64,000 nt of DNA from a virus (taxonomy: Duplodnaviria > Heunggongvirae > Uroviricota > Caudoviricetes). The position numbers were made by a program, and so were the translations under genes. The stretch lies in the IMG/VR virus record IMGVR_UViG_3300013132_000019; one strand, written 5' to 3'. Under the pieces are notes generated by a model that worked only from the letters and a program-made list of their open reading frames with translations, was not told where the DNA came from and searched no databases. Positions 1-64,000 of this stretch are shown here, in pieces. Within the stretch, counting starts at the first letter, position 1; the number at the start of each line of letters is the position of its first letter.

Positions 1-8
1 ATTATTTT

Positions 9-824
9 TTAATCCACCAAATCTTGTGGAATTAATTTATTCAAATACTCATAATTCTCATTATCAGCAATTGCCAAACCTTTTAAATACTCAAGCAAAT
101 CAACATGATAACTGTCAACCTTCCTAACCTCATACACCAAATCCAACCTAGCCTTTAAATAATCAGTTATCTCATATCCCTCACTCTCATATATCTCATT
201 GATATAATCAGCATCAACAACATAATCATCACCAGTTATCTCCATCGCCAACTTCAAAGCCTCAGTACTACCACCTTCAGGCGAATACTCATTAACAACA
301 TCACCATCAATAATGGTATATTCACCAAGATTATATCCGAAATCCTCATCAGCATACTGAACAGTAAATACCAAATCAGGATATTTCTCACTCAATTTCA
401 TAATAGCGGGAAATGGTGTATTCCACGCACTCAAAAATTCACACTCATTATCATCAAGTCGTGTACCATCATAGGCACCCCACTTCGTACCCCAATTCTC
501 AATAGCCCAATCATACCAATTGTCACAACCAAATCGAGCAATGTACTCATCTTGCAACTCCTGTGTCAATGAAAAACTCTTTGAATCCCATGGCGATAAC
601 TCACCAGCCAATTCCTTACGCTCATACTCTGAAATCTCAACTAAACGCTCTTCCTCACTTACAATACGTACTGGCGACTTAACCTCACGCAACTCCTTCG
701 GCATTGGAAGAAAATTGTCAAAAGTAATATTATCATCACTGTCAAATAAGGAATCCATAACCTCCTTTACCTTAAGGTCATTATCCCCCACAATACTTAA
801 AATGTTCGTTACATGATTTGGCAT
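9..824 (-). CDS. hypothetical protein (271 aa), Trp-rich motif NWYDWAIENWGTKWGAYDG
   Basis: Complete ORF from the six-frame track. Acidic, with no motif I can assign to a family. Confidence 0.55.
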   Translation of the reverse strand: MPNHVTNILSIVGDNDLKVKEVMDSLFDSDDNITFDNFLPMPKELREVKSPVRIVSEEERLVEISEYERKELAGELSPWDSKSFSLTQELQDEYIARFGCDNWYDWAIENWGTKWGAYDGTRLDDNECEFLSAWNTPFPAIMKLSEKYPDLVFTVQYADEDFGYNLGEYTIIDGDVVNEYSPEGGSTEALKLAMEITGDDYVVDADYINEIYESEGYEITDYLKARLDLVYEVRKVDSYHVDLLEYLKGLAIADNENYEYLNKLIPQDLVD

Positions 825-848
825 AACTCTAATTCTTTTATTCGTTAA

Positions 849-1143
849 TAATTTTAATTGTCACCGACAAAGATACAAACTTTTTTTAAACCACCAAACT
901 ATACCAACAAAAATTTTTCAATACCTAATCATATAATATGGTATCAAAAAAATATTACCATGGTCCCAAATTAATTTACTATCTTTGCAACCTAGCTGTT
1001 TCAAAATAACGGCCTAGAATCATAGTACCCAGTACTAAAATATTTCATAACAGTATACGGACCATAAAACCAGATTATCTATTATGGTCGCGCCTATGAG
1101 TGGTACCCTAAATCCTTTAGAACCCATGGTATACTGGATTATA
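849..1143. promoter_or_regulatory. 295-bp non-coding region rich in CCATGG/GGTACC-type palindromes
   Basis: Repeated palindromes ACCATGGTCCC, AGTACCCAGTACT, GGTCGCGCC, GTGGTACCC and CCCATGGTATAC, with no ORF. Lies upstream of the 9..824 gene on the minus strand. Confidence 0.3.
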
Positions 1144-1362
1144 TCATACTATATAATATATCTGTTCACCATTTGAAGTCTCATAATAGATTACTTTACC
1201 ATTGGTATCATATTCTCGTTTATACCAATATCCAGTTGAATTCTCATAATAGATTATCTTACCATTGGAATCATATTCTCGTTTATACCAAAATCCAGTT
1301 GAATTCTCATAATAGATTACATTACCATTGGAATCAAATTCTTGTTTTATAATTTTACTCAT
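1144..1362 (-). CDS. YD/MORN-like 21-aa-repeat small protein, paralog 1 (72 aa)
   Basis: Three repeats of GYWYKREYDSNGxxIYYENS and the family C-terminus GEQIYYIV. Confidence 0.6.
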   Translation of the reverse strand: MSKIIKQEFDSNGNVIYYENSTGFWYKREYDSNGKIIYYENSTGYWYKREYDTNGKVIYYETSNGEQIYYIV

Positions 1363-1427
1363 ATTTACCGAATTAAATATATTCTAACCAAACAACCCAT
1401 TTGTGTACACATTTGTGTATATATATA

Positions 1428-1772
1428 TCATACTATATAATATATCTGTTCACCATCTGAATTCTCATAATAGATTACATTACCATTGGCATCATATTCA
1501 CGTTTATACCAATATCCATCTGAATCCTCATAATAGATTCGATTACCATTGGAATCAAATTCTTGTTTAATCCAATATCCATCTGAATCCTCATAATAGA
1601 TTCGATTACCATTGGAATCAAATTCTTGTTTAATCCAATATCCATTTGAATTCTCAAAATAGATTAATTTACCATTGGAATCATATTCTCGTTTATACCA
1701 ATATCCATTTGAATACTCATAATAGACTTCATTACCATTGGAATCATATTCTTGTTTTATAATTTTACTCAT
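1428..1772 (-). CDS. YD/MORN-like repeat protein, paralog 2 (114 aa)
   Basis: Five 21-aa repeats, N-terminus MSKIIKQE, C-terminus GEQIYYIV. Confidence 0.65.
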   Translation of the reverse strand: MSKIIKQEYDSNGNEVYYEYSNGYWYKREYDSNGKLIYFENSNGYWIKQEFDSNGNRIYYEDSDGYWIKQEFDSNGNRIYYEDSDGYWYKREYDANGNVIYYENSDGEQIYYIV

Positions 1773-2050
1773 ACTATATAATATATCTGTTCACCATCTG
1801 AAGTCTCATAATAGATTACATTACCATTGGTATCGTATTCACGTTTACACCAAAATCCATCTGAATTCTCATAATGGATTATGTTACCATTGGAATCAAA
1901 TTCTCGTTTATACCAATATCCAGATGAATCCTCACAATAGATTATGTTACCATTGGTGTCAAATTCACGTTTATACCAATATCCTTTTGAATTCTCAGAA
2001 TAGATTACATTACCATTGGTATCGTATTCACGTTTTATAATTTTACTCAT
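1769..2050 (-). CDS. YD/MORN-like repeat protein, paralog 3 (93 aa)
   Basis: Four repeats. ATGA start/stop overlap with the neighbouring gene. Confidence 0.65.
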   Translation of the reverse strand: MSKIIKREYDTNGNVIYSENSKGYWYKREFDTNGNIIYCEDSSGYWYKREFDSNGNIIHYENSDGFWCKREYDTNGNVIYYETSDGEQIYYIV

Positions 2051-2265
2051 AATATATAATATATCTGTTCACCATCTGAATTCTCAAAATAGATTACATT
2101 ACCATTGGTGTCATATTCTTGTTTATACCAATATCCATATGAATTCTCAAAATAAATTCGATTACCATTGGAATCATATTCACGTTTATACCAATATCCA
2201 TTTGAATACTCAGAATAGATTACATTACCATTGGTATCGTATTCACGTTTTATAATCTTAATCAT
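2047..2265 (-). CDS. YD/MORN-like repeat protein, paralog 4 (72 aa)
   Basis: Three repeats. Confidence 0.6.
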   Translation of the reverse strand: MIKIIKREYDTNGNVIYSEYSNGYWYKREYDSNGNRIYFENSYGYWYKQEYDTNGNVIYFENSDGEQIYYIL

Positions 2266-2385
2266 AGTATTGTTATTATTTCGGGGTATAAAGGTACATA
2301 AAAATTTTTAAACTGATTGTGGTATTTTGTGGTAAATGACTTGTATATATCAAAAATATTTTGTAAAATCTATAAATAATTTATG

Positions 2386-2455
2386 AATGGGTTGATTACT
2401 TCAGTATATTCTTAGTATATTCTTAGTATATTCTTAGTATATTCTTAGTATATTT
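2386..2455. repeat. 11-bp tandem repeat (TATATTCTTAG) x5
   Basis: Direct read of cttagtatatt repeated five times, in an intergenic position. Confidence 0.8.
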
Positions 2456-2729
2456 CTCATTGGTCATTAAGGTATAATTTACGTATTATAATATATTTCA
2501 TATACCATTGTTTACCACTTATTGCCATTTTACCATATTTCTCTACCACTTTCACCCACCAGATTATTTCATTTAGCATTATACGGGTTAATTATCATAA
2601 TACTTTAAAAAATGGCACACTTGCTAATAAAAGTATAAAATGGTACCTGAGTATGGTTTATACCGAGAAAGTGTCTTAGGCTTGATTTATGGGGTTTTTA
2701 ATTACTGATTCAATGTCGTGATTCTGTCA

Positions 2730-3092
2730 TTATATGTTTTTCAGTAGTTGGTATATAGTTATGAATTTGGTTATTTTATTTAATAGTTCTGTTGCGTTTT
2801 GATTATCCATTAGGTAAAGTTCTAATGTTTGTGGTGACCATTGATTTTTAGCGTTTCGGTATACGTGAGTTACTATTTGTTTATATATTGTTTCATTATT
2901 TAGGTGGTCATAAAGTTCAATGTTTGTTGCTTTAAGTTTTATATTATCATTAGCTTTGCTTGGTATTGTGAATTCTGGTGAAATATTTTTTATTGTATAT
3001 ATTTTAAAATCTGTTTGGTTTATTGACGGTGAGTTGACCAACAGTTTGTTTATAATATTTTGGTTGATTTGATTTCCTTTAAGTTTTTTCAT
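2730..3092 (-). CDS. hypothetical protein (120 aa) interrupting the repeat-protein array
   Basis: ORF with a 4-nt ATGA overlap with the downstream paralog. Confidence 0.5.
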   Translation of the reverse strand: MKKLKGNQINQNIINKLLVNSPSINQTDFKIYTIKNISPEFTIPSKANDNIKLKATNIELYDHLNNETIYKQIVTHVYRNAKNQWSPQTLELYLMDNQNATELLNKITKFITIYQLLKNI

Positions 3093-3433
3093 AGTATGTA
3101 GTATATCTGCTTACCATCTGAATTCTCATAATAGATTAATTTACCATTGGTATCATATTCATATTTATACCAATATCCATTTGAATTCTCAAAATAGATT
3201 ACATTACCATTGGCATCATATTCACGTTTATACCAATATCCATCTGAAGCCTCATAATAGATTTCATTACCATTGGCGTCATATTCTTGTTTATACCAAT
3301 AGCCTCTTGAATCCTCGAAATAGATTACTTTACCATTGGAATCATATTCATATTTATACCAATATCCATTTGAATTCTCACAATAGATTATCTTACCATT
3401 GGTATCAAATTCTTGTTTTATAAGTTCACTCAT
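3089..3433 (-). CDS. YD/MORN-like repeat protein, paralog 5 (114 aa)
   Basis: Five repeats. Confidence 0.65.
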   Translation of the reverse strand: MSELIKQEFDTNGKIIYCENSNGYWYKYEYDSNGKVIYFEDSRGYWYKQEYDANGNEIYYEASDGYWYKREYDANGNVIYFENSNGYWYKYEYDTNGKLIYYENSDGKQIYYIL

Positions 3434-3774
3434 AATATATAATATATCTGTTCACCATATGAATTCTCATAATGGATTATGTTACCATTGGAATCATATT
3501 CACGTTTATACCAATATCCAGATGAATCCTCACAATAGATTATGTTACCATTGGTGTCAAATTCACGTTTACACCAATATCCATCTGAATCCTCATAATA
3601 GATTCGATTACCATTGGTATCAAATTCTTTTTTATGCCAATATCCATTTGAATTCTCAAAATAGATTAATTTACCATTGGAATCAAATTCTTGTTTAGAC
3701 CAATATCCCTTTGAATTCTCAAAATAGATTAATTTACCATTGGTATCATATTCTTGTTTTATAAGTTCACTCAT
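3430..3774 (-). CDS. YD/MORN-like repeat protein, paralog 6 (114 aa)
   Basis: Five repeats. Confidence 0.65.
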   Translation of the reverse strand: MSELIKQEYDTNGKLIYFENSKGYWSKQEFDSNGKLIYFENSNGYWHKKEFDTNGNRIYYEDSDGYWCKREFDTNGNIIYCEDSSGYWYKREYDSNGNIIHYENSYGEQIYYIL

Positions 3775-4052
3775 AATATATAATATATCTGTTCACCATA
3801 TGAATCCTCACAATAGATTATGTTACCATTGGTGTCATATTCTTGTTTATACCAATATCCTTTTGAATTCTCATAATAGATTCTGTTACCATTGGTATCA
3901 TATTCTCGTTTAGACCAAAATCCATTTGAATACTCAGAATAGATTAATTTACCATTGGTATCATATTCATATTTATACCAATATCCATTTGAAGTCTCAT
4001 GATAGATTACATTACCATTGGAATCAAATTCTTTTTTAATAATTTTGCTCAT
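3771..4052 (-). CDS. YD/MORN-like repeat protein, paralog 7 (93 aa)
   Basis: Four repeats. Confidence 0.65.
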   Translation of the reverse strand: MSKIIKKEFDSNGNVIYHETSNGYWYKYEYDTNGKLIYSEYSNGFWSKREYDTNGNRIYYENSKGYWYKQEYDTNGNIIYCEDSYGEQIYYIL

Positions 4053-4408
4053 ACTATATAATATATCTGTTCACCATCTGAATCCTCAAAATAGATTTGA
4101 TTACCATTGGCGTCATATTCACGTTTATCCCAATATCCTTTTGAATTCTCATAATAGATTCTGTTACCATTGGTATCATATTCTCGTTTAGACCAAAATC
4201 CATTTGAATACTCAGAATATATTTCATTACCATTGGAATCAAATTCATATTTAGACCAATATCCATATGAATCCTCAGAATAGATTACATTACCATTGGA
4301 ATCAAATTCATATTTAAACAAATATCCATCTGAATCCTCAGAATAGATTACATTACCATTGGAATCAAATTCTTTTTTAATAATTTTGCTCATAGTGCTA
4401 AGGTACAA
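4049..4408 (-). CDS. YD/MORN-like repeat protein, paralog 8 (119 aa; the probable start is the MSKIIKK Met at 4393)
   Basis: Five repeats. Confidence 0.6.
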   Translation of the reverse strand: MYLSTMSKIIKKEFDSNGNVIYSEDSDGYLFKYEFDSNGNVIYSEDSYGYWSKYEFDSNGNEIYSEYSNGFWSKREYDTNGNRIYYENSKGYWDKREYDANGNQIYFEDSDGEQIYYIV

Positions 4409-4409
4409 A

Positions 4410-4466
4410 AAAAAATGGGAAGGTATTTGAACATTCCCATTAATTTATTTTTAAGTTGTTAACCTA
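4410..4466 (-). terminator. rho-independent terminator (AATGGGAA-loop-TTCCCATT followed by a T-run on the minus strand)
   Basis: Perfect 8-bp stem followed by T9 on the minus strand, downstream of the 4467..4709 gene. Confidence 0.55.
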
Positions 4467-4709
4467 TTAATCAAAAGCTGCTTGCATTTTTTTGGTAACT
4501 GGGTTAACTTCTTGTTGTACGTATTTGATAATGTTAGGTGTTTCGGTTGCTATTGTTCCATGTTCGCCATGTGTTACAATTGCTTTTCCGTTGGTTTTGA
4601 TTTTCATTGTACCATTACCCAAATCTTTTGCTTGAATACCATTTGCTGTTAGTTTGTGAGTGTTTGTTGATGGTTCCAATACGATTGTGTTATTTTCAAA
4701 ATTTTCCAT
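4467..4709 (-). CDS. hypothetical small protein (80 aa)
   Basis: ORF flanked by a terminator and an (ATT)n tract. Confidence 0.45.
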   Translation of the reverse strand: MENFENNTIVLEPSTNTHKLTANGIQAKDLGNGTMKIKTNGKAIVTHGEHGTIATETPNIIKYVQQEVNPVTKKMQAAFD

Positions 4710-4724
4710 GATTTTTTGTTTTTG

Positions 4725-5113
<389 letters not shown>

Positions 5114-5114
5114 A

Positions 5115-5852
5115 TTAGCTTTGTGCTGATAAGAATTTGAAGTATTGTTCTGCTGTTAATGGTACAATTTCACCTGATGGTTCAACTTCGCTATTAAGTT
5201 CCACTAAAAGCACATCACCTTGTCGTTTTATTTCCTTTATGTGAGGTATTAGGTTTTCATGAATTCTAAATGTTGAGGCAACAGCTTCGAGTGGTGAATC
5301 TTTATATTGGTCTTCAATCCATAGCCAATGTTCTTTGTTGGTTGTTGTGCACCAACATTTGAGAGCATATAGATTTTCTTCAAGTCCAAGTTTTTCACCA
5401 GACACTTCGTGTACTTCATAGATATTATCAAATTCGTGATAGCCCAAAAATTCGCCAGATTCGGAATATACTTTTTGGTTAACGTGTTTTCCATCGGTTG
5501 CAATTCTTGTTGCTCCCAATTCGTTAATCATTTCGCTTACATCTATTGACCCGAATACTGTTGCTCTGAATTGTGAGTTTTCAATTTGGAAAGCTTCACG
5601 GTATGTGAATGGTTCAACTTTATCGTATTCATTTAGAACCTTTTCAATGAATGAGTCGGTATTCCAACCAGTATTTGTTGAGGTTGTCTGTATTGGTTTA
5701 ACAAATCGTTCGATGAAACGATTTTTATTTGTGAATATACCTTTAAGGTATTTAACACCATCTGTTATTGATATGTCATTATCGAATGATTGGTTATCGA
5801 TATTGATATTGATATCTGTATTGAATTTTTTGAAGTTGAATACTTGGCTCAT
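5115..5852 (-). CDS. hypothetical protein (245 aa)
   Basis: ORF with the TATATTTG promoter box 34 nt upstream. Confidence 0.6.
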   Translation of the reverse strand: MSQVFNFKKFNTDININIDNQSFDNDISITDGVKYLKGIFTNKNRFIERFVKPIQTTSTNTGWNTDSFIEKVLNEYDKVEPFTYREAFQIENSQFRATVFGSIDVSEMINELGATRIATDGKHVNQKVYSESGEFLGYHEFDNIYEVHEVSGEKLGLEENLYALKCWCTTTNKEHWLWIEDQYKDSPLEAVASTFRIHENLIPHIKEIKRQGDVLLVELNSEVEPSGEIVPLTAEQYFKFLSAQS

Positions 5853-5885
5853 TTTTATTTATTTTCGTTTTTTAATTTATAATGC

Positions 5886-5893
5886 AAATATAT
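5886..5893 (-). promoter_or_regulatory. -7 promoter box TATATTTG (Bacteroidetes type) within a duplicated ~50-bp upstream segment
   Basis: The segment ttttcgttttttaatttataatgcaaatatatgaaataatttttaat occurs at 5857-5908 and again at 6847-6898. Confidence 0.5.
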
Positions 5894-5907
5894 GAAATAA
5901 TTTTTAA

Positions 5908-6381
5908 TCACCATTTTTTAATTTCAATAAAATTTGGTGTATCATCAGTGAAGGCGTAACCTCTTAATGTATAATCAAATCCGCGATACTCTTGTTCGGC
6001 ACTAATATTAAAAGAAATTCTATTTTGTAACCAAAAATACTTAAAACCTTCGTTTTCTATAAGTTTAATTATGTTATCTTTTTTTATTTGTACCAAACGA
6101 CAATTTAATGTTTTACAGTTACAATCGACACACAGTTTTCGTGGTCTAGTATCAATATTAGCCACCTGAACCCATGGCCAAGATAAGTTTGGTCCTGCTG
6201 TAGTATCTACGTGTATCTCACCGTTAAATATATTTCGTTCAATGCTTAATTGGTGATATCCAGTCCAATTAAAAAAACCTAACCAAAATAATAATATTGT
6301 AATTAAAGGTAAAATTAAGCTTTTATTGGTTGATAGAAAGTGTGTCAACGGCACTTTTAATTTTGTTATCGTAATTTTCAT
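5908..6381 (-). CDS. membrane protein with N-terminal TM helix (157 aa), paralog of 6323..6847
   Basis: Hydrophobic N-terminus and a shared LNC(R/K)LVQ motif with the neighbouring ORF. Confidence 0.5.
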   Translation of the reverse strand: MKITITKLKVPLTHFLSTNKSLILPLITILLFWLGFFNWTGYHQLSIERNIFNGEIHVDTTAGPNLSWPWVQVANIDTRPRKLCVDCNCKTLNCRLVQIKKDNIIKLIENEGFKYFWLQNRISFNISAEQEYRGFDYTLRGYAFTDDTPNFIEIKKW

Positions 6382-6847
6382 TTTTAAGTTCTTTTGTTAT
6401 TGTAAAAAACGGATAACCTTTTTGTGATTCATCATAAGCATAGTTCATTAATAGGTTAGTTAGGTTATTATGACTATAATCCCCTCTTCCGTGCCAAGAT
6501 ATAAAGGTTTCGTAACCTGCTGGATTAAACTGGACTAACTTGCAATTGAGTACTCTAGAATTTGCAGTACTTTGGGTATTACCGCCATTAATACAAATTT
6601 GTATTGGTCTTAAATCAATCCGATGTGCGATTTTAATAAATGGTATGGTTTTAACATATCCATGTTTATATGAACCGTCTTCATTTAATATTGGTGAGGT
6701 TTGACCAGTTCTAGCATCAAAATAGTATGCAAACTCGTAATTATCGACAAAGGTTAAGAATGCTATTCGATACGTAGCTAAACCAATTAAGCCTAAAAAG
6801 ATTAACGCACCGACAACCACGCCTAAACTAATTAAATTGTTTTTCAT
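6323..6847 (-). CDS. membrane protein with N-terminal TM helix (174 aa), paralog of 5908..6381
   Basis: Hydrophobic N-terminus, the same duplicated promoter segment upstream. Confidence 0.55.
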   Translation of the reverse strand: MKNNLISLGVVVGALIFLGLIGLATYRIAFLTFVDNYEFAYYFDARTGQTSPILNEDGSYKHGYVKTIPFIKIAHRIDLRPIQICINGGNTQSTANSRVLNCKLVQFNPAGYETFISWHGRGDYSHNNLTNLLMNYAYDESQKGYPFFTITKELKNENYDNKIKSAVDTLSINQ

Positions 6848-6875
6848 TTTTATTTTCGTTTTTTAATTTATAATG

Positions 6876-6883
6876 CAAATATA
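6876..6883 (-). promoter_or_regulatory. -7 promoter box TATATTTG (second copy of the duplicated upstream segment)
   Basis: Identical ~50-bp segment to the one at 5857-5908. Confidence 0.5.
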
Positions 6884-6913
6884 TGAAATAATTTTTAATG
6901 TGCAAAATTATTT

Positions 6914-7369
6914 TTATTGATATTTTTTGATAAATTCAATCATTTTCTGGTCGTATTGGTTTGGCGGTAATGTTTCCATTTCTTCTGACCAATAACCTTC
7001 TTTCACCATTCTATCTTTAACAGCTTTTTGTGGTTGTTCATTGCGTTTTTTGCAAACCCATTCAACTGTTCCATAATAACCTTTGCTCGTGACCAATTTA
7101 AAATAATCGATTATTGGAGTTGGTTCATCTGGTTCACCATAATTATCGCAGAATTCTATTGGTTCAGCGTCCGCTACTCCCCAAGCCATGATATCGGAAA
7201 CATTAACCATAAGTGCTACTGTATATTCACCATTATGTGTTTTAATATTTGTAACCAAGAGATATTCATATTTTAATAACCAAGCCAAAGCTTGTTCTTC
7301 GTCATTATTTCTTATTGTTTCAAAAACAGATTCGGTCATTTTAATATTTTTTTTAAGAATAGACACCAT
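6914..7369 (-). CDS. hypothetical protein (151 aa)
   Basis: ORF. Confidence 0.5.
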   Translation of the reverse strand: MVSILKKNIKMTESVFETIRNNDEEQALAWLLKYEYLLVTNIKTHNGEYTVALMVNVSDIMAWGVADAEPIEFCDNYGEPDEPTPIIDYFKLVTSKGYYGTVEWVCKKRNEQPQKAVKDRMVKEGYWSEEMETLPPNQYDQKMIEFIKKYQ

Positions 7370-7538
7370 GTTCGATTCGTGTCATTACGGTAATGATTTC
7401 TTCTTTGGTGTATTCTATAGGTTTATTACCGCCCATTGCTTTGCAAGGTGTGTTTAACCATTCAATTAGTTTATTATAGTCTCCGCTCCAAACATCATAA
7501 CCCATTACAATAATTTCGATTAAATCTTCTTTACTCAT
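7353..7538 (-). CDS. hypothetical small protein (61 aa)
   Basis: ORF with a short overlap with its neighbour. Confidence 0.35.
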   Translation of the reverse strand: MSKEDLIEIIVMGYDVWSGDYNKLIEWLNTPCKAMGGNKPIEYTKEEIITVMTRIEHGVYS

Positions 7539-7679
7539 CTTTGTTTTGGTTTAATTTGTCTCTGAAGTATTTCTTCCATAATAACTTGTGTTCTTAACAT
7601 AGCACCTCTCTGTCTTACAGATAGTTTGAGTTCTAGTGCTAACTGTTCATCAGTCATATTTTTAAAAATGCTTTTCATA

Positions 7680-7889
7680 TCACCAGTCGGCATAATCGCT
7701 CCTATAATTATCTTTAGGTGCTTTATAGTTACTAATTATCTTATCTACTAACTCTACTTTAAGTTTAATACCTACTACGGCATTTTCTATACCTTGCTTA
7801 TCCCAAGAAATTGTTAGTATACCTTCATCCTCGTTGAATGATATGTGTTTCAGTTGTTCTTTTGAGCAGCTATATATTCTATTACTCAT
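7680..7889 (-). CDS. hypothetical small protein (69 aa)
   Basis: ORF. Confidence 0.35.
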   Translation of the reverse strand: MSNRIYSCSKEQLKHISFNEDEGILTISWDKQGIENAVVGIKLKVELVDKIISNYKAPKDNYRSDYADW

Positions 7890-7901
7890 TTTTGTTTTGG
7901 T

Positions 7902-8129
7902 TTAATCTTTTGTTGAGATGTACGTATTACAATTAGCACACCATTTACCGTCATACTCTACTTTCATCAAAGTAGAACAGAAATCACAGGCTTCTGGTGG
8001 AAAATCATCCATTCTTATGTTAGCGATGGCTAATGCCAATCCTCTTCGCACTCCTTCATCATAGTCTGTATCTGATTTAAATTCACTCATCTTAGATACT
8101 AGATGTTGTATAAGTTCTTCTTTATTCAT
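7902..8129 (-). CDS. hypothetical zinc-ribbon-like protein (75 aa)
   Basis: C-terminal CDFC...CANC pattern. Confidence 0.4.
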   Translation of the reverse strand: MNKEELIQHLVSKMSEFKSDTDYDEGVRRGLALAIANIRMDDFPPEACDFCSTLMKVEYDGKWCANCNTYISTKD

Positions 8130-8523
8130 CTTTACAATATTTTCTAATCAAATCAAAAACTTCTGACATATTATCAGTTAGTTTTAATTGTTCATTTCTT
8201 TTAGTTGGTAGCCATGCAATAACATAGCCATGATTACCACCGTTTCCAACCTCTGTTACTTTTTTACCATTCACTTTATCCAGATAAATCCATGGTACAT
8301 TACTAACGCATTCGATTGTAATTCCAATTTTTTCTAATCGATTAATTAATGTTGTTAGTTTATCATAGTTTAATCTATTACTTGAATTGCACATAGTACA
8401 AAGTCTTCTATTGGAACCAACCAATCCAAGTTTGGTTGTGTGCCATGTATCCTGTTTACAATGTTCACAGTATTGCCAACCTTGTTCAGTCACATTATAA
8501 ATAGATTTACGTTTAGCGCTCAT
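8122..8523 (-). CDS. hypothetical Cys-rich protein (133 aa)
   Basis: N-terminal CEHC...CTMC pattern. Confidence 0.5.
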   Translation of the reverse strand: MSAKRKSIYNVTEQGWQYCEHCKQDTWHTTKLGLVGSNRRLCTMCNSSNRLNYDKLTTLINRLEKIGITIECVSNVPWIYLDKVNGKKVTEVGNGGNHGYVIAWLPTKRNEQLKLTDNMSEVFDLIRKYCKDE

Positions 8524-8840
8524 TCTTTAACATATAATGTATCCAACTTATCCCACAGTTCGTTATTGAATTCTTCCCATTTATCATCCAAAATTCTAAG
8601 ACCGAAACCTTTGATTCTATATGGTTTTTCCAAGAACCAATAGGCAAGTTCAATTGATGACCTCATTGTTTGTTCGATATTACCGAACTCGTGGTTATCA
8701 TTGTACCAATATGTTTGGCGGCCATAATCTCTGAACTCAATTGAGAAGCAGAGGTTACAACCATCATCATAATGTTCAATAACATAATGAATGAAAACAT
8801 TTTTGTTTTCCAAATCGGTATATGAACTTAGGTCAATCAT
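8520..8840 (-). CDS. hypothetical protein (106 aa)
   Basis: ORF. Confidence 0.5.
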   Translation of the reverse strand: MIDLSSYTDLENKNVFIHYVIEHYDDGCNLCFSIEFRDYGRQTYWYNDNHEFGNIEQTMRSSIELAYWFLEKPYRIKGFGLRILDDKWEEFNNELWDKLDTLYVKE

Positions 8841-8870
8841 TATATTATTTTTACAAAGATAGTAATTTTT

Positions 8871-9290
8871 TTAATATGGTTTCTTGTTTTTTTCGTATCC
8901 TAAGAATTTAAGAAGTTGTACAAGTTCTGTGAAAGTTGAGATGTTGAGTGGGGTAATTGACCCATCAATGTAAACCAATTCATTTTCACATTCTACGTTA
9001 AAAAATGGTGTTTCTACCATCTGGTTATTAAATCCAATCTCCTCAAGTCTCCAAGGAACTATTCTATCTTCCAGTAGGTCGATGAAGTGTTGGGCGGGGA
9101 TTTCGGTTCGACCTTGAAGCTTAAGTAAGTGTGGGTTCGTAGGACCTACAACTCCATTGTTCATAGGCATGTCATAACTCCAAAAAACGGCAGATTTTTC
9201 AGCGTAAACATGAGACTTTAAGCCTAATTTTGTCCAATCTTCATCAGTCTTAAGTACACAGTAAACGTCTTTTAATTCAGTCTTTTTCAT
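8871..9290 (-). CDS. hypothetical protein (139 aa)
   Basis: ORF. Confidence 0.5.
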   Translation of the reverse strand: MKKTELKDVYCVLKTDEDWTKLGLKSHVYAEKSAVFWSYDMPMNNGVVGPTNPHLLKLQGRTEIPAQHFIDLLEDRIVPWRLEEIGFNNQMVETPFFNVECENELVYIDGSITPLNISTFTELVQLLKFLGYEKNKKPY

Positions 9291-9306
9291 TGTTGTTGTT
9301 GATTGT

Positions 9307-9720
9307 TCAAAAATTTTTTTGTATCAATTCCATTGATTGGTATAATCCAGCTTCAAGAGCTTCTTCGTATGTCTCAAATTCCAATTCATCAAGAGTTTTA
9401 CCGTTAATGGTAACATAGTAATGTTGAAACCATCTGTTCGTATTATATTGGGAAATTGAACAGACGTGGACGCCATGTTCCTCTCTCAACCATTTTTGGA
9501 GTAAGGATTGAGTTGGTGCTGATATTTTTTCTTGGTCATTAATCCATCGAGAAAAAATCATTGCGTGTCGGCATGCTAATGTTTTTTGTTTAAATACACC
9601 ATCAAATGTACCGAAAGCATAATCGCTTAAATTACATTCGGGGTCAAAACCCTTCTCTTTAGCGAGCTTAGCCGTTTTGAACGATATAAGTTGTTCTTTC
9701 ATAATCTCTTTTTTATCCAA
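9307..9720 (-). CDS. hypothetical protein (137 aa)
   Basis: ORF. Confidence 0.5.
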   Translation of the reverse strand: MDKKEIMKEQLISFKTAKLAKEKGFDPECNLSDYAFGTFDGVFKQKTLACRHAMIFSRWINDQEKISAPTQSLLQKWLREEHGVHVCSISQYNTNRWFQHYYVTINGKTLDELEFETYEEALEAGLYQSMELIQKNF

Positions 9721-10328
9721 TTTAACACAAATTCAGCACATTTGTTGCTGTTAGGTTGAACAATTCGTTCAGGTTTACAATGTGAATCGTTAACAATGTC
9801 ATGCAACATCTGTTCGACCTCTTCTCTTGTATACAATTTCGCTTCAATCGGATGAATGGTGATTTCGTGGCGTGGGTTGACTTTAAGTTCAAGTTCATAT
9901 TTAGGAACTGTCACAATATACTCCACATCAACTTCATCAACACCACCCTTTCTACAATATTCTTTGATGAATGATTTTGGAATCAATGCGCACCCTTGTC
10001 CGTATTTATCAGAAGCAGAATGCCATAATTTATCATCAGTGGTTGCTATGATTTTATGTCTCCAATCGTTGTTTACAGCGTCTTTTTCAGCTTGATAAAT
10101 GCCTACCGATTGACCTATTCCACCTGATATGTAATACCAATCGCCTTCCTTTATCTCTGAATCATCTATGATGTAGAGGTTTTGATTTTGAAGAGACTCT
10201 TCTATTGTGGGAACTTCTCCATAAAAAATACCCTTACGTTCGTTATACTTACACAAAGCAATCTGTGATGCTTTATTCGTAGGTAGCATCACTACTTTAC
10301 ATCGTTTTGTTTCCATTGTTTTTAACAT
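9699..10328 (-). CDS. hypothetical protein (209 aa)
   Basis: ORF. Confidence 0.5.
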   Translation of the reverse strand: MLKTMETKRCKVVMLPTNKASQIALCKYNERKGIFYGEVPTIEESLQNQNLYIIDDSEIKEGDWYYISGGIGQSVGIYQAEKDAVNNDWRHKIIATTDDKLWHSASDKYGQGCALIPKSFIKEYCRKGGVDEVDVEYIVTVPKYELELKVNPRHEITIHPIEAKLYTREEVEQMLHDIVNDSHCKPERIVQPNSNKCAEFVLNWIKKRL

Positions 10329-10849
10329 TCTAAAAGTTTCTCCAAATATACGAATAATTCTTGATATCTTTCAAGATATAATCGTTCTTTTACTTTCGGA
10401 TATTCTTTTTTGTACTTATTGAACATTGATGAGTTTGTTAATAGTGAATATTTAACATTAGCTATTATATCACACAACTTAACAAATACCGCCAATTCAT
10501 TTTCTTTAAGTTCGTTAAAGTATTTTTCTGAATGACGTTCATCACGATTCTTACCTTTTTCTTCAGTACAACAGTAGATTATATCAGCAACGCCATCACC
10601 AACCTTATGTTTAATATCGTTGTAGGTTACTCTGGCGTCTTCGATAAGGTCATGACCTATGGCACCGCAAAGCACCTTAATCTGTTCATCGCGATTAAAA
10701 CCAACTTCATTATAGAATTTTTTGACTTGGTTAACTACCAAATCTAGATGGAATGAATATGGATGAATGTCACCATATTTTTGGTTGCAAACAACGTCAT
10801 GTTGATTCACTGCAAACTCTCTAAATTTTTCAAAATCGTTATAGTTCAT
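10322..10849 (-). CDS. HD-domain hydrolase of RelA/SpoT type, a candidate small alarmone ((p)ppGpp) hydrolase (175 aa)
   Basis: HPYSFHLDLV...GAIGHDLIEDARVTYNDI matches the SpoT/Mesh1 HD signature (H...HD..ED). The size fits a stand-alone small alarmone hydrolase. Confidence 0.5.
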   Translation of the reverse strand: MNYNDFEKFREFAVNQHDVVCNQKYGDIHPYSFHLDLVVNQVKKFYNEVGFNRDEQIKVLCGAIGHDLIEDARVTYNDIKHKVGDGVADIIYCCTEEKGKNRDERHSEKYFNELKENELAVFVKLCDIIANVKYSLLTNSSMFNKYKKEYPKVKERLYLERYQELFVYLEKLLEC

Positions 10850-11228
10850 CGTTAACCCAACCTTTTTTTTGTAATTTAATTAAAAACTGTCTAAGTAATT
10901 GTCTATCCTCTGTTAAGTCAATTTCACCATCCAAATCATCAAACGCTAATGGCTCATTATTTATTATTCTGATGAACCAATTCTCGTTATCTGCTATGTG
11001 TATTACTTTGGAATCTTTCACTCTCTTGTTACAATACTGTAATGACGGCATTATTAATTCATCGTAATCGTTTTCCAATACCTCAAACTCAAACAAACAA
11101 TTATCGTTTTCAAAAGTACATTTTCTTGAAAATGTCAAATCTTCATCATTAATTAGTAATGGCTCATTTTTCTCTGTTTGGTCTTCTCTTACATACCAAA
11201 TACCATTAACTTGTATTCTATCTTCCAT
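10839..11228 (-). CDS. hypothetical protein (129 aa)
   Basis: ORF. Confidence 0.5.
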   Translation of the reverse strand: MEDRIQVNGIWYVREDQTEKNEPLLINDEDLTFSRKCTFENDNCLFEFEVLENDYDELIMPSLQYCNKRVKDSKVIHIADNENWFIRIINNEPLAFDDLDGEIDLTEDRQLLRQFLIKLQKKGWVNDEL

Positions 11229-11947
11229 TATTGTTTTGGTATTAAATTATTAAAATATTCTCGTTCTTGGGTAAAAACTGGTGGTGCTATACTAACCCAT
11301 CGACTTCTCGTTGACCCATTTTTATCGTAGTTTTCTTTAACGATTAATCGACCTCTTTTAAGTTTTGGGTCAAAATCATTCCAATTAACGCCCTTTTGAA
11401 AACACATTTCTTGCATTTGATTGGTGTTTTTACCATTAAGTTCTTTATGACTGTATAAAGATTGTGCAACTGACGAGATACTATTTCTAACAGTATCTTG
11501 TTGTCTCCAAATCATGTAATTCTCAACTTCAACTGCTGTCGGAATGGTAAATACGCGACTATCAAACATTGCCAATTTTTTTGGTCTAAGTTGGTTAAAC
11601 TTAGCTGTTGCCAAACTAGCTGAAATACTCGCCATTTTTTGAACATTACCATCAAACCAAGCTGAGGTTGTTAGTTCATTGAAGTCAGTTAAAAGAATTG
11701 AAATCTCATCACTTTGAACAAATGCAAATTTGGCACCTTGAATATTTTCACATAGGTACTTTGCGGTTTCATCCATATCATTCACCAATTTCCAATCAAA
11801 TGGTCTTTCAAGACCTCTAGTGTATGTGTGAAAAGCTTTTCCGTCAATGCGTATTATCGTATAAGTCCTTCTAGGTAGAAAGGTTCTTGTTCTATTCTCA
11901 TAGAATTCCTTCATACGGTCACCCAATGAATCTTTTTTATTTCCCAT
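11228..11947 (-). CDS. Thg1-like protein: tRNA-His guanylyltransferase family 3'-5' nucleotidyltransferase (239 aa)
   Basis: RIDGKAFHTYT and QSDEISILL align with the Thg1/TLP motifs RIDGRNFHKF and QSDEYSF. The length is right for a Thg1-like protein. Confidence 0.6.
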   Translation of the reverse strand: MGNKKDSLGDRMKEFYENRTRTFLPRRTYTIIRIDGKAFHTYTRGLERPFDWKLVNDMDETAKYLCENIQGAKFAFVQSDEISILLTDFNELTTSAWFDGNVQKMASISASLATAKFNQLRPKKLAMFDSRVFTIPTAVEVENYMIWRQQDTVRNSISSVAQSLYSHKELNGKNTNQMQEMCFQKGVNWNDFDPKLKRGRLIVKENYDKNGSTRSRWVSIAPPVFTQEREYFNNLIPKQ

Positions 11948-11973
11948 TATTGTTTTTTTTTTGGTTTATGATA

Positions 11974-11981
11974 CAAATATA
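11974..11981 (-). promoter_or_regulatory. -7 promoter box TATATTTG, 26 nt upstream of the Thg1-like ATG
   Basis: gatacaaatatatgaa on the plus strand, followed by an A-rich leader. Confidence 0.5.
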
Positions 11982-12002
11982 TGAATTATTAATGATATAA
12001 AC

Positions 12003-12036
12003 AAAAAAAGGTGAGAAATATTTCTCACCTTTTTAG
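12003..12036 (-). terminator. rho-independent terminator (AAAAAGGTGAGAAAT-ATTTCTCACCTTTTTTT)
   Basis: A 13-bp stem plus a T-run, read on the minus strand immediately after the stop of 12059..13453. Confidence 0.6.
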
Positions 12037-12058
12037 AATTACTAACTAACTATTTTGA

Positions 12059-13453
12059 TTATTTTGTTTTCGGAATCATTGTTTTTGCAAATTCCGCACC
12101 TAATAGGTCTGTTAGTATGCCGTTATTACCTTTACCACTTGAACCAGCAACATACACTTCAGGTAGATTAAGTTTTGCCAACTCAGCAGCAACACCGATT
12201 GCTGTTTCTTTTTGAATTTGGGCTTTTTCTTGTGGTGTAAGTCCAGCACTAACCAATCTAGCGTTCTGATACGATTCAGCATCGGCTTTAACTTTTTGTG
12301 CTTTAGCTTCAAGTTCGGCAGTCTTAAGAGCAATTTCAGCCAATTCACGTTTAGATTCCTCTTGCTTAACTTTGGTTTCAATTGCGATAAGTGTTTTAAC
12401 CTGCTCTCGTTCTTGTGCTACACGTTCAGCAGCTTTATCACGCTCACCTTCTGCAAGAATCTTTTGTTGTGCAATTTTTGCGGCTTCAACAGCTTCCATT
12501 TCAATTCTCTTCTGAGAGGCAATGTCTCTTTGTTTTTCAAGACGTTTTTGGAATGCTTCTTCAAGTACCAATTGGTCAACGATTACTTGTGAAACGATAA
12601 CGTTATTCTTGGTAATATCGTGTGGGATTCTTGTTGGAAATCCATCGGTACCGATTCGTTTTTCAACCTCATAGCGTGTTGATATTTCACGGATTTTTCG
12701 TTCACCATCTTCTTGAATACCAGTATTAACATATGTGGTATCAAAATATTCTTTCTTTTCAACTGAGAACCCACCATTCTTTAACTGGTCATCCAAAGTT
12801 TGTCTGAAATCTGATGCGGCACCAGAGATATAATCTTGGGCTGCAAACATATAGCCAGTATTAATTACTTGTTCACGAACTGTTGGCACCAATGTATTGT
12901 TAACAAAGTTCTGTGGGTGTCTGAACTCTTCAGCCAAAACCATAAAACTTTCTGGGTCTGAAGGTATTTGAACTCGTACAGATACCTTTACAGCAGCTTT
13001 TACTTGGTCAATAAATCTAATTGGAATACCACCTTTAATAATACCTTCAATACCCTCAGTTGGGTCACCTTCGTCAATAACTTTTACGTCAACGAATTTC
13101 TCCCATTCTTGAATCCTAGAAAATGGAATCTTGAATACATATCCAGATTTTGTTGTTACAGCACTCTTAGTACCGAATGGTGATACAACATAATACTGAT
13201 GGCCTGGTGTGGCATAGAATAAAAAGCTTGGTAATACAATAAGCAATGCGCCAACGCCTAATAGAATCGTTCTAGGTTTCTTTGTCCACATGGTTAAGAA
13301 TGTTGGTGATGCTGGTAGTTCTTCAGTGACATTATCACCCCATCGGTTTTTACCTTTTTTTGTTTCAGGTTGAAGTCTCAGTGTGGGATGCATCACTGAC
13401 ATCGCAATAGCGAACGCAACCATAATAAATCCCAAAATTGTTAATAGAATCAT
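12059..13453 (-). CDS. membrane-anchored protein with an SPFH/band-7-like region and a long C-terminal coiled coil (464 aa)
   Basis: N-terminal TM segment and a second hydrophobic segment, then an E/K/A/Q-rich heptad region (EAVEAAKIAQQKILAEGERDKAAER...). Confidence 0.45.
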   Translation of the reverse strand: MILLTILGFIMVAFAIAMSVMHPTLRLQPETKKGKNRWGDNVTEELPASPTFLTMWTKKPRTILLGVGALLIVLPSFLFYATPGHQYYVVSPFGTKSAVTTKSGYVFKIPFSRIQEWEKFVDVKVIDEGDPTEGIEGIIKGGIPIRFIDQVKAAVKVSVRVQIPSDPESFMVLAEEFRHPQNFVNNTLVPTVREQVINTGYMFAAQDYISGAASDFRQTLDDQLKNGGFSVEKKEYFDTTYVNTGIQEDGERKIREISTRYEVEKRIGTDGFPTRIPHDITKNNVIVSQVIVDQLVLEEAFQKRLEKQRDIASQKRIEMEAVEAAKIAQQKILAEGERDKAAERVAQEREQVKTLIAIETKVKQEESKRELAEIALKTAELEAKAQKVKADAESYQNARLVSAGLTPQEKAQIQKETAIGVAAELAKLNLPEVYVAGSSGKGNNGILTDLLGAEFAKTMIPKTK

Positions 13454-13527
13454 TTTTCTTTTTTTTTAGTTAATAATTAATTTTAGTTAGTAATTTATAT
13501 TTCGGATACAAATATATGAATTATATT

Positions 13528-13980
13528 TTAATCATCCAAGTTTTTTTCTTCTTTCACGTCAGAAGTTTCCAACCAGAAGTCAGTGAATTGTTCTTTAATC
13601 CAATCAGCCATATCATAATGCTGATTATATGACACGCTATGTGATGTGTCCCATTTTGTTTGATAAACATCACCAAAATCAGCCGTATCTATTGTTGGTG
13701 GGTTCAATGTTTTTTGTTCCCACTTAACCGCATGAATTGAATCAGAATTACGATGTTCAAAAAACGCAACATTCAATTGTCTGCTATAATCTTTAGACTT
13801 AAGTGATAAGACATAACCTTGTTCTCTACAGTTATGCCAACGAGCGACTTTGATTTCAGCGCGATAAACATGTCTTTCAGAATCCCAAGATTCTTCAATA
13901 TCAAACCAACTCAATAGAGCCAACACAGCTTTTGCTGATGGATGCGCACCATCATTCATGTAATCTTTAATTGTTACCAT
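13528..13980 (-). CDS. hypothetical protein (150 aa)
   Basis: ORF with a promoter box at 13509-13516. Confidence 0.5.
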   Translation of the reverse strand: MVTIKDYMNDGAHPSAKAVLALLSWFDIEESWDSERHVYRAEIKVARWHNCREQGYVLSLKSKDYSRQLNVAFFEHRNSDSIHAVKWEQKTLNPPTIDTADFGDVYQTKWDTSHSVSYNQHYDMADWIKEQFTDFWLETSDVKEEKNLDD

Positions 13981-13990
13981 TCTTTTTTAT

Positions 13991-14227
13991 TTATTGTTTT
14001 TTTTCTAAAATTAGTTTGATACCATCAAATATCTCATATTGATAAGCATCAGATGGATAAATTGACTGCTCATATTCAACTCTTTGAACATCTTCGATAT
14101 CGGTTATGGTATAGTCTCTTAATTCAGACTCAATACCGAATAGCAATGGTGCTATTGAATTTAATTTTTCAATAAGTTCTTGTTTTGTTAATTTAACCGT
14201 AGCAGTATGTCTTGTAGTTATTTTCAT
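13991..14227 (-). CDS. hypothetical protein (78 aa)
   Basis: ORF. Confidence 0.4.
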   Translation of the reverse strand: MKITTRHTATVKLTKQELIEKLNSIAPLLFGIESELRDYTITDIEDVQRVEYEQSIYPSDAYQYEIFDGIKLILEKKQ

Positions 14228-14249
14228 TTTTTCTTACAAATATAGTCAA

Positions 14250-14687
14250 TTAATCTAAACCATCAAAATCCATATCATAATTAACAATTTCAATATAATT
14301 ATCAATATTCAACTGATTTTGATTACATAAATCAATGATTTTTTGAATTAATGTTTCAATCTTAGCTTCAACACTGATTTTATTTTTGGTGTAGTCAATC
14401 AATTCAATTAGAATTGCTAAAACGTTTTCAATATTATCATCAGACTTTAGTTCTATGGATTCTTCAAATGTTGAATCTTCAGTTGTATCATATAATTGAA
14501 CTACAACATAACCTTCATTGTCAGTATCATCCGTTTCAATTTGTACCCAACATGCTTTGCTACCGACAAAGATTTCATAATTGATAGTATCGGTTTCGCC
14601 ACCATGAATAACATAATTAATCCGTTGGTTCTTTAACAGATTAACAATTTCTGATTCAACATTATTTGAAATTTCTCTACTTGTCAT
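14250..14687 (-). CDS. hypothetical acidic protein (145 aa)
   Basis: ORF with a promoter box at 14713-14720. Confidence 0.5.
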   Translation of the reverse strand: MTSREISNNVESEIVNLLKNQRINYVIHGGETDTINYEIFVGSKACWVQIETDDTDNEGYVVVQLYDTTEDSTFEESIELKSDDNIENVLAILIELIDYTKNKISVEAKIETLIQKIIDLCNQNQLNIDNYIEIVNYDMDFDGLD

Positions 14688-14737
14688 TTTACGTTTTTTT
14701 TAGTTTATGGTACAAATATACGAATTATTTTTCAAAC

Positions 14738-15052
14738 TCAGTTACAATCAATATGGAAATCCCAATAATAATCGGTATTCAACTTGCTTTTTGGGATTGT
14801 ATCACCAATTTCAACGCAAGAATATTCACCAAAATTAAAATATCCGTAATCTGAATCATTAAATGCTACCATATATCTAACCTTTCCACTCGCAAAAAAT
14901 GAACCTTCAGTTATTATTATTTCCTTATTGACAACAATAACAGTATCATATAATGTCCATGGGGTTTCATCGGCATTTTTTGGTGGCATATAACATGAGG
15001 ACAGACCTATTGAAATTAAAAACAAGCATATTAATATATTCTTCATAGTCAT
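14738..15052 (-). CDS. putative lipoprotein (104 aa)
   Basis: Signal peptide MTMKNILICLFLISIGLSSC with an LSSC lipobox. Confidence 0.5.
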   Translation of the reverse strand: MTMKNILICLFLISIGLSSCYMPPKNADETPWTLYDTVIVVNKEIIITEGSFFASGKVRYMVAFNDSDYGYFNFGEYSCVEIGDTIPKSKLNTDYYWDFHIDCN

Positions 15053-15053
15053 A

Positions 15054-15911
15054 TTATTTTTTAAAACCGATTTTTCGTTTACCGTAAGTGTGATTTTTCA
15101 GGTCCATTATTTTATCAAAACATTTATGTTTAATGACATCGATGGTTTGACCTTTAAGGTCTTGTACCATTGAATCAAGTTCATCTGCGGTAATAATGTC
15201 ACCAATTAGTTCCGTTATGATATTTTTAACGGCTGTTTCTTCTTGAATACCTTCAATATTAAACTTATATTTGAATCTTGATGGTCTATCTTTAATTGCG
15301 CTGGGGATTCGGTCAATATAGTTAGTGGTGCCCAGATAAATACAATTATTGATTGATAAACTACCATCCATAGCCATTTTCAGATATGACTCCTTACCGT
15401 TAAACGGGAAAATGCTATCCATTTCTTCAAAAATAACAATGAAAGGATTGTCTTGTATTGCTCTGACATCCATAACAAACTGCCAACATTTCTGAAGAAA
15501 TTCGTAATCGTTTATAAAAAAAACAATAGCTTCATGTTTTTCGATAGCATCACAATAATATCGCTTAAGGATTGTGCTTTTACCAGTACCTTCAATACCA
15601 TACAATAAGATACCGATTTTATGATAATAACCTAAAGATTCAATTCTATTTTTAATATCGTTATCAAAAAAGGCGTTGAACAATGCATCTAATTTATCAG
15701 CATCAGGGAAATCATGTTTTTTAATGGTTTCAGTATTTTTATCACATTTCACTAAAACACGACTATCTGGATAAGGTAGATAATTTATATGATAGACACC
15801 AGCATCCAATTTATTTGTTGTTTTAATTGTGTCTAAGTTATTGTAAGCAATTTCACCATCCTCCAAATAATTGAACGATTTTAGACCATAGGTATTGTTA
15901 TTTTGACGCAT
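15054..15911 (-). CDS. AAA-family ATPase (285 aa)
   Basis: Walker A GIEGTGKST, Walker B IVIFEEMD, sensor TTNYIDRIPSAIKDRPSRF. Confidence 0.65.
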   Translation of the reverse strand: MRQNNNTYGLKSFNYLEDGEIAYNNLDTIKTTNKLDAGVYHINYLPYPDSRVLVKCDKNTETIKKHDFPDADKLDALFNAFFDNDIKNRIESLGYYHKIGILLYGIEGTGKSTILKRYYCDAIEKHEAIVFFINDYEFLQKCWQFVMDVRAIQDNPFIVIFEEMDSIFPFNGKESYLKMAMDGSLSINNCIYLGTTNYIDRIPSAIKDRPSRFKYKFNIEGIQEETAVKNIITELIGDIITADELDSMVQDLKGQTIDVIKHKCFDKIMDLKNHTYGKRKIGFKK

Positions 15912-15925
15912 TTTAATTTATTTTT

Positions 15926-16345
15926 TTAATCATTTTCTTTATCATAAGGGTCGAAACCATTTATTTGGTAATAAATGTTTTGAAATTCATGTACATATTT
16001 TATTTTCTTAAGGAACCATGTTGAACCATCGTATTCACTATGGCTCATGACCCACCATGACTTACCATCTTTTTTAAACGCAAGTTCCCATGTACCATCT
16101 ATCCAATATTTAAATTCATCATTATAATGAAAACCAGCTTTTTTAAACCAGTCTTCAGTTAAAGTTATTGGTTCACAATCTCTAAGGAAAGTTCCTTTAT
16201 CGTCAATAATCCAGCCGCAATTTGTTTCTGGCTCAAGACATGCGTGATAAATATCAGTAACTGTTATTATCGAGCCGTCTACTGTTGATTTAATTAGATT
16301 TCCGATTCTAATTTCTTCTGGTCTAATATGCGAGTTCGGTACCAT
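15926..16345 (-). CDS. hypothetical protein (139 aa)
   Basis: ORF. Confidence 0.5.
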   Translation of the reverse strand: MVPNSHIRPEEIRIGNLIKSTVDGSIITVTDIYHACLEPETNCGWIIDDKGTFLRDCEPITLTEDWFKKAGFHYNDEFKYWIDGTWELAFKKDGKSWWVMSHSEYDGSTWFLKKIKYVHEFQNIYYQINGFDPYDKEND

Positions 16346-16551
16346 TATTTCTCATAAATTTTCATGATGCAGAATGTATCCCACGAATGGCAATATTCGT
16401 ATAACCATTTTTCAGAACAATTAATCATATATTCTTCAGCTTCTTCATAGGTTTCAAAACCTTCTTCTGGGTTTACGTGAGATTTGGTTATATTATGACT
16501 ACCAACATTGCCTGTTTGCCATAACTGCATGATGTAATACGCTGATTTCAT
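16345..16551 (-). CDS. hypothetical protein (68 aa)
   Basis: ORF. Confidence 0.4.
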   Translation of the reverse strand: MKSAYYIMQLWQTGNVGSHNITKSHVNPEEGFETYEEAEEYMINCSEKWLYEYCHSWDTFCIMKIYEK

Positions 16552-16623
16552 TTTTTTGTTATTTATTTATAATTTCGATAAATTTGTCAATTACCGAGAC
16601 CAATTTCTGAAATTGATTTTCTA

Positions 16624-16806
16624 TCATAATTCTAACAATTTTGATTCAATTTTAATATTTTCTATGAAGAAATGTTGTTCGTCATCTTCACCAAATATAA
16701 CAACCGATGACGGAATTATGTGACTATCAAGAGCTTTAAGCTCAATATCACTAAGTGGTTCATCGTCTGTCAAAACAGTAACTGTTAATATATATTGTTT
16801 TGTCAT
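16624..16806 (-). CDS. hypothetical protein (60 aa)
   Basis: ORF. Confidence 0.3.
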   Translation of the reverse strand: MTKQYILTVTVLTDDEPLSDIELKALDSHIIPSSVVIFGEDDEQHFFIENIKIESKLLEL

Positions 16807-17030
16807 GTATTATGAAAATTATCTATAGTATTCAAAAACTCTTTAACTGAACAGTGTTTCATATTGGTAATGTCAACGTTACTATCCGTATCATCTATAA
16901 TATGCGGAAAAGGAAACGCTGTGAATATACATAAATTACCTCTATTTCTTAAACGTATATAATTTCTTACGCTTAAATTACTTCTAAGCAACTTCCAGTC
17001 TTTCTTATTTTTTGGTGAGCAATAAATCAT
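16803..17030 (-). CDS. hypothetical protein (75 aa)
   Basis: ORF with an ATGA overlap. Confidence 0.35.
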   Translation of the reverse strand: MIYCSPKNKKDWKLLRSNLSVRNYIRLRNRGNLCIFTAFPFPHIIDDTDSNVDITNMKHCSVKEFLNTIDNFHNT

Positions 17031-17276
17031 TTATTTCTTTAGCTGACGTTCTAATTCACAAATCGCATTATATAGTTCTGTTTGGTCATTTGTACCTTCA
17101 AACCGCAAACTTACAACTTTTTCGGCAGAATTCCTAACCTCATAATGATTAATAGCTTTTTTAACAGCATTCCATATATCATGTGCATCACTTTCATTAC
17201 ATGAGAATCCCAAGTCGTTTGTCGCTTGATAGATGGCAGCTATCGCTGGATGAATTGTGTATGTTTCTTTTTCCAT
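17031..17276 (-). CDS. hypothetical protein (81 aa)
   Basis: ORF. Confidence 0.4.
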   Translation of the reverse strand: MEKETYTIHPAIAAIYQATNDLGFSCNESDAHDIWNAVKKAINHYEVRNSAEKVVSLRFEGTNDQTELYNAICELERQLKK

Positions 17277-17510
17277 TTAACTTTTAATATAATCGATTAA
17301 TGCATTATGTTCTGAAACAATTTGTTCTGCAAATTCTCTATCTATTGCACCAGCACTGACAATCTCATAGGTTTCTTTGTCGTTATGGTAATCATATTCA
17401 ATAGGTTCTTCTGGTACAATTATTCGGCACCAGCAGTCCTCACCTGTATGACAGGTATCGACTTTCCACCTAACTATTTTGGCTTTTTCTTTTGCTTCTT
17501 TGTATGTCAT
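17277..17510 (-). CDS. hypothetical protein (77 aa)
   Basis: ORF. Confidence 0.4.
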   Translation of the reverse strand: MTYKEAKEKAKIVRWKVDTCHTGEDCWCRIIVPEEPIEYDYHNDKETYEIVSAGAIDREFAEQIVSEHNALIDYIKS

Positions 17511-17653
17511 AGTTTGTCAAGTAACATTACAGCCAAACTAAACCACTCGTCAAAAAATAAAATTAATGGTACTATGCCAATAATTGTTGCAATAATGGTT
17601 AGTGTTGTGGCTAACCATGCAAGAAAACCTATAATTACCGCTAATTCTTTCAT
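17507..17653 (-). CDS. small hydrophobic membrane protein (48 aa, below the ORF-track cutoff): MKELAVIIGFLAWLATTLTIIATIIGIVPLILFFDEWFSLAVMLLDKL
   Basis: Translated by hand from the reverse complement. It fills an otherwise empty 174-bp gap. TATATTTG lies 4 nt upstream of the ATG, which implies a leaderless mRNA. Confidence 0.4.
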   Translation of the reverse strand: MKELAVIIGFLAWLATTLTIIATIIGIVPLILFFDEWFSLAVMLLDKL

Positions 17654-17684
17654 ATTGCAAATATACAAATTATTTTTTAAATAA

Positions 17685-17978
17685 TTACCATTGTTCAGCG
17701 GCCCTACGATAATTTTCTTCAGTTACCTTATCCAAATGTGCCGCAATATCATTTAAAGCATCCGCATCTTCTGGCCTTAAGATTATTTCAGAATACGCAC
17801 CGTAGTTACTTTGCCAACCAAAAATATATTTTATTGCATACCAAATCCTTTTGTGAAGTGGTTTGTTTTGTTCAACATAAACATTACAATAAACTTCGTT
17901 ATCATCAGAATCATAATTAAACGTGATAATATGATTCCCTGAGCTACATTGACAATTTAATAATTCTTTTTTAATCAT
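17685..17978 (-). CDS. hypothetical protein (97 aa)
   Basis: ORF. Confidence 0.45.
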   Translation of the reverse strand: MIKKELLNCQCSSGNHIITFNYDSDDNEVYCNVYVEQNKPLHKRIWYAIKYIFGWQSNYGAYSEIILRPEDADALNDIAAHLDKVTEENYRRAAEQW

Positions 17979-18300
17979 TTTTCAAAGATATGAAATTAAA
18001 GTTACCCTCCAAAATTTTTATATTATAACCGTGTTTCTCGGTATTTTTAATAAACCCATTTAAAACTGACGAACCATAACTGGTTGCACCGTAAGTTTCT
18101 TTGTGGCATTGATATATTGAACCAGATTCGCCATGAAAATAAAAGTTTGTGTCATCTTCTGTCACATCCACAATACCACTATTCATTTGCCAATAATCAC
18201 CACCTAAATAGCCACCATACCAACTACCAAAAACTTTATATAATATATTATTATTTTCTTGTGGTATACTAATAACGCACCATCGGTCAGGAGTTTCCAT
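17971..18300 (-). CDS. hypothetical protein (109 aa)
   Basis: ORF. Confidence 0.45.
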   Translation of the reverse strand: METPDRWCVISIPQENNNILYKVFGSWYGGYLGGDYWQMNSGIVDVTEDDTNFYFHGESGSIYQCHKETYGATSYGSSVLNGFIKNTEKHGYNIKILEGNFNFISLKND

Positions 18301-18305
18301 AGTAA

Positions 18306-18776
18306 TTAAAGGTTTAAATGTTTAATAGCGTTTTTTAGGTACATATCTATATTTTTTCTACCAACAGGATTCTGCGAATGTACAACAAATTCTGGCAACT
18401 TCAAATTATTTTCTTCACAATAATTCACCAACCATTTAGCACAATCTAAACCAGTTTCTTCAACGCCTAATTGCTCTGAAGAAAAACTTTCCCAATCATC
18501 AAAATCGATTTGATAATGGTCAGTTGACAAATCATGGTCAAAAGATATTAAATCTGGAAAATCATTATTTTTAATGTATTCCACAAATTCCAAATAAGAC
18601 CTAACTAAAATCCAATTATCCTCCAAATATAGATGTTTACTTTCATTTGGTACCAAATGAAAGGCACCAATAGGTTCACGTATATCATCTAAAAATAATT
18701 TCCTCATCGTTTTCGTTTGGTTTTTGGTTCGTGAGTCAAAATCATTGACAGTACGCCAGACGCTGTTATTGTACAT
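18306..18776 (-). CDS. hypothetical protein (156 aa; the start may be the internal Met at 18707)
   Basis: The long ORF overlaps its upstream neighbour by 73 nt. The internal MRKLFLDD start removes most of that overlap. Confidence 0.45.
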   Translation of the reverse strand: MYNNSVWRTVNDFDSRTKNQTKTMRKLFLDDIREPIGAFHLVPNESKHLYLEDNWILVRSYLEFVEYIKNNDFPDLISFDHDLSTDHYQIDFDDWESFSSEQLGVEETGLDCAKWLVNYCEENNLKLPEFVVHSQNPVGRKNIDMYLKNAIKHLNL

Positions 18777-19021
18777 CCAGTTATTACGCCAGCAAATCTA
18801 GCATCTTGTTTATATATTGGCATTGTTTGCCATCTACCATTGACCATTTGAAGTTCTGAAGCTGTGAAAACGGAACCGATTGTCAAAGCAACGCCACCAG
18901 TTGTGACAACTATTCCACTGGTCATAATATCTTTCTTAGTATCTTTATCCATGCTTTGAGCAAAAGCAAAAATTGGTAGTAAAAAAGATACTGTTAATAA
19001 TTTAATAATCTTTTGGCACAT
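18704..19021 (-). CDS. secreted or membrane protein with a signal peptide and a glycine-zipper segment (105 aa)
   Basis: MCQKIIKLLTVSFLLPIFAFAQS, then GIVVTTGGVALTIGSVF. Confidence 0.45.
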   Translation of the reverse strand: MCQKIIKLLTVSFLLPIFAFAQSMDKDTKKDIMTSGIVVTTGGVALTIGSVFTASELQMVNGRWQTMPIYKQDARFAGVITGCTITASGVLSMILTHEPKTKRKR

Positions 19022-19364
19022 ATTGTATATTTATTTTTTTGGTTATTAAACCTAATCGTTCAAAATGTGGTAGCATATCAGAATCTGGATTGTTAAATGG
19101 CTCTCGGTCCCGATAGTCATTCCACCAGTGAAACGCAACTCTGATTAAATCATCACCACAAAATATTTCGTCAACTGTATTGTATCTGGTGTGACAAAAT
19201 ATTTTGCCATTATCTTCAAACAAAGTTGCGGTACCAGACTTGCTGAAACCATTAAAAACAAAACCTAATTTGTTGTCTGACGTTAAATTAACGCCAGAAC
19301 AAGTTAAACCGTTCTCTAACAAGATGCTAACTAATTCAACAATATCTGTACATTTTTGGTTCAT
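19002..19364 (-). CDS. hypothetical protein (120 aa)
   Basis: ORF. Confidence 0.45.
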   Translation of the reverse strand: MNQKCTDIVELVSILLENGLTCSGVNLTSDNKLGFVFNGFSKSGTATLFEDNGKIFCHTRYNTVDEIFCGDDLIRVAFHWWNDYRDREPFNNPDSDMLPHFERLGLITKKINIQYVPKDY

Positions 19365-19693
19365 GTTGTTTCAATTTCAGTTTTTAATATTATAATTTCG
19401 TTTAAATTATATATTATGTTGTTCGTTGATTTGATATAAAAGTTTAACTTATAACCTCCCCATTTATGATTAACCGTGGGTTTATCGTATGTTGGTGGTT
19501 CAACCTTAACCGACACATCAGATAGATATTTATGGATGTTATAACCTGTTACAGCATCAAAATGTACTGTATGTTCAATATGAACATCTGATATTTCACC
19601 AATGGTTTCACCACCATATTTGGATTTGTATAGAAATTTTCTACCAACCAAATCACGCCTAAGTCCATATCTTATGTTTTCAAACCAATCCAT
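19361..19693 (-). CDS. hypothetical protein (start corrected to MDWFEN; the track extends to 19708 through the promoter box)
   Basis: The track's N-terminal MYICAM is the TATATTTG box read in frame. The box sits 4 nt before the ATG at 19693, which implies a leaderless mRNA. Confidence 0.45.
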   Translation of the reverse strand: MDWFENIRYGLRRDLVGRKFLYKSKYGGETIGEISDVHIEHTVHFDAVTGYNIHKYLSDVSVKVEPPTYDKPTVNHKWGGYKLNFYIKSTNNIIYNLNEIIILKTEIETT

Positions 19694-19750
19694 TGCACAA
19701 ATATACAAAATATATTTTAATTAAACAAAATTTTCCCCATATTTATTATT

Positions 19751-20191
19751 ATGGGCGTTAACCGAATTAGACATATATTAAAGGAAAATTTAAAAAAAAC
19801 TGAATCTTATGGTCGAACAGAATCTTTTAATGATTTTGTTCAATACTGTAAAGATTACTTAGAATTAACTGATTTACCTAAAATAGAATTAACAAAAGAC
19901 AAGTCTAAAACTAAGACTTATGCGCATAATGACATTGTTAATGATGAAATTGTCGTTTATATGGGTAATCGTAGTCTGGGCGATGTTATGAGAAGTCTTG
20001 CCCATGAGTTGGTTCATTATCAACAAAAACAAAACGGTAAGCTAAAAAACGATGGTACTGATGGTGAAACTGGTTCAGACATCGAAAATGAAGCTAATGC
20101 TATTGCTGGTATCATTATGAGAACCTATGGTCAGGATAACCCACATATATTTGAATCAATCGAAAAAATCAAACCAATTATCACCAATTAA
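19751..20191 (+). CDS. putative zinc metallopeptidase-like protein with an HExxH motif (146 aa)
   Basis: HELVHYQQ. One of the few plus-strand genes. Confidence 0.45.
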   Translation: MGVNRIRHILKENLKKTESYGRTESFNDFVQYCKDYLELTDLPKIELTKDKSKTKTYAHNDIVNDEIVVYMGNRSLGDVMRSLAHELVHYQQKQNGKLKNDGTDGETGSDIENEANAIAGIIMRTYGQDNPHIFESIEKIKPIITN

Positions 20192-20500
20192 GTTTTGTTC
20201 AACGAATTGACGTAATTGGAAATCATTCAAAAAATATTTGATTTCATAGTGCCGATTTGACAAATAAATGGTTAATTTAGCCTTGTTTACTAAATATGGT
20301 TTATCATCATCACTATATTTAACAGTAAACTTATTGTGATTTTCGGCTTCCTCTAAAGTATAAGAGTTGTAACCATTACTAAAAGCACCATCTTTAATTG
20401 TTAAACCAAAAATGTTAATAGGTTTAAACCAAGAATATTCTTCGTTGTTATGTTCTTTTTCAATTTCACATTTAACAACATGATTTTTGTTAATTTTCAT
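20156..20500 (-). CDS. hypothetical protein (114 aa)
   Basis: ORF convergent with the plus-strand gene, overlapping its 3' end by 36 nt. Confidence 0.4.
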   Translation of the reverse strand: MKINKNHVVKCEIEKEHNNEEYSWFKPINIFGLTIKDGAFSNGYNSYTLEEAENHNKFTVKYSDDDKPYLVNKAKLTIYLSNRHYEIKYFLNDFQLRQFVEQNLIGDNWFDFFD

Positions 20501-20697
20501 TTTTTTAGTGGTCTTAAAATGTTAAAAATGTCGATTATCTGCAATATCTCCAGAAAAGATTTTAAATCGGCTTTGGCCAATTTTCGAAAAAATACAACTC
20601 TTTCATCAATCGGTCTTTTTGTGAAAGATTGAATTATTTCGTCATCAGTGACCTCAAACTTTAATTGTATACCGTTAATATTCCGTTCTATTTCCAT
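20497..20697 (-). CDS. hypothetical protein (66 aa)
   Basis: ORF. Confidence 0.35.
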   Translation of the reverse strand: MEIERNINGIQLKFEVTDDEIIQSFTKRPIDERVVFFRKLAKADLKSFLEILQIIDIFNILRPLKK

Positions 20698-20699
20698 TT

Positions 20700-20924
20700 T
20701 CAGTTAATATTATCAAAATTTTCAAATAGATTAATAGCAAATGCAATCGACATTGCCAAAGATATTACAAATATGTCAACTCTAGCGGTGAAAAGCGCGG
20801 AGTACGTAATGCCAGAAAATAGTAAGGCTAAAATTCCAAATATTGTTGTCATTGTCCCATAGTAATAATTTTTCAATTTACCACCTCTAAATTTCAGCCA
20901 CTTATCAAATTTTGGAAACATCAT
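20700..20924 (-). CDS. small membrane protein with two TM helices (74 aa)
   Basis: Hydrophobic segments ILALLFSGITYSALF and FVISLAMSIAFAI. Confidence 0.4.
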   Translation of the reverse strand: MMFPKFDKWLKFRGGKLKNYYYGTMTTIFGILALLFSGITYSALFTARVDIFVISLAMSIAFAINLFENFDNIN

Positions 20925-21472
20925 TGCTCATATTTTGGAAAAAAATGTACATCGAATGATTTACCTCTGGTTTCACCACCCATATTATCTATTTCTTCAC
21001 CGTTATAAGTAACCTCATTGACAATTTCATGACCGACAGATAAGTCTTGTCCCTCATCTTCGATTAGAATGTCTTTTAACGTCAATTTAATATTTTCAAT
21101 GTCAAATTCGTCATCGTCACCCAATTCAATTGTACCGTCAAAAAACAATCCCTTTTCACTATTTAAACAAACTATTATATTATCTTCGGTTGGTTCAAAA
21201 TACAATTCATCCAAGTCAAATGGGTCTCCATTCAACTCACCTAATTCACCTTCATATATCACTTCATCAGTATCAACATCGATTACTTCAATAACAGCAC
21301 CATCTGGATGTACACCATAAGCATGTACTAAATCGTCCATTTCGTACCATTCTAAATTTTGGATACCGTTTTCACTATCATAATCCAACATATTCATGTA
21401 AGCATCATCTGATAATGTACCAGCAGTTAATTCACCCCCATAACCATAAATTTTAATTCTAATTGTTCTCAT
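20921..21472 (-). CDS. hypothetical acidic protein (183 aa)
   Basis: ORF, rich in D/E. Confidence 0.5.
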   Translation of the reverse strand: MRTIRIKIYGYGGELTAGTLSDDAYMNMLDYDSENGIQNLEWYEMDDLVHAYGVHPDGAVIEVIDVDTDEVIYEGELGELNGDPFDLDELYFEPTEDNIIVCLNSEKGLFFDGTIELGDDDEFDIENIKLTLKDILIEDEGQDLSVGHEIVNEVTYNGEEIDNMGGETRGKSFDVHFFPKYEQ

Positions 21473-21488
21473 ATTTTAAAATAATTAA

Positions 21489-21671
21489 TTAATCAAAAAG
21501 TGTATCAATCCTAACTATTGAGTCATATTGATATCGGTACAAATATTTTGTTTGTAACAAATCATCTAACTCAAATAGTCTTTCAGCTTCAATATCCATA
21601 TGGTCTAGAGTTGTTCTTTCTTTGTCCTTATAGAAATGTACTCGCCAAGTTTTAATTTTTTTTTCTACCAT
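21489..21671 (-). CDS. hypothetical protein (60 aa)
   Basis: ORF. Confidence 0.3.
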   Translation of the reverse strand: MVEKKIKTWRVHFYKDKERTTLDHMDIEAERLFELDDLLQTKYLYRYQYDSIVRIDTLFD

Positions 21672-21853
21672 TTGTCAACGTCTGTTAAGTCCAATTCAGT
21701 TTTAGTTAAATGTGAACGCACTTTTACAGCCGTTCCAATTCCGTTTGGTGTAAATATGAAATCATACAAGCCATATTTTCCAAATATTTCTTTTATTTTC
21801 TCTTGCCATTCTTTAAGTTTGACTTCTTGTTCTTCGACTAATTTAAACTCCAT
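21665..21853 (-). CDS. hypothetical protein (62 aa)
   Basis: ORF. Confidence 0.3.
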   Translation of the reverse strand: MEFKLVEEQEVKLKEWQEKIKEIFGKYGLYDFIFTPNGIGTAVKVRSHLTKTELDLTDVDKW

Positions 21854-22299
21854 TACTTTAATATTTTTGTTTCTCCTAAATATGCGGCACTTACGCCATT
21901 TTCATTTATAACACAGAATTCTGCCGATAAGACTTCCAACCTATTAATTGTTAAATTATCACAAAAAAAACCATGTTTATTAAATGGGTCATATTCAATT
22001 TTTGCTGGTAGTTTATCAATTGCCGTTGTACCCATACCAGATTTTCTCAAGTAGCCAACAATAAAGGCGTGAACATTTCTTTGTTGTTCTTTGATGGCTC
22101 TCTTTTTACCAGATTGGTTAATTAAAAATCTAGGTTTTGACAAACATAATCTTTGTGCGTGAGCAACGACCAGATTATCTTGTTTAATTGAGTACCATTT
22201 ACCTTTTTTATGTAGGTTTCGATAAACTTTAATTGGCTTATCGATATCTATTGACCTATTTTTAAAGGATATGATTATATTATCATTGGCTTCTATCAT
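21853..22299 (-). CDS. hypothetical protein (start corrected to MIEANDN; the track extends to 22314)
   Basis: The MYICIM N-terminus is the promoter box read in frame. TATATTTG sits 4 nt before the ATG at 22299. Confidence 0.45.
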   Translation of the reverse strand: MIEANDNIIISFKNRSIDIDKPIKVYRNLHKKGKWYSIKQDNLVVAHAQRLCLSKPRFLINQSGKKRAIKEQQRNVHAFIVGYLRKSGMGTTAIDKLPAKIEYDPFNKHGFFCDNLTINRLEVLSAEFCVINENGVSAAYLGETKILK

Positions 22300-22316
22300 A
22301 ATGCAAATATACAAAA

Positions 22317-22916
22317 TTAAATAGGTAATACAACGTTTTCTAACGCTTTTTTTGAAATGTGTGTGTATATTTCTGTAGTTTTTGATGATGAGTGCCCTGC
22401 TATCACTTGAATTGTCCGAAGGTTTGTTCCGTTCTCCAACAAATTAGTAAAACATGAATGTCTCAGGCTATGGAATGACTTATCATTATCAATATATTTT
22501 TTAAATATTCTTTGACAAGAACCTACTGAATATGCTAATGTGAGGATTGTTCTATGTTTAATATTTGTGATTGTTTCAATTTTTTGTTTTAGAACATCAC
22601 CGTCAATAACACGAGGTAGTTTCTTTTCTTTTTTAGGACGTTTGAAACTTACTTTATCATATTTTTTGTTCAAACCGTACTTATATAAGAACCTGATTGC
22701 GTTGATAACTTGGTTTTGTTGTGATATAGACGTGAATTTATAATTATCAATGAAATATTGGAAATGTTTTGAATTACAATGGATTATTTGTATATCGTTT
22801 AAACTATCTAAAAATTGCTTGATATAGCATAGATATATATCACTAGTTCTTTTCGAGTAATTCAAAAATATAAACTTTTCAGTGCAAATCTTTATAATTT
22901 TTTGGTTTTTAGCCAT
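22317..22916 (-). CDS. small tyrosine recombinase (phage integrase / XerC-XerD family), 199 aa
   Basis: C-terminal LRHSCFTNLLENGTNLRTIQVIAGHSSSKTTEIYTH matches the R..H..R...GH...T..Y catalytic signature. Confidence 0.65.
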   Translation of the reverse strand: MAKNQKIIKICTEKFIFLNYSKRTSDIYLCYIKQFLDSLNDIQIIHCNSKHFQYFIDNYKFTSISQQNQVINAIRFLYKYGLNKKYDKVSFKRPKKEKKLPRVIDGDVLKQKIETITNIKHRTILTLAYSVGSCQRIFKKYIDNDKSFHSLRHSCFTNLLENGTNLRTIQVIAGHSSSKTTEIYTHISKKALENVVLPI

Positions 22917-22978
22917 ATAACTTATTGATAATTAATTGATTATAAATTATTACATATATATACTAGTTAGGCGTAATG

Positions 22979-23176
22979 CTACAAACGCCTGAATCTAATC
23001 GTGTAAACTATTTGGTCAATTAGTTGCCAACCAAATGAACCGATTGAAAAACTAATCCAATCATTTGTTTTGAACCCGAAGTGCCATACTAAAAATGCCA
23101 CAGAGCAAAGTATTACACTAATTGTTAATCTTTCATACCATCTAATTTGTATCATATTTTTTTGATTTAAAAGCAC
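22979..23176 (-). CDS. small hydrophobic protein (65 aa)
   Basis: ORF with two hydrophobic segments. Confidence 0.3.
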   Translation of the reverse strand: MLLNQKNMIQIRWYERLTISVILCSVAFLVWHFGFKTNDWISFSIGSFGWQLIDQIVYTIRFRRL

Positions 23177-23317
23177 ATACGCCTAACAATATGTATAAAA
23201 TATAGGCTGTTTTAGTGCAGGTTTATACTTTTCTACTTTCTATTTAATTTTGTGTAGGTTGATAAGGCAGTAGTTCCTATCCGCCTACATTTCATACATT
23301 TAACGTTAGCACCAATT

Positions 23318-23542
23318 TTAGCGAACCTTATCATCACGTTTAGCCGTGAACCGTACATCACCATCTAAATAACTGATAGCATTCCAAAGGTCTTCTAAAA
23401 CAATAGTGCCTAATGGTAACAAATTACCTTTACCATCTTTTAATCCCGAAAGATAGATGGCTAATGATTTTAGCGATTCTGTGCCTACTTTTACTTTTTC
23501 TTGAACTGGTTGATTTTCCATAATAAAAACTGGTGCTAACAT
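23318..23542 (-). CDS. hypothetical protein (74 aa)
   Basis: ORF. Confidence 0.4.
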   Translation of the reverse strand: MLAPVFIMENQPVQEKVKVGTESLKSLAIYLSGLKDGKGNLLPLGTIVLEDLWNAISYLDGDVRFTAKRDDKVR

Positions 23543-23675
23543 TGGTTTTACGCAAGTGGGGGTTAGCGTTTAAACCCAGCTTACGTGCTTTTAATAATCT
23601 TTTGTGCAGGTTGAAAGTTTTGTGCTATTTAGCCCCACCTACGTAAAGCCAAATAACGTTATAAGTAATAAAATA

Positions 23676-23850
23676 AAAATTATCTATATCTTTCTTTCAT
23701 AATGCGTTGTTCTGTTTCTAAACTTTCTTTAAACCATTTAGATAAAAAAAATCTTTCCTTATCTGTCAATGTATTTATTTCAGTTATTGTCATTTTACCA
23801 ATTTTCATCAGTATAAACATTTCTTCCGATTTTTTTTGTTCTTCGTCCAT
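23676..23850 (-). CDS. hypothetical small protein (about 58 aa, below the track cutoff): MDEEQKKSEEMFILMKIGKMTITEINTLTDKERFFLSKWFKESLETEQRIMKERYR
   Basis: Translated by hand. It fills a gap in a region with its own repeat motifs. Confidence 0.3.
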
Positions 23851-23958
23851 ATTTTTATTTTTTAATTTGTATAATTTTTATTTTACATACTTATAACAGC
23901 GTATAAAAAACATTAAAACGATTTTTTATACACAAAACGTTAGCAGAAATAAAATTGC

Positions 23959-24162
23959 CTACCCAACCTTTGTACACTCATCAAGGAAGCAATTATCATT
24001 CGTTTCTTCAAACCAAACTACCTTACCAATAATGTGCTGTACTGTTAAGATAGGCTTAGTTCCTTTATCAATTCTTACTTTATCACCAACGGCAATTTTA
24101 CTATCTGCTAACACGGGCTTTGCATCAGCAGGGGTTTGGTTGTTTAAATTTACTTTTGTCAT
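23959..24162 (-). CDS. hypothetical protein (67 aa)
   Basis: ORF. Confidence 0.4.
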   Translation of the reverse strand: MTKVNLNNQTPADAKPVLADSKIAVGDKVRIDKGTKPILTVQHIIGKVVWFEETNDNCFLDECTKVG

Positions 24163-24263
24163 ATTATGAAATTTTAGTTTTTCAAATCAAGTTTAGTGCT
24201 TCTAAGCCCTGCCGAACGCAAAGCCCGAAAACGTTATAAGTAATGTTTAAATTTTTATGAATT

Positions 24264-24626
24264 TTATATTCGTTCCTCAAAATATTCATCCGTTTCACTT
24301 CCACTATCTTCCCAAGGTGTATGATTCCCTACAAATTCATCATCAAATCCCCAATCATTAAATCCATCAAACCTTTCTTCTAATGTTGGTTCATTCATTT
24401 TTTTCAATAGGAAATCAACAAAGTTTAAGCAGTCAATAATATTCCCATAAACTTTTGTATTAGGATGAATATTGTTTCGTTGAAGTTTTTGATACATTGT
24501 TTCGTTATCAGTAACTTCATCTTCGTAAAAATTAATCCAACGATGACCATCACCGTAATCAAAGTTAACTCCAAGTCGAGATGCACTCAACAATCTTTTT
24601 GTAGTTCTATTTATCATATTAATCAT
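24264..24626 (-). CDS. hypothetical protein (120 aa)
   Basis: ORF. Confidence 0.45.
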   Translation of the reverse strand: MINMINRTTKRLLSASRLGVNFDYGDGHRWINFYEDEVTDNETMYQKLQRNNIHPNTKVYGNIIDCLNFVDFLLKKMNEPTLEERFDGFNDWGFDDEFVGNHTPWEDSGSETDEYFEERI

Positions 24627-24718
24627 TTTTTATAAGGTATAAAAATTTAAACACATACTTATAACAAAGTGTAAAAAACATTAAAACGATTTTTTACACT
24701 CAACCGTTATAAAACATT

Positions 24719-24991
24719 TCATTTAACAATTTTCATAACCCTCCAATGTCCCTTAATTGTTCTAACATCAAAAGTATATTCGTTATAAATTGGATGTATT
24801 GATGTAATTACCTTCCATTCTCTACCATACCAAGATAGGACATTATATTTCTTAATGATTCGTATGATTTCACTTTCAATAATATCTTTCCATTCTGTAA
24901 ATGACTCAAAAATAATCGAATCAATTAAATTATTAATTTCGGTTTGGAGTAAATCCCATCTTTGTTTTACTCTTTCTTTTTTTTTACTCAT
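24719..24991 (-). CDS. hypothetical protein (90 aa)
   Basis: ORF. Confidence 0.45.
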   Translation of the reverse strand: MSKKKERVKQRWDLLQTEINNLIDSIIFESFTEWKDIIESEIIRIIKKYNVLSWYGREWKVITSIHPIYNEYTFDVRTIKGHWRVMKIVK

Positions 24992-25036
24992 ATTATTTTA
25001 ATTTATGAAACGTTTTATAACAAATATTATAAGTAA

Positions 25037-25216
25037 TTACACGAGTAATGATTTGTAATGTGTAAAAAATTCATACCCATCATTAAAGTCGTTATCCCCA
25101 CCAACAACTTTACAATAAATTGTGTCATCTTCTGTGAAATAATATAATACATTTAATACGTGCGCTCCAATTTGAACAACACCTTTCTTTCCATTTGTTT
25201 CAAAATAAGTTTCCAT
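25037..25216 (-). CDS. hypothetical small protein (59 aa, below the track cutoff)
   Basis: Translated by hand: METYFETNGKKGVVQIGAHVLNVLYYFTEDDTIYCKVVGGDNDFNDGYEFFTHYKSLLV. Confidence 0.3.
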   Translation of the reverse strand: METYFETNGKKGVVQIGAHVLNVLYYFTEDDTIYCKVVGGDNDFNDGYEFFTHYKSLLV

Positions 25217-25564
25217 AATGAATTTTTTAATTGTTTGTAACTACTTATAACAAGGTGTATATGTAATTTCCTTGTCTTTCTATTATACGTATTTGGTTAG
25301 GTAAATGCTCTCATATCTTTTTATTTTAACTAATTTATAACAACAAATATAAGAAATAAATTTTGAAATAAAAAATTTACTTCCCATATTTGCAACCGTT
25401 AGCGACAATTTAACCACTTCGCTAACAACTCTGCTTGTTTATCACTAATTTCAAACTCTACAGTACTATTTTGAGTTTTCACCGTAAATTTTACTCCGTT
25501 ATCATTTTTCACTCCACCAACAACAGTTTCTACACTTCTAATTTTAAAACTGTCGCTTTTTTAA

Positions 25565-26611
25565 TTACAAAAAAACATTATCCGTTTTTTCAAAAAACCA
25601 CAATCTGGCTTTGGTTGATAATGCTGAACTAATGTCCTTTGGTTCAAAACCGTTGCCAGTTATTGTATCAAGTTCTTCTTTAACAACATCTTCAAATATC
25701 CAACGAAGATAATTACCAGTACTCTTTCGTGATATATCCATATGGTTTTCCCTAAGATAATCAAGCCCTTGATTTAACCTTGATTCAGTCAAAAAATTAT
25801 CAACCAGTGAATCTATATTGCTAACTCGTTCAATGTCAATTGGTACTTTGGTTTTGGTCTTACTGCTTTGGTGTTTCTCACCTTTAGATTTAAACCAAAA
25901 CCTAGAATCACCCCAACCTTCAGTAACACAAACAAATACCAAACCCTCACCAGTACCAGATACCCCAAAAGATTTACCAACTGGGCATTCATTCTCAACA
26001 CTATCAACGTAGTCAGAAATCAGTTCAGCCGATTCACTAACATTATTAAAATCAATGTCAATAACGAAAGTTGGGTAATCTAAAATGTTATATATCTTTT
26101 GCTCAGGAATTTTAATATTTTTTAATTCAGAGTCTTTCATCCATAAACCATCAATCTTAATCGCAAAAATAACAAACATTTTTTCAAGCTCGTTCAGGGC
26201 AACACCTTTTTGAATATTACCGCCACACCATTCACCATAGACTTGAATAATCTTATAATCAGAAACGCTACCGTTCCGTTTAATTAAATCGAATATTTTA
26301 TTAACATCGATGGTTGTAACAAATGTAGCAAACCCAGCATTATCTTTTAATGGCGTTATTATATTTGTTCTGGATTGAACTTGAGTTTTGATGTTACCAT
26401 GCTCATTTTTCAATCGAATTATTGACGCATTCGTACCATGTAATTTGATACTGCCACGAAATTTTAACGTTGGTAGAATGCCTTCAGTCTCATCATATAT
26501 TGGTTCACCACTCTCAGTTGTACCTCTAAATCTAATACGATGATTAACCTCCTTAATTACAGTTCTGAGCTGTTCAATTGAAGGGAATTTATAAACTTTT
26601 TCAGTCATCAT
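25565..26611 (-). CDS. RNA ligase, Rnl2 family (348 aa)
   Basis: Motif I KLHGTN corresponds to T4 Rnl2 KIHGTN. YGEWCGGNIQKG resembles Rnl2 FGEFAGPGIQK. Lys-rich motif V near KSKGEKHQSSK. Confidence 0.65.
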   Translation of the reverse strand: MMTEKVYKFPSIEQLRTVIKEVNHRIRFRGTTESGEPIYDETEGILPTLKFRGSIKLHGTNASIIRLKNEHGNIKTQVQSRTNIITPLKDNAGFATFVTTIDVNKIFDLIKRNGSVSDYKIIQVYGEWCGGNIQKGVALNELEKMFVIFAIKIDGLWMKDSELKNIKIPEQKIYNILDYPTFVIDIDFNNVSESAELISDYVDSVENECPVGKSFGVSGTGEGLVFVCVTEGWGDSRFWFKSKGEKHQSSKTKTKVPIDIERVSNIDSLVDNFLTESRLNQGLDYLRENHMDISRKSTGNYLRWIFEDVVKEELDTITGNGFEPKDISSALSTKARLWFFEKTDNVFL

Positions 26612-26622
26612 GATTAATCTTT

Positions 26623-26838
26623 TTAGTTGTACAAAAGTTCTATCAAGATTTTAAGGTCTTCATCTCTGTCAGATTCTTTTTTATATATGAAAGAATCATA
26701 TACATTATCTGTCTTGCTAATAACCATCTCTATCGAATACCCACCAACTTTACCCTTATATGGTCGCTCTTCGAGATTAATTTCTTTTGATTCCATTACG
26801 AAATTATTCAATGCCTGATTTTTAAACTGACTATTCAT
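26623..26838 (-). CDS. hypothetical protein (71 aa)
   Basis: ORF with a promoter box at 26867-26874. Confidence 0.4.
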   Translation of the reverse strand: MNSQFKNQALNNFVMESKEINLEERPYKGKVGGYSIEMVISKTDNVYDSFIYKKESDRDEDLKILIELLYN

Positions 26839-26874
26839 AGTTTTTTTTAATGAAACAAATATACAAATAAATTT

Positions 26875-27345
26875 TTAAACTGGCAAAAACCATTCAGGTG
26901 TTTCGCGATTTTTCCAATCACAAAAGGATTTTTTGTGAATTCGATAATATTCACGATATGAAGAAACTGCATCACCAATTTTGCATTCGTCTGGCATAGC
27001 CAAAGCAAATGGCGTGATATTACCATATTCAGGTAACTCAGGTAAATTAATCATGCACCATTCAAGAATGTCTTGGCTTTTGTGTCTTTTACCATATCGA
27101 TATGTGTACTCTTTACAAAGAGCAAGTCCTAAATCACAAAGCCAAACATAATTTTCAATACAGGTTCTTGCCCATATACTACATGGATGATTCTTATGCG
27201 ATAAACCATATGGTGCCGCACCGCCAGTCATCCAATGGACACCACACAAAATTTGGCTTGTTTCCAATATCATTTTTACGCAATGTTTGTCATTGTGATA
27301 TTGCGCACATTTGGTTGTATCCAAATCCAATACAAAAATATTCAT
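26875..27345 (-). CDS. hypothetical Cys/His-rich protein (156 aa)
   Basis: ORF. No family could be assigned with confidence. Confidence 0.45.
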   Translation of the reverse strand: MNIFVLDLDTTKCAQYHNDKHCVKMILETSQILCGVHWMTGGAAPYGLSHKNHPCSIWARTCIENYVWLCDLGLALCKEYTYRYGKRHKSQDILEWCMINLPELPEYGNITPFALAMPDECKIGDAVSSYREYYRIHKKSFCDWKNRETPEWFLPV

Positions 27346-27402
27346 GCTTATTTTTTTTTAGTTAGTTAAACAAAAATAAGAATAATATTTTAAACAACCA
27401 AA

Positions 27403-27630
27403 TTATTTTCCCAATATTTTGTCTCTGCTCCAGTTAACCCCACGTTCAAAGATTGCCGATTCTTTTAGATTTAACCCGCCAAATATTTGAGCCATTGAAA
27501 CTTCCTTATCTGTTGGTAATTTGGCTTTTTCTGTTAATAGAACAATAATTTCGTCAGCAATGGTGTTTGCTAAATTATCATCTTGAATGTGATTTGTTAA
27601 TATTGAAAGTAGTTCGTTTTTCATAATCAA
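27403..27630 (-). CDS. hypothetical protein (75 aa)
   Basis: ORF. Confidence 0.4.
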   Translation of the reverse strand: MIMKNELLSILTNHIQDDNLANTIADEIIVLLTEKAKLPTDKEVSMAQIFGGLNLKESAIFERGVNWSRDKILGK

Positions 27631-28155
27631 TTATTTTTTTCCGTACATTGCACTGTCTAAGTGCTTATTAAATGTTTTTGCCAAAGCAATTATTTCCCTA
27701 AGTTTAACACTATCAACTTCAGTACCGTCACGTTGCGCTTTAATTAAAAAACGGTTAACTCTAGCCCAAGCATTCTTAATATCATTAAGCGCCAACATCG
27801 CTGAATGTAATTCGGTCTTAACCCCATTGTTTTCAGCAATCAATGACTCGATTTTCGTCTTGCCAAACCACTTAGATTGTCTTTTTGCTTTAGCTTTTGG
27901 TTTGGTGTTATCATTGTCGATTGACAAATTATTATATGCATTTAATAAGTAATCATCGTTAAGAATTATTAAATCAAATACTTGATTAATAGATTGTAAA
28001 ATATTTTCTGGTAAGGTCTTTGACCCAATCATGGACTTAACCATTACCAAATCATGTGACTTTGTAAATGAATTTTTTAATAATTCATTAGATTCGATAA
28101 TAAATAAAACTTTATTTAAATCAAACTCAACGATATTTTCTTTTACTGAATCCAT
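27631..28155 (-). CDS. hypothetical protein (174 aa)
   Basis: ORF with a promoter box at 28180-28187. Confidence 0.5.
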   Translation of the reverse strand: MDSVKENIVEFDLNKVLFIIESNELLKNSFTKSHDLVMVKSMIGSKTLPENILQSINQVFDLIILNDDYLLNAYNNLSIDNDNTKPKAKAKRQSKWFGKTKIESLIAENNGVKTELHSAMLALNDIKNAWARVNRFLIKAQRDGTEVDSVKLREIIALAKTFNKHLDSAMYGKK

Positions 28156-28204
28156 AGTTCACGTTTTAAAGTTATGATACAAATATAAGAAAAAAAAATC
28201 GATA

Positions 28205-28630
28205 TTAACCAATTCCCAATATAGAGCGTATCTTAGCCAATTCTTCAATACTAAAAAGATATTGACCACCCTCGTCATTAGTTTCTTTATTTAATTTTTT
28301 TCTAAACAAAGAACGTTCAGTCGCTTGTTCACTAGGTGATAGATTATCGTAATTTGGGTTTAAAATTCTAATAACACCAGCTTGAGATGGGGCTGTTGGT
28401 TTCTTTTCTTTATTTAAATCGTTTTGAACATCAGTATACCATTTACTGAATTTTTTAGTGTCCTTCTCACCGATATCTTTTTTTTCATCTTCACCTATTA
28501 AATCCCTTATTGGCGTTTTAAGGTTCTTTTTTAAAGATTCGTAAAGGTGACTGATTTCAACGTCACAATTAACATTAATAGGTCGTAACCCCTCTTTTAA
28601 AATTTGAGCAATAAACTTCTTATCTTCCAT
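28205..28630 (-). CDS. hypothetical protein (141 aa)
   Basis: ORF. Confidence 0.5.
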   Translation of the reverse strand: MEDKKFIAQILKEGLRPINVNCDVEISHLYESLKKNLKTPIRDLIGEDEKKDIGEKDTKKFSKWYTDVQNDLNKEKKPTAPSQAGVIRILNPNYDNLSPSEQATERSLFRKKLNKETNDEGGQYLFSIEELAKIRSILGIG

Positions 28631-28665
28631 AATAATATACCTTTACATATAAATATGTTGAGTTC

Positions 28666-28872
28666 TTAGTTATTGCTCATTATTTTGGCTAATGTTTCAT
28701 CATCTAGATTTTTTGAGTTTAAATTAATATAAACATCCCCGTACCAACAGAATATTGTATCGCCAAAATATTTGTTTTTAAAGACTTTGCTAACAACTAA
28801 TTCATCGATATTCACATTTGCCAATATCGGATATGACTCGTTTGGGAATGTTATTAAAATAGTTTTTCGCAT
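28666..28872 (-). CDS. hypothetical protein (68 aa)
   Basis: ORF. Confidence 0.4.
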   Translation of the reverse strand: MRKTILITFPNESYPILANVNIDELVVSKVFKNKYFGDTIFCWYGDVYINLNSKNLDDETLAKIMSNN

Positions 28873-28876
28873 AAGA

Positions 28877-29749
28877 TTAACAAATTAATTCTTTAGATGT
28901 AATAGCTTTTAATTTTTTCAACACACCTTTCTCAATCTGTCTGATTCTCTCCCTTGTTAATGACATATCATCACACTCACTCACCTCTTTAAGTGTCATA
29001 GGTATGTTACCATCAAGACCATACCGTCTAACAATAATCGTCTTTTCGATTGGTTTCATGTTTTCCAATAAACCCATCAAATAATCACCATTATCCGAAT
29101 TATCCAAATAATCTTCTGGTGTCAATTCATCCGAATCAAATAATATATCATGATAAGTCGAGCTATCTTCATCATTACTAATTGGTGAATCCATGGAAGT
29201 GAAGCCAAGTTCAACCAAATCAATCATTATTTTTAGATTTTCAATTTCCTTATCTGTTGATGCGGACTCAATTAGGTCATATACCGTTACAGGTCTACCC
29301 AATTCCTGTTCCAAATCAGATAGTTGTCGTTTGACATTTCTAATATTATCAACCTTATTGATTGGTAATCTTACTGTTCTTGAATTATTAGATATGAATT
29401 GTCGTATATTACGAACAATCCAATATACCGCATAAGTAAAAAACTTATTACCCATCGTAGGGTCAAATTTTTCAGCAGCCTCAATCAAACCAATATTACC
29501 CTCATTAATCAAATCCTCAATGTAAACACCTTCGGTCATATATGATTTAGCCACAGTTATAACAAATCGTAGATTTCTACGTATTAACTCATTTTTAGCA
29601 TCTACATCACCAGCATATGCTTTATATGCACATTCAGCTTCAGCATCAGCACTTTCGAAAAGTTTAATGTTATATATATCTGAAAGATATTGTTTAAGTA
29701 CACCATCACGATTAGTGATGCGTTTTTCTGTTGTATACAGGTTCGCCAT
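28877..29749 (-). CDS. RNA polymerase sigma factor, sigma-70 family (290 aa)
   Basis: Region 2 NLRFVITVAKSY...DLINEGNIGLIEAAEKFDP...YAVYWIVRNI. Region 4 LTRERIRQIEKGVLKKLK. Confidence 0.75.
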   Translation of the reverse strand: MANLYTTEKRITNRDGVLKQYLSDIYNIKLFESADAEAECAYKAYAGDVDAKNELIRRNLRFVITVAKSYMTEGVYIEDLINEGNIGLIEAAEKFDPTMGNKFFTYAVYWIVRNIRQFISNNSRTVRLPINKVDNIRNVKRQLSDLEQELGRPVTVYDLIESASTDKEIENLKIMIDLVELGFTSMDSPISNDEDSSTYHDILFDSDELTPEDYLDNSDNGDYLMGLLENMKPIEKTIIVRRYGLDGNIPMTLKEVSECDDMSLTRERIRQIEKGVLKKLKAITSKELIC

Positions 29750-29793
29750 ATTAATTACGTTAATTGATTTTTAAATTATAAAACTAAGTTTGA

Positions 29794-30156
29794 TTATGCA
29801 AATATACAAAAAATAAGCCCGAAAAGCAAGCCAATTACGAAGGTTTTTATCGAAAACTTCTTCTTGTCTTTAAACTCACCAGAAACTAATAACGCTCCCC
29901 AGATTCTTTTGCTGGCACTCCCAATGAGTACTTTGTTAATATCACCATGAGCGTCAATAGTTTGCCGCAACGCCCCATTGATTTTTTTTAACTCTAATTG
30001 TCGTACTCTTTTAAGTTTATCAATCGTATCTAAATTATCCTTTTCATATTCATCAACAAAGGACAATATATCAGCTATATTTTTTGTATCTCCAGAAAGT
30101 AATTCAGTCAATGAATCTTGTAACTTTGACCTTCTGGATTTAAAACGCTTCACCAT
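29794..30156 (-). CDS. C-terminally membrane-anchored protein (120 aa)
   Basis: C-terminal hydrophobic helix IKTFVIGLLFGLIFCIFA. The sigma-factor promoter box lies inside its 3' end. Confidence 0.45.
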   Translation of the reverse strand: MVKRFKSRRSKLQDSLTELLSGDTKNIADILSFVDEYEKDNLDTIDKLKRVRQLELKKINGALRQTIDAHGDINKVLIGSASKRIWGALLVSGEFKDKKKFSIKTFVIGLLFGLIFCIFA

Positions 30157-30181
30157 ATCAATAAATATGGTGAACTTATTG

Positions 30182-30679
30182 TTAACGTTTTAAGTTATGG
30201 AAGGTTTCCAAGAATATTTCTTTTGATTGTTTTTGTGTCCAACAATCAAAATTATCATTACCCAACATGACGCCATTGAACTCAATATTTAACATCTTTG
30301 AATCAACCTCTTTGACCGAGTTATTCAATGGGTACTCAAAACCATATTTTTCACTTATGGTTTTCATTAACCTATCCTCCATAACCTTATATTCTGGTAA
30401 TAGATTCTTCAATGGTGTTGGTATATCCATAAGATACGCCTCAGAAGCATCGTGCAACAAAGCTTCCAACGCATATTTAGGTTCAATAATCTGAGAACAT
30501 AAAACCGAATGTTGTGCAATACTGTAGAATCTTGGTAGATGACCGCCAAATCTACATTGCATACTCAATGAATGTGCAATATCCTCAATATCAATCATAT
30601 CGACATCAGTATCGATGAAATTGAAATATTTCCCAGATGATGTCCTAATTGAATTAGGTACTAATAATAGTTTGTTCAT
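30182..30679 (-). CDS. HD-domain phosphohydrolase (YfbR-like 5'-deoxynucleotidase type), 165 aa
   Basis: H...HSVL...LLHDASEAY spacing is typical of the HD domain. Confidence 0.55.
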   Translation of the reverse strand: MNKLLLVPNSIRTSSGKYFNFIDTDVDMIDIEDIAHSLSMQCRFGGHLPRFYSIAQHSVLCSQIIEPKYALEALLHDASEAYLMDIPTPLKNLLPEYKVMEDRLMKTISEKYGFEYPLNNSVKEVDSKMLNIEFNGVMLGNDNFDCWTQKQSKEIFLETFHNLKR

Positions 30680-31179
30680 TATTTATTTTTTGGTTTAATT
30701 ACTACTATATATTTATTACCTTCAAAATTAGGTACATTTTCAGCAATACCATACTCTTCAACCTGAACGAGCAAATCCAATAGTATTTTTTGACCCTGTT
30801 CTTGATAATTCATTTCCCGACCCTTAAAGGTTACATAGGCTTTAACTTTATGACCTTTTTCGAGAAACTTTATGACATGATTTAACTTAAATTTAAGGTC
30901 ATTCTCATCAGTATTTGGTGTATACCGCATTTCCTTTATAGGTTTAGGTTTACTCTTTGGTTTATTCTTTTCCTTATTATATTGGAATTTGCTGTAATCC
31001 ATAATCTTACAGATAACGGGTTTTGTACTATCACTCATAAGTACAAGGTCCATACCCATATCTTCAGCTAATTGCATTGCCGATTCAATTGTCATTATAC
31101 CATCTTTAGTACTATCAACATTGTCACCGACCAACCTAACGGTTTTAAATTTAATTTCTTCGTTTATCTTATTAGACAT
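30679..31179 (-). CDS. infC: translation initiation factor IF-3 homologue (166 aa)
   Basis: Aligns along its length with bacterial IF3: VRLVGDN...ESAMQLAEDMGMDLVLMS...KPVICKIMDYSKFQY...YTPNTDENDLKFKLNHVIKFLEKGHKVKAYVTFKGREM. Confidence 0.8.
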   Translation of the reverse strand: MSNKINEEIKFKTVRLVGDNVDSTKDGIMTIESAMQLAEDMGMDLVLMSDSTKPVICKIMDYSKFQYNKEKNKPKSKPKPIKEMRYTPNTDENDLKFKLNHVIKFLEKGHKVKAYVTFKGREMNYQEQGQKILLDLLVQVEEYGIAENVPNFEGNKYIVVIKPKNK

Positions 31180-31233
31180 TATTTGATTTTTTTGTTCGAT
31201 ACAAATTTAAGAAAAAAATATTAACTGACAAAA

Positions 31234-32814
31234 TTATTTTAGCGTTGTATATTCCAAACCATTGTCTGTCTGAAATAATACGATGTGTTGAAACTTTCCC
31301 AACCTATTAACAATACCATGAGCTTGTACCCATGTTGACGCTCCGCGCACATATCTTAAATTCAAATATGTGCTTGTACCAACACTTACAGCACCACCAA
31401 CCCTACCAATAGTGTGTGAATGTCCAGTAACAGTCTTTGTAGCCAATTTACTGAATTGATTTATACTACCTCTGCTACCAGAAGCACCCAAATGACCATG
31501 ATTTGACATCAAATAACCTTTAACTGAAATATTATCGTCATAACCTAAACATTTCATTTTAGGGTAATTTAAATTGATGATGTATGGTACGATACCATTT
31601 TTAGCTTTACCATTCAACTTAGCCAATGAATACTCCATATATGGAATCGCATTTTTAAATGTATTCATTTTACGCCAATCAGTTTCGTTGAGGAATTTAT
31701 CAATATGTTCATCATGATTAGAACGAACAATATATGTATCAAAAGGTTCCAATGGTTTTAACCATTCAATCATTTCATTAATCTCTTCAGATAAATCATT
31801 TCTACCAGAAGCTTCAAGTTCATGCTGTAAAAACGGGTCTTTAAGATTATGGTGTGAAATACTTTCACTATCTATTATATCATGAATAAAAACCTTCTTA
31901 GGTGGTAGTTTTTTAAAAATGTCATTAAACGTTATATTTGTAACATTAGGGTCACAATTTCTAACATGAATGTCACCCAAAGCTATTGCCTCAACACCAC
32001 TTTCCGCTGATACCACACCGTCTTTAACTCCATAAAACAAATCAATGAATTCACCAGTTCTATCATTTGCTGAAACTTGTCTAAAAAAGAAAGTGTTATC
32101 ATCCTTTATTTCAACAATGGCAAAACCATATGTGTGATGAAATTCACCCTTCTTACCAGCTTTTGAATCAGTATAGTTTGGTTTCGTTACAGCACCAGTT
32201 GTAAACATTATTTTTGGTTTGGTCGTATCCATTACTGGAACAGTTTTTAGTTCCAATCTCGGATGTCCAACAACACAAGAATGGTCACCTGTCATACCCT
32301 CAAGCCCTTGAAGTGGTTGTGAAGCTGTGGGTTGAATCTTAACATCTGATAATACCGAAACCCTATTATTTAAATCGTGTCGATTTAACGTTAAATATTT
32401 AGTTATTGATGAATCCCACCAATCATCAGCCTCTTGATTAATTGTGAATACGCTGGTCGGATTCTTATATCTAAACGGTATAACTAAAATTTCAGCATCT
32501 AAAAATTCAGCATACGATTCCATATTGGTTAAGAATTGTCTATGAACCTTTGTAGCGTTTTGTGCCGAAGTAATTAGAAATATCTTTTTTGATTGGTCAT
32601 GTTCACGCTTTTTGGCCATCGAAAGTACTTCAGGTTCAACAACCGTTGGTGTTTTGGATAAACCTAATTTAATTAACCATTTTCTAGTGGTTCTTTCACT
32701 TATACCAGCAAAAGTCTTAATCTTATCAATTCTATCATCCCACGACATGTCTTTATTGAGAAAAATGTCTTTGATGTTATCGATATCATTATCTGTTAAG
32801 TCTTTAAATTTCAT
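31234..32814 (-). CDS. large metallophosphoesterase-domain protein with an N-terminal HTH-like region (526 aa)
   Basis: Calcineurin-like motifs GDIHV, NHDEH and GHSHT in the C-terminal half. ISERTTRKWLIKLGL near the N-terminus. Confidence 0.5.
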   Translation of the reverse strand: MKFKDLTDNDIDNIKDIFLNKDMSWDDRIDKIKTFAGISERTTRKWLIKLGLSKTPTVVEPEVLSMAKKREHDQSKKIFLITSAQNATKVHRQFLTNMESYAEFLDAEILVIPFRYKNPTSVFTINQEADDWWDSSITKYLTLNRHDLNNRVSVLSDVKIQPTASQPLQGLEGMTGDHSCVVGHPRLELKTVPVMDTTKPKIMFTTGAVTKPNYTDSKAGKKGEFHHTYGFAIVEIKDDNTFFFRQVSANDRTGEFIDLFYGVKDGVVSAESGVEAIALGDIHVRNCDPNVTNITFNDIFKKLPPKKVFIHDIIDSESISHHNLKDPFLQHELEASGRNDLSEEINEMIEWLKPLEPFDTYIVRSNHDEHIDKFLNETDWRKMNTFKNAIPYMEYSLAKLNGKAKNGIVPYIINLNYPKMKCLGYDDNISVKGYLMSNHGHLGASGSRGSINQFSKLATKTVTGHSHTIGRVGGAVSVGTSTYLNLRYVRGASTWVQAHGIVNRLGKFQHIVLFQTDNGLEYTTLK

Positions 32815-32828
32815 GCAATTTTTTTTCC

Positions 32829-33887
32829 TTATTTGTTATTTTGAATACGGCTTAAACTAATTCCGTAATCGTTTGCAAGTATCGCTTTACCAATTTCTGA
32901 CGCAACACTTATTGTCCTTAATTTATTATGCTTTACCACATTCAATGAATTTGAACCCATCACATACGTTAATGAAGATTTTTCAATTCTATCAACGGCA
33001 TTACCACTTAAAATCAAATGAGTTGTCACAGCGGATACGCTTTTCGCGCCCAATTCAATCATTTTGTCAGCGTTGGCACATAAGGTTCCAGCCGTATCAC
33101 ACATATCATCCAATAAGATTACATTTTTATCCTTAACATCACCAATTATTATAACCTCATCAACTTTATTGTCCTCAACTCTGTTCTTATGCGCGAATAC
33201 AAATGGTAAATTAACACCGTATTTATCCCTAATGCGATTCTGCATTTTAACAACACGTTTACCACCACCAGCATCAGTAGCAGCCAATACAACATCACCT
33301 AATCTGGCGTGTTCATTATGAATGAATTCAGTAAACAAATATTGACCCTTGATGTTTGTAACTGGAATATCAAAAAAACCTTCAATCTGGTCGGCATGTA
33401 ACTCCATCGTAATTATACCTGTTGCACCCAACATCTCTAATTTCTTAGCCAATACCTTAGCACCAATTGAACCTCTGTGTTGGTCTCTTTTATCTTGACG
33501 TGAGTATGGAAAATACGGTAATATCGGTATAATCTCATGCGCTGATGCTCGTCTTGCAGCATCAATGGCAAACTCCAACTTAATTATTTCATCAGAATTA
33601 ATCGGTGTTGTTAATAGATAAACCTTTTTACCTCGTATTGACTTATTAAAATCAACGTTCAATTCCCCATCAGAGAATTTTCTATTGGTCATTTCACCAA
33701 CAGAAATCGGTTCTGTGAAACCATTACCAGTAAAGTCAACAATTTCTCTCAATAGGTCAAGCCTACCATCGACAGAGAATATAATAGAATTAGTCTTTTC
33801 CATGTATTTTTTTAACAGTATATTTCCAACCAGAGTCCGAATTGACTTCGAATAATTGAGCCATCTTATTGGCTGATTCATAATCAT
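32829..33887 (-). CDS. prs: ribose-phosphate pyrophosphokinase (PRPP synthetase); the probable true start is the MEKTNSII Met at 33803
   Basis: FSDGELNV, PYFPYSRQDKR, ELHADQIEGFFDIPV and IIGDVKDKNVILLDDMCDTAGTL match Prs signatures (PRPP-binding loop DDM.DT.GT). The internal start removes the overlap with 33790..34002. Confidence 0.85.
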   Translation of the reverse strand: MIMNQPIRWLNYSKSIRTLVGNILLKKYMEKTNSIIFSVDGRLDLLREIVDFTGNGFTEPISVGEMTNRKFSDGELNVDFNKSIRGKKVYLLTTPINSDEIIKLEFAIDAARRASAHEIIPILPYFPYSRQDKRDQHRGSIGAKVLAKKLEMLGATGIITMELHADQIEGFFDIPVTNIKGQYLFTEFIHNEHARLGDVVLAATDAGGGKRVVKMQNRIRDKYGVNLPFVFAHKNRVEDNKVDEVIIIGDVKDKNVILLDDMCDTAGTLCANADKMIELGAKSVSAVTTHLILSGNAVDRIEKSSLTYVMGSNSLNVVKHNKLRTISVASEIGKAILANDYGISLSRIQNNK

Positions 33888-34002
33888 CGAACTCCATCAC
33901 TTCACTTAAACCATCCAATAAGATAATTGGTACTGTAACGCCAAATTGATTCTTAGTGTTCTTGATAATAATATAACTTTCCTTCATCCTACAAATTAAC
34001 AA
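33790..34002 (-). CDS. hypothetical small protein (70 aa)
   Basis: ORF. Plausible only if prs starts at 33803. Confidence 0.3.
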   Translation of the reverse strand: MLICRMKESYIIIKNTKNQFGVTVPIILLDGLSEVMEFDDYESANKMAQLFEVNSDSGWKYTVKKIHGKD

Positions 34003-34008
34003 ATTATT

Positions 34009-34359
34009 TTAATAGTTTACAACTGTTACCTTAATATTTTTTTCGCTGGCTAAATTAATCATATGGTTTGTTCCCTTTGATTTTTCATCCCAGAACGCTA
34101 TCAGTGCATCAGCATAATCAGCCATTTCAGCATTCCGCTTATAACCTGCACTTTTACCGAATTTATCCCATTGTGCCGCAAACTCTTTAACTGGGTATCC
34201 TCGTTCCTTAGCATATCTAAGACCTAACGAATCCGCACCTTTGGCTAAACCAGAGACAATCTCAATCTCTGATTGTTGCGATAACATATGGTCACAGGTT
34301 TTGCAGAGTAATTCGTAATTATCGAAATCTCTACCACCAGCAATAATAACTTTAAACAT
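34009..34359 (-). CDS. SLOG-superfamily protein (DUF2493/YspA-like), 116 aa
   Basis: IIAGGRDF...SGLAKGADSLGLRYAKERGY...FAAQWDKFGKSAGYKRNAEMA...ALIAFW is the DprA/LOG-like Rossmann signature. Confidence 0.5.
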   Translation of the reverse strand: MFKVIIAGGRDFDNYELLCKTCDHMLSQQSEIEIVSGLAKGADSLGLRYAKERGYPVKEFAAQWDKFGKSAGYKRNAEMADYADALIAFWDEKSKGTNHMINLASEKNIKVTVVNY

Positions 34360-34718
34360 TACTTCGGACTATAAGGTTTCCAACCTAATCTATCGTGATA
34401 CTTTCTCTTATAGTGTCCAGTTTCAAAAGTACCTAAAGATAATACAATCTCCAGAGCATTAGGTAACTCTTTGAATAACTCAAAGTATTCTTCTTCCTTA
34501 GCTTCACTCAATGGTTTATATTCGCCCATTGGGTCAAAATCTTCTGGCTTACCGTTTAAAATTATATCGATATCCTCATAAAGATTACTACCACCAAACG
34601 GTGAATTAAAACCATATTCATCCGTTACAGTAATATTATAATCCCTATCCATTCTAAACCTCAAAGCTTTCATAAGCTTTATATGCTCATCCTTCAATTC
34701 AAATTTTATTACACTCAT
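34359..34718 (-). CDS. hypothetical protein (119 aa)
   Basis: ORF. Confidence 0.45.
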   Translation of the reverse strand: MSVIKFELKDEHIKLMKALRFRMDRDYNITVTDEYGFNSPFGGSNLYEDIDIILNGKPEDFDPMGEYKPLSEAKEEEYFELFKELPNALEIVLSLGTFETGHYKRKYHDRLGWKPYSPK

Positions 34719-35149
34719 ATTAATCGTTTTTTTAAAAAATTATTTAATTCAGTCCAATCAGTTTCAGCATCAAAACCAGCTTTATCATCCATCAGGACAT
34801 TATAATATGGTTTCTTATCATAACAACCATAACCATTTAGATTGGTCGTTACTTCAGAATTTTCGTTTATATAGTCCCATTTAATTCCCAAACCATCAAA
34901 AAACCTAATGTATTCATCAATCTCATGTGGATGACTACAGGTATACATTATTATTTTAACATCCTTAGCTTCTTGAAGCATTTTAAGCCCCTCTAACGCA
35001 CCATCATACATTTCTGTTGGTATGTTACCATATTGGTAGTTTGGTTTAATTAACGTTGAATGTAGGTCAATAAACACATAAATATATGGCCATTGTTTGC
35101 GTTCCATTTCTTTGAACGCATTAATAAATGCTTTAACGACTGCTATCAT
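34715..35149 (-). CDS. HAD/NIF-like hydrolase-fold protein with a degenerate DLHSTL motif (144 aa)
   Basis: FIDLHSTL resembles the NIF/HAD motif I LDLDETL, with the second Asp replaced by His. Confidence 0.3.
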   Translation of the reverse strand: MIAVVKAFINAFKEMERKQWPYIYVFIDLHSTLIKPNYQYGNIPTEMYDGALEGLKMLQEAKDVKIIMYTCSHPHEIDEYIRFFDGLGIKWDYINENSEVTTNLNGYGCYDKKPYYNVLMDDKAGFDAETDWTELNNFLKKRLI

Positions 35150-35475
35150 AATTTCTCTTCTATTACCTTTTTAATAACATCACCATGACAATCTTTTGGC
35201 TTGCAAAAACAAACCAAATTAACATCACCAAGTTTAGCCATTTTGTGAATCTTATTCAATTCTTGACAAATATAGTTATTTTTATTTGAAATTGCAAGCC
35301 TTAAATAATTTTCGTAACTTTCGATAGCTTCTTCACGAGAAGCGCATTGAAATTCAGCCTTTGTCGCTTCAAGTTTTTTAGAACCTGTGAATGGATTACC
35401 TAAAGGTGAACCTCTACCAATGTATACATCGTTATCAGTCGGTTGATGTTTGTACTTGTTAACTACATTAATCAT
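35146..35475 (-). CDS. DUF4326-family protein (109 aa)
   Basis: YIGRGSPLGNPF...C.C.P..CHGDVI signature. Confidence 0.45.
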   Translation of the reverse strand: MINVVNKYKHQPTDNDVYIGRGSPLGNPFTGSKKLEATKAEFQCASREEAIESYENYLRLAISNKNNYICQELNKIHKMAKLGDVNLVCFCKPKDCHGDVIKKVIEEKL

Positions 35476-35634
35476 TATGGTTTTTTGTTACCTTTGATTC
35501 AAGTTCATCGTTAATCTTTTTAGACATTGAACGAAGAGCTTCTGCTATGTCATTATCCGACATATGTTCAATTAAATGTTCAGCCTTAACTTCTTTAATT
35601 AGGTCTTTGTATTGTTGGACTAACCGATTATCAC

Positions 35635-37293
35635 TCATGACAGTTCAAACTCACTAACAACTAATTTAGCGTTTTCACGCACTTGTTCAAAAGTATAATT
35701 TTTAAGTATTTTACCATTTTCGAAAACTGGCACCAATTCATCGGTGGCTTCTTCAAAACCCTCATCATTTGATGTTAGGGTATAGTAAGAACCGTCTTGG
35801 TCTTTAACCAACTTCAATTGTCCAGACTTAGATTTCTTAAACGATTGTACTTCGTTGAAGTTTTCGTCAATCTCGATAGGACTTTTTGCAACATCAATTT
35901 CCTTACCATCAATAATACTAAAACAACATTTCGTGGCGAAATTTTGAGTATCTCGGTCTATACCAGCTTGCAGCAGTTTACCACCCATCCCAAATACAAT
36001 ATTTTCCGCTGAAATTTTCCTTTCTTTCATCATTTCATATACACCAGCAATGCTATCAATATTAACACCATCCCCTTGAATTATTCGCACTTGTGGTGGT
36101 AACACCTTAAATCCTTTACTGTTTGTTGTATATCCGAAAGTTTCAAATAACGAATCGAACACCATAATCAATGTGTTAATTACATGACCACTATCAGGTC
36201 TTATAACCAATTGATTAGCTGGTTCATTTGGTCTACTCAAAATTTCAGCTTTTAGCTCTTTACCCCATAGATTCTTAACAGCATTCATAATACCAAAGGT
36301 ATCAGAGACACAAGCAACAATACCAGTTGGGTATTTTTCTAACACTCTTCGCATCATATCGACTTCACCTTCTTTACCAAGCAACGTCATAATAGAATGC
36401 TCTGTGGCTGGAACTGATTGCCCATAAACAGTATCCGTATCATAATACTCGCATATTAATCTAGATGCTGCCGTAGTATCTGAACCCCTAAAGTTAACAA
36501 GGTGTGCGGACCCACCAATTTCTGCTGACTGTACGCTTGAAACACCTCTAAAACCAAAGTCATTCAGTACATATTCCATTAAGAATTCTTTGGTTTCGGA
36601 ATCAAAATCCGTTGTTTCATCCCAAGCATTATTAACAATCTTTTTAACTTCCCTTGATAAAGTTGCGACTGTAATTGGATACCAAACCTGCAAAATCAAA
36701 GTCTCCAAGAAATTTGTTAACCATGAACATTTTGGGTCAGTATTCTCAATATATAAAAGCACATTCTTAACCCCAACAACTGAACCTTCGGGAACTGCCT
36801 TTATTTTAATTGGTAATCTACCACCATGATGTTCAACAATATAATCAAATTTGGTTCTATCAAAAACATCTTCTCTACCAAACACACCATGTACAGTACC
36901 CAAATAATCATAAGCCTCATCGACATCTTCTCTTGTTATCGCAACACCCTCAAGATATTGTTTCATAAACCATTGGAGTCCGTAGAATACCGTTTCATTG
37001 AATTTACCACCCCTTGATTCCAGATATGAACCCATTTTTGTCATACCATCTGGATAAAACTTATGGTGTGAATATTTATAAGCATCACCCAATAATACTA
37101 AATTATGTGGTTTATCTAAATATTTCTGTAACATGTCATTAAGTTCCAACATGTCACCATAATTACCTGATTTTAACGCTTGTTTAAGCTGTCTTTTAAT
37201 TTCTCTTTTTAAACTCATAATGTATTTTTTTTTAATTGTGAAATCTAGTTGATGTGAAAAACGCATCCAAAAATTTAATATGTTCTGGTACAA
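35635..37293 (-). CDS. nadV: nicotinamide phosphoribosyltransferase (NAMPT/NadV); the probable true start is MSLKRE at 37218
   Basis: Extensive identity with NAMPT: ETVFYGLQWFMKQYL, KIKAVPEGSVV, NTDPKCSWLTNFLETLILQVWYPITVAT, IRPDSGH, RIIQGDGV. Confidence 0.9.
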   Translation of the reverse strand: MYQNILNFWMRFSHQLDFTIKKKYIMSLKREIKRQLKQALKSGNYGDMLELNDMLQKYLDKPHNLVLLGDAYKYSHHKFYPDGMTKMGSYLESRGGKFNETVFYGLQWFMKQYLEGVAITREDVDEAYDYLGTVHGVFGREDVFDRTKFDYIVEHHGGRLPIKIKAVPEGSVVGVKNVLLYIENTDPKCSWLTNFLETLILQVWYPITVATLSREVKKIVNNAWDETTDFDSETKEFLMEYVLNDFGFRGVSSVQSAEIGGSAHLVNFRGSDTTAASRLICEYYDTDTVYGQSVPATEHSIMTLLGKEGEVDMMRRVLEKYPTGIVACVSDTFGIMNAVKNLWGKELKAEILSRPNEPANQLVIRPDSGHVINTLIMVFDSLFETFGYTTNSKGFKVLPPQVRIIQGDGVNIDSIAGVYEMMKERKISAENIVFGMGGKLLQAGIDRDTQNFATKCCFSIIDGKEIDVAKSPIEIDENFNEVQSFKKSKSGQLKLVKDQDGSYYTLTSNDEGFEEATDELVPVFENGKILKNYTFEQVRENAKLVVSEFELS

Positions 37294-38173
37294 TTATATC
37301 TCTACGATAATCATAAGTTAATTCATCGGTTGTGAACCATTTAACAGCATGAATATCGTCATTTGGTTTTGGTGTGCCGAATACATATTTGCATTTGAAT
37401 ACCGTGGTCATAATTCCATCCTCACACCCATTATATCTCCAATCGTCAACTTGACCACTGGTGACATATTCCATGTTACCAACTTCAATTTGACCAACCT
37501 CTTCAAACAATTCCCTTTTAGCCGCAGCTTCCCAATTACTATCTGTTCGGTCAACAAAACCACCCACCATTCGCCATTTGGTTTCGTTTGGTTTTTGCGC
37601 CAATAAGATTTTACCACCGCCTTCGGGGTTAATTTGATATGGTATAATGTCAACTGTAGGGTAAGTCACTGGATATCTATCATAAGTGGCATGAATCACG
37701 CCAGCCCTCCAATCCTCAGAAGCCCCAATCTCTTCAGAAATTAATTTCCTTGCTTGAGTACCTGAGTAAAATATATCAGTAATTAATTCTGTGGTGTCAA
37801 ATCTACCAGAATAATGACTTATAAATGAGTCTCTTGAACCATAAAGAAGGAACTTTTGATTACCGTATGGTTGTGTAACTAGATTGTCAAGTTGCTTACT
37901 CCAATCGGAATCACTTCGCATATCCTGTAATGGCAGTATTACAATATTAGGATATTCTTCTTGAATCATCAACTTCCTTGCAGCAAACGGTAATGGATTG
38001 CTTTTTGAACCAGATTTTCTAGGTACACCAAGAAAGATAACCACTTTTTTATGATGACTAACAACCTTATCAATTAAGGCTCTATGACCGTCATGAAGCT
38101 TCGCAACTTGAAATCTACCAACTAAAACGCCACAGGTATATTCTTCTGGATTGACTACAGTTTTTATTTGCAT
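37232..38173 (-). CDS. bifunctional NMN adenylyltransferase / Nudix hydrolase (NadM-Nudix, NatV-like), 313 aa
   Basis: N-terminal cytidylyltransferase motif GVLVGRFQVAKLHDGH. C-terminal Nudix box GGFVDRTDSNWEAAAKRELFEEVG. Confidence 0.8.
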   Translation of the reverse strand: MQIKTVVNPEEYTCGVLVGRFQVAKLHDGHRALIDKVVSHHKKVVIFLGVPRKSGSKSNPLPFAARKLMIQEEYPNIVILPLQDMRSDSDWSKQLDNLVTQPYGNQKFLLYGSRDSFISHYSGRFDTTELITDIFYSGTQARKLISEEIGASEDWRAGVIHATYDRYPVTYPTVDIIPYQINPEGGGKILLAQKPNETKWRMVGGFVDRTDSNWEAAAKRELFEEVGQIEVGNMEYVTSGQVDDWRYNGCEDGIMTTVFKCKYVFGTPKPNDDIHAVKWFTTDELTYDYRRDIIVPEHIKFLDAFFTSTRFHN

Positions 38174-38190
38174 ATTTTTATTTTTTTTTA

Positions 38191-38198
38191 CAAATATA
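38191..38198 (-). promoter_or_regulatory. -7 promoter box TATATTTG upstream of the NMNAT-Nudix / NAMPT genes
   Basis: ttacaaatatagtaat, 18 nt upstream of the ATG. Confidence 0.45.
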
Positions 38199-38215
38199 GT
38201 AATTTTTTCTTTAAC

Positions 38216-39559
38216 TCACAAGGGCAAACCATCATCATTGTGATTTTGAACAAATCCAATTCTTTTTGCTCGATTAACCTGACTCGAATAGAATCCCTTA
38301 TATGAAGACCTAATTAAACCTAATGTATGTGCCATTGTCCACTCTTCACCATCCTCTTCAGCATCCAAATACATTTCATTTAGGTTGTTAGCTAAATTAG
38401 CTATAAATGCACCAGTTATCTTAGCCTTTTTACCATCAATATTACCTGTAAGAGCATCAAAAACTTCTTTTACTTGCCATCTTTCATTCAAATGTATCTT
38501 GCAGACCTTTATAACCGCTTCATCGGAAAGATAATCAAAATCAATTATGGCATTAAATCTACCTGGTCTCTCAGCCGCCTCATCAACTAATGACTTGTCA
38601 TTTGTTGAGGCAAGAATACTTATCTGTCGTTTCTTTACACCATCAAAGAAGTTTAGAAATTCACCAAGTACGTTGGTGTAATTGCCCTTTTGTCGTGAAC
38701 CAATGAATAAATCAATGTCATCCATGATAATCGTACCATTATCAAAAATTTCACAAGACGTCAATATGGTTCTAAGGTCATCGATATTATTGAATCTTGG
38801 TATAACAAAGGTCACTTGAGGTGTCAATTCTGATATTACCTTTCTAATCAATTCAGTTTTACCAGTACCTGGCACACCATTTAATAGAATCCGCATGTTA
38901 CGACCACGTTTTAGTCGTTTAATAAAATGCTTCATAAAGGTTTCTTGGGCTTCACTTAAAATCAATTCGTTAACGACATCTTTAACCTCTACAATCTTTA
39001 CACCCTCAAACATGCCGTTGCGAATTTCAACCTCCAAACACTTACCCTTGAATCTTGAATTATTAAAGGCGACTTTCTTTATATTCTCAACCATATCTTC
39101 CAATTTGTTAATTGGTATGGTTTTTTTACATGTAAATGAAATTTCAGTTATATATCGGTCATTTCGGTCGAAATAAGCGCCTGTTTGAAAATACATCTGG
39201 TTATCTGGTTCGGAATCAAGCTTAACTTGAAACCACCAGCCTCTACTATTATCAAAAGTTCCGTTCATGAAGAATTTTTTATTATAAAGCCCACCATAAG
39301 CTTCAACCGTTACCCCGTTATTTGGCCCATTCTTATATGTGTCAAAAAGGTATTGATTAATAATGCCCAACTCAACTGGACTTATAACCCTCTCCATAAA
39401 ATTATCCAAATCATATATCATATCAGGATAATCTTCAGGATATTCATCAAATTCATCCAACTCGTAATTTTCAATTTCACTTTTAATTCCGTCTAACCGT
39501 TTCAATAAAATGGCAGCACCTTCCACGCTTAATTCATTTTCTTTTTCTAAACTCATCAC
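38216..39559 (-). CDS. AAA+ ATPase (447 aa)
   Basis: Walker A GVPGTGKTE, Walker B IIMDDIDLF, and NAIIDFDYLSDEAV in the C-terminal region. Confidence 0.65.
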   Translation of the reverse strand: MMSLEKENELSVEGAAILLKRLDGIKSEIENYELDEFDEYPEDYPDMIYDLDNFMERVISPVELGIINQYLFDTYKNGPNNGVTVEAYGGLYNKKFFMNGTFDNSRGWWFQVKLDSEPDNQMYFQTGAYFDRNDRYITEISFTCKKTIPINKLEDMVENIKKVAFNNSRFKGKCLEVEIRNGMFEGVKIVEVKDVVNELILSEAQETFMKHFIKRLKRGRNMRILLNGVPGTGKTELIRKVISELTPQVTFVIPRFNNIDDLRTILTSCEIFDNGTIIMDDIDLFIGSRQKGNYTNVLGEFLNFFDGVKKRQISILASTNDKSLVDEAAERPGRFNAIIDFDYLSDEAVIKVCKIHLNERWQVKEVFDALTGNIDGKKAKITGAFIANLANNLNEMYLDAEEDGEEWTMAHTLGLIRSSYKGFYSSQVNRAKRIGFVQNHNDDGLPL

Positions 39560-40014
39560 ATTAAACTTTTAATAATTAAACTTAATTCCTTACCGTCATA
39601 TTGACCAGCATAATTCACTTTAAAATAATTCATTATTGCACCAATGTTTACGTTACCAGCACTTTCTTCAGATAACACAAATTCCTTTACTATTTCAATC
39701 AACTCAAAATTTGATAATTGTTTGGGTAGATATCCTTCCAAAACCGTAATTTCAAACTCATCATTAGTGGTCTCTTTAACGCCTTGAATCGATTTCTTAA
39801 CCAATGCAACAATATCATTATCTGATAATTCAACCTTACCCTTAGATGTTTGTTCATTACGTTCAATCTCACCTTTCAATACTCGAAGTACCCCCAACTT
39901 TTGAGATTCTTTGTTTTTCATGGCATTTTTTATATCACCATTAATTTTATTTTTTAATGTCATTTTAATATATTTTTTTTCTTTTTTGTGAATAATAATA
40001 GAACGATAACGCAA
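39556..40014 (-). CDS. yqeY: GatB/YqeY-domain protein (the probable start is MTLKNK at 39963)
   Basis: GVLRVLKGEIERNE and VLEGYLPKQLSNFELIEIVKEFV align with YqeY SVIRMLKAAIKN and ILESYLPEQLSEEEL. Confidence 0.65.
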   Translation of the reverse strand: MRYRSIIIHKKEKKYIKMTLKNKINGDIKNAMKNKESQKLGVLRVLKGEIERNEQTSKGKVELSDNDIVALVKKSIQGVKETTNDEFEITVLEGYLPKQLSNFELIEIVKEFVLSEESAGNVNIGAIMNYFKVNYAGQYDGKELSLIIKSLM

Positions 40015-40168
40015 ATAATAATAAAGAAATTAAGAATGGTAGTGCTGAAACTAAAGTTATCAAACAAAATATGCCAGTAATAAACATCGGCAACATATGT
40101 ATATTAAACTTAAAATTAGACAACTTCCTTTCTTTTAAAAAATGGTTTAGATATTTTCCCACACCCAC
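39965..40168 (-). CDS. small membrane protein (67 aa)
   Basis: TM helix. Overlaps neighbours, so one of the overlapping calls is probably spurious. Confidence 0.25.
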   Translation of the reverse strand: MGVGKYLNHFLKERKLSNFKFNIHMLPMFITGIFCLITLVSALPFLISLLLFALSFYYYSQKRKKIY

Positions 40169-40343
40169 ATGTCACGATAAAAAAATCACCATAAGTATTC
40201 CCACCAATCCATTGATTATCACCTTTAAAATTATTTCTCTCCGCACAACTTAATACTTCTTTTGGGAAATTATTAACAATGGTTCTTAAACCACAATTTT
40301 TGTCATTATTAACATTAACTGACTCATCGAAATTAGTTGTCAT
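40116..40343 (-). CDS. hypothetical Cys-rich small protein (75 aa)
   Basis: ORF. Confidence 0.3.
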   Translation of the reverse strand: MTTNFDESVNVNNDKNCGLRTIVNNFPKEVLSCAERNNFKGDNQWIGGNTYGDFFIVTCGCGKISKPFFKRKEVV

Positions 40344-40753
40344 GGCATCAAATTTAAGCGTTGAACCATCTTATCACCAAGAAAAGACTCCAATTCTCTG
40401 GTTGATGTAAAGTACTTAAATAGCTTTGTTAATAGCTTTACCCTATATTCATCATCCAAAGTCTTAATAGATTCACCTTTAAAACCCTCTTCAAAACCAT
40501 ATTCAGCAAATAAATTACGTAAGTTACTTTCAGACATATAATCTAAATAATCAGTGACATCCGAATATGACATATTATCACGAATATAGTCATACTCAAT
40601 AAAGTCTTCTTCTGAGAAATGATATGAATCTTGAATCACATCATGTAAATCCCAATATTGTTTATGTGTGAAATCTGACGTGTTTCTAATATCTCTTAAC
40701 TTAGCGATTGTTTCATCAATCTCTTCCTGTGAATAAAATTTTTCTTCTTTCAT
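40340..40753 (-). CDS. hypothetical protein (137 aa)
   Basis: ORF. Confidence 0.5.
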   Translation of the reverse strand: MKEEKFYSQEEIDETIAKLRDIRNTSDFTHKQYWDLHDVIQDSYHFSEEDFIEYDYIRDNMSYSDVTDYLDYMSESNLRNLFAEYGFEEGFKGESIKTLDDEYRVKLLTKLFKYFTSTRELESFLGDKMVQRLNLMP

Positions 40754-40761
40754 ATCAATTA

Positions 40762-40965
40762 TTATTTAAGTGCATCAATTAATTCTTCAATTTCTAAGGT
40801 TGCTTCACGTATTTTTTGCCACTCATCAAATAAATCACCGCTATTATTATGTGTTTCGTTATAGAGTATTTCGTCAACCTCACAAAGATTTTCGTTTATA
40901 TTAGTTAGTTTTTCAACTAAAATTTTCACAAAAAACTCTCTTGTTATTTCTATTTTATCTGACAT
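40762..40965 (-). CDS. hypothetical protein (67 aa)
   Basis: ORF. Confidence 0.4.
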   Translation of the reverse strand: MSDKIEITREFFVKILVEKLTNINENLCEVDEILYNETHNNSGDLFDEWQKIREATLEIEELIDALK

Positions 40966-41369
40966 TATTTATTAATTTTTACGATTGGAATTGGTGAACC
41001 ATCAGCATCGATTCTAACAAACGTAATATTTGTTTTGCAAACCAATGATTCTTTATCATTATGGGGATTGTAAACCCTAGCTTCAATTGCCACCGTTATT
41101 GACGTGTTACCTAATTTAACTGTATCACCATATATCTTAACCATTCTACCTAACTTCACTGGTTTGATGAATTCAACCTTATCCATCGCAACAGTTACCA
41201 TGTTAGTGGAACATGCCTCTTCAGATGCATATACAGCACCAGCCTCATCTATCCATGACAAAATTGTACCACCGAATAGATTTCCATGAACACCCAAATT
41301 AAAATTCTTAACAACATGCGTTGCTATTAATTTCATAGTTTCACCCTTTTGTCTTGTTTTTTCAACCAT
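40965..41369 (-). CDS. acyl-CoA thioesterase, hotdog fold (YciA-like), 134 aa
   Basis: GNLFGGTILSWIDEAG is the 4HBT/YciA signature. Confidence 0.65.
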   Translation of the reverse strand: MVEKTRQKGETMKLIATHVVKNFNLGVHGNLFGGTILSWIDEAGAVYASEEACSTNMVTVAMDKVEFIKPVKLGRMVKIYGDTVKLGNTSITVAIEARVYNPHNDKESLVCKTNITFVRIDADGSPIPIVKINK

Positions 41370-41623
41370 GATACAAATGTAGCAATTTTTTTGCTTAGTT
41401 GCAACAATTCTTTCGAATAATATTCTCTAGCTAAAGTGATGTGGTCAAAAAACTTGTGAATCGCCCTATGACAATCATCACAAACAAATATACCAGAATT
41501 ATGCATAACTTCTTTGCTATGCATTTTTTTCACCGATTTTCTGGAATGTACTTTCTTGGGAATCAAGTGATGAAAGGTTAGTTCCCTTTCCCTATCACAA
41601 AGTTCACAATTATTTATCGGCAT
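41333..41623 (-). CDS. HNH-endonuclease-like zinc-finger protein (96 aa)
   Basis: CELCD...FHHLIPK...CDDCHRAIH. Confidence 0.45.
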   Translation of the reverse strand: MPINNCELCDRERELTFHHLIPKKVHSRKSVKKMHSKEVMHNSGIFVCDDCHRAIHKFFDHITLAREYYSKELLQLSKKIATFVSWLKKQDKRVKL

Positions 41624-41864
41624 TTGGGTCGAGATTTAAGTGTTTGATTACAGCATCAATCAAGATTTCTTTCTTATGAAAACCATTCAAATCTGATAAC
41701 CTAATCAACTGAGCCAAACCTTCGGTTAAAGTCTTAATATCCTCAAATAATTGTGCCTTGCGCTCATTAACATCCTCTGATAAAACAAAATCCTCCGTCT
41801 TACCAACAATCAATGGTTTATCCTTTCTATCCGTATCAATATCTACTACTACTATATTTTTCAT
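41610..41864 (-). CDS. hypothetical protein (84 aa)
   Basis: ORF. TATATTTG sits 4 nt before the ATG. Confidence 0.45.
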   Translation of the reverse strand: MKNIVVVDIDTDRKDKPLIVGKTEDFVLSEDVNERKAQLFEDIKTLTEGLAQLIRLSDLNGFHKKEILIDAVIKHLNLDPNADK

Positions 41865-41899
41865 GTCACAAATATATAAATCAAATTTGAATAATACAA

Positions 41900-42724
41900 C
41901 TATTTTTTCAAATCAGATTCGATTAAGCCTCTGATATAATCCGATAATGTTAAATCGTTATTCATTAAATGAACGGCAATCGAAGTATACATATCAGCAT
42001 CGACCCTAACTTGAAGTGTTTTGTCTTTTGTTGACTTATTAACTTGTTTAACTTTAGTACCCCCATATGTTGGCGATAGATTATTAAATTCCGCGTCAAA
42101 AGCGTCCTCACCTATACTTTTAATCCTATCTTTACGCCACTTAGAATCAAAAAATTCAATCTCAGACCAATGTATGGTCTTTAATTTAAAAACCCCCAGA
42201 TATTCTGGTGTTTTACCACATATTATCACTCTGGATTCTGGAACGTTTGAAATTAAACCGATAATATCATGATAATGTTTATCAGCACCCTTAATGAATT
42301 CAAAATTGTCAAAAATAATACCATAAAGAGAGTCTCTTTTGACACCAACATCAGAATATAATCTTAACGAATTACCATTAACAATAATTTCCGATAACTT
42401 ATCCGTGGTTACAAAATCGCCATAAACCTGTTCACCATAATATTTTTTGAGCTTTTCGCTTATACCTTTAAAAAAAAATTTAGACGCAATCATATTTGGA
42501 TGTGCAATATATAGTACATTACGACTTGAATTATTGTTAACCAAAAAATTAACACAATAGTTACTCAATATATTCGTAGCACCAACATGCCTACTACTAA
42601 CTATCTGAACAAAACGATGAGCTTCCAAAATGTCATAAACATCATTATGCGCTTCATAAACTTTATTTGACTTATCAATAAAACCAACACCATTAACCTT
42701 TTTTGCGAATTCTTTTAACTTCAT
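41900..42724 (-). CDS. hypothetical protein (274 aa)
   Basis: ORF. Confidence 0.5.
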   Translation of the reverse strand: MKLKEFAKKVNGVGFIDKSNKVYEAHNDVYDILEAHRFVQIVSSRHVGATNILSNYCVNFLVNNNSSRNVLYIAHPNMIASKFFFKGISEKLKKYYGEQVYGDFVTTDKLSEIIVNGNSLRLYSDVGVKRDSLYGIIFDNFEFIKGADKHYHDIIGLISNVPESRVIICGKTPEYLGVFKLKTIHWSEIEFFDSKWRKDRIKSIGEDAFDAEFNNLSPTYGGTKVKQVNKSTKDKTLQVRVDADMYTSIAVHLMNNDLTLSDYIRGLIESDLKK

Positions 42725-42786
42725 AATCTTTATTTTTGTAATACAGTGTAATACAAAACGATTAAAAGTAAATTATGTTGCAAAAA

Positions 42787-42813
42787 AAAAAGATTGGATT
42801 TTCCAATCTTTTT
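42787..42813 (-). terminator. perfect hairpin AAAAGATTGGA-TTTT-TCCAATCTTTT (bidirectional terminator)
   Basis: 11-bp stem flanked by A/T runs, immediately after the stop of 42816..43415. Confidence 0.55.
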
Positions 42814-42815
42814 TG

Positions 42816-43415
42816 TTATGTTCTTTTGGTGGTTTTTTTTTCTTTCCTATATTTTTTTCTATTACTGGATTTACTACCACCACCTCTACATTCTCTATCA
42901 GCGGCTTTGGTTGCCACTTGAACCATGTATTTAGTATTGTCGTCTTCCCAATCAAGTTTAATATTCGCTTTCAAACCCATTGATTCAGCCCAACCTTTGG
43001 TTGCCGCAACAAGCATGTTGCTTTTTGCATTAGGTTTAACATTATAATCCAAATCTATTGTTATATCACATAAAGGGAATTCTTTTTGAAACCATTCAGC
43101 AATTTCCATGGTATATTCGGTTTCCTTATATAACCTTGAAAATGTATCCCTTAATCTTGCGATGTTTTCTTTGGTATATATATAATGAACACCATAACCA
43201 TTAAATTCAAATTCACCTTTTTTAACCTCAACGTCATTACCGTACCAATAACAAATACAGGTCGCGTAAGTTGATTTACTGCCCTTGTCCTGTGAGTCTG
43301 TACCGATGAAAATTTTAACTTTGTTACCAATAGCTTTTTGACCAGCTAAAATGTCCTTTGTGTGTTGAATAACGTCAACAATTTCACCTTGCTTTGTTTT
43401 AAAAACTCTTTCCAT
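42816..43415 (-). CDS. DUF458/YkuK-like predicted RNase-H-fold protein with a basic C-terminal tail (199 aa)
   Basis: KIFIGTDSQ motif and a K/R-rich C-terminus. Confidence 0.4.
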   Translation of the reverse strand: MERVFKTKQGEIVDVIQHTKDILAGQKAIGNKVKIFIGTDSQDKGSKSTYATCICYWYGNDVEVKKGEFEFNGYGVHYIYTKENIARLRDTFSRLYKETEYTMEIAEWFQKEFPLCDITIDLDYNVKPNAKSNMLVAATKGWAESMGLKANIKLDWEDDNTKYMVQVATKAADRECRGGGSKSSNRKKYRKEKKTTKRT

Positions 43416-43478
43416 TTTAATTTAACATTTACCGTTATTAATAATTATTCGTTTGTAACGGCAACCATTAAATTAATT

Positions 43479-44060
43479 TTAGCTTGCCGCTACATGATGG
43501 TCAATTTCCTTCGAGACTCTTTGACTGAGAATACCATCAATCTCATCAAAAGTGAATGGTCTATATTCGCCTAATATTCTGGCAGCACTATCAATACCAA
43601 CGTCCATGCTTTTCCCCCATTGTTCATATTCCAATGAGTCATGTGAGTGTCCATAAAGGTGGTATGAACCGTGATGTGACTTATTCCAGACTCTCATGGC
43701 ATAATGACACATTACAATCATATTACGTTTACCATTGTATTCATACTTTAACTCGTAGTAATCCTTAATCCATTCAAATCTATCACGATTTTCTTTGCTG
43801 GACATAACGCTCTTCTCATGGTTACCTTTAATCAGATATAACCTACCGTTAAGTCTGTTAAGAATCTTATTGGTTTCTTCTTGATTTGTCAAACTGACAT
43901 CACCAAGAATATATACCTCATCATTCGGCTTAATAAGATTATTCCAGTTTTTGATTATGGTTTCATTCATATTATCAACAGACTCAAATGGTCTATTAGC
44001 GTATTTAATAATATTTTTGTGCCCGAAATGCGGGTCTGAAATAAAATAAGTATTTTTCAT
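43479..44060 (-). CDS. metallophosphoesterase (calcineurin-like), 193 aa
   Basis: ISDPHFGH, GDVSL and GNHE motifs. Confidence 0.7.
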   Translation of the reverse strand: MKNTYFISDPHFGHKNIIKYANRPFESVDNMNETIIKNWNNLIKPNDEVYILGDVSLTNQEETNKILNRLNGRLYLIKGNHEKSVMSSKENRDRFEWIKDYYELKYEYNGKRNMIVMCHYAMRVWNKSHHGSYHLYGHSHDSLEYEQWGKSMDVGIDSAARILGEYRPFTFDEIDGILSQRVSKEIDHHVAAS

Positions 44061-44075
44061 TTGTTTGTTGTTTAA

Positions 44076-44297
44076 TTATTTATTATTGTTTTTGATTTCT
44101 TCTAAATCCTTTTCAAGTTGCTGAACGATGAACTCAACTTCATAGCTTATCTGTTCCATCTTACTCCCCTCACCTTCATAGTACGTAAACGAATGTTTGG
44201 TTTTTGGATGATATAGTTTTCGTATGGCGTTTAGTGCCGTAGCCTTTTTGTACTGTATCAATTCTGTTTTTGTCATAAAAGTAGTTTTAGTTAACAA
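44076..44297 (-). CDS. hypothetical protein (73 aa)
   Basis: ORF. Confidence 0.4.
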   Translation of the reverse strand: MLTKTTFMTKTELIQYKKATALNAIRKLYHPKTKHSFTYYEGEGSKMEQISYEVEFIVQQLEKDLEEIKNNNK

Positions 44298-44343
44298 TAC
44301 AAAAATAACATTTTTTTTTTGACTACGTGACAGTTAAATTCAG

Positions 44344-44754
44344 TTAATCTTTTGGTCTGATATATTTGTAAGTAACATTAAAAATATTAATTTTGTCTAA
44401 GGGTTGGTTAGTTCCCCCGAATCTTATTACACCGACTTCTTCTTCCCTAAAATCTATTAAAACATGAAATACGCCATTAATTCCTATATTTCTAGTCCCA
44501 GCATCTAACAGTACAATGTTTGCTATGCTGGATGGGTCGGTAGGTTGCCAAACTTCTTCACTGAAAATAATTCGGGCCTCTCTGTCGTGAAAGATACTGT
44601 TTAACCAATTGGTCATGAATTCCATTTTCCGTTCCTTAGTCATTTTACGACCATAGAAAAAGGATTGGCAACGATAAGTGAATTCTTGTATCTTTTGTAT
44701 TGTCTCCGCGACATCGGCACTATATTGTAATTGAATGTTAATTAAATCTTTCAT
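44344..44754 (-). CDS. hypothetical protein (136 aa)
   Basis: ORF. TATATTTG sits 4 nt before the ATG. Confidence 0.5.
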   Translation of the reverse strand: MKDLINIQLQYSADVAETIQKIQEFTYRCQSFFYGRKMTKERKMEFMTNWLNSIFHDREARIIFSEEVWQPTDPSSIANIVLLDAGTRNIGINGVFHVLIDFREEEVGVIRFGGTNQPLDKINIFNVTYKYIRPKD

Positions 44755-44796
44755 AGAGCAAATATATAAATTATTTTATTAATAAACAAATTTTTG

Positions 44797-44871
44797 TTCC
44801 CCCAGCTGGACTCGAACCAGCACCCCTTAATTAAAAGTTAAGTAGTCTAAACCAATTGAACCTATGAGGGA
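44797..44871 (-). tRNA. tRNA-Lys (anticodon UUU)
   Basis: Hand fold. Acceptor TCCCTCA/TGGGGGA, anticodon arm CTTAA-CTTTTAA-TTAAG, T-arm CTGG-TTCGAGT-CCAG. Confidence 0.6.
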
Positions 44872-44879
44872 ATTTAAAA

Positions 44880-44953
44880 TGGAGCCGCATGAGAGAGTCG
44901 AACTCTCGCCTTCTGATTGGAAGTCAGATGTGCTGCCGTAACACCTATGCGGC
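44880..44953 (-). tRNA. tRNA-Gly (anticodon UCC), CCA encoded
   Basis: Acceptor GCCGCAT/ATGCGGC, anticodon arm TCTGA-CTTCCAA-TCAGA, T-arm GAGAG-TTCGACT-CTCTC, followed by TCCA. Confidence 0.6.
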
Positions 44954-44968
44954 AAAAAAAATCAACTG

Positions 44969-45040
44969 AGCACCCACTCAGGCTTGAACTGAGGACTGAA
45001 GATTACAAATCTACCGTTTTCCCAACTAAACTATGGGTGC
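44969..45040 (-). tRNA. tRNA-Thr (anticodon UGU); one U-U mismatch in the anticodon stem
   Basis: Acceptor GCACCCA/TGGGTGC, D-arm GTTT..AAAC, anticodon loop TTTGTAA, T-arm CTCAG-TTCAAGC-CTGAG. Confidence 0.5.
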
Positions 45041-45048
45041 ATTAATTG

Positions 45049-45121
45049 TGGGGAACAATAGACTCGAACTATATTGCGGTTCGCTTTTACAGAGCGTCCG
45101 ACCAACCCTGGGCGATTCCCC
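45049..45121 (-). tRNA. tRNA, probably Tyr (anticodon GUA) with a short variable arm
   Basis: Acceptor GGGGAAT/GTTCCCC, anticodon loop CTGTAAA, T-loop TTCGAGT. Position 8 is C, which is unusual. Confidence 0.4.
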
Positions 45122-45197
45122 TATTTTGTATTATTTTTATAATTAGAGCCTGTGCGTTATCTATAATATGACATCACGCTTTATCTCTAAAGTCAAG

Positions 45198-45270
45198 TTG
45201 CCCCGCTAGGTCTCGAACCTAGACTCTTCTGCTTCAAAAACAGACGTGTTCCCAATTACACCACAGGGCA
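45198..45270 (-). tRNA. tRNA-Gln (anticodon UUG)
   Basis: Acceptor TGCCCTG/CGGGGCA, anticodon arm TCTGT-TTTTGAA-GCAGA, T-arm CTAGG-TTCGAGA-CCTAG. Confidence 0.55.
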
Positions 45271-45307
45271 ATTTAATTATTATCCCGACAATTTGTCGGG
45301 ATTAATG

Positions 45308-45382
45308 TCGGGAGAGTGGGATTCGAACCCACGAACCGATACGTCCAAGGTACCGTTGTATAGCCATCTGCATAACCTCCCG
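45308..45382 (-). tRNA. tRNA-Pro (anticodon UGG)
   Basis: Acceptor CGGGAGG/TCTCCCG, anticodon arm GGTAC-CTTGGAC-GTATC, T-arm GTGGG-TTCGAAT-CCCAC. Confidence 0.55.
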
Positions 45383-45527
45383 TTATACTATCCCATTATT
45401 TTTCCCAGCAGCCGACTGAGGCTTCCAATGCCCCCGCGCCTAGTTTTATTTTTTTTTCATTACCACGATGTCAAAGAACACGAATTTTATTTTTTATGTT
45501 GTTAAAATTCAAGCAACAAAAAAGCCC

Positions 45528-45560
45528 AGAAGGTTTTTAATCCTCTGGGCTTGCCTTATC
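45528..45560 (-). terminator. rho-independent terminator (GCCCAGA...TCTGGGC followed by T6 on the minus strand)
   Basis: 7-bp GC stem with a 13-nt loop and a T-run. Separates the leader cassette from the tRNA cluster. Confidence 0.55.
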
Positions 45561-45581
45561 GTTATTATACTTTTATCCTAT

Positions 45582-45680
45582 CATAAGAAGAACAATGAGT
45601 TTAGATACGACATGCCCAGTTCGCTCGGCTTCGTGCCTTGCGGATACTGTTTTCCTTGATATGTCGTATAAGTTTTCATT
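45582..45680 (-). CDS. conserved leader small ORF (32 codons, MKTYTTYQGKQYPQGTKPSELGMSYLNSLFFL) within a GC-rich structured segment; may be a non-coding RNA rather than a protein gene
   Basis: Begins CCATATTTAATTAAAAGAAGTAATGAAAACT, as do the cassettes at 54351 and 57888. Contains the inverted repeat TACGACAT...ATGTCGTA. Confidence 0.3.
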
Positions 45681-45810
45681 ACTTCTTTTAATTAAATATG
45701 GTTAAGTTTTAAAAAGTTTATTTTTTTGTAAATAAAACAGATTCAGTTTCTTTTATCCAAATATAAAGTTTAAAATTTGCTGAAGTGAATCTTCAAATCA
45801 TTTACAGAAC

Positions 45811-45818
45811 AAATATAT
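45811..45818 (-). promoter_or_regulatory. -7 box TATATTTG with upstream CTTGCA (-33-like) element; promoter of the leader cassette for tRNA cluster 1
   Basis: A ~50-bp block, acaaatatataacatgttttctaataatgcaagtctttt, repeated nearly identically at 58082-58130. Confidence 0.5.
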
Positions 45819-45859
45819 AACATGTTTTCTAATAATGCAAGTCTTTTGAAAAAAAAAAA

Positions 45860-46090
45860 TTAATTTTCTAACCATAACCATATTAATCTTTTCAATTTTG
45901 ACCAATAACTTCTTGGTTTCCAATCACTTATATTACAGTTATAACAATGATTTATGTTAAAAATATCTCTACTGGTATAATACAAGTAGAATGGTGTTTT
46001 TTGACATATCTCACATTTTTGTGCGGTTCCGATTGGTTGACTGTCATAATCTTCAAAATATTTATGGTCAAACTTGTTTTTGGTACTCAT
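45860..46090 (-). CDS. hypothetical Cys-rich protein (76 aa)
   Basis: ORF with CEICQ...CYNCN. Confidence 0.4.
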   Translation of the reverse strand: MSTKNKFDHKYFEDYDSQPIGTAQKCEICQKTPFYLYYTSRDIFNINHCYNCNISDWKPRSYWSKLKRLIWLWLEN

Positions 46091-46610
46091 ATGGATTATG
46101 TTCTAATTTAGTTACATCTATAGCTTCACCTGAATCAATTAAACCAAATATATCAATTTTTTCTGATAATAGTTCTCTGAAAACAAAAAATGGTGCATGA
46201 AATAACATGGTACCATGAGTTGGATTATCGATAAAGGTTTCTAACCACTCACGATGAGCATCACAGCAATTACTATTTCCTTCAACCATAAAATATATTC
46301 GATGATTAGTCTCACCATTAACAGTTATTTCATCCAACAAATAACTTTTTGGTAATAGTAATGGTTTAACCTCAAACTTAGCGTAATTATTCTCACCGTC
46401 CCACGCAAAATAATTACCAACAGGTGATTTAAATGTATCAATATTTAATACATCAATGTATGTAGTTTCAAATTCTGATTTGGCTAACCCAGTTAATAGC
46501 TGTATGTTTTCAAAACTATCATAAGGGCACTCCACTAATAACCCAAACGGTAAATAAAAACTTAATTCTTCTATTTTCATGTTTTTAATTTTAAAAATTG
46601 TCTGATACAT
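46068..46610 (-). CDS. hypothetical protein (180 aa)
   Basis: ORF. Confidence 0.5.
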   Translation of the reverse strand: MYQTIFKIKNMKIEELSFYLPFGLLVECPYDSFENIQLLTGLAKSEFETTYIDVLNIDTFKSPVGNYFAWDGENNYAKFEVKPLLLPKSYLLDEITVNGETNHRIYFMVEGNSNCCDAHREWLETFIDNPTHGTMLFHAPFFVFRELLSEKIDIFGLIDSGEAIDVTKLEHNPYEYQKQV

Positions 46611-47115
46611 TATTAATTGCCCATCTTTCTGGATTAGCTTCCCATGGGCTTAAGTAATGTCTTCTTTTTCGATATTTAAATTGCTTTAGATTTTCTCTAG
46701 CATATTTTTTATATGTATCAAAATGATTGTATCTAATGATATATGCAGCATAATTATGTTCAAAAACCTTTTCAAATTTAGGGTTTATCGTTCTTACAAA
46801 TTCTCGGCTACTGTCTTGAACGTTGATACCTATTGAACAACCAAACGACCAAACGGGATTAGCTAATTTTTTATGTATAATTCTTAATTTAGGTTTATGT
46901 ATAAGATTGAAAGCCCAGTCTTTTACGAATTCATCAAAAATTACTTGATAATCATCTAAATTAACTTTTCGGTTTAATTTACGACTGGCCGCGTATTTTG
47001 CTAAATTATTGTAAGATTTAGAATAAAACTTTAACATATTTAATGGGTCTTTTGGTTTAGACCTAATTATGTCATTATGATTTGGATTATTGAAGCTCAT
47101 GTTAATATTTACCAA
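46591..47115 (-). CDS. hypothetical protein (174 aa)
   Basis: ORF. Confidence 0.5.
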   Translation of the reverse strand: MVNINMSFNNPNHNDIIRSKPKDPLNMLKFYSKSYNNLAKYAASRKLNRKVNLDDYQVIFDEFVKDWAFNLIHKPKLRIIHKKLANPVWSFGCSIGINVQDSSREFVRTINPKFEKVFEHNYAAYIIRYNHFDTYKKYARENLKQFKYRKRRHYLSPWEANPERWAINNVSDNF

Positions 47116-47392
47116 CGAATTTTTCTAAATCTTTATCGATTTTATATTGCTCGTATTTTTCATGTAGCCGTTCCCATTCCTTATCTCTATCGATATTATC
47201 ACCTAAGTGACTTAAAATTAATCTTGTCATTTCTTCGGTCAGCCCAAAGTAGGTTATTGCCATCTCAAAACTATCCTCAGAACCAGATAATAGTCCTGTC
47301 AATTCTTCTTCGGTAACGTATACGACCATCATTCGGTCACGATTGAATAATGCATCAAATGCAATTTTTAATCTTGCTAATAGTTTGTTCAT
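47102..47392 (-). CDS. hypothetical protein (96 aa)
   Basis: ORF. Confidence 0.45.
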   Translation of the reverse strand: MNKLLARLKIAFDALFNRDRMMVVYVTEEELTGLLSGSEDSFEMAITYFGLTEEMTRLILSHLGDNIDRDKEWERLHEKYEQYKIDKDLEKFVGKY

Positions 47393-47456
47393 TAATTATG
47401 TTTTTTTTTTTCAGTTCGTTTACCTTTGGCTAAAAAACCCATATTAAATTAATTTT

Positions 47457-47546
47457 GTGGTTGTGGTGGCTACGAACCACTTGAGGCTTCTCACCTCTGA
47501 TTAAACGGATTTGCACCGTTTACGGCCCATTGCGTCCGCACAACCA
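47457..47546 (-). tRNA. class II tRNA (90 nt, long variable stem-loop); the anticodon reads CAA (Leu) but position 33 is G, so identity is uncertain
   Basis: Acceptor TGGTTGT/ACAACCA, anticodon arm AACGG-TGCAAAT-CCGTT, variable arm GAGG-TGAGAAG-CCTC, T-arm GTGG-TTCGTAG-CCAC. Confidence 0.4.
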
Positions 47547-47558
47547 ATATTATTAAAA

Positions 47559-47645
47559 ACCAAACCGTGGGATTCGAACCCCAAAGGCCTTACGTATTGG
47601 CCACCCTCCTGTCCGTCCTTTCCACAAGTAACTTTCCTAATTTGG
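47559..47645 (-). ncRNA. degenerate tRNA-like element (87 nt), intact acceptor stem and TTCGAAT T-loop but a weak T-stem and no clear anticodon arm
   Basis: Acceptor CCAAATT/GGTTTGG, GGGG-TTCGAAT-CCC, internal GGCC-AATACGTAA-GGCC hairpin. Confidence 0.3.
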
Positions 47646-47654
47646 TTTTTATAA

Positions 47655-47700
47655 TTCAATAGGGCGGTTACGAACCGCTAGGACAGGTACTCCTATCGAA
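47655..47700 (-). ncRNA. tRNA-like minihelix (acceptor-like stem, TAGGA-GTACCTG-TCCTA hairpin, GCGG-TTCGTAA-CCGC T-arm-like hairpin)
   Basis: About 48 nt, lacking a D-arm. Confidence 0.3.
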
Positions 47701-47745
47701 CATTTTTTCTTTAATCACCTTACAAATATAGTAATTTTTTTGATT

Positions 47746-48132
47746 TCACAACAGTAGCATTAAGGTTAAAAACAATTGTACATAATGTAATACTTGGTCA
47801 AAACCAACGCTAACAAAAAAATTATGCACGTCACCTTTTGCCCACAACCTTGAGTTTAGTCTGCTAGTAAAATAATCAGTAACTGTATGTGATATAAATG
47901 TGATTAAGGTGAACATTATTGAATTCAATACGTACCAATTAGTTGTGTGTCCACCTGACATTAAACCAAAAAGTATACAACTAACAAGTAACCATACCGA
48001 ACTATATGTACTGGTATGCGCTAATAAGTCACGCCAATTATTACTTTTACCTTTAGCTTGTTTATCAGTTTGTAACACAAAATCAGCAAACCAATGGGTT
48101 ATAAGAACTAAAAAAACTACGGTTAATGTCAT
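47746..48132 (-). CDS. integral membrane protein, about four TM helices (128 aa)
   Basis: Hydrophobic segments throughout. Confidence 0.5.
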   Translation of the reverse strand: MTLTVVFLVLITHWFADFVLQTDKQAKGKSNNWRDLLAHTSTYSSVWLLVSCILFGLMSGGHTTNWYVLNSIMFTLITFISHTVTDYFTSRLNSRLWAKGDVHNFFVSVGFDQVLHYVQLFLTLMLLL

Positions 48133-48171
48133 ATTATCTTTTTTATGTTTTTAAATTTTAAAATTAAATTT

Positions 48172-48235
48172 AGATTGGGGTGGGAGTCGAACCCACCTAT
48201 GCCAACCAATCTTGAAGGATTCGAACCCCCGTAAA
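48172..48235 (-). ncRNA. tRNA-like minihelix / pseudo-tRNA fragments (acceptor AGATTGG/CCAATCT plus GTGGG-TTCGACT-CCCAC T-arm, and a second GGGGG-TTCGAAT motif)
   Basis: Two T-arm-like motifs with no complete cloverleaf. Confidence 0.3.
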
Positions 48236-48284
48236 ACAAAGCGGAACCGAAAACTGACAACCATTCAGTTTTAGTTTTAAGCTC

Positions 48285-48387
48285 GTAGTCAGGACAGGAT
48301 TCGAACCTATATGAAGTATCATCTAATGACCTTATTCTTTTACCCACAATGTAGGGTATTATGCGTCTACCAATTCCGCCACCTGAC
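48285..48387 (-). tRNA. tRNA-Leu-like gene (Leu-type D-arm GGTGGCGGAATTGGTAGACGC), 103 nt, with about 18 nt more than a normal class II tRNA; anticodon unresolved; possible small intron or insert
   Basis: Perfect acceptor AGTCAGG/CCTGACT and T-arm ATAGG-TTCGAAT-CCTGT. The candidate anticodon hairpin TACCC-TACATTGT-GGGTA has an 8-nt loop. A separate ATGA-TACT-TCAT hairpin sits where a variable arm would be. Confidence 0.4.
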
Positions 48388-48589
48388 TATATTCGGGACG
48401 GGAGTAAGCCGCTCCCGTTTGTCCCTACTTCTTTACTGTCGTTTGAGTTTTGAGTTTAGGTCTGAAAACTCCTTCGGTAAGGAAAAGGACCACAGTTTTC
48501 TGGAAAACTTACCTAAACCCCTTTATACAACATTTGTTTCATCTCGTTAAACAATAGTCTCATAGGACGAGGACTAAAAAACGGCTTGT

Positions 48590-48719
48590 GGTCAGTAAAG
48601 GATTCGAACCTTTATAAGATGAGGTGTGTTTTTCTCTCAGGGCTTATTACGCGTTACTCACCCGTCTTGATTACCGACACTTGTTACCAATCTGTGTTTC
48701 GCCAATACACCGACTGACC
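48590..48719 (-). tRNA. tRNA-like gene (130 nt) whose ~50-nt internal insert is derived from the 16S rRNA 5' domain (GACGGGTGAGTAACGCGTAATAAGCCCTGAGAGAAA...ACACCTCAT)
   Basis: Acceptor GGTCAGT/ACTGACC, D-arm GTGT-ATTGGCGAA-ACAC and T-arm AAAGG-TTCGAAT-CCTTT are all perfect. The insert contains an exact 18-mer of the universally conserved bacterial 16S region GACGGGTGAGTAACGCGT. Confidence 0.4.
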
Positions 48720-48850
48720 GTTTAAAAAATTCAATGAGGGTTTCCATTTCCTCTCCGATAACTGTTGTCAATGTGATTTGTGTTAGTGTACCTCTAACTT
48801 AGACACATCGGTGACTCCCATTGTATATGGTTTTAACGTCAATTGAATTG

Positions 48851-48980
48851 TAGTCAGGACAGGATTCGAACCTGTACAGTGTAGTTATATTTTCCCGATA
48901 CCTTTGGAAACTTAATTCCTCAATCTTGTGTAATCTACACCATTATCTTTTTTAGCGTCTACCAATTCCGCCACCTGACT
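48851..48980 (-). tRNA. second tRNA-Leu-like gene (same acceptor, D-arm and T-arm as 48285..48387), 130 nt, with a ~45-nt internal insert; anticodon unresolved
   Basis: The exon-like ends are identical to the first copy. The middle segment differs and contains a GTGTA-GAT-TACAC hairpin. Confidence 0.4.
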
Positions 48981-49444
48981 ATGAAATTATCATCTGCCTC
49001 CCACCACAGGAGGATGCAGTTAATCTGAATCCCTTTCACAGTAATCATATTACTAGGTGTACCAGATGCCATTTTGAGTTAATGGTAACCACACTTTCAA
49101 ACAGACAACGCCCTTTGGTGTCGGGCTATACTTTGATGGCAGCTCCAGACCATCTCTTTTCGGAACTTCATAACTGAAAGTACTGTCTGCTGAAACAGAT
49201 GAATTTTAATATTATAAAACCAATTGGATGAGTCAAAATATGTTACGGTTGATGGCCTCGGTGAAATTTTTAGTTTTCATAAAAGCAATTTCAACTTAAC
49301 TTGTACCAAACAACCATAATTCTAAATAGGTGGCCTACACACTCAGCACCAGTTGCATGGTGGCAACCTGAAATGTGGACGATGCTGCCTCGCCATTAAA
49401 CTGCTATCGGCCTACCTTTATAATATTGTCAAAGAACGATGATA
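48981..49444 (-). ncRNA. ~460-nt GC-enriched, structured, ORF-poor leader transcribed from the promoter at 49445 into the tRNA cluster; contains an ATGAAAACT-initiated 15-codon ORF
   Basis: There is a TATATTTG box at 49445-49452 and no ORF of 60 codons or more. Multiple hairpins are present, and gcttttATGAAAACTAAAAATTTC resembles the other cassette leaders. Confidence 0.3.
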
Positions 49445-49476
49445 CAAATATAGTGATTATTTTTCATATCACCAAA

Positions 49477-50037
49477 TTATTTTTCACTTTTTTCTGAATT
49501 TTTTTCTTCTTTAAGTTCAGCTATCATATCTCTAAGTCTAGCAGCTCTTTCATAGTTTTCGGTATCAACACAATACTGCAACTTGGTAGTCAATAGGTCA
49601 AGTTTTTCTTCTTTGGTTATTTCTCGATTTTTAAAAGGTTTCCTATTAGCCGAACCCATCCCGCTAACAAATGAAAAGAAGTCTTCAATATCATTCATAT
49701 TAATACCCAATGAATCATAATCTGTTATACTTTCAATATCAAAATCATCATTCTCAATGTTAATGTTGGTTGACTCAATGATTTTAACTTTACCTGTTGG
49801 TGTATTCCATATTTTTTCAATAAAAGTGTGACCATCTTGTTTAAACTCCCTTACTGAATCTGGTTCACCCAAATCTTCTTTGTCGTTGAAGTGGTGTTCC
49901 CTAAACCCTTTAAGGAATGAACCGAAACCACCAAAACCTCTTATAAAATCATCATCAAATCCGTCACCGAACATATCACCAAAGAAATCGTCATCGTTTT
50001 TTTTCATAGTATTTTTATTTTTTACAAATATACACAA
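49477..50037 (-). CDS. acidic protein with a C-terminal UVR (UvrB/UvrC-type) motif (186 aa)
   Basis: YERAARLRDMIAELKEEK matches the UVR domain consensus. Confidence 0.5.
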   Translation of the reverse strand: MCIFVKNKNTMKKNDDDFFGDMFGDGFDDDFIRGFGGFGSFLKGFREHHFNDKEDLGEPDSVREFKQDGHTFIEKIWNTPTGKVKIIESTNINIENDDFDIESITDYDSLGINMNDIEDFFSFVSGMGSANRKPFKNREITKEEKLDLLTTKLQYCVDTENYERAARLRDMIAELKEEKNSEKSEK

Positions 50038-50074
50038 ATTTTAAACCATATAGGTTTTCCTGTCAAATTGACAT

Positions 50075-50359
50075 TTAAAGTATCTTTTTAATCGTATTCA
50101 AAGTATTTCTTAGTTTTTCTCTAAAATATAATAAAGGGTTTATTTTAGAGAAATAGAAAAATAAGCCAAAGAACAGAGCCGATAGGCAATAGAAAATTAA
50201 AGTTGTAGTCCAATAATCCCCTGTCCAACTCATTATCGATGCAAACGCCACATCGAACCCGAATGGGTTTGTCCAAGTCGCTAGAATTAGACAAATCGTT
50301 GCTATCTTTCTGTTTACTGTCACCATCAGTATTTTCCATGAATTATTATTTAATATCAA
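50075..50359 (-). CDS. small membrane protein (94 aa)
   Basis: Two or three hydrophobic helices. Lies just outside the right end of the IS. Confidence 0.35.
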   Translation of the reverse strand: MILNNNSWKILMVTVNRKIATICLILATWTNPFGFDVAFASIMSWTGDYWTTTLIFYCLSALFFGLFFYFSKINPLLYFREKLRNTLNTIKKIL

Positions 50360-50399
50360 TTCGATTTAATCATCTAATATATGATACTATCGAATTCTT

Positions 50400-50560
50400 A
50401 TTTATTATAAATATGTTAAAAAAAAAAGAAGGGGAGCCATTACGGTCTTTCTTGTGATTCAATGCGCAATCACCACAATAACAATCGGTCTTCGAGAGGT
50501 CGGTGAACTACCCACCCACGCCAGAGGCGATGGGTTGGGCTTCATGAGTCAGCACTCCCA
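50400..50560 (-). ncRNA. candidate omega-RNA (TnpB guide RNA scaffold) overlapping the tnpB 3' end and the IS right end
   Basis: An exceptionally GC-rich, hairpin-rich ~150 nt (for example CCCACCCACGCCAGAGGCGATGGGTTGGG), in the position where IS605-family omega-RNAs are encoded. Confidence 0.35.
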
Positions 50561-51785
50561 CTAACGTGGGCAGTTCGTCATGATTTTTTCTGTCAGTTCC
50601 TGACAAAATATTTCTTAAACTAAAATTTTTAATATTAATTGCCGCATTTATATCCCTATCATGTTCAGTATTACAGTTAACACAAGTCCATTCTCTATCT
50701 TTTAACGTTAGTTCTTTATTAATATAACCACAGTTAGAACATGTCTTTGATGATGGTTCAAATCTACCTATCTTAAGTATATTTGTTCCATACCATTCAG
50801 ACTTATATTCTAACATATTAACAAAAGTTGACCAACTTACATCTGATATTGCTTGTGCTAAATTATGATTTTTAATCATATTACTTACAGCAAGATTTTC
50901 TAAACTGATTGTTTGGTTCTCACGAACCAGTTTAGAAGATATTTTATGCAAATAATCTTTTCTTTTATTTGTTACTTTTTCATGTAACTTTGCTAATTTT
51001 TGTTTTGTTCTTTTTCCTTTATTTTTACTATACTTACTCTGTATGTATTTTAATTTAGATTGTGCTTTACGTAAGTGCTTAGGGTTATCAAATACTTCAC
51101 CATCTGATGTTATTACGAAATCTTTAATTCCTAAGTCTATACCAATAGTAGTTTCTTCTTTTATCTTAGATTTAGGTTTACATTGTTCACCAGTTTCACA
51201 AAGAATGGAAACAAAATACTTACCTGTGGGTGTTTTAGATATTGTTGCTTGTCTTATTTCACCTTTAAGTGGTCTATGTAATATAATATCTAACCCATTT
51301 TTCTTTGTGAATTTAGGTATAATTAATTTATTATTTTCTACTTTTACTCTTTGTGGTATGTTAAAACTACCACCATTAGATTTCTTTTTATACTTAGGAA
51401 ATGAATTTTGACCTTTAAAAAAAGCGGTATATGCTTTATCTAAATTAGTTATACTTTGCTGTAATGATTGTGAATTAATTTCCTTTAACCAAGACAATTC
51501 TTCTTTCAATTCTTTTAGTTGTGAATGCAGTTCAAAACAAGAAAGATTATGTTTATTGCCAGCATAAGCTATTTGTTTGGTTTCCAACGCTAAATTATAT
51601 ATAAACCTAGAAGCACCAATATGCTTATTCAGAAGAACTTTTTGTTCTTCAGTCGGATTAAGTCTATATTTAAAAGCTTTCAACATCATATATAAATATG
51701 TAGAAAAATTAAAAAGTTTAAAGAAAATATAAAATTTATTTACATTTATTGAATTAATGTTGTTATTGTCGCTTTCATCCCACCC
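50471..51785 (-). mobile_element. TnpB-only IS200/IS605-family (IS1341-like) insertion element, about 1.3 kb, with a short inverted motif at the ends
   Basis: tnpB runs 50508..51689. CACAATAACAATCG at 50474-50487 and its inverse CGACAATAACAAC at 51770-51782 flank it. A GC-rich segment overlaps the tnpB 3' end. Confidence 0.55.
50508..51689 (-). CDS. tnpB: TnpB (IS605 OrfB-family RuvC-like RNA-guided endonuclease), 393 aa
   Basis: N-terminal FKYRLNPT. RuvC-I IGIDLGIKDF. Zinc finger CSNCG...CVNC. RuvC-III DRDINAAINI. Confidence 0.8.
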   Translation of the reverse strand: MMLKAFKYRLNPTEEQKVLLNKHIGASRFIYNLALETKQIAYAGNKHNLSCFELHSQLKELKEELSWLKEINSQSLQQSITNLDKAYTAFFKGQNSFPKYKKKSNGGSFNIPQRVKVENNKLIIPKFTKKNGLDIILHRPLKGEIRQATISKTPTGKYFVSILCETGEQCKPKSKIKEETTIGIDLGIKDFVITSDGEVFDNPKHLRKAQSKLKYIQSKYSKNKGKRTKQKLAKLHEKVTNKRKDYLHKISSKLVRENQTISLENLAVSNMIKNHNLAQAISDVSWSTFVNMLEYKSEWYGTNILKIGRFEPSSKTCSNCGYINKELTLKDREWTCVNCNTEHDRDINAAINIKNFSLRNILSGTDRKNHDELPTLVGVLTHEAQPIASGVGG

Positions 51786-51930
51786 ACTTTCTATGTAAGT
51801 TTCAGGTTCACGTTTCTAACTGCTTCAAAGAAAAAATTTGATGTTAATACGAATTTGCTGAAATGAACCTTTAATGTTTTAATTTCAAAGAACAATACAA
51901 ATATACAAATTATATTTTAATTGTGCAAAT

Positions 51931-52338
51931 TTATTCATAAAAAGTTACCATTCTTTGTTGCGGTCTAACTTCACGGCAAGAACCCCAACCGTCAAATTCA
52001 GTACCATGGTATGATTGATACCAACCATCAACTCTGACATAAACATCATGGTCAACAAAATGGTATACAATGTACCATTCTTCACCTTCACCTTCACCAC
52101 CGTGTTGGTCAACAACATTTACGGTACCAAATTTAGTCGTTTTAAGATATTCCTCTCTTCGTTGCTTTCTAGACTCATAGTCACTATCAAGTTCTGGCAT
52201 GAAATCATTTGGTACCGTGATGTAGTAAAAACCATCATGAGCAAATTCTGAAACGTCACCAAAGGTAGCTTCAATTTCCGTCATTAATTCTGAGAATGTT
52301 AATTTTTCCATTTTTTTTCTAATTTTAAAGTGATTCAA
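51931..52338 (-). CDS. hypothetical protein (135 aa)
   Basis: ORF. Confidence 0.5.
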   Translation of the reverse strand: MNHFKIRKKMEKLTFSELMTEIEATFGDVSEFAHDGFYYITVPNDFMPELDSDYESRKQRREEYLKTTKFGTVNVVDQHGGEGEGEEWYIVYHFVDHDVYVRVDGWYQSYHGTEFDGWGSCREVRPQQRMVTFYE

Positions 52339-52561
52339 ATTTTGTTATTTTAACTTCCGTTGGTTCAACGAACTGTATACCAATCAATTCCTTATATCCA
52401 TAGGAATCTCTGTAGTAGTCTAATTTAATATATAATTTATCAGATAATTTTTTAACCTCATAACATGATTGGTCATCGTCATAATCATAAGGTGTTCTGG
52501 ACTCAGCTATTTCGAGTCCGTTAACATTATGTAATAATTTGTTAATTTCAGTTAAGTTCAT
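52325..52561 (-). CDS. hypothetical protein (78 aa)
   Basis: ORF. Confidence 0.4.
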   Translation of the reverse strand: MNLTEINKLLHNVNGLEIAESRTPYDYDDDQSCYEVKKLSDKLYIKLDYYRDSYGYKELIGIQFVEPTEVKITKFESL

Positions 52562-53315
52562 AGTTTAATTGATTTTTAATTAAGTTAATAAAATTGATTT
52601 CGGCTCTATTGATTTTTAAATAATTTTCAACAACAAATGGGAACATCCATATTGGCGCATGTTGCATGATGAACTTCTTTAACATCTTTGAATATGCAAT
52701 CAAATAATGTTTATTCTTATACCGTTCATAAGCCATAACATACACTTCTTCCCTAATAACATCAAGTTTCTCATTTAATGATAACCCATTGAATTTATCT
52801 TCAGATATTTCAACGTCCTTACCGTCAACCAATATTTTTTGATATGTTGGTTCTGGATTGATTAATGTATGTAAATGGTCATGCTCATGTTCATCATAAT
52901 TGATAGCGTTAGTGAAAAATTCATCCTTTGTCATATTAAGATTGCTCCTTCTATGTCTTGGGTGAAAATCTTTCCAATAATCATATAACTCCAATAACAG
53001 ATTATAATCATATTGACAACCCTTTTTCAATAAGAACTGCACATCCCACATATGTTTATCCCAATTGATGTTGAAAAATAAATGAGACATCTTAAGTGTC
53101 AATAACATATTCGGGTCAATATACTTCTGACCATCTGAGATATGCTTGAATAAAATTGGATTTTCCAAATACTCAACCTCTCTGGTGGTTTTAAGACCTT
53201 CAGTTGATTCAACAGCAATGTCGATATCTTTTGGTTCCCTATTAAAGTCAGGGAAATGATACCTCATTGCTGTTGAACCTATTATCAACTCTTTATTGAT
53301 TGTCTCATTTTGCAT
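52548..53315 (-). CDS. nucleotidyltransferase-fold protein (start corrected to MQNETINK), with a pol-beta-like GS...D.D motif
   Basis: IGSTAMRYHFPDFNREPKDIDIAV, plus the His-rich EHEHDHLH. The track start MYICTM is the promoter box read in frame. Confidence 0.4.
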   Translation of the reverse strand: MQNETINKELIIGSTAMRYHFPDFNREPKDIDIAVESTEGLKTTREVEYLENPILFKHISDGQKYIDPNMLLTLKMSHLFFNINWDKHMWDVQFLLKKGCQYDYNLLLELYDYWKDFHPRHRRSNLNMTKDEFFTNAINYDEHEHDHLHTLINPEPTYQKILVDGKDVEISEDKFNGLSLNEKLDVIREEVYVMAYERYKNKHYLIAYSKMLKKFIMQHAPIWMFPFVVENYLKINRAEINFINLIKNQLNYELN

Positions 53316-53351
53316 GGTACAAATATACAAAATATTTTTAACTATGCAAAT

Positions 53352-53792
53352 CTATTTTCTTTTACGTTTATTTTTCCTAGATGTTTTTTTCTTAATCTTG
53401 TTAGATTTACTTTTGTTTTTAGACTTATGGTTCTTAATTCTATATCGATTTTTTCGTTTCTTTGATTTAGCTAATGTTCTTGATTCTTTGCTTGACATGT
53501 AACCACCATCACCACCTTCTTTGAGGTTTAAACATTTGGAATCTTTTAATATATCACCAGTTACAATAGTTTTTTCGATTTCAGATAATATTTTTCGATT
53601 ATCAGCAAAAGCTAATATTTCATTGACATGATTTTCAACACCATATTTCTTCACCGAATGTTTCAACAAAACACCTGAACCAATATACCCATCGTTAAGG
53701 TCACTGGTTGAATGTATACCAATATAATATTTACCAGTTACCTGACAGGTTGTTTTGTATATATAATGATATTTTTTATTATTGTTCGCCAC
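53352..53792 (-). CDS. GIY-YIG endonuclease (Seg-like homing endonuclease) with a basic C-terminal tail; GTG start
   Basis: KYHYIYKTTCQVTGKYYIGIHS is the GIY-YIG signature. The C-terminus is Lys/Arg-rich. It lies adjacent to a tRNA cluster. Confidence 0.6.
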   Translation of the reverse strand: MANNNKKYHYIYKTTCQVTGKYYIGIHSTSDLNDGYIGSGVLLKHSVKKYGVENHVNEILAFADNRKILSEIEKTIVTGDILKDSKCLNLKEGGDGGYMSSKESRTLAKSKKRKNRYRIKNHKSKNKSKSNKIKKKTSRKNKRKRK

Positions 53793-53811
53793 AATAATAA
53801 ATATTTTAAAG

Positions 53812-53884
53812 TGTAGCGTATCGGCCTCGAACCGATGACTCCGCCTTGCAAGGGCAGTATTATAGCCAGCTTAACTAACACCAC
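53812..53884 (-). tRNA. tRNA-Ala (anticodon UGC) with a G3:U70 pair
   Basis: Acceptor GTGGTGT/ACGCTAC, anticodon arm CTGCC-CTTGCAA-GGCGG, T-arm ATCGG-TTCGAGG-CCGAT. Confidence 0.6.
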
Positions 53885-53909
53885 AATAAGTGCCAAAAAT
53901 ATGTCTAGG

Positions 53910-53982
53910 CGGACGCCACGGGGGTTGAACCCGCAATCTCAGCCGTGACAGGGCCGTATGTTACCAACAACACCTCGCGTCC
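53910..53982 (-). tRNA. tRNA-Asp (anticodon GUC)
   Basis: Anticodon arm CGGCC-CTGTCAC-GGCTG, T-arm GCGGG-TTCAACC-CCCGT. Confidence 0.55.
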
Positions 53983-54035
53983 GTTAATATCCGTCTTTCC
54001 AGATTGTCAAAAGGCTTTAAAACTCTATATTTTCA

Positions 54036-54109
54036 GTAGTCCGTATGGGATTTGAACCCATGACTCCGCTGTGAAAGAGCGGTGACTTAAACCACTTGTC
54101 GAACGGACC
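54036..54109 (-). tRNA. tRNA-Glu (anticodon UUC)
   Basis: Acceptor GGTCCGT/ACGGACT, anticodon arm CCGCT-CTTTCAC-AGCGG, T-arm ATGGG-TTCAAAT-CCCAT. Confidence 0.6.
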
Positions 54110-54115
54110 GTTTTG

Positions 54116-54188
54116 TGTGATGGGTTGGAATCGAACCAACATTATCGCTTTTTCAGAGCGACACCTTGACCAACTTGGTAACCACCAC
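54116..54188 (-). tRNA. tRNA-Phe (anticodon GAA)
   Basis: Acceptor GTGGTGG/CCATCAC, anticodon arm TCGCT-CTGAAAA-AGCGA, T-arm GTTGG-TTCGATT-CCAAC. Confidence 0.6.
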
Positions 54189-54203
54189 ATACATCAAAAA
54201 AAA

Positions 54204-54232
54204 AACCCTTCGGATATCCGAAGGGTTTCTTA
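54204..54232 (-). terminator. rho-independent terminator (perfect palindrome AACCCTTCGGATATCCGAAGGGTT followed by T10 on the minus strand)
   Basis: Direct read. Separates the leader cassette from tRNA cluster 3. Confidence 0.65.
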
Positions 54233-54258
54233 TCGTTTTTTATTTGACTTTTAGTTAC

Positions 54259-54351
54259 GACAAATCCTTCGGATTGTAAACACAATCATCCTCCTCCGCT
54301 GCGAATGCGGCAAAGTTGAAAGCAAATATGTCGTTAAAAGTTTTCATAGTT
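54259..54351 (-). CDS. conserved leader small ORF (30 codons, MKTFNDIFAFNFAAFAAEEDDCVYNPKDLS) with embedded hairpins; may be non-coding
   Basis: The leader CCATATTTAATTAATAAGAGAAAAAACTATGAAAACT is conserved with the 45680 and 57888 loci. Confidence 0.3.
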
Positions 54352-54377
54352 TTTTCTCTTATTAATTAAATATGGTG

Positions 54378-54385
54378 CAAATATA
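54378..54385 (-). promoter_or_regulatory. -7 box TATATTTG with a CTTGCATAGTTA -33-like element; promoter of the leader cassette for tRNA cluster 3
   Basis: On the minus strand: CTTGCATAGTTAATAAGTCTTTTGTATATTTG. Confidence 0.5.
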
Positions 54386-54431
54386 CAAAAGACTTATTAA
54401 CTATGCAAGTTTTTTCAAAAAAAAAATGAAA

Positions 54432-55577
54432 TTAGTTTTTTGTCCCGTAGAAAGATGGTTTTGGACCACCTAATTTGATGTCCTGTAATAACTGATATTG
54501 TCTTTGCGTTAGAAATATGAACTCATCCTTACCAGCTTTATTAATCCAACCACTTAAAACCTTTTCACCACTTCTATTGGTTGTGTTCTTTTTTAAACCT
54601 TTTAGATAACCAACAGATATTCGTTTCTTTTCATCGTTTTCAGTTATGGTGACTGATTTATCGTATGCTTGAGTTTGTATATCATTCAATTTACCCATAA
54701 ATTCATTTCGTCTTAAAAGTTTAAACACAATGTTTGTTGGTGAAAACTCACCACCAGTTTCTAAACCAGATTTTCGCATTTTTCTGATTCGTTCTTTCAG
54801 TTTGGTAATATCATCAATTACACCGTCTAAGTCATCACCTTTTTTAAAATCCTTTTCGATGTCTTCAATACGTTTGATTATTGTATCGTATTTTTTCTCG
54901 ATTGTTGGTCTATCCAATTCAACTATGTCTTTTATTGGTTCTTTAACCCAAGCATTATCAGTAATTGAGTAGACACCTGTTGAATGATGTGGTTCGTCTT
55001 TATCCTGTAGATAAAGTTCGACATCAAAACCTTTAACCGTTATGTCATGGTCAGAATTCCATTTTCTGGTTTTGGTATCCAATAAATCTTTAATCAATTC
55101 AGGGTCACCTTCAAGTTGGTTCACATCAAATACTATATGTAGGTCAATATCTGAATACTTTGACCAATTATAATTCGCCAAACTACCAGTCATTGTTACA
55201 TCATCATATGTGAAACCAAGTTCCAATGAATCCCAATAATCGTTTGCGATTTTTAATAATACTTTACGTATGTCTTCTTTAATTTTACCACCATCCCATA
55301 TTTCAGAATTAAGGGTGTCGTTCATTTTGAATGTGGATAGGTCAACCTCATTCAATATTTCTTCTAAGTGTTTAGCTTTATTGATTTCAATCGCGGCCAG
55401 CTGTTTAAGTGCTTTCTCTTTAGTGTCGTGAGTACCTAATCGTTTACCACCCTTTTTTGGATATACAACATACTTACCATTTTGTTTTTTAATGGTTTCG
55501 TTAAGTTGTTCACGTAAAGATTTTCTAATATCTTGCCTCATAACAATAAATATGGTCAGAAGTAGACAACATTCCAA
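54432..55577 (-). CDS. polymerase-beta-superfamily nucleotidyltransferase-domain protein (381 aa; the start is probably the internal MRQDIRK)
   Basis: TMTGSLANYNWSKYSDIDLHIVFD fits the GS-x(9-13)-DhD NTase motif. The rest is uncharacterised. Confidence 0.45.
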   Translation of the reverse strand: MECCLLLTIFIVMRQDIRKSLREQLNETIKKQNGKYVVYPKKGGKRLGTHDTKEKALKQLAAIEINKAKHLEEILNEVDLSTFKMNDTLNSEIWDGGKIKEDIRKVLLKIANDYWDSLELGFTYDDVTMTGSLANYNWSKYSDIDLHIVFDVNQLEGDPELIKDLLDTKTRKWNSDHDITVKGFDVELYLQDKDEPHHSTGVYSITDNAWVKEPIKDIVELDRPTIEKKYDTIIKRIEDIEKDFKKGDDLDGVIDDITKLKERIRKMRKSGLETGGEFSPTNIVFKLLRRNEFMGKLNDIQTQAYDKSVTITENDEKKRISVGYLKGLKKNTTNRSGEKVLSGWINKAGKDEFIFLTQRQYQLLQDIKLGGPKPSFYGTKN

Positions 55578-56305
55578 TTACCATCAAAATCTTCAACCAA
55601 ACAAGAAAGGTTTTCCACCCAATCACCACTATTCAGATATTCAATATCATTAATGTTCTTTTTCTCTGGTTGATGTATATGTCCACAGATAACACCATCA
55701 TAACCTTTTTTCTTAGCGACTGACGTTATATAATTTTCAAAATCCGTTACAAATTTAACTGCTTGCTTAACACTATCTTTAATCATTTTACTCACAGACA
55801 AATACGGCAAACCTCTCCACTTTCTCCATTCATTGTACCAATAGTTGAACCATAGTGCCAAATCATAACCTATTGAACCTATTTTGGCTAACCAACCCAT
55901 TTTAGTTATGAAAACATCAAAGATGTCACCATGTGTAATCAAATAGCGGTTCCCGTTTGCACCGATATAATCCATTTCCTTTAAAACCGTTATACCATTG
56001 ATTTTTGACTCAAACGGTAAAAAATCATCTAAAAAGTCATCATGGTTACCTCTAACCCAATAAACCTCACTTTCTTTTTGTGCTAACCTGAAAAACTTCT
56101 TAATGCACTTGGTGTGCTTATCCTTCCATTTACTTCCCCGTTTTAAAGCCCAACCATCGATTATATCGCCATTCAATATTAATGTCTCAGCTTTATTTTG
56201 ATTTAAAAATTTTACAACTTCTTCCGCTTTTGATTCTCTAATACCTAAGTGAATGTCACTTAAAACTATTGTTCTCCATTCAGTGGTTTTTTTACTCATG
56301 ACCAA
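55556..56305 (-). CDS. metallophosphoesterase (249 aa)
   Basis: LSDIHLG, GDIIDGW, GNHD and GHIH motifs. Confidence 0.65.
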   Translation of the reverse strand: MVMSKKTTEWRTIVLSDIHLGIRESKAEEVVKFLNQNKAETLILNGDIIDGWALKRGSKWKDKHTKCIKKFFRLAQKESEVYWVRGNHDDFLDDFLPFESKINGITVLKEMDYIGANGNRYLITHGDIFDVFITKMGWLAKIGSIGYDLALWFNYWYNEWRKWRGLPYLSVSKMIKDSVKQAVKFVTDFENYITSVAKKKGYDGVICGHIHQPEKKNINDIEYLNSGDWVENLSCLVEDFDGNWNVVYF

Positions 56306-56991
56306 TAACCAATATCTTTTCTAAACTCGTCATCATTCTTATATCTGTTTCGCATTATGCGAATGAATTCTTTCATTAAACCAAAATAACCCATCTTTTG
56401 GAAACGCCTATCATCAGTATATACACCCGTTTTAATTAGAATCCAAAACTTGCGTCTTTTAATCTTTCGTGATAAATGATAATCCTCGGCAAAATGCAAA
56501 GTCTCATCAAACCCACCCAACTCAAAGAACTTCTTTTTATCCACAGCCATAAAACAACCTGTGGAAAATGGCATACCTTCAACAACCGAAAATAGTTGTA
56601 TGAAATTACACACTTTATAAATATTATGAGCAATTGTGTTATTACGACATTTAAGTTTCGTTGTAACCATATGATAACCTTTTTTTAACTTCTTAACAGC
56701 CTTGTTAATCAATTTTTTATCATCAAAGGTTATATCCGCATCAATGAATATAATATAATCACCCTTTGCCTTTTTCGCACCATTGTTCCTAGCTTGAGAA
56801 ACATTACCACCTTTAACAATCTTAACATCAGGATAATGGTTTTTGATTATCTGTCTAGTATTATCTGTTGATGAGTCTGCAACAATAACCTCAAATGGAT
56901 ATTTGATGTCGGAATTGTATATTGAATCTAAAATACCATCTATGTAATTCTCCTCATTATATGATGGTATCACTATTGAAACTTTGGTCAT
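56296..56991 (-). CDS. family 2 glycosyltransferase (231 aa)
   Basis: VSIVIPSYNEE...VADSSTDNT...FIDADITF (DxD). Confidence 0.65.
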   Translation of the reverse strand: MTKVSIVIPSYNEENYIDGILDSIYNSDIKYPFEVIVADSSTDNTRQIIKNHYPDVKIVKGGNVSQARNNGAKKAKGDYIIFIDADITFDDKKLINKAVKKLKKGYHMVTTKLKCRNNTIAHNIYKVCNFIQLFSVVEGMPFSTGCFMAVDKKKFFELGGFDETLHFAEDYHLSRKIKRRKFWILIKTGVYTDDRRFQKMGYFGLMKEFIRIMRNRYKNDDEFRKDIGYWS

Positions 56992-57051
56992 TTGCGAACT
57001 TTATAATAAATAGTTTAGTAATTCTACAAATGTACTAAAATTTAATTAATG

Positions 57052-57129
57052 TGGGCAAGACGGGAATCGAACCCGTATATCCTTTACTTTTGAGGTAAAG
57101 AGGCTTCACCAGCTTTCCATCACTCGCCC
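57052..57129 (-). tRNA. tRNA with a Leu anticodon (CAA) but class-I architecture (short variable arm, enlarged D-loop)
   Basis: Acceptor GGGCGAG/CTTGCCC, anticodon arm TTTAC-CTCAAAA-GTAAA, T-arm ACGGG-TTCGATT-CCCGT, D-loop containing AAAGCTGGTGAAG. Confidence 0.5.
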
Positions 57130-57139
57130 AAATTTTTAG

Positions 57140-57217
57140 TAGGGAAGACGGGAGTCGAACCCGTATATCCTTTGATTTTAAGTCAAAGAGGCTTCACCAG
57201 CTTTCCATCACTTCCCC
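57140..57217 (-). tRNA. paralogous tRNA with a Leu anticodon (UAA), same atypical architecture
   Basis: Acceptor GGGGAAG/CTTCCCT, anticodon arm TTTGA-CTTAAAA-TCAAA, T-arm ACGGG-TTCGACT-CCCGT. Confidence 0.5.
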
Positions 57218-57447
57218 TTAACTACCTTATCAAAAAAGCCTTTTGGCATATTAGCGTTCATCGTCATAAACTCTTCTTCTGTTTGAATACCTTCGTTCGC
57301 TTCCCACATACTTTTACAGTATTCTATAAAGGCATTACCATGGTTTTTGGTCATGTATTTGAAGTCATACTTGAAGTTGTTTACGTCAGAATCATAATCC
57401 ATTGTTTCAATGAACTTATCCCATGCAACTTTTTTAATTTCACGCAT
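57208..57447 (-). CDS. hypothetical protein (79 aa)
   Basis: ORF whose 3' end overlaps the 5' end of the adjacent tRNA by a few nt. The start may lie later. Confidence 0.35.
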   Translation of the reverse strand: MREIKKVAWDKFIETMDYDSDVNNFKYDFKYMTKNHGNAFIEYCKSMWEANEGIQTEEEFMTMNANMPKGFFDKVVKGK

Positions 57448-57472
57448 AATTAATTTATTAACTCATTATCTG

Positions 57473-57550
57473 TACGGGTAGAGGGAGTCGAACCCCCAAA
57501 TCAGCAGTTCCTAAGACTGCTCGGCTTCACCAAACTTTCCGCATACCCGC
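57473..57550 (-). tRNA. third paralog with a Leu anticodon (UAG), same atypical architecture
   Basis: Acceptor GCGGGTA/TACCCGT, D-stem CGG/CCG with a 14-nt loop, anticodon arm GCAGT-CTTAGGA-ACTGC, T-arm GGGGG-TTCGACT-CCCTC. Confidence 0.5.
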
Positions 57551-57559
57551 ATTTTTTTG

Positions 57560-57631
57560 TACCCCAGACTGGAATCGAACCAGTTCTCCCGCCATGTAAA
57601 AACGGAGCGCTAACCATTACACCACTGGGGC
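57560..57631 (-). tRNA. tRNA-Val (anticodon UAC)
   Basis: Acceptor GCCCCAG/CTGGGGT, anticodon arm CCGTT-TTTACAT-GGCGG, T-arm ACTGG-TTCGATT-CCAGT. Confidence 0.55.
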
Positions 57632-57751
57632 TTACTTGAGAAGATGGTCAGATTCGAACTGACGTAAACATGATTTGCAGTCATGTGGCTAATTCCAACT
57701 CACCCACACCTTCAATTATTTTATTTCAAAGAACCGATAAAAAACAAAAAA

Positions 57752-57785
57752 CCCGACTCATATTGCTATGGTCGGGTTACCCTTT
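57752..57785 (-). terminator. rho-independent terminator (AACCCGAC-loop-GTCGGGTT followed by TTTTGTTTTTT on the minus strand)
   Basis: Direct read. Separates the leader cassette from tRNA cluster 4. Confidence 0.6.
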
Positions 57786-57804
57786 TTGTGTTATTAACAA
57801 TTCA

Positions 57805-57888
57805 TCAGTTAACACAATAGTCCGACCATCTCGGTTCCACGACCAAGAGACATAGGTTTAAGACTAAAGTGTTTACTACTGTATTCAT
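57805..57888 (-). CDS. conserved leader small ORF (27 codons, MNTVVNTLVLNLCLLVVEPRWSDYCVN); may be non-coding
   Basis: The leader CTATTTAATTAATAATAGAAAAAACTATGAATACA is conserved with the other cassettes. Confidence 0.3.
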   Translation of the reverse strand: MNTVVNTLVLNLCLLVVEPRWSDYCVN

Positions 57889-58083
57889 AGTTTTTTCTAT
57901 TATTAATTAAATAGTTGTTAATTTACAAAAAGTTATTCTTTATATTAAAAATGTAAATGAAACAGATTCTGATAACTTCAGGTTATCACTCTTTGATTTG
58001 GTCAGTGTGACTGGCACACCCCAAATCTCTCCTTTCATAAATAAAAATTTGTTGCTGTAACGAATCTTTATTCATTTACAGTA

Positions 58084-58091
58084 CAAATATA
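58084..58091 (-). promoter_or_regulatory. -7 box TATATTTG within a ~50-bp promoter block duplicated from 45812-45862; drives the leader cassette for tRNA cluster 4
   Basis: acaaatatataacatgttttctaataatgcaagtcttttt is nearly identical to the 45.8-kb copy. Confidence 0.5.
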
Positions 58092-58165
58092 TAACATGTT
58101 TTCTAATAATGCAAGTCTTTTTGAAAAAAAATTCACTTTTAATCAGCTGTAATTATAATTGATAT

Positions 58166-58480
58166 ATGGGAACAGTATATCTTTTAGGTGAGTTTGTGGA
58201 TAATCCGAGATACAAAATTGGAATAACAAAAAACAATGTTAATTCCCGTTTGAAGGAATTGCAAACAGGTAATCCAAATGAAATAATCCTAATTAACCAA
58301 TACGAATCTGAGAATTATAGAAAGATTGAGGGGATGCTACATAGAAAATTCTTTATGAATCGAGCTAAAGGTGAATGGTTTGATTTAACCAATGAACAAG
58401 TTTTTTCGTTTCTTGATGAAGCAAAAAAAGCTGATGAACTCATCAGCTTTTTAAAGGAGAACAATTGTTTCTACGACTAA
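58166..58480 (+). CDS. T5orf172 (GIY-YIG-like, MUG113) domain protein (104 aa)
   Basis: VYLLGEF...YKIGITKNNVNSRLKELQTGNP signature. Plus strand. Confidence 0.55.
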   Translation: MGTVYLLGEFVDNPRYKIGITKNNVNSRLKELQTGNPNEIILINQYESENYRKIEGMLHRKFFMNRAKGEWFDLTNEQVFSFLDEAKKADELISFLKENNCFYD

Positions 58481-59490
58481 TCTTTGTTAACCACGCAAGT
58501 TCCGTTATAATAATAGTCAAACTCTTCTAACATATTATCAGTACCAAACTTTATTGTGATTTCTGTGAAATCGCCAAATTGGTCATTAATATAGTCTTTA
58601 AAACCACCAATTGCCTGACCCAATTCTTTACCTTCAAGACCAAATTTATCGATGATGTGCTTACCGTTGAATAATACGGATGCATATTTGCTTTTTGACA
58701 CCTCATATTCAATTCTAGCGATTTCATCAAAGATTTTTGCGTCTGGAAAGAAATAATCGATTCTTCTATATAGTTCAATATCAGAAAGATTATGTTCGTA
58801 CTTATGGTTATCATCAGCAACATTCTTATCAATCCAATCTAAAAACGCCATATAGGATACTCTTTTAAGGTTTCTTTCGCGATTAATTCGATTAAGTTCA
58901 TCCAACTGGAATTTGGTCCAATTGAAATATGGTGATTCAGAAATGAATTGAAATATCTCATCCAAAGTTTCAAAACCTTTTAACCATCTGTTAAAATCCA
59001 ACCCTAAGAACTCATAAATCTTTTCTTGGTCTTTGCTGACCATTATCTTATGTTTGGTGTCCTTATAGTAATATGTTATCCAAAAACCTTCAGCACCATA
59101 TCTACCACCCATATGATGAGCCAATCTTCCCAGATAATTGCCGAGGTCGTTGAATGAAAGGTAGCTTAAGTATGAATCAAAATGGTCTTCAGAAGTGGTT
59201 ATAAGGTCAATCTGAAATTCTTTATAATCAAATGACCAACAGTTACCATTGTGATATATCTCATTTGGTTTAAACTGTTCGGTTATCAATTCTCTTATAT
59301 TACCAGAATAACCTTTCATTGAAACCAAAATATCCATATCACCAAAACTTTCTTTTGTATGATAATATCTTGGTATTTCGGCTTTGTAAAAAAACCTTCG
59401 GATTTTCCTAAGAACCTCAGAAGTGAGTTTGATATACTCTTCCTTTTGGTAACGTCTTGTATACGCTGTCTTTATTGCTCTGCCACCCAT
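58477..59490 (-). CDS. polymerase-beta-type nucleotidyltransferase-domain protein (337 aa)
   Basis: KESFGDMDILV fits hG[GS]...DhD. The C-terminal region is uncharacterised. Confidence 0.45.
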   Translation of the reverse strand: MGGRAIKTAYTRRYQKEEYIKLTSEVLRKIRRFFYKAEIPRYYHTKESFGDMDILVSMKGYSGNIRELITEQFKPNEIYHNGNCWSFDYKEFQIDLITTSEDHFDSYLSYLSFNDLGNYLGRLAHHMGGRYGAEGFWITYYYKDTKHKIMVSKDQEKIYEFLGLDFNRWLKGFETLDEIFQFISESPYFNWTKFQLDELNRINRERNLKRVSYMAFLDWIDKNVADDNHKYEHNLSDIELYRRIDYFFPDAKIFDEIARIEYEVSKSKYASVLFNGKHIIDKFGLEGKELGQAIGGFKDYINDQFGDFTEITIKFGTDNMLEEFDYYYNGTCVVNKD

Positions 59491-59492
59491 TT

Positions 59493-59804
59493 TTAAAAAT
59501 TGAATTGGTTATCGGTTGCAAATTTAATCAAAAATTTTCTAAGATTCAAAACCGCTTCATTAAAATCTACCCTATCGGTTTCTTTGAATCTTATAGCTTC
59601 TTCGTCCTCTTGAATTGTTTTGTTAATGCTGTGATATATATCACGAACGACTTCAGCTAATTTGTTTTCCATAGTGCTAACGTCAGATTGTCTTAGTTCA
59701 ACAACCTCATCTTCAAGTTCTTTGCAATAATCAACCAATTCTTGAACCTCTGGTTCATCCAATAAGGCGGTATTATATCGGAATATTTGATTAATGGATT
59801 TCAA
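59493..59804 (-). CDS. hypothetical acidic protein (103 aa)
   Basis: ORF. Confidence 0.45.
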   Translation of the reverse strand: MKSINQIFRYNTALLDEPEVQELVDYCKELEDEVVELRQSDVSTMENKLAEVVRDIYHSINKTIQEDEEAIRFKETDRVDFNEAVLNLRKFLIKFATDNQFNF

Positions 59805-59811
59805 ATTAATC

Positions 59812-59979
59812 TAATTCAATATTAAACAATGTTTGACTATAGAAGTCTAACATTAAACCAACGGACATAACCATTTCAAACTCTTTTTGGTTTTTGTCAG
59901 CACCTTCTTTGTTAATCATCTCTAAAGTAGAGATGATGTAATCAGCCGTGAATTGTAATATAGATTTTAACATATTATA
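59812..59979 (-). CDS. hypothetical small protein (55 aa, below the track cutoff)
   Basis: Translated by hand: MLKSILQFTADYIISTLEMINKEGADKNQKEFEMVMSVGLMLDFYSQTLFNIELD. Confidence 0.25.
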
Positions 59980-59991
59980 TTTCTTTAAATG

Positions 59992-60642
59992 CGGTGAGGG
60001 CAGGATTCGAACGCTGCGACCACGAAGTTAACATAACTATTAAAGATTAGTACAATCATTATTTTGTAATTTTAAAAACTTGTATTTATACCAATTTTGT
60101 TCGGTTGCTGTTTTAATTCTATGACAATTAGCACATCGACATTCACACTTATCAATTTCTTTTAATATATTTTCCCAAGAATAACCATCATGAACCATTT
60201 TACTTAACCCATGTATTTTACCATCAGTATCTACGTGGTCAAATTCTAAAACCAGTGGATTCGTGTTTCCACAATCAATACAAGAGGACTCACATAAGAT
60301 GTTATAAAATTTCTCCCGATGTTCGTTTACTCTCTTGTCTCTAGCCAAATTAACCTGCTCTATTATTTTAGTTTTGTTTTTTTCATAATGTTTTTTTGAG
60401 CGAACTTTACCACATTCTCGACACTCACTTTGTAAACCATCTTTTCTACCAGCATTTTTATTAAAATCCGTTAATTTTTTTTCTTCTTTACATACAGTAC
60501 ATTTCTTTTTCATATTTATCCTTTTATAATAAATATGTTAAGAATTAGTAAAGTGCTTAAGAGGCTAATATTAAATTTGCTGAATGTAATCTTTTCAATC
60601 AGATTAACCAAATTACGTGCTCTACCACTGAGCTACCTCACC
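59992..60642 (-). tRNA. split tRNA gene: 5' exon about 60605-60642 (GGTGAGGTAGCTCAGTGGTAGAGCAC...), 3' exon about 59992-60040 (...GCAGCGTTCGAATCCTGCCCTCACCG), interrupted by ~560 nt containing an HNH endonuclease ORF; a candidate tRNA intron
   Basis: The 5' acceptor GGTGAGG and 3' acceptor CCTCACC are exactly complementary. The D-arm is GCTC-AGTGGTA-GAGC. A TTCGAAT T-loop is present in the 3' piece. A TATATTTG promoter box lies at 60660-60667, immediately upstream. Confidence 0.45.
60040..60513 (-). CDS. HNH homing-endonuclease-like protein encoded inside the split tRNA (157 aa)
   Basis: CTVC...CREC zinc knuckle, then SSCIDCGNTNPLVLEFDHVDTDGKIHG...NCHRIK (HNH motif). The stop lies at the 3' exon boundary. 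Confidence 0.6.
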   Translation of the reverse strand: MKKKCTVCKEEKKLTDFNKNAGRKDGLQSECRECGKVRSKKHYEKNKTKIIEQVNLARDKRVNEHREKFYNILCESSCIDCGNTNPLVLEFDHVDTDGKIHGLSKMVHDGYSWENILKEIDKCECRCANCHRIKTATEQNWYKYKFLKLQNNDCTNL

Positions 60643-60682
60643 TTTTAATTATTACAATACAAATATATAAATTATCTTTTAA

Positions 60683-61420
60683 CTATGCAAGTTTTTTATC
60701 TTTTAAAAATGACCTTAAAAACGCATTTTGTTGTCCACCAACTTTTTCAATCCATTTTTCATAATTTTCTCTTTCCATCTTCTCCCATTCCATATAAGTT
60801 GCCTCGTTTGGTTTATGGTTTTCTTTCCATGTGAATGGTGTTGGCTGAAAATCCTCATATGTATTTCTATCAAATACCCTTTCGTCCGTTATGAAACAAA
60901 ACGCTGTCATTGAATCGTTCAAATCAGGTTCATTAAATTCTTGAACAAAGATACCATTATCCAATAACTCATTATAATATTTCTGCATCGTACCAGAATC
61001 AATATAACAATCATTTGTTGTTCCACCATTCAATACTATGCTGGTTTTCCATTTATCAGCCCAACGTTCATATTGTGGTCTTAAATCTTCTGGTACATGC
61101 CGTTCATATTCTGTAACAGCATGTTGAAATTGAATACCCTTTTGGATGCCGCTTAGTTGGTATATAACGAAGCCATACATTCTAAGTTCCAGAAATTCTT
61201 CCATTTTTCTAGCCCTAGAATTTCGTTTAACCTTACAACGTTTAATTCGCTCATCAAACTCTTTACGTGTATATGGCCTAACATGATAATCATATATGTT
61301 TGTTAATTCATCATCAGATGAATCAAACCAATCATCGATGTTTAGGATTCTAATATTATCTTCCAAGCACCAATCGTAAGCTGTTTTAGCTGTCCATGTA
61401 CTACCACTGGCGTGTATCAT
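60683..61420 (-). CDS. hypothetical protein (245 aa)
   Basis: ORF. Confidence 0.5.
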   Translation of the reverse strand: MIHASGSTWTAKTAYDWCLEDNIRILNIDDWFDSSDDELTNIYDYHVRPYTRKEFDERIKRCKVKRNSRARKMEEFLELRMYGFVIYQLSGIQKGIQFQHAVTEYERHVPEDLRPQYERWADKWKTSIVLNGGTTNDCYIDSGTMQKYYNELLDNGIFVQEFNEPDLNDSMTAFCFITDERVFDRNTYEDFQPTPFTWKENHKPNEATYMEWEKMERENYEKWIEKVGGQQNAFLRSFLKDKKLA

Positions 61421-61604
61421 CTTTGAATAGATTTTCGTTAGTAATTATCCAATTGTAAAATAGACTTTGCAATTCTCTAGGTACTGGAAATCCATTCATA
61501 TAAACAACGTTCATAACAATTTCAAACTCTTGACCCTTTTTAAAATCAAAGTCTTTTCTAGGTTTCGCGTCTTGCGTTAATTTAAAAACTTTCGCTATTA
61601 TCAT
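61401..61604 (-). CDS. hypothetical protein (67 aa)
   Basis: ORF. Confidence 0.35.
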   Translation of the reverse strand: MIIAKVFKLTQDAKPRKDFDFKKGQEFEIVMNVVYMNGFPVPRELQSLFYNWIITNENLFKDDTRQW

Positions 61605-61827
61605 CTTTAATATTATATTTTTCTTTTATTTCTTGTTCCGCTAATTTAATAGCCTCAATCGCTTTTTCGATATGGACATATATATCCCCTTCAAAAAATT
61701 GACCTCTTTTTTCAGGTTTGTTACTATAATGTTTTTGGTGTAAGAATAATTTCCTGTACCCCGAACTGGTTTCTAAACCTAAATCATTAGAAACGTTCAC
61801 CCAATAATTATCACTGTTCTTTTCCAT
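61582..61827 (-). CDS. hypothetical protein (81 aa)
   Basis: ORF. Confidence 0.4.
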   Translation of the reverse strand: MEKNSDNYWVNVSNDLGLETSSGYRKLFLHQKHYSNKPEKRGQFFEGDIYVHIEKAIEAIKLAEQEIKEKYNIKDDNSESF

Positions 61828-61850
61828 AATACAAATTAAACATATTTTTT

Positions 61851-62033
61851 TTGGAAAATCAACTATTTATTAAAAAAAATTATAAAATGGCAAAAAAAAG
61901 TTCTAATACCAATACTTCGCAACTTTTGGAAAAACCAAAAGTTAAACGACCAAATGTTCATTCAAAAAAGAAAAGTTCTAATCTTAAATCCTCGAAGAAT
62001 TATAAGAAAAAATACGTTGGTCAAGGTCGGTGA
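61851..62033 (+). CDS. small highly basic Lys/Ser-rich protein (the probable start is MAKKSS at 61887)
   Basis: Plus-strand ORF with a K-rich composition. Confidence 0.3.
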   Translation: MENQLFIKKNYKMAKKSSNTNTSQLLEKPKVKRPNVHSKKKSSNLKSSKNYKKKYVGQGR

Positions 62034-62035
62034 AA

Positions 62036-62725
62036 TCAAGAATAGAATGATTGGTACACGTCATGTGTTAAACCATAATCAATAATAACAACTCTATCCA
62101 CGCCATTCTCGGTGACAACACCATAAGAATTTAACCTAGTCAAATCGCCAGCAGGTATACTGTAGTTTCCTATGAAATCAAAAATACCGTAAACGAATTC
62201 ATCTTCCCACATAGCTTCAACGATTTTTGAGTCTATCTGTCTCTTTTGAGCGTATCTACCAGCGTTTCCAGATTCAACCCCATAGTTATGTACAGCAGTG
62301 GCAAAATCATCGAAATTAAACCCAGTTATCTGTTTAAAATTAGATTTTGTTAGTTTCTTAGCCAATTGCATTTCCAACCACAAATTATTCTCATCATAAT
62401 CATAGACTTTGGCAACAATATTCTCTAAATAACCTTCATTACCATATTGTATTTCAACTTCGTTTTGAGCTAAACCTTTTTGGTTCTTGGCTAACTTCAA
62501 AACCTTTTCATTGTCAATCATGAAAACAACTCTAGATGAACCAGAGCTGATTCTTTTCAGATGTTTATTACAATAGTCAATACGTTTTTTAAATGAGTTT
62601 AATGTTTTGAATTCACCCATATCAAATGTTGATGGGTAATCCTCACCAATCATTTGTTCAATTAAGTCAAAAGTTAACTCTTCGGATAAACGAGTTTTAA
62701 TTCTATTCATAATAATAAATATCAC
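62036..62725 (-). CDS. protein-kinase-like / phosphotransferase-fold protein (229 aa) adjacent to an RNA ligase
   Basis: Gly-rich loop SSGSSRVVF, Lys motif VLKLAK, DFG-like IIDYGLTHD. Confidence 0.35.
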   Translation of the reverse strand: MIFIIMNRIKTRLSEELTFDLIEQMIGEDYPSTFDMGEFKTLNSFKKRIDYCNKHLKRISSGSSRVVFMIDNEKVLKLAKNQKGLAQNEVEIQYGNEGYLENIVAKVYDYDENNLWLEMQLAKKLTKSNFKQITGFNFDDFATAVHNYGVESGNAGRYAQKRQIDSKIVEAMWEDEFVYGIFDFIGNYSIPAGDLTRLNSYGVVTENGVDRVVIIDYGLTHDVYQSFYS

Positions 62726-62743
62726 TAAAAAAAAGAATATGCC

Positions 62744-63898
62744 CTATGTTAGTAGGGCATATAGTTTTTTGTTATCCATTTGACGTAGATAATCTGGTAT
62801 GGTTTTAACTTTACCATCGTTTAATCCGAAGAATAAACCAGTGAAAGATTTTAAATCATTTGAATCTGCTATATCAAAAACCTTATTAGCAAATAATTTT
62901 CTTTCTTCTTTGGTTATATCTTTTGGTCTAAATTGGTTTAAAGCTTCCCATGATGAGTATAACTTATCAGTTAATTCATTATAATTTTGATGTAATGACC
63001 TAACCTCGTCTTCTCTTTCACGGAATGTCGCAACATATTCTTCAATCTCATTAGTTTTTATGACTTCCATGATATGGTGGGCTTCTGTCCCATTTTTTAA
63101 ATGGTGTACAGCGACATATGCTGGATTTTTAACCTTAACTCTGTTAAAATTACCATCAACAACAACATAACCTTCATTATCATAGGGCATCTGTTCGAAT
63201 GTCTTTATAAGATAATCAAAATTACCTTTATTAAGTTCATGTTCTTCAACATATGGAACACCTAACCAATCAGCTATTTGAATCACATCATTCTTTGAGT
63301 ATTCATCTAACGTTTTTAAATCCCTAACAGTTAACAACGTAACACTAGAAGTTGCATGTGGTGTTACTACTATGTTATACGGTGTTGTTAACTCAAACAC
63401 ATAGGTATTATCGACATCTAACGCTTCAGTGAAATTATCATAATCTGTAAAGTTATAAATGGTTTCCCAAAACAAATCGTTGAATGATGTGTTAAGTCTA
63501 TTATTAACCTCACCTTCACCTTCAGCGGTACCAGTAGTGGCAGCAAACCAACGATTTTTATGCCAATCATAATATAAGTTAATGCAGGTACCATCCAACT
63601 TAGTTTGGATTCTGGCCGTTGACCAATCTATTGTAGCGGCATGACCTTCAGCTGAATTATAAAACTTGGTTAGACCAAGACACATGACCTTCCATGTATC
63701 TTTTTCTAATACAATACCTCTACACTCTTCAACCTCTCTATTACCAAATGGAGATTCAATCTGGTCATATTTAATACATATTTTTTTATCATACACACGA
63801 ATCTTAAGTTTGAAGTCGTTTAACGCTTTACTTAATCCGTGTTCTTTTATGTATTTAACTATAGCTAATTCCATTGTATCTTTTAATTTAGGATACAA
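62744..63898 (-). CDS. RNA ligase, Rnl1-like (ATP-dependent nucleotidyltransferase motif I KLDGT); the track start is TTG at 63898, and the ATG at 63874 (MELAIV) is more likely
   Basis: TKLDGTCINLYY resembles Rnl1/ligase motif I KxDG. Length 376-384 aa, similar to T4 Rnl1. A TATATTTG box lies at 63896-63903. Confidence 0.5.
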   Translation of the reverse strand: MYPKLKDTMELAIVKYIKEHGLSKALNDFKLKIRVYDKKICIKYDQIESPFGNREVEECRGIVLEKDTWKVMCLGLTKFYNSAEGHAATIDWSTARIQTKLDGTCINLYYDWHKNRWFAATTGTAEGEGEVNNRLNTSFNDLFWETIYNFTDYDNFTEALDVDNTYVFELTTPYNIVVTPHATSSVTLLTVRDLKTLDEYSKNDVIQIADWLGVPYVEEHELNKGNFDYLIKTFEQMPYDNEGYVVVDGNFNRVKVKNPAYVAVHHLKNGTEAHHIMEVIKTNEIEEYVATFREREDEVRSLHQNYNELTDKLYSSWEALNQFRPKDITKEERKLFANKVFDIADSNDLKSFTGLFFGLNDGKVKTIPDYLRQMDNKKLYALLT

Positions 63899-64000
63899 AT
63901 ATACGAAAAAAATTGAACTTACAAATATTAATGATGATTTGATTGGATGTGGTTCATAACGAAATCATTCAACCGACCATTCGCAACCAAATCATCACCC

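Follow-up and report, generated by a model that had tools for sequence, protein, structure and literature searches.

A bacterial-type Thg1-like protein gene in an uncultured large phage and its predicted role in tRNA 5'-end repair

The window, the whole 64,000-nucleotide stretch of viral DNA analysed here, encodes at 11228..11947 a protein that is a genuine member of the Thg1-like 3'-5' (reverse) polymerase family, in a large phage. The product is a bacterial-type Thg1-like protein (TLP) and not a eukaryotic-type Thg1, and it is an ordinary further member of a phage family that has already been described. Its probable role is that of a tRNA 5'-end repair enzyme which, encoded by a stand-alone accessory gene, would sustain a working pool of host and phage tRNAs. 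The TLP gene and its transcription unit lie on the minus strand of the window, as do the ligase, NTase, metallophosphoesterase, cREC and tRNA genes described below and the neighbour of the Rnl1 ligase.

Identity, active site and predicted fold of the TLP

The ORF is ATG-initiated and specifies 239 aa; the plus-strand frame of the same interval is broken by many stops. An earlier note on this DNA had read the product as Thg1-like from the motifs RIDG.xFH and QSDE.S. Both are present, as RIDGKAFH (residues 33-40) and QSDEIS (residues 78-83), and the assignment is borne out by every sequence and fold test. The PF04446 Thg1 profile matches with an E value of 8e-28 over profile positions 2-130 of 130, and the score of 97.4 bits is above the curated threshold of 29.2 bits. 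The PHROG family phrog_4717, 'tRNA-His guanylyltransferase', matches with an E value of 1.3e-89. The match is far above chance.

In PDB sequence searches, the crystal structure of the Bacillus thuringiensis TLP (BtTLP, 4kgk) aligns with residues 6-235, the full length of the phage protein, with an E value of 7.9e-71, whereas eukaryotic Thg1 and archaeal TLP structures are matched at about 1e-12; the yeast, Candida and human Thg1 proteins range from 1.7e-12 to 1.8e-7. The HINNLYN segment is a significant feature of eukaryotic Thg1, and the stretch of the phage TLP aligned opposite it reads RQQDTVRNSIS. The bacterial-type assignment is made because the protein is much closer to BtTLP than to Thg1 and lacks HINNLYN.

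Residues E12, R28, D30, S74, D75, E76, K99, R131 and R147 of BtTLP are important by mutagenesis or structure (Hyde et al., 2013; PMC3701042), and all are kept in the phage TLP. The catalytic acidic residues are all there in the alignment, as D35, D80 and E81 (D30, D75 and E76 in BtTLP; D29, D76 and E77 in hTHG1), and are invariant in 68 phage TLPs. Also invariant in the 68 is the activation-site serine S79, the equivalent of BtTLP S74, which contacts N7 of the activating NTP (PMC3701042). R33, K104 and R131, which bind the NTP triphosphate, and the anchor E17 are retained (R28, K99, R131 and E12 in BtTLP). Across the 68 sequences the key BtTLP-equivalent residues do not vary, except that one sequence is gapped at R131 and R147.

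The ATP-positioning lysine (BtTLP K43, ScThg1 K44) is not kept, and is R48 in this phage TLP. At the equivalent position, 44 of the 68 phage TLPs have R, 19 have K and five have some other residue. In BtTLP, the K43A substitution reduces adenylylation about 10-fold without affecting guanylylation (PMC3701042). The position is auxiliary: it modulates NTP use and is not a criterion of family membership. Since K43 is replaced by R48 here, and by R in most of the phage proteins, the activation chemistry or NTP preference of the phage TLP may differ from that of BtTLP.

Structure prediction is in agreement with the sequence matches. The AF2 model (pLDDT 76, pTM 0.70) gave 32 Foldseek matches in the PDB at E<=1e-3, every one of them a Thg1/TLP chain. 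The top matches are BtTLP 4kgm/4kgk, with E values of about 4e-22 and TM scores of 0.68-0.75.

The transcription unit of the TLP

The TLP gene heads its own four-gene operon, with its own promoter-like site. This site, a Bacteroidota-type motif (TTTG-N20-TATATTTG) at 11974..12005, stops 27 nt short of the TLP ATG on its upstream side. There are 20 such motifs in the window, against 4.6 expected, and 17 of them are on the coding strand. An intrinsic-terminator-like hairpin at 12005..12034, with a 13-bp stem and a T-run, sets the TLP unit apart from the upstream SPFH gene.

The next gene, p129 (10839..11228), is a 129-aa ORFan whose start codon shares 1 nt with the TLP stop codon. It matches no known family or structure, and just 14 homologues are present amongst 5.8 billion proteins, forming a family without a recognizable domain. 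It is overlapped by 11 nt by a 175-aa HD gene (10322..10849), ascribed with moderate confidence to a putative Mesh1/SpoT-type small alarmone hydrolase (SAH). The product carries HDLIED at residue 66 and matches phrog_990. In a PDB phmmer search it retrieved Lmo0812 (3.1e-8), Drosophila Mesh1 (7.4e-5), the SAH structures 6z3n/6z3o (5e-4 to 1.3e-3) and Rel hydrolase domains. The NCBIfam spoT_relA match (1.1e-4) is under its cut-off, and a Pfam search at 0.01 gave nothing. The final overlapping gene of the operon (9699..10328) encodes a 209-aa protein belonging to phrog_15656, a function-unknown family.

Other RNA-repair genes and tRNA genes in the window

The earlier note had taken these genes and the TLP together for a complete set that heals and seals tRNAs and repairs their ends. 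This was overstated, as the parts are dispersed, no Pnkp is found in the window and the TLP has no conserved partner. The repair components are spread over 52 kb, at distances of 7 to 51 kb from the TLP, and have their own promoter-like sites. The toolkit reading of the note is only partly supported, and the TLP is best seen as one element of a loose, dispersed RNA-repair repertoire and not of a dedicated cassette.

Two RNA ligases are present, in transcription units separate from that of the TLP. The Rnl2-family ligase at 25565..26611, 14 kb from the TLP, was correctly recognized before (PF09414, 6.8e-11; phrog_548, 5.6e-55; motif I KLHGTN). A second ligase, at 62744..63898 and 51 kb from the TLP, belongs to the Rnl1 (T4 RnlA) family (PF09511, 4.7e-12; motif I KLDG). 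It had been described as lying beside a kinase-like protein; the ligase stands, but its 229-aa neighbour (62036..62725) has no P-loop in a motif scan, and profile and PDB searches with it were empty. A Pnkp-type kinase/phosphatase (P-loop plus DxDxT HAD) was not found amongst about 60 Pfam-scanned ORFs of the window, and in a motif scan of all its minus-strand ORFs of at least 60 aa none joins a P-loop to the HAD motif.

Three Pol-beta-type nucleotidyltransferases (NTases) had been proposed, and two or three can be retained. The product of 54432..55577, situated between two tRNA clusters, is a weak member that narrowly passes the threshold (PF01909 NTP_transf_2, 1.3e-4; 22.8 bits against 21). 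That of 58477..59490 is a putative Pol-beta-like NTase with an FGDMDILV motif and a match to phrog_24943, for which nothing was found in Pfam or the PDB. The third, at 52548..53330, is of the DUF7277/DUF7275 type, and its N-terminus matches an AbiEii-type NTase below threshold. PDB sequence searches with these three proteins and the Rnl1 neighbour gave no usable match.

Calcineurin-like metallophosphoesterases, of which three to four had been counted, were verified by profile match at 43479..44060 and 55556..56305. As for the two HD hydrolases reported, the SpoT/Mesh1-type gene of the TLP operon is upheld, and the second (30182..30679) shows a weak YfbR-like match only. The alarmone-hydrolase nature of the operon gene had been missed, as had a cREC_REC (cyclic-phosphate-processing receiver) domain protein at 18306..18776 (PF20274, 1.2e-23). 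A role in healing RNA 2',3'-cyclic-phosphate ends has been predicted for cREC (PMC7824862), and this protein is a candidate enzyme for that step. Prs, NAMPT and NMNAT-Nudix genes are also present in the window, 21 to 26 kb from the TLP.

The window has 14 tRNA genes according to ARAGORN and 16 according to Rfam, fewer than the 'at least 17' counted before. They include clusters at 44796..45382 (Lys, Gly, Thr, Gln, Pro), 53811..54188 (Ala, Asp, Glu, Phe) and 57051..57713 (three Leu, Val, Cys), all with intact acceptor stems, in the last case as judged from the Rfam alignment. No tRNA-His occurs amongst the 16 tRNA-like genes of the window. That the phage's own tRNAs encoded here need no 5' editing is a point against a repair role.

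Gene context in other viral contigs also bears on the question of a module. Of 66 other viral loci, only four have a ligase within 10 kb of the TLP. When TLPs from viral contigs are collapsed at 70% identity, the most frequent neighbour family occurs in at most six of 32 lineages. Other viral contigs repeatedly carry HAD 'Swiss-army-knife' RNA-repair genes and YqeY genes in the vicinity of their TLPs. A syntenic relative, L090, keeps the p129 and SAH genes (89% identity) but is missing p150, SPFH and TLP, so that the TLP counts as an accessory gene of variable presence, and no partner gene is conserved with it. For the same reasons, there is no operonic evidence for cooperation between the TLP and the ligases.

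A functional link between the TLP and the SAH was considered, on the basis of their location in one operon of overlapping genes and because 10 other loci have an SAH no more than 10 kb from the TLP. It was downgraded, as L090 keeps p129 and SAH without the TLP and as the TLP of another contig, L004, which is 81% identical, sits in an unrelated gene context.

Predicted function

Templated 5'-end repair of truncated tRNAs is the primary activity of BtTLP, the closest relative to have been characterised (PMC3701042; PMC4820378). By homology, the phage TLP would be a palm-domain enzyme that uses two metal ions to add nucleotides 3'-5'. It would bind a tRNA that lacks one or a few nucleotides from the 5' strand of its acceptor stem, and would either activate the 5'-monophosphate with ATP or GTP or take a 5'-triphosphate directly. 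The missing positions would then be refilled, with the 3' strand of the acceptor stem as the Watson-Crick template, to give a chargeable tRNA. The enzyme would thus most likely maintain the host and phage tRNA pool during infection, and on balance we favour this role, exercised by a stand-alone accessory gene. The analysis shows family membership, an intact active site, the fold and the layout of the transcription unit; that tRNA 5' ends are the substrate, that the phage benefits and any cooperation with the ligases are inferred.

Most phage records annotate the homologues as tRNA-His guanylyltransferase. Under that name the enzyme would add G-1 to host tRNA-His, or to a phage-encoded one without G-1 or from which it has been lost, for charging by histidyl-tRNA synthetase, and BtTLP does slowly add G-1 to tRNA-His in vitro (PMC3701042). 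BtTLP favours truncated non-His tRNAs over tRNA-His without G-1 by orders of magnitude. The sole tRNA-His near a TLP in viral contigs (L066, 1423..1496) has an A73 discriminator, a eukaryote-like arrangement that would leave an encoded G-1 unpaired, but this observation is anecdotal, concerning one tRNA-His amongst 66 loci. G-1 addition is considered unlikely here, since the phage TLP is far nearer the repair-type BtTLP than eukaryotic Thg1, has RQQDTVRNSIS where eukaryotic Thg1 has HINNLYN, and is accompanied by no tRNA-His gene in the window. It also counts against this role that bacteria normally encode the G-1 of tRNA-His genomically. The many tRNA genes of the phage could instead point to editing of the 5' ends of its own mismatched tRNAs, as TLPs do in the mitochondria of Dictyostelium and Acanthamoeba; a D. 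discoideum mitochondrial tRNA was used as a substrate in PMC3701042. However, the ARAGORN and Rfam structures show only Watson-Crick or G-U pairs at acceptor-stem positions 1-3 in every standard tRNA of the window, and the acceptor stems of two tRNA-like genes bearing inserts are fully paired. Editing of phage tRNAs was rejected for the window on account of these intact stems, and is scarcely credible as the function of the TLP.

Other readings look beyond the tRNA 5' end. Of 66 viral loci, 19 have NAMPT no more than 5 kb from the TLP; PRPP synthetase and a Macro-like family are each as close in 16, and NADAR in 12. In Bacillus phage PK-3, Prs, NAMPT and TLP lie within 4 kb, and NAD-related genes are found in this window too. 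The TLP might then act on the 5' ends of non-tRNA RNAs or in NAD+/ADP-ribose counter-defence, for example by reactivating or rebuilding RNA 5' ends after cap-like or ADP-ribosyl modification. This association, apparent in raw counts, largely collapses when related lineages are removed: it derives mostly from one clade, with NAMPT in four and NADAR in six of the 32 lineages that remain after the 70% identity collapse. In addition, the NAD genes of the window are 21 kb or more from the TLP, and auxiliary genes cluster generally in large phages, so that we judge such a role improbable. Other SAHs remove pyrophosphate from 3'-CCA ends modified by toxSAS/CapRel-type toxins (Kurata et al., 2021). 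The TLP-p129-SAH operon might by analogy be a two-ended repair cassette for the tRNA acceptor arm, in which the TLP would restore the 5' strand, the SAH would strip the pyrophosphate from the 3'-CCA, and the Lys-to-Arg change would mark a phage-specific shift in activation. We regard this cassette as very improbable.

Distribution and significance

Known phage systems of this kind, with T4 Pnk+Rnl1 as the example, were said in the earlier note to lack a Thg1-like enzyme. That is true of T4, but the novelty it implies is not borne out. There are 162 GenBank phage records with a TLP homologue, mostly annotated as tRNA-His guanylyltransferase, a PHROG family exists, and metagenomic homologues number in the thousands. 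Iyer, Anantharaman, Krishnan, Burroughs and Aravind (2021; PMC7824862) described Thg1 in jumbo-phage RNA repair, alongside Rnl1 and Rnl2 ligases, RlaP NTases, CCA-adding enzymes and HD-alarmone phosphodiesterases, and independently assigned phage Thg1 to 5'-end restoration.

The TLP shares 50-54% identity with its best matches in GenBank phages, none of which reaches 60% at the amino acid level, and its nearest relatives are uncultured metagenomic contigs. A megablast search of 10000..13500 against GenBank phages gave no match, indicating that there is no close cultured relative. Host inference from TnpB led only to MAG contigs of Bacteroidales, Sphingobacteriales, Flammeovirgaceae and 'Saccharibacteria' (60-76% identity). 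Together with the enriched Bacteroidota-type promoter motif, this suggests that the host is probably a member of the Bacteroidota.

A literature search found no biochemical or other experimental study of a phage TLP. None of the published antiphage nucleases examined yields 5'-truncated tRNAs, which counts against the repair reading: the nick made by Retron Eco2 is in the 3' strand, and other nucleases cleave the anticodon, D or T loops. If a defence system that makes 5'-truncated tRNAs were found, TLPs would represent a new class of counter-defence enzyme. The locus offers a convenient test case, with its intact active site, presence/absence polymorphism relative to a syntenic relative and common K43R variant. 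The main value of the present analysis is a correct annotation, which adds a further divergent TLP to those of phages, here from a large phage that is uncultured.

Comparison with known systems

The closest parallel drawn here is with BtTLP (PDB 4KGK/4KGM; Hyde et al., 2013; PMC3701042), which is about the same length (245 aa against 239 aa) and is approximately 49% identical in a structural alignment over residues 6-235. The carboxylates, the NTP-binding Arg and Lys residues and the activation Ser are identical, and the predicted fold is alike. The phage TLP differs in having R48 for K43 and S159 for M158, and in being phage-encoded. The PHROG 4717 members of Xanthomonas phage XacN1 (ORF126), Bacillus phages PK-3 and PK16 and Staphylococcus phage PMBT8 are of the same family. 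Their carriers are likewise large tRNA-rich phages with RNA ligases and NAD-salvage genes, although most of the hosts listed differ from the probable Bacteroidota host here.

With the jumbo-phage repertoire of Iyer et al. (2021; PMC7824862), the window shares Rnl1, Rnl2, Pol-beta NTases, cREC, an HD-alarmone phosphodiesterase, many tRNAs and the sporadic Thg1, whereas PNK-HAD, RtcB and a recognizable class-II CCA-adding enzyme were not found in these 64 kb. An Rnl1-family ligase with its motif I lysine is shared with the T4 Pnkp and Rnl1 system. In contrast to T4, Pnkp was not detected in the window, and the TLP, which T4 itself lacks, is 51 kb from Rnl1. The T4 pathway mends breaks in the anticodon loop, whereas the TLP would target acceptor-stem 5' ends. 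Eukaryotic Thg1 (human 3OTB, yeast 5XOX, Candida 3WBZ) belongs to the same superfamily and has the same carboxylates and two-step chemistry, but is only about 20-25% identical to the phage TLP (E values of about 1e-12 to 1e-7), from which HINNLYN is absent. The phage TLP would be expected to be template-dependent rather than specific for the tRNA-His anticodon.

Identity of the Thg1-like protein

The ATG-initiated ORF at 11228..11947 (minus strand) encodes a 239-aa Thg1-like protein (TLP); the plus-strand reading of the same interval has many stops. Both motifs quoted in the earlier note are present (RIDGKAFH, residues 33-40; QSDEIS, residues 78-83), and its observation of a phage-encoded Thg1-like protein is confirmed by database comparison. 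The Thg1 profile, PF04446, is matched over its full length with 97.4 bits (threshold 29.2 bits; E=8e-28), accompanied by a weak Thg1C match; PHROG 4717 'tRNA-His guanylyltransferase' is matched at E=1.3e-89, and residues 6-235 align to the crystal structure of the Bacillus thuringiensis TLP (BtTLP, 4KGK) at E=7.9e-71. On these scores, the family match is evidently no chance resemblance. Eukaryotic Thg1 and archaeal TLP structures are matched at E values of only 1e-12 to 1e-7. Where eukaryotic Thg1 has its characteristic HINNLYN, the alignment shows RQQDTVRNSIS in the window TLP, which in this segment resembles BtTLP (RQQDASKNSIS) and lacks the eukaryotic feature. Judged by sequence, this is a protein of the bacterial-type, repair-type branch and, despite its database name, not a bona fide tRNA-His guanylyltransferase.

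In BtTLP, the metal-binding and catalytic carboxylates are D30, D75 and E76, the incoming NTP is contacted by R28, K99 and R131, with E12 anchoring the arginines, and the activation site comprises S74 and K43 (PMC3701042). BtTLP was aligned with 68 phage TLPs, drawn from the window, 64 IMG/VR loci, two Logan contigs and two GenBank phages. At the functional positions the window TLP carries E17, R33, D35, S79, D80, E81, K104, R131 and R148, including all the catalytic acidic residues on which the earlier note had made the assignment depend (D35, D80 and E81). These residues are invariant in the 68 phage TLPs, except in one sequence, which has gaps at R131 and R147. The sole departure among functionally tested residues is at the ATP-positioning K43, which corresponds to R48; Arg occupies this position in 44 of the 68 phage TLPs and Lys in 19. 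Since K43A in BtTLP lowers adenylylation about 10-fold and leaves guanylylation unaffected (PMC3701042), the position is a tuning rather than a defining one, though with Arg the choice of activator could be different. Ser replaces M158 of BtTLP in the window TLP. Structure prediction with AlphaFold2 from 24 homologues (pLDDT 76, pTM 0.70) gave a model with 32 significant PDB matches, all of them Thg1/TLP chains, the best being BtTLP (E ~4e-22, TM ~0.7).

Transcription unit and putative host

A 13-bp hairpin with a T-run (12034..12005, minus) lies between TLP and the upstream SPFH/Band-7 gene (12059..13453). Directly after it, and ending 27 nt before the TLP ATG, is the promoter-like motif TTTG-N20-TATATTTG (12005..11974, minus), which fits the Bacteroidota -33/-7 promoter consensus. 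The window contains 20 copies of the pattern TTTG-N17-21-TAnnTTTG where 4.6 would be expected, and none of 100 shuffles reached 20; the coding strand carries 17 of these copies, and several are immediately 5' of gene starts, including those of the Rnl1 and DUF7275 proteins (examples, all minus: 11974..12005, 53320..53350 and 63896..63925). Shine-Dalgarno sequences are absent at start codons such as that of TLP. Together, the promoter pattern and these starts point to a Bacteroidota host.

The next gene, for a 129-aa ORFan (p129; 10839..11228, minus), begins at the TLP stop, which it overlaps, and shares 11 nt with that of a 175-aa HD protein (10322..10849, minus); this in turn shares 7 nt with a 209-aa protein of no assigned function (9699..10328, minus). 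Because of the terminator-like hairpin and promoter-like motif upstream and the overlapping genes downstream, TLP is the first gene of a separate operon of four genes. An HDLIED motif is present in the HD protein, and its PDB matches (3e-8 to 1e-3) are Lmo0812, Drosophila Mesh1, small alarmone hydrolases and Rel hydrolase domains, which identifies it as a predicted SpoT/Mesh1-type small alarmone hydrolase (SAH).

Elsewhere on the minus strand are a sigma-70 family factor (28877..29749), translation initiation factor IF3 with both its domains (30679..31179) and, between them, a weak YfbR-like HD match (30182..30679). A short protein of 199 aa (22317..22916, minus) resembles tyrosine recombinases and combines a SAM-like domain with a C-terminal integrase domain; 9..824 (minus) encodes an Api92-like protein with a ferredoxin domain (DUF1281_C).

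RNA-repair genes and tRNAs

The earlier note had read TLP, ligases, nucleotidyltransferases (NTases), phosphoesterases and tRNAs as a complete tRNA healing, sealing and end-repair module. This is only partly supported: the components are spread over 52 kb, many with their own promoter-like sites, and no Pnkp-type kinase/phosphatase was found among the ~60 ORFs scanned or by a motif scan of the minus-strand ORFs of at least 60 aa. The genes are a repertoire rather than a module. The Rnl2-family ligase is secure (25565..26611; PF09414; phrog_548, 5.6e-55; motif I KLHGTN), as is the Rnl1-family ligase (62744..63898; PF09511, motif I KLDG), but the latter's supposed kinase-like neighbour is without a P-loop and has no profile or PDB match. 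Two calcineurin-like metallophosphoesterases (43479..44060 and 55556..56305) were recovered in place of three to four. The three proposed Pol-beta-type NTases are all weak or partial: that at 54432..55577 is just above the Pfam threshold, the putative NTase at 58477..59490 is called from a GDMD motif only, and the DUF7275/7277 protein (52548..53330) has an AbiEii NTase match below threshold. Two proteins can be added to the earlier list. One (18306..18776, minus; PF20274, 1.2e-23) has the cREC 'cyclic-phosphate processing receiver' domain, and proteins of its family are predicted to make way for ligases by clearing 2',3'-cyclic ends (PMC7824862); the other is YqeY-like (39556..40014, minus; 1.7e-23). 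Both families have been linked to RNA repair or tRNA metabolism.

ARAGORN finds 14 tRNAs and Rfam 16, rather than 'at least 17'. The putative NTase genes at 52548..53330 and 54432..55577 sit among the tRNA clusters (44796..57713), most of whose genes do not encode 3' CCA, tRNA-Gly alone showing TCCA; no class-II CCA-adding enzyme was matched by profile in the window. Two tRNA-like genes (48286..48388 and 48589..48719, minus) score 37.4 and 32.1 bits, above the Rfam tRNA threshold; their acceptor, D and T arms are intact, but the anticodon arms contain large inserts (33 nt in place of 15 and 69 in place of 11). The gene of 103 nt takes a cloverleaf fold that has a long variable arm, a 5-bp stem and an 8-nt 'anticodon' loop, and is called by ARAGORN solely with an intron at a non-canonical position. 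Possible identities for these genes are tRNAs with introns, tRNA-like RNAs and pseudogenes; close by (48180..48251) are fragments that resemble T arms. Three Leu-anticodon tRNAs (CAA, TAA and TAG; 57052..57129, 57140..57217 and 57473..57550, minus) are each just 78 nt long; their variable region is short where type-II tRNAs have a long arm, the D-loop is enlarged and the D-stem poorly paired; two are misfolded by ARAGORN. Within the tRNA/NTase region is a full-length TnpB/IS605 OrfB with a Cas12f-like TNB domain (50508..51689, minus). Among genomes, it is closest (60-76% aa) to MAG contigs that carry the labels Bacteroidales, Sphingobacteriales, Flammeovirgaceae and 'Saccharibacteria'; some of these contigs (109-185 kb) may be misbinned phage sequence.

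TLP neighbourhoods in other viruses

Sixty-four IMG/VR loci with 10-kb flanks and two annotated phages (66 loci) were searched with 19 window proteins. Within 10 kb of TLP, NAMPT was present in 21 loci, Rnl2 in two, Rnl1 in two and SAH in 12, two of these 12 being the same phage as the window. Unbiased clustering of every ORF within 5 kb gave NAMPT in 19 loci, PRPP synthetase and a Macro-like family in 16 each, a deoxyribosyltransferase-like family in 13, NADAR and YqeY in 12 each and the HAD 'Swiss-army-knife' RNA-repair domain in nine. One clade dominates these 5-kb counts; when TLPs were collapsed at 70% identity into 32 lineages, every neighbour family occurred in six or fewer. The window has its own minus-strand NAD+ salvage block (PRPP synthetase, 32829..33887; NAMPT, 35635..37293; NMNAT-like/Nudix fusion, 37232..38173), and in other viral contigs, chiefly of one clade, such genes often lie a few kb from TLP.

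A syntenic viral locus, L090 (60-89% aa identity over ~14 genes), has the order AAA, w14250, p129, SAH, its SAH being 89% identical to that of the window. Here the homologue of 14250..14687 is joined straight to the p129-SAH pair, and the intervening segment of p150 (13528..13980), SPFH/Band-7 and TLP is absent, a presence/absence polymorphism of ~3 kb (window 11228..13980 versus L090 5549..6928). Conversely, a TLP 81% identical to that of the window, in locus L004, has none of the window's genes around it. TLP is a mobile, variable accessory gene, and its adjacency to SAH is not conserved.

Substrate and role

Homology to BtTLP suggests that the phage protein would repair 5'-truncated tRNAs in a templated manner, this being the primary activity of BtTLP (PMC3701042; PMC4820378). 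The data do not support editing of phage-encoded tRNAs at their 5' ends: in the ARAGORN or Rfam structures every acceptor stem pairs fully, those of the two insert-bearing genes included. Addition of G-1 to tRNA-His has little support: tRNA-His is absent among the 14 (ARAGORN) to 16 (Rfam) tRNA-like genes of the window, and the sole example near a TLP in the 66 loci (L066, 1423..1496) has an encoded G at -1 with an A73 discriminator, a eukaryote-like arrangement, and an encoded CCA.

Some SAHs were shown to reverse tRNA CCA pyrophosphorylation (Kurata et al.), and PaSpo is a phage SAH that neutralises toxSAS. From these precedents, TLP and SAH might be imagined as a two-ended acceptor-arm repair cassette against toxSAS-type and as yet unnamed 5'-end attacks, but this is very improbable, because L090 keeps p129-SAH without TLP. 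Against the templated repair model, none of the defence tRNases in the papers compared would shorten tRNA 5' ends: retron Eco2 cuts the 3' strand of the acceptor stem, and the others cut anticodon, D or T loops.

Comparison with known systems

TLP homologues were found by tblastn in 162 GenBank phage records, mostly annotated already as tRNA-His guanylyltransferase, with hosts including Bacillus, Prevotella (Lak phages), Caulobacter, Mycobacterium, Xanthomonas, Erwinia and Vibrio. All are <60% identical to the window TLP, which by this measure is divergent. A metagenome protein search gave at least 8000 matches at E<=1e-10, including an identical protein on a 266-kb contig. No biochemical study of a phage TLP was found in the searchable literature. 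The concept put forward in the earlier note has already been published, since Iyer et al. (2021) describe Thg1 in jumbo-phage RNA repair: their repertoire comprises Rnl1/Rnl2/RtcB ligases, PNK-HAD, cREC, RlaP NTases and a CCA-adding enzyme, with 'the unusual 3'-5' polymerase Thg1 ... sporadically present' and an HD-alarmone phosphodiesterase listed separately (PMC7824862). Of this repertoire, Rnl1, Rnl2, cREC, a Thg1-type gene and an HD-alarmone gene are present in the window too.

Follow-up and report, generated by a model that had tools for sequence, protein, structure and literature searches.

Phage-encoded IF3 is already known as a kind and is not new with the copy described here. The initial annotation of this locus took viral IF3 to be rare. 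It is indeed uncommon, with 101 carriers among 50,697 GenBank phage records, but it is well documented: it has appeared in survey lists since about 2012-2020, among them the huge-phage and jumbo-phage surveys (Al-Shayeb 2020; Iyer 2021), and it is represented by PHROG 9787. The published reading of the copies in uncultivated huge phages is that host translation is intercepted or redirected (Al-Shayeb et al. 2020). Three of these copies (LR756500, LR756501 and LR756504; PHROG 9787) are also full-length, start with ATG and show 40-43% identity to the protein studied here. LR756504 has two further features in common with the window (the whole 64,000-nt stretch of DNA that was analyzed), a GHKVK motif and a leaderless promoter layout. 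However, the huge-phage proteins have a full-length, Lys/Glu-rich linker and were placed outside the short-linker clade by neighbour-joining. Among cultured jumbo phages, IF3 is also annotated in Rak2/GAP32-like Enterobacteria phages (e.g. PHA46 and Sharanji) and in Agrobacterium phage Atu_ph07, all phages of more than 300 kb. These proteins differ from ours in their lower identity (28-38%), their long separate branches and their Proteobacteria hosts, and they appear to be independent acquisitions.

The nearest cellular relatives, at 39-48% identity, are the IF3 proteins of Bacteroidota (e.g. Flavobacterium johnsoniae), which have the same two-domain architecture, fold and invariant residues. 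Compared with them, the phage copy starts with ATG instead of ATA, lies outside the thrS-infC-rpmI-rplT context, has no basic N-terminal tail and carries a proline-rich linker that is four residues shorter. Two motifs differ as well: GHKVK against G(A/S)KVK in Bacteroidota, and GREM against a sequence that is mostly GRSI there. Mitochondrial IF3 (IF3mt), which works where leaderless messages dominate (PMC11775629), is a homologue with a weak match to the phage IF3 in sequence and fold. It has N- and C-terminal extensions and only 18-20% identity, whereas the phage IF3 is typical of the bacterial type. What sets this copy apart is its membership of a clade with a short proline-rich linker, an ATG start behind a putative Bacteroidota-type promoter of its own, and many predicted leaderless neighbours.

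Identity and setting of the phage IF3

The C-terminal domain of IF3 is the 30S-binding and anti-association domain; the N-terminal domain touches the elbow of the initiator tRNA in bacteria (PMC9723500). The ORF in the window is a complete two-domain bacterial-type IF3, with family scores far above chance level. It matched Pfam IF3_N with 80.6 bits (cutoff 26.9) and IF3_C with 95.7 bits (cutoff 34.8). The NCBIfam equivalog model for infC, TIGR00168, gave 159.7 bits against a curated cutoff of 60, aligning residues 2-166 of 166 with model positions 4-170 of 170. The PHROG 9787 profile was matched at 8.9e-41 (residues 3-164 against positions 4-167 of 168) and E. coli IF3 (PDB 8jsg) at 1.9e-33 over both domains. 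All of these agree with the initial annotation, which had called an IF3 homologue with both domains and had named a profile assignment to a different fold as evidence against it. The profile search returned the IF3 family; the alternative Pfam identities mIF3 and PHP were weak matches under their cutoffs. An AlphaFold2 model had a mean pLDDT of 87.7, and its C-domain superposed on 1tig with a TM score of 0.94 (rmsd 1.3 Å), while its N-domain gave 0.82 on 1tif (1.7 Å) and 0.86 on 6o6d.

In the alignment, 74 columns are at least 90% conserved among bacterial IF3; the phage protein keeps 54 of them, and the replacements were mostly conservative. The invariant E. coli R25 is R15 here, R66 is K58 (K also in Bacteroidota) and Y75 is Y67. 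The C-domain residues, whose loss would have spoken against the initial annotation, are retained as well: D94, K98, R121 and E122 align with E. coli D106, K110, R133 and E134. Thus, R25, Y75, D106, K110 and R133 in E. coli numbering are all present. The function-tied E. coli positions beyond the N-domain are known from the mutational literature; a literature search on fidelity mutations of E134 gave nothing usable, so nothing here is built on that position. Roles of the N-domain residues were taken from PMC9723500.

The phage linker has 16 residues where E. coli and Bacteroidota have 20, as counted between the conserved motifs F and KE. It is lysine-rich with four prolines (KPKSKPKP), and residues 72-81 were predicted to be non-helical in the AlphaFold2 model (pLDDT about 73). 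The signatures of the phage clade are this shorter linker, in the form KPKxKPKP, and the residues K108, H110, E122 and M123. The GREM loop resembles that of E. coli; at the GRSI positions, Bacteroidota have S in 71% and I in 97%. Shortening the linker of E. coli IF3 relaxed start-site decoding and lowered accuracy (PMC8266586). The short proline-rich linker and the clade-specific C-domain residues of the phage protein could alter its activity.

The window is phage DNA. It probably belongs to a large phage, likely a jumbo phage, that infects Flavobacteriia/Bacteroidota, with the host placed to phylum/class level. The neighbours of IF3 annotate as phage-like in PHROG and Pfam (Table 1). In relatives, the A1-like gene is the conserved left neighbour of IF3 and the sigma factor the conserved right-hand neighbour of the block. 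The start codon of the dmp-like gene and the stop codon of IF3 overlap by one base (TAATG). A1 and dmp serve pre-early host-takeover functions in T5. The best cultured matches of the A1-like protein are from Flavobacteriia phages, and A1-like relatives sit on IMG/VR contigs of 274-368 kb, one of which carries IF3 too. No match to GenBank phages was found by megablast of window positions 28-34 kb, and therefore there is no close cultured relative. The thrS-infC-rpmI-rplT neighbourhood is absent, unlike in the true bacterial locus L009, as expected because the copy is viral.

Related loci (L002, L004 and L006/L007) share the synteny around IF3 with the window at 54-80% protein identity. Synonymous sites were saturated among these relatives (pS at least 0.67), with pN of 0.12-0.36 for IF3, so that dN/dS was not calculable for most pairs and serves as a sign of constraint only. 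The gene appears to be under purifying selection. Because it also keeps the same syntenic place in diverged relatives, it cannot be a stray piece of host DNA. In a search of 185,579 species genomes, the 80 top matches were all from Bacteroidota (39-48% identity), and no bacterial copy in that set exceeded 48%. By neighbour-joining, the phage IF3 sequences cluster together, with a modest bootstrap of 50% for the core group. We propose that the phage gene goes back to an infC of Bacteroidota type that was acquired long ago.

The window carries other genes related to translation. The YqeY-domain protein that was annotated at 39556..40014 is a real family member, with 83.7 bits on PF09424 (cutoff 27; profile positions 1-142 of 143) and 6.4e-23 on PHROG 1460. 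Its start was probably misplaced: position 40014 is a TTG, and the ATG at 39963, 51 nt further in, is preferred because homologues in L004 and L006 (130-135 aa) match the resulting size. The count of more than 17 tRNAs was too high, as ARAGORN found 14 and Rfam 16, two of which have long inserts. The window also encodes Thg1 and two RNA ligases. A Pfam scan of nearly all other window ORFs, run as concatenates, revealed no more ribosomal or translation proteins (e.g. bS21); its 'Serglycin' matches were spurious products of the GS linker. As the initial annotation suggested, the phage may remodel host translation.

Table 1. Coordinates of the features discussed, in order along the window.
Feature	Position	Strand	Basis or remark
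Leaderless start, 48-aa hydrophobic ORF	17651..17665	minus	predicted
Leaderless start, 110-aa ORF	19691..19705	minus	predicted
Leaderless start, 148-aa ORF (L5 gp82-like)	22297..22311	minus	predicted
Phage sigma-70-family factor	28877..29749	minus	Pfam Sigma70_r2 and Sigma70_r4; PHROG 351
T5 dmp-like deoxynucleoside 5'-monophosphatase, downstream of IF3	30182..30679	minus	PHROG 318, 8.8e-63
IF3 coding sequence	30679..31179	minus	166 aa; ATG 31179-31177, TAA 30681-30679
IF3 C-terminal domain	30688..30939	minus	residues 81-164; PF00707
IF3 interdomain linker	30937..30984	minus	residues 66-81; contains KPKSKPKP; alignments
IF3 N-terminal domain	30961..31167	minus	residues 5-73; PF05198
Predicted IF3 5' leader (GAACAAAAAAATCAAATA)	31180..31197	minus	18 nt, A-rich, without Shine-Dalgarno; from promoter geometry
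Predicted IF3 promoter	31197..31236	minus	sequence reading and pattern scan
T5 A1-like 'DNA transfer protein', upstream of IF3	31234..32814	minus	PHROG 1745, 1.9e-141
YqeY/GatB-tail-like protein	39556..39963	minus	135 aa from ATG; PF09424, PHROG 1460
Leaderless start, 84-aa ORF	41862..41876	minus	predicted
Leaderless start, 136-aa ORF	44752..44766	minus	predicted
tRNA array 1 (Lys, Gly, Thr, Gln, Pro)	44796..45382	minus	
Leaderless start, 255-aa ORF (DUF7275)	53313..53327	minus	predicted; TATATTTG-N4-ATG
tRNA array 2 (Ala, Asp, Glu, Phe)	53811..54188	minus	
tRNA array 3 (three Leu, Val, Cys)	57051..57713	minus	

Start codons, promoters and leaderless messages

The E. coli infC gene has AUU as its autoregulatory start codon. 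In 35 of 49 Bacteroidota infC loci, an in-frame ATG upstream of the conserved N-domain was absent and ATA codons were found instead. The infC genes of Flavobacteriales and Bacteroidales have no in-frame ATG, and their AUA start makes the host IF3 self-limiting. For F. johnsoniae, the ATA start has been shown by experiment and the autoregulation was inferred (PMC7797042). E. coli IF3 represses non-canonical starts and leaderless initiation (PMC9723500). Every phage IF3 that we examined, in the window clade and in the LR7565xx huge phages, starts with ATG.

In the Bacteroidota sigma-A consensus, about 19 nt separate a -33 TTG from a -7 box TAnnTTTG (PMC7366714, PMC9723704), the box lying at -12 to -5 from the transcription start (PMC9723704). 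Upstream of the phage IF3 we found a -33 TTG within TAATTTTG (31236-31229), a 19-nt spacer and the -7 box TAAATTTG (31209-31202), which places the predicted transcription start at 31197. The layout, leader included, is kept in relatives with 80% identity (L004 and L005). The IF3 genes of the distant relatives L002 and L006 lack the same layout and may be co-transcribed, or may have a leader of just 3-4 nt.

The leaderless starts reported in the initial annotation held up as predictions. In the window, the coding strand has 33 copies of TATATTTG and the other strand six, and in a pattern scan all 26 full promoter-plus-ORF matches were on the coding strand. The arrangement TATATTTG-N4-ATG was found six times, always on the coding strand, against 0.16 expected. 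At five of these sites the ORF that follows has 84-255 aa; at ATG 17653, the sixth, it has 48 aa and is hydrophobic. The motif is the sigma-A -7 box; given the position of that box, four nucleotides before ATG put the predicted transcription start on the A of ATG, and leaderless mRNAs are predicted. Relaxing the pattern gave two more candidates (ATG 41369 and 40343), which fall within ORFs upstream of them or overlap these, and which were not counted as robust.

Altogether, 6-8 of the 26 promoter-proximal ORFs in the window (23-31%) have a -7 box 4-5 nt before the ATG. The same layout was seen at 14 of 32 sites in related IF3-carrying loci and at four of seven in LR756504, compared with four of 77 in bacterial loci and with leaderless shares of 3.7-5.5% in published host transcriptomes (PMC9723704, PMC7366714). 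LR756500 and LR756501 were uninformative, with hardly any sigma-A-type promoters in the 50 kb sampled. Among the IF3-less controls (Panino, elemoD and phi4:1) the count was 2/18, and Cellulophaga phi4:1, a Flavobacteriia phage, itself has 2/10. The difference between phages with IF3 (28/68) and without it (2/18) gave P = 0.024 in small, non-independent samples. The link between IF3 and the leaderless layout is thus weak: it is weakened, though not removed, because the layout also occurs in an IF3-less phage.

Proposed role and alternative explanations

We think it fairly probable that this IF3 is functional in a large Bacteroidota phage, and that it gives a feedback-free early supply which reshapes initiation on host ribosomes. 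Judged from sequence, early supply without feedback would be its most likely function. The gene has stayed within a constant group of putative early genes (A1-like, IF3, dmp-like and next the phage sigma factor), and early in infection the phage IF3 would be made beyond the throttle of the host feedback loop. Extra IF3 on host 30S subunits would keep them split from 50S, giving a larger initiating pool. It would also reject non-AUG starts more strictly, so that host infC and similar host messages would be translated less. As a result, AUG-initiated phage messages would be favoured. A further effect on the many leaderless messages of the phage itself is possible.

That last effect leads to a more speculative idea, which we consider rather doubtful: that the phage IF3 works together with the unusually frequent leaderless early genes as a single system, either a clock or a variant tuned to initiation on leaderless messages or those lacking a Shine-Dalgarno sequence. 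The clock would work as follows. Leaderless immediate-early genes would be read by 70S ribosomes, and accumulating phage IF3 would then split the 70S and reject leaderless messages in favour of leadered middle and late ones. The high leaderless shares in the window, in related IF3 loci and in LR756504, set beside the low shares in bacterial loci and host transcriptomes, are consistent with such a timer, as are the 18-nt leader predicted for the IF3 message of the window and the blocking of leaderless initiation by IF3 in E. coli (PMC9723500). However, this action of IF3 is known only from E. coli, the transcription starts are predicted, in L002 and L006 even the IF3 message may have almost no leader, and the weak association and the layouts in phi4:1 also count against it; we regard a timer as unlikely. 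The variant version, in which a clade-specific IF3 would tolerate or promote leaderless or leader-poor phage messages, perhaps by giving 30S complexes a stability that they do not gain from the host IF3, seems less likely still. Its appeal lies in the clade signatures (the KPKxKPKP linker, K108, H110, E122 and M123), in the E. coli-type GREM loop and in two published results: F. johnsoniae 30S initiation complexes were stabilized in vitro by E. coli IF3 but not by F. johnsoniae IF3 (PMC7797042), and a shorter linker relaxes start-site decoding in E. coli (PMC8266586). Nevertheless, the invariant residues of bacterial IF3 are all kept, which makes ordinary activity the simpler expectation, and an extended proline-rich linker may bridge the same distance as a longer helix.

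The factor might also serve as a back-up where the phage degrades host DNA and thereby halts host gene expression, replacing a host IF3 that is no longer made or has been inactivated by defence. The position of the gene between the A1 and dmp homologues, overlapping the start of the latter, fits this, as do the tRNAs, Thg1 and the RNA ligases as parts for repair or replacement of the translation apparatus. There is no indication, however, that host IF3 is unstable or targeted, and a back-up overlaps with the feedback-free supply rather than excluding it; as a separate explanation we give it little credence. By far the least plausible reading is that the gene is a neutral passenger, a recent functionless host fragment, or that the window is bacterial and carries the infC of the cell itself. 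The phage protein does pass the bacterial infC equivalog model. This reading is contradicted by the identity ceiling of 48% to bacterial copies, the missing thrS/rpmI/rplT context, the phage genes next to IF3, the persistence of the gene, under constraint, at one place in relatives as distant as 54% identity, and the origin of these relatives from IMG/VR viral contigs.

The phage copy offers three testable contrasts: ATG against the host AUA start, the short proline-rich linker, and a share of about a quarter to a third of leaderless layouts where hosts have about 5%. For F. johnsoniae, initiation has been reconstituted in vitro (PMC7797042). The phage IF3 can be tested directly in that system, which would bear on the question raised in that study of whether IF3 is different on Bacteroidota ribosomes. 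If either version of the system combining IF3 with leaderless genes were true, a viral IF3 would for the first time have an assigned role, and there would be an experimental handle on the working of IF3 in a phylum whose ribosomes ignore the Shine-Dalgarno sequence.

The IF3 gene and its phage setting

We confirmed that the minus-strand ORF, initially annotated as IF3 with both N- and C-domains, encodes IF3. In the 166-aa product, Pfam IF3_N covered residues 5-73 (80.6 bits) and IF3_C residues 81-164 (95.7 bits). The NCBIfam infC equivalog TIGR00168 matched the whole length (159.7 bits, cutoff 60), and PHROG 9787, "translation initiation factor", matched at 8.9e-41. E. coli IF3 (PDB 8jsg) aligned across both domains at 1.9e-33. 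An AlphaFold2 model (input alignment of 53 sequences) had a mean pLDDT of 87.7. A different fold was rejected because both modelled domains superposed on IF3 structures, the C-domain on 1tig (TM 0.94, rmsd 1.3 A) and the N-domain on 1tif (TM 0.82) and 6o6d (TM 0.86).

The window has a G+C content of 32% and about 120 tightly packed ORFs, of which almost all run on the minus strand. Phage-typical genes include a sigma-70-family factor, a T5 dmp-like dNMP phosphatase and a T5 A1-like protein; others encode PRPP synthetase, NAMPT, an NMNAT-Nudix protein, TnpB, two RNA ligases, Thg1, a cREC_REC protein and YqeY. The YqeY gene had been reported previously with its start at TTG 40014, where the longest ORF opens. 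The gene stands, but its homologues and A-rich upstream sequence point to ATG 39963 as the likely true start, with 39964-40014 being the stretch before it. More than 17 tRNAs had also been claimed; the counts reach only 14 (ARAGORN) or 16 (Rfam, two with long inserts). Nothing among the annotated genes of the window looks like the cellular thrS-infC-rpmI arrangement; a true bacterial homologue (L009) does have it.

The A1-like neighbour had its best cultured matches in Flavobacteriia phages: Maribacter phage Panino (43%), Flavobacterium elemo phages (44%) and Cellulophaga phages (44%). It was 48-49% identical to proteins of IMG/VR contigs of 274-368 kb, in one of which IF3 and the A1-like gene are 8 kb apart. 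Therefore, the source is a large, probably jumbo, phage of Flavobacteriia/Bacteroidota. No close cultured relative was found among GenBank phages.

Several further features of the window were observed (see the table). The position of PRPP synthetase is kept in relatives. The related locus L006/L007 has TnpB at 14509-15666, near its IF3 block, and in another related locus (L002, 14389-15839) a HisRS-like fragment of 212 aa comes after Thg1. The motif AGATTCnyTwCAGCAA was matched seven times in total (0.65 expected). Each intergenic copy follows, at 25-75 nt, a sigma-A-type promoter with no ORF under its control, and one is about 170 nt upstream of TnpB. The predicted 5′ end of the transcript at 60640 is a tRNA 5′ half (GGTGAGGTAGCTCAGTGGTAGAGCAC). 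These copies may be a small-RNA family or remnants of IS ends.

Coordinates of the IF3 gene and other features of the window
Feature	Position	Strand	Remarks
IF3 gene	30679..31179	-	ATG start
NAD+ salvage set	32829-38173	-	PRPP synthetase, NAMPT, NMNAT-like/Nudix protein; adjoins IF3 block
Tandem family	1144-5113	-	about 10 small paralogous proteins, 72-115 aa; repeats of form YDSNGNxIYYENSxGYWYKREYD; no Pfam match
tRNA/RNA repair genes	11228-11947, 18306-18776, 25565-26611, 62744-63874	-	Thg1-like tRNA-His guanylyltransferase, cREC_REC protein, RNA ligases PF09414 and Rnl1-type PF09511
Integrase-like ORF	22317-22916	-	199 aa; phage-integrase N-terminal SAM-like domain and only last ~50 residues of catalytic domain; looks truncated or decayed
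ORF-free region	48180-48980	-	tRNA-like genes with long inserts between D-arm and T-arm
T-arm-like fragments	48180-48250	-	
Rfam tRNA match	48286-48388	-	103 nt, 37.4 bits
Rfam tRNA match	48589-48719	-	131 nt, 32.1 bits
Third tRNA-like copy	~48850-48978	-	by eye
Structured in appearance	49000-49430		no Rfam match
16-nt motif, intergenic	45777-45792, 51855-51870, 58052-58067, 60577-60592	-	AGATTCnyTwCAGCAA
TnpB	50508-51689	-	OrfB_IS605 and Cas12f1-like TNB domain; within phage early region

Origin and variant features of the phage IF3

In a collection of 5.8 billion proteins, the closest relatives were metagenomic proteins (99%, about 80% and 48-57% identity), followed by Bacteroidota bacterial IF3 (43-46%). 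The best 80 matches among 185,579 species genomes were all from Bacteroidota (39-48%). Contigs of the closer relatives share the gene order YqeY, AAA, ..., SLOG, PRPP synthetase, (sigma), A1-like, IF3, ..., sigma-70; other relatives lie in different, still phage-like contexts. In the 80%-identical pair, pS was 0.72 (synonymous sites saturated) and pN only 0.12; the remaining pairs had pN of 0.24-0.36. Saturated pS with low pN indicates long-standing purifying selection. Both a neutral passenger gene and a bacterial origin of the DNA run counter to the synteny, to the signal of selection and to the absence of any close bacterial copy. Neighbour-joining trees placed phage IF3 apart from bacterial IF3, with a modest core bootstrap of 50%. 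The simplest history is that phages took the gene once, long ago, from a Bacteroidota-type host and that it then diverged within them.

Viral IF3 had been called rare. It is indeed uncommon, with matches in 101 of 50,697 GenBank phage records, yet it has already been described (Al-Shayeb et al.), and the IF3 of Atu_ph07 was mentioned by Iyer et al. 2021. Among the matched records are the huge phages LR756500-LR756504, Rak2/GAP32-like jumbo phages and Atu_ph07, and a few short records probably reflect host contamination. In the tree, the window IF3 falls in a short-linker clade of uncultivated sequences only. The published huge-phage copies lie outside this clade, and those of enterobacterial and Agrobacterium phages form separate long branches. 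Since phage IF3 is already known from GenBank records and surveys, the novelty is modest, although the window copy adds variant features.

Of the 74 alignment columns with conservation of 90% or more in bacterial homologues, the protein retains 54, and the differences are mostly conservative. R15 corresponds to E. coli R25, which is invariant and contacts the initiator tRNA (PMC9723500). Y67 (Y75 in E. coli) is also retained, and K58 (R66) has the Bacteroidota state. In the C-domain, D94, K98, R121 and E122 likewise match E. coli D106, K110, R133 and E134. K108 and H110 make a GHKVK motif in the phage clade. A loop of this clade has the E. coli form GREM, whereas Bacteroidota mostly have GRSI. 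Neither the window protein nor its closest relatives have the basic tail seen at the N-terminus of Bacteroidota IF3. Counted between the F and KE motifs, both conserved, the phage-clade linker is 16 residues long instead of 20 and reads KPKxKPKP; residues 72-81 were non-helical in the model. As shortening of the E. coli linker is reported to impair start-site decoding (PMC8266586), the short linker is a plausible functional difference.

Promoter, start codon and leaderless messages

Upstream of the IF3 gene we found TAATTTTG-N19-TAAATTTG-N22-ATG, a putative promoter that matches the Bacteroidota sigma-A type (TTG at -33, TAnnTTTG at -7; PMC7366714). The -7 box spans -12 to -5 (PMC9723704), and from this geometry transcription is predicted to start at 31197, leaving an 18-nt A-rich leader with no Shine-Dalgarno sequence. 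The layout is kept in the 80%-identical relatives, but not in more distant ones. The dmp-like gene start overlaps the IF3 stop codon (TAATG).

Among 49 Bacteroidota infC loci, 35 had no in-frame ATG before the conserved N-domain; in its place was an IAI motif with ATA codons. Every locus whose title names Flavobacteriales, or a family or genus within it, is among the 35, as are all Bacteroidales loci except one, while most Chitinophagales-type loci had an ATG start. This agrees with the ATA start of F. johnsoniae infC, shown experimentally and apparently autoregulated (PMC7797042), and extends that single experimental case. Every phage IF3 examined, in the window clade and the LR7565xx huge phages, has an ATG start. 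Because of this ATG, against the host ATA, the phage gene can be read from its sequence as lying outside the feedback loop limiting host IF3.

We counted 33 copies of the motif TATATTTG on the coding strand and 6 on the opposite one, mostly intergenic and with TTG about 19 nt upstream. It is the -7 box of sigma-A-type promoters rather than a ribosome signal. The arrangement TATATTTG-N4-ATG occurred six times against 0.16 expected; five of these start ORFs of 84-255 aa and one a 48-aa hydrophobic ORF. With the box at -12 to -5, the N4 spacing predicts transcripts beginning at the A of ATG, in line with the leaderless starts claimed earlier. We counted promoters (TTG-N17-21-TAnnTTTG) that precede an ORF of 50 aa or longer, taking a spacing of 3-5 nt as leaderless-type. 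The window had 8/26 (6 without two that overlap upstream ORFs), related IF3-carrying loci 14/32, huge phage LR756504 4/7, locus L104 2/3, bacterial infC neighbourhoods 4/77 and IF3-less Flavobacteriia phages 2/18. Relative to hosts, leaderless-type spacing was strongly enriched (28/68 against 4/77, P = 1e-7). The difference from IF3-less phages was weak (P = 0.024), the samples being small and non-independent. Leaderless shares in hosts are 5.5% in F. psychrophilum and 3.7% in B. thetaiotaomicron (PMC9723704, PMC7366714).

Possible roles of the phage IF3

The first interpretation of the gene is supported, once its rarity, the number of tRNAs and the YqeY start are corrected. The function of IF3 in phages cannot be definitively stated, according to a 2025 paper (PMC11895373). 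The best-supported reading is that the gene would provide an ordinary, active IF3 from a host-type promoter, free of IF3 feedback. Made early, it would raise the ratio of IF3 to 30S, keep ribosomal subunits apart and impose stricter rejection of non-AUG starts, host infC among them. AUG-initiated phage messages would thereby be favoured. We infer that phage IF3 is unrestrained and host infC repressed.

Other readings may be rivals or refinements. Phage IF3 might act as a timer, shutting off the phage's own leaderless early messages, or be a variant of altered specificity for initiation without a leader or Shine-Dalgarno sequence. It might also be a simple back-up supply after host shut-off, which its place between the A1-like and dmp-like genes would favour. 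The interest lies in the phage ATG against the host ATA and in the enrichment of leaderless-type starts; each is open to direct experiment.
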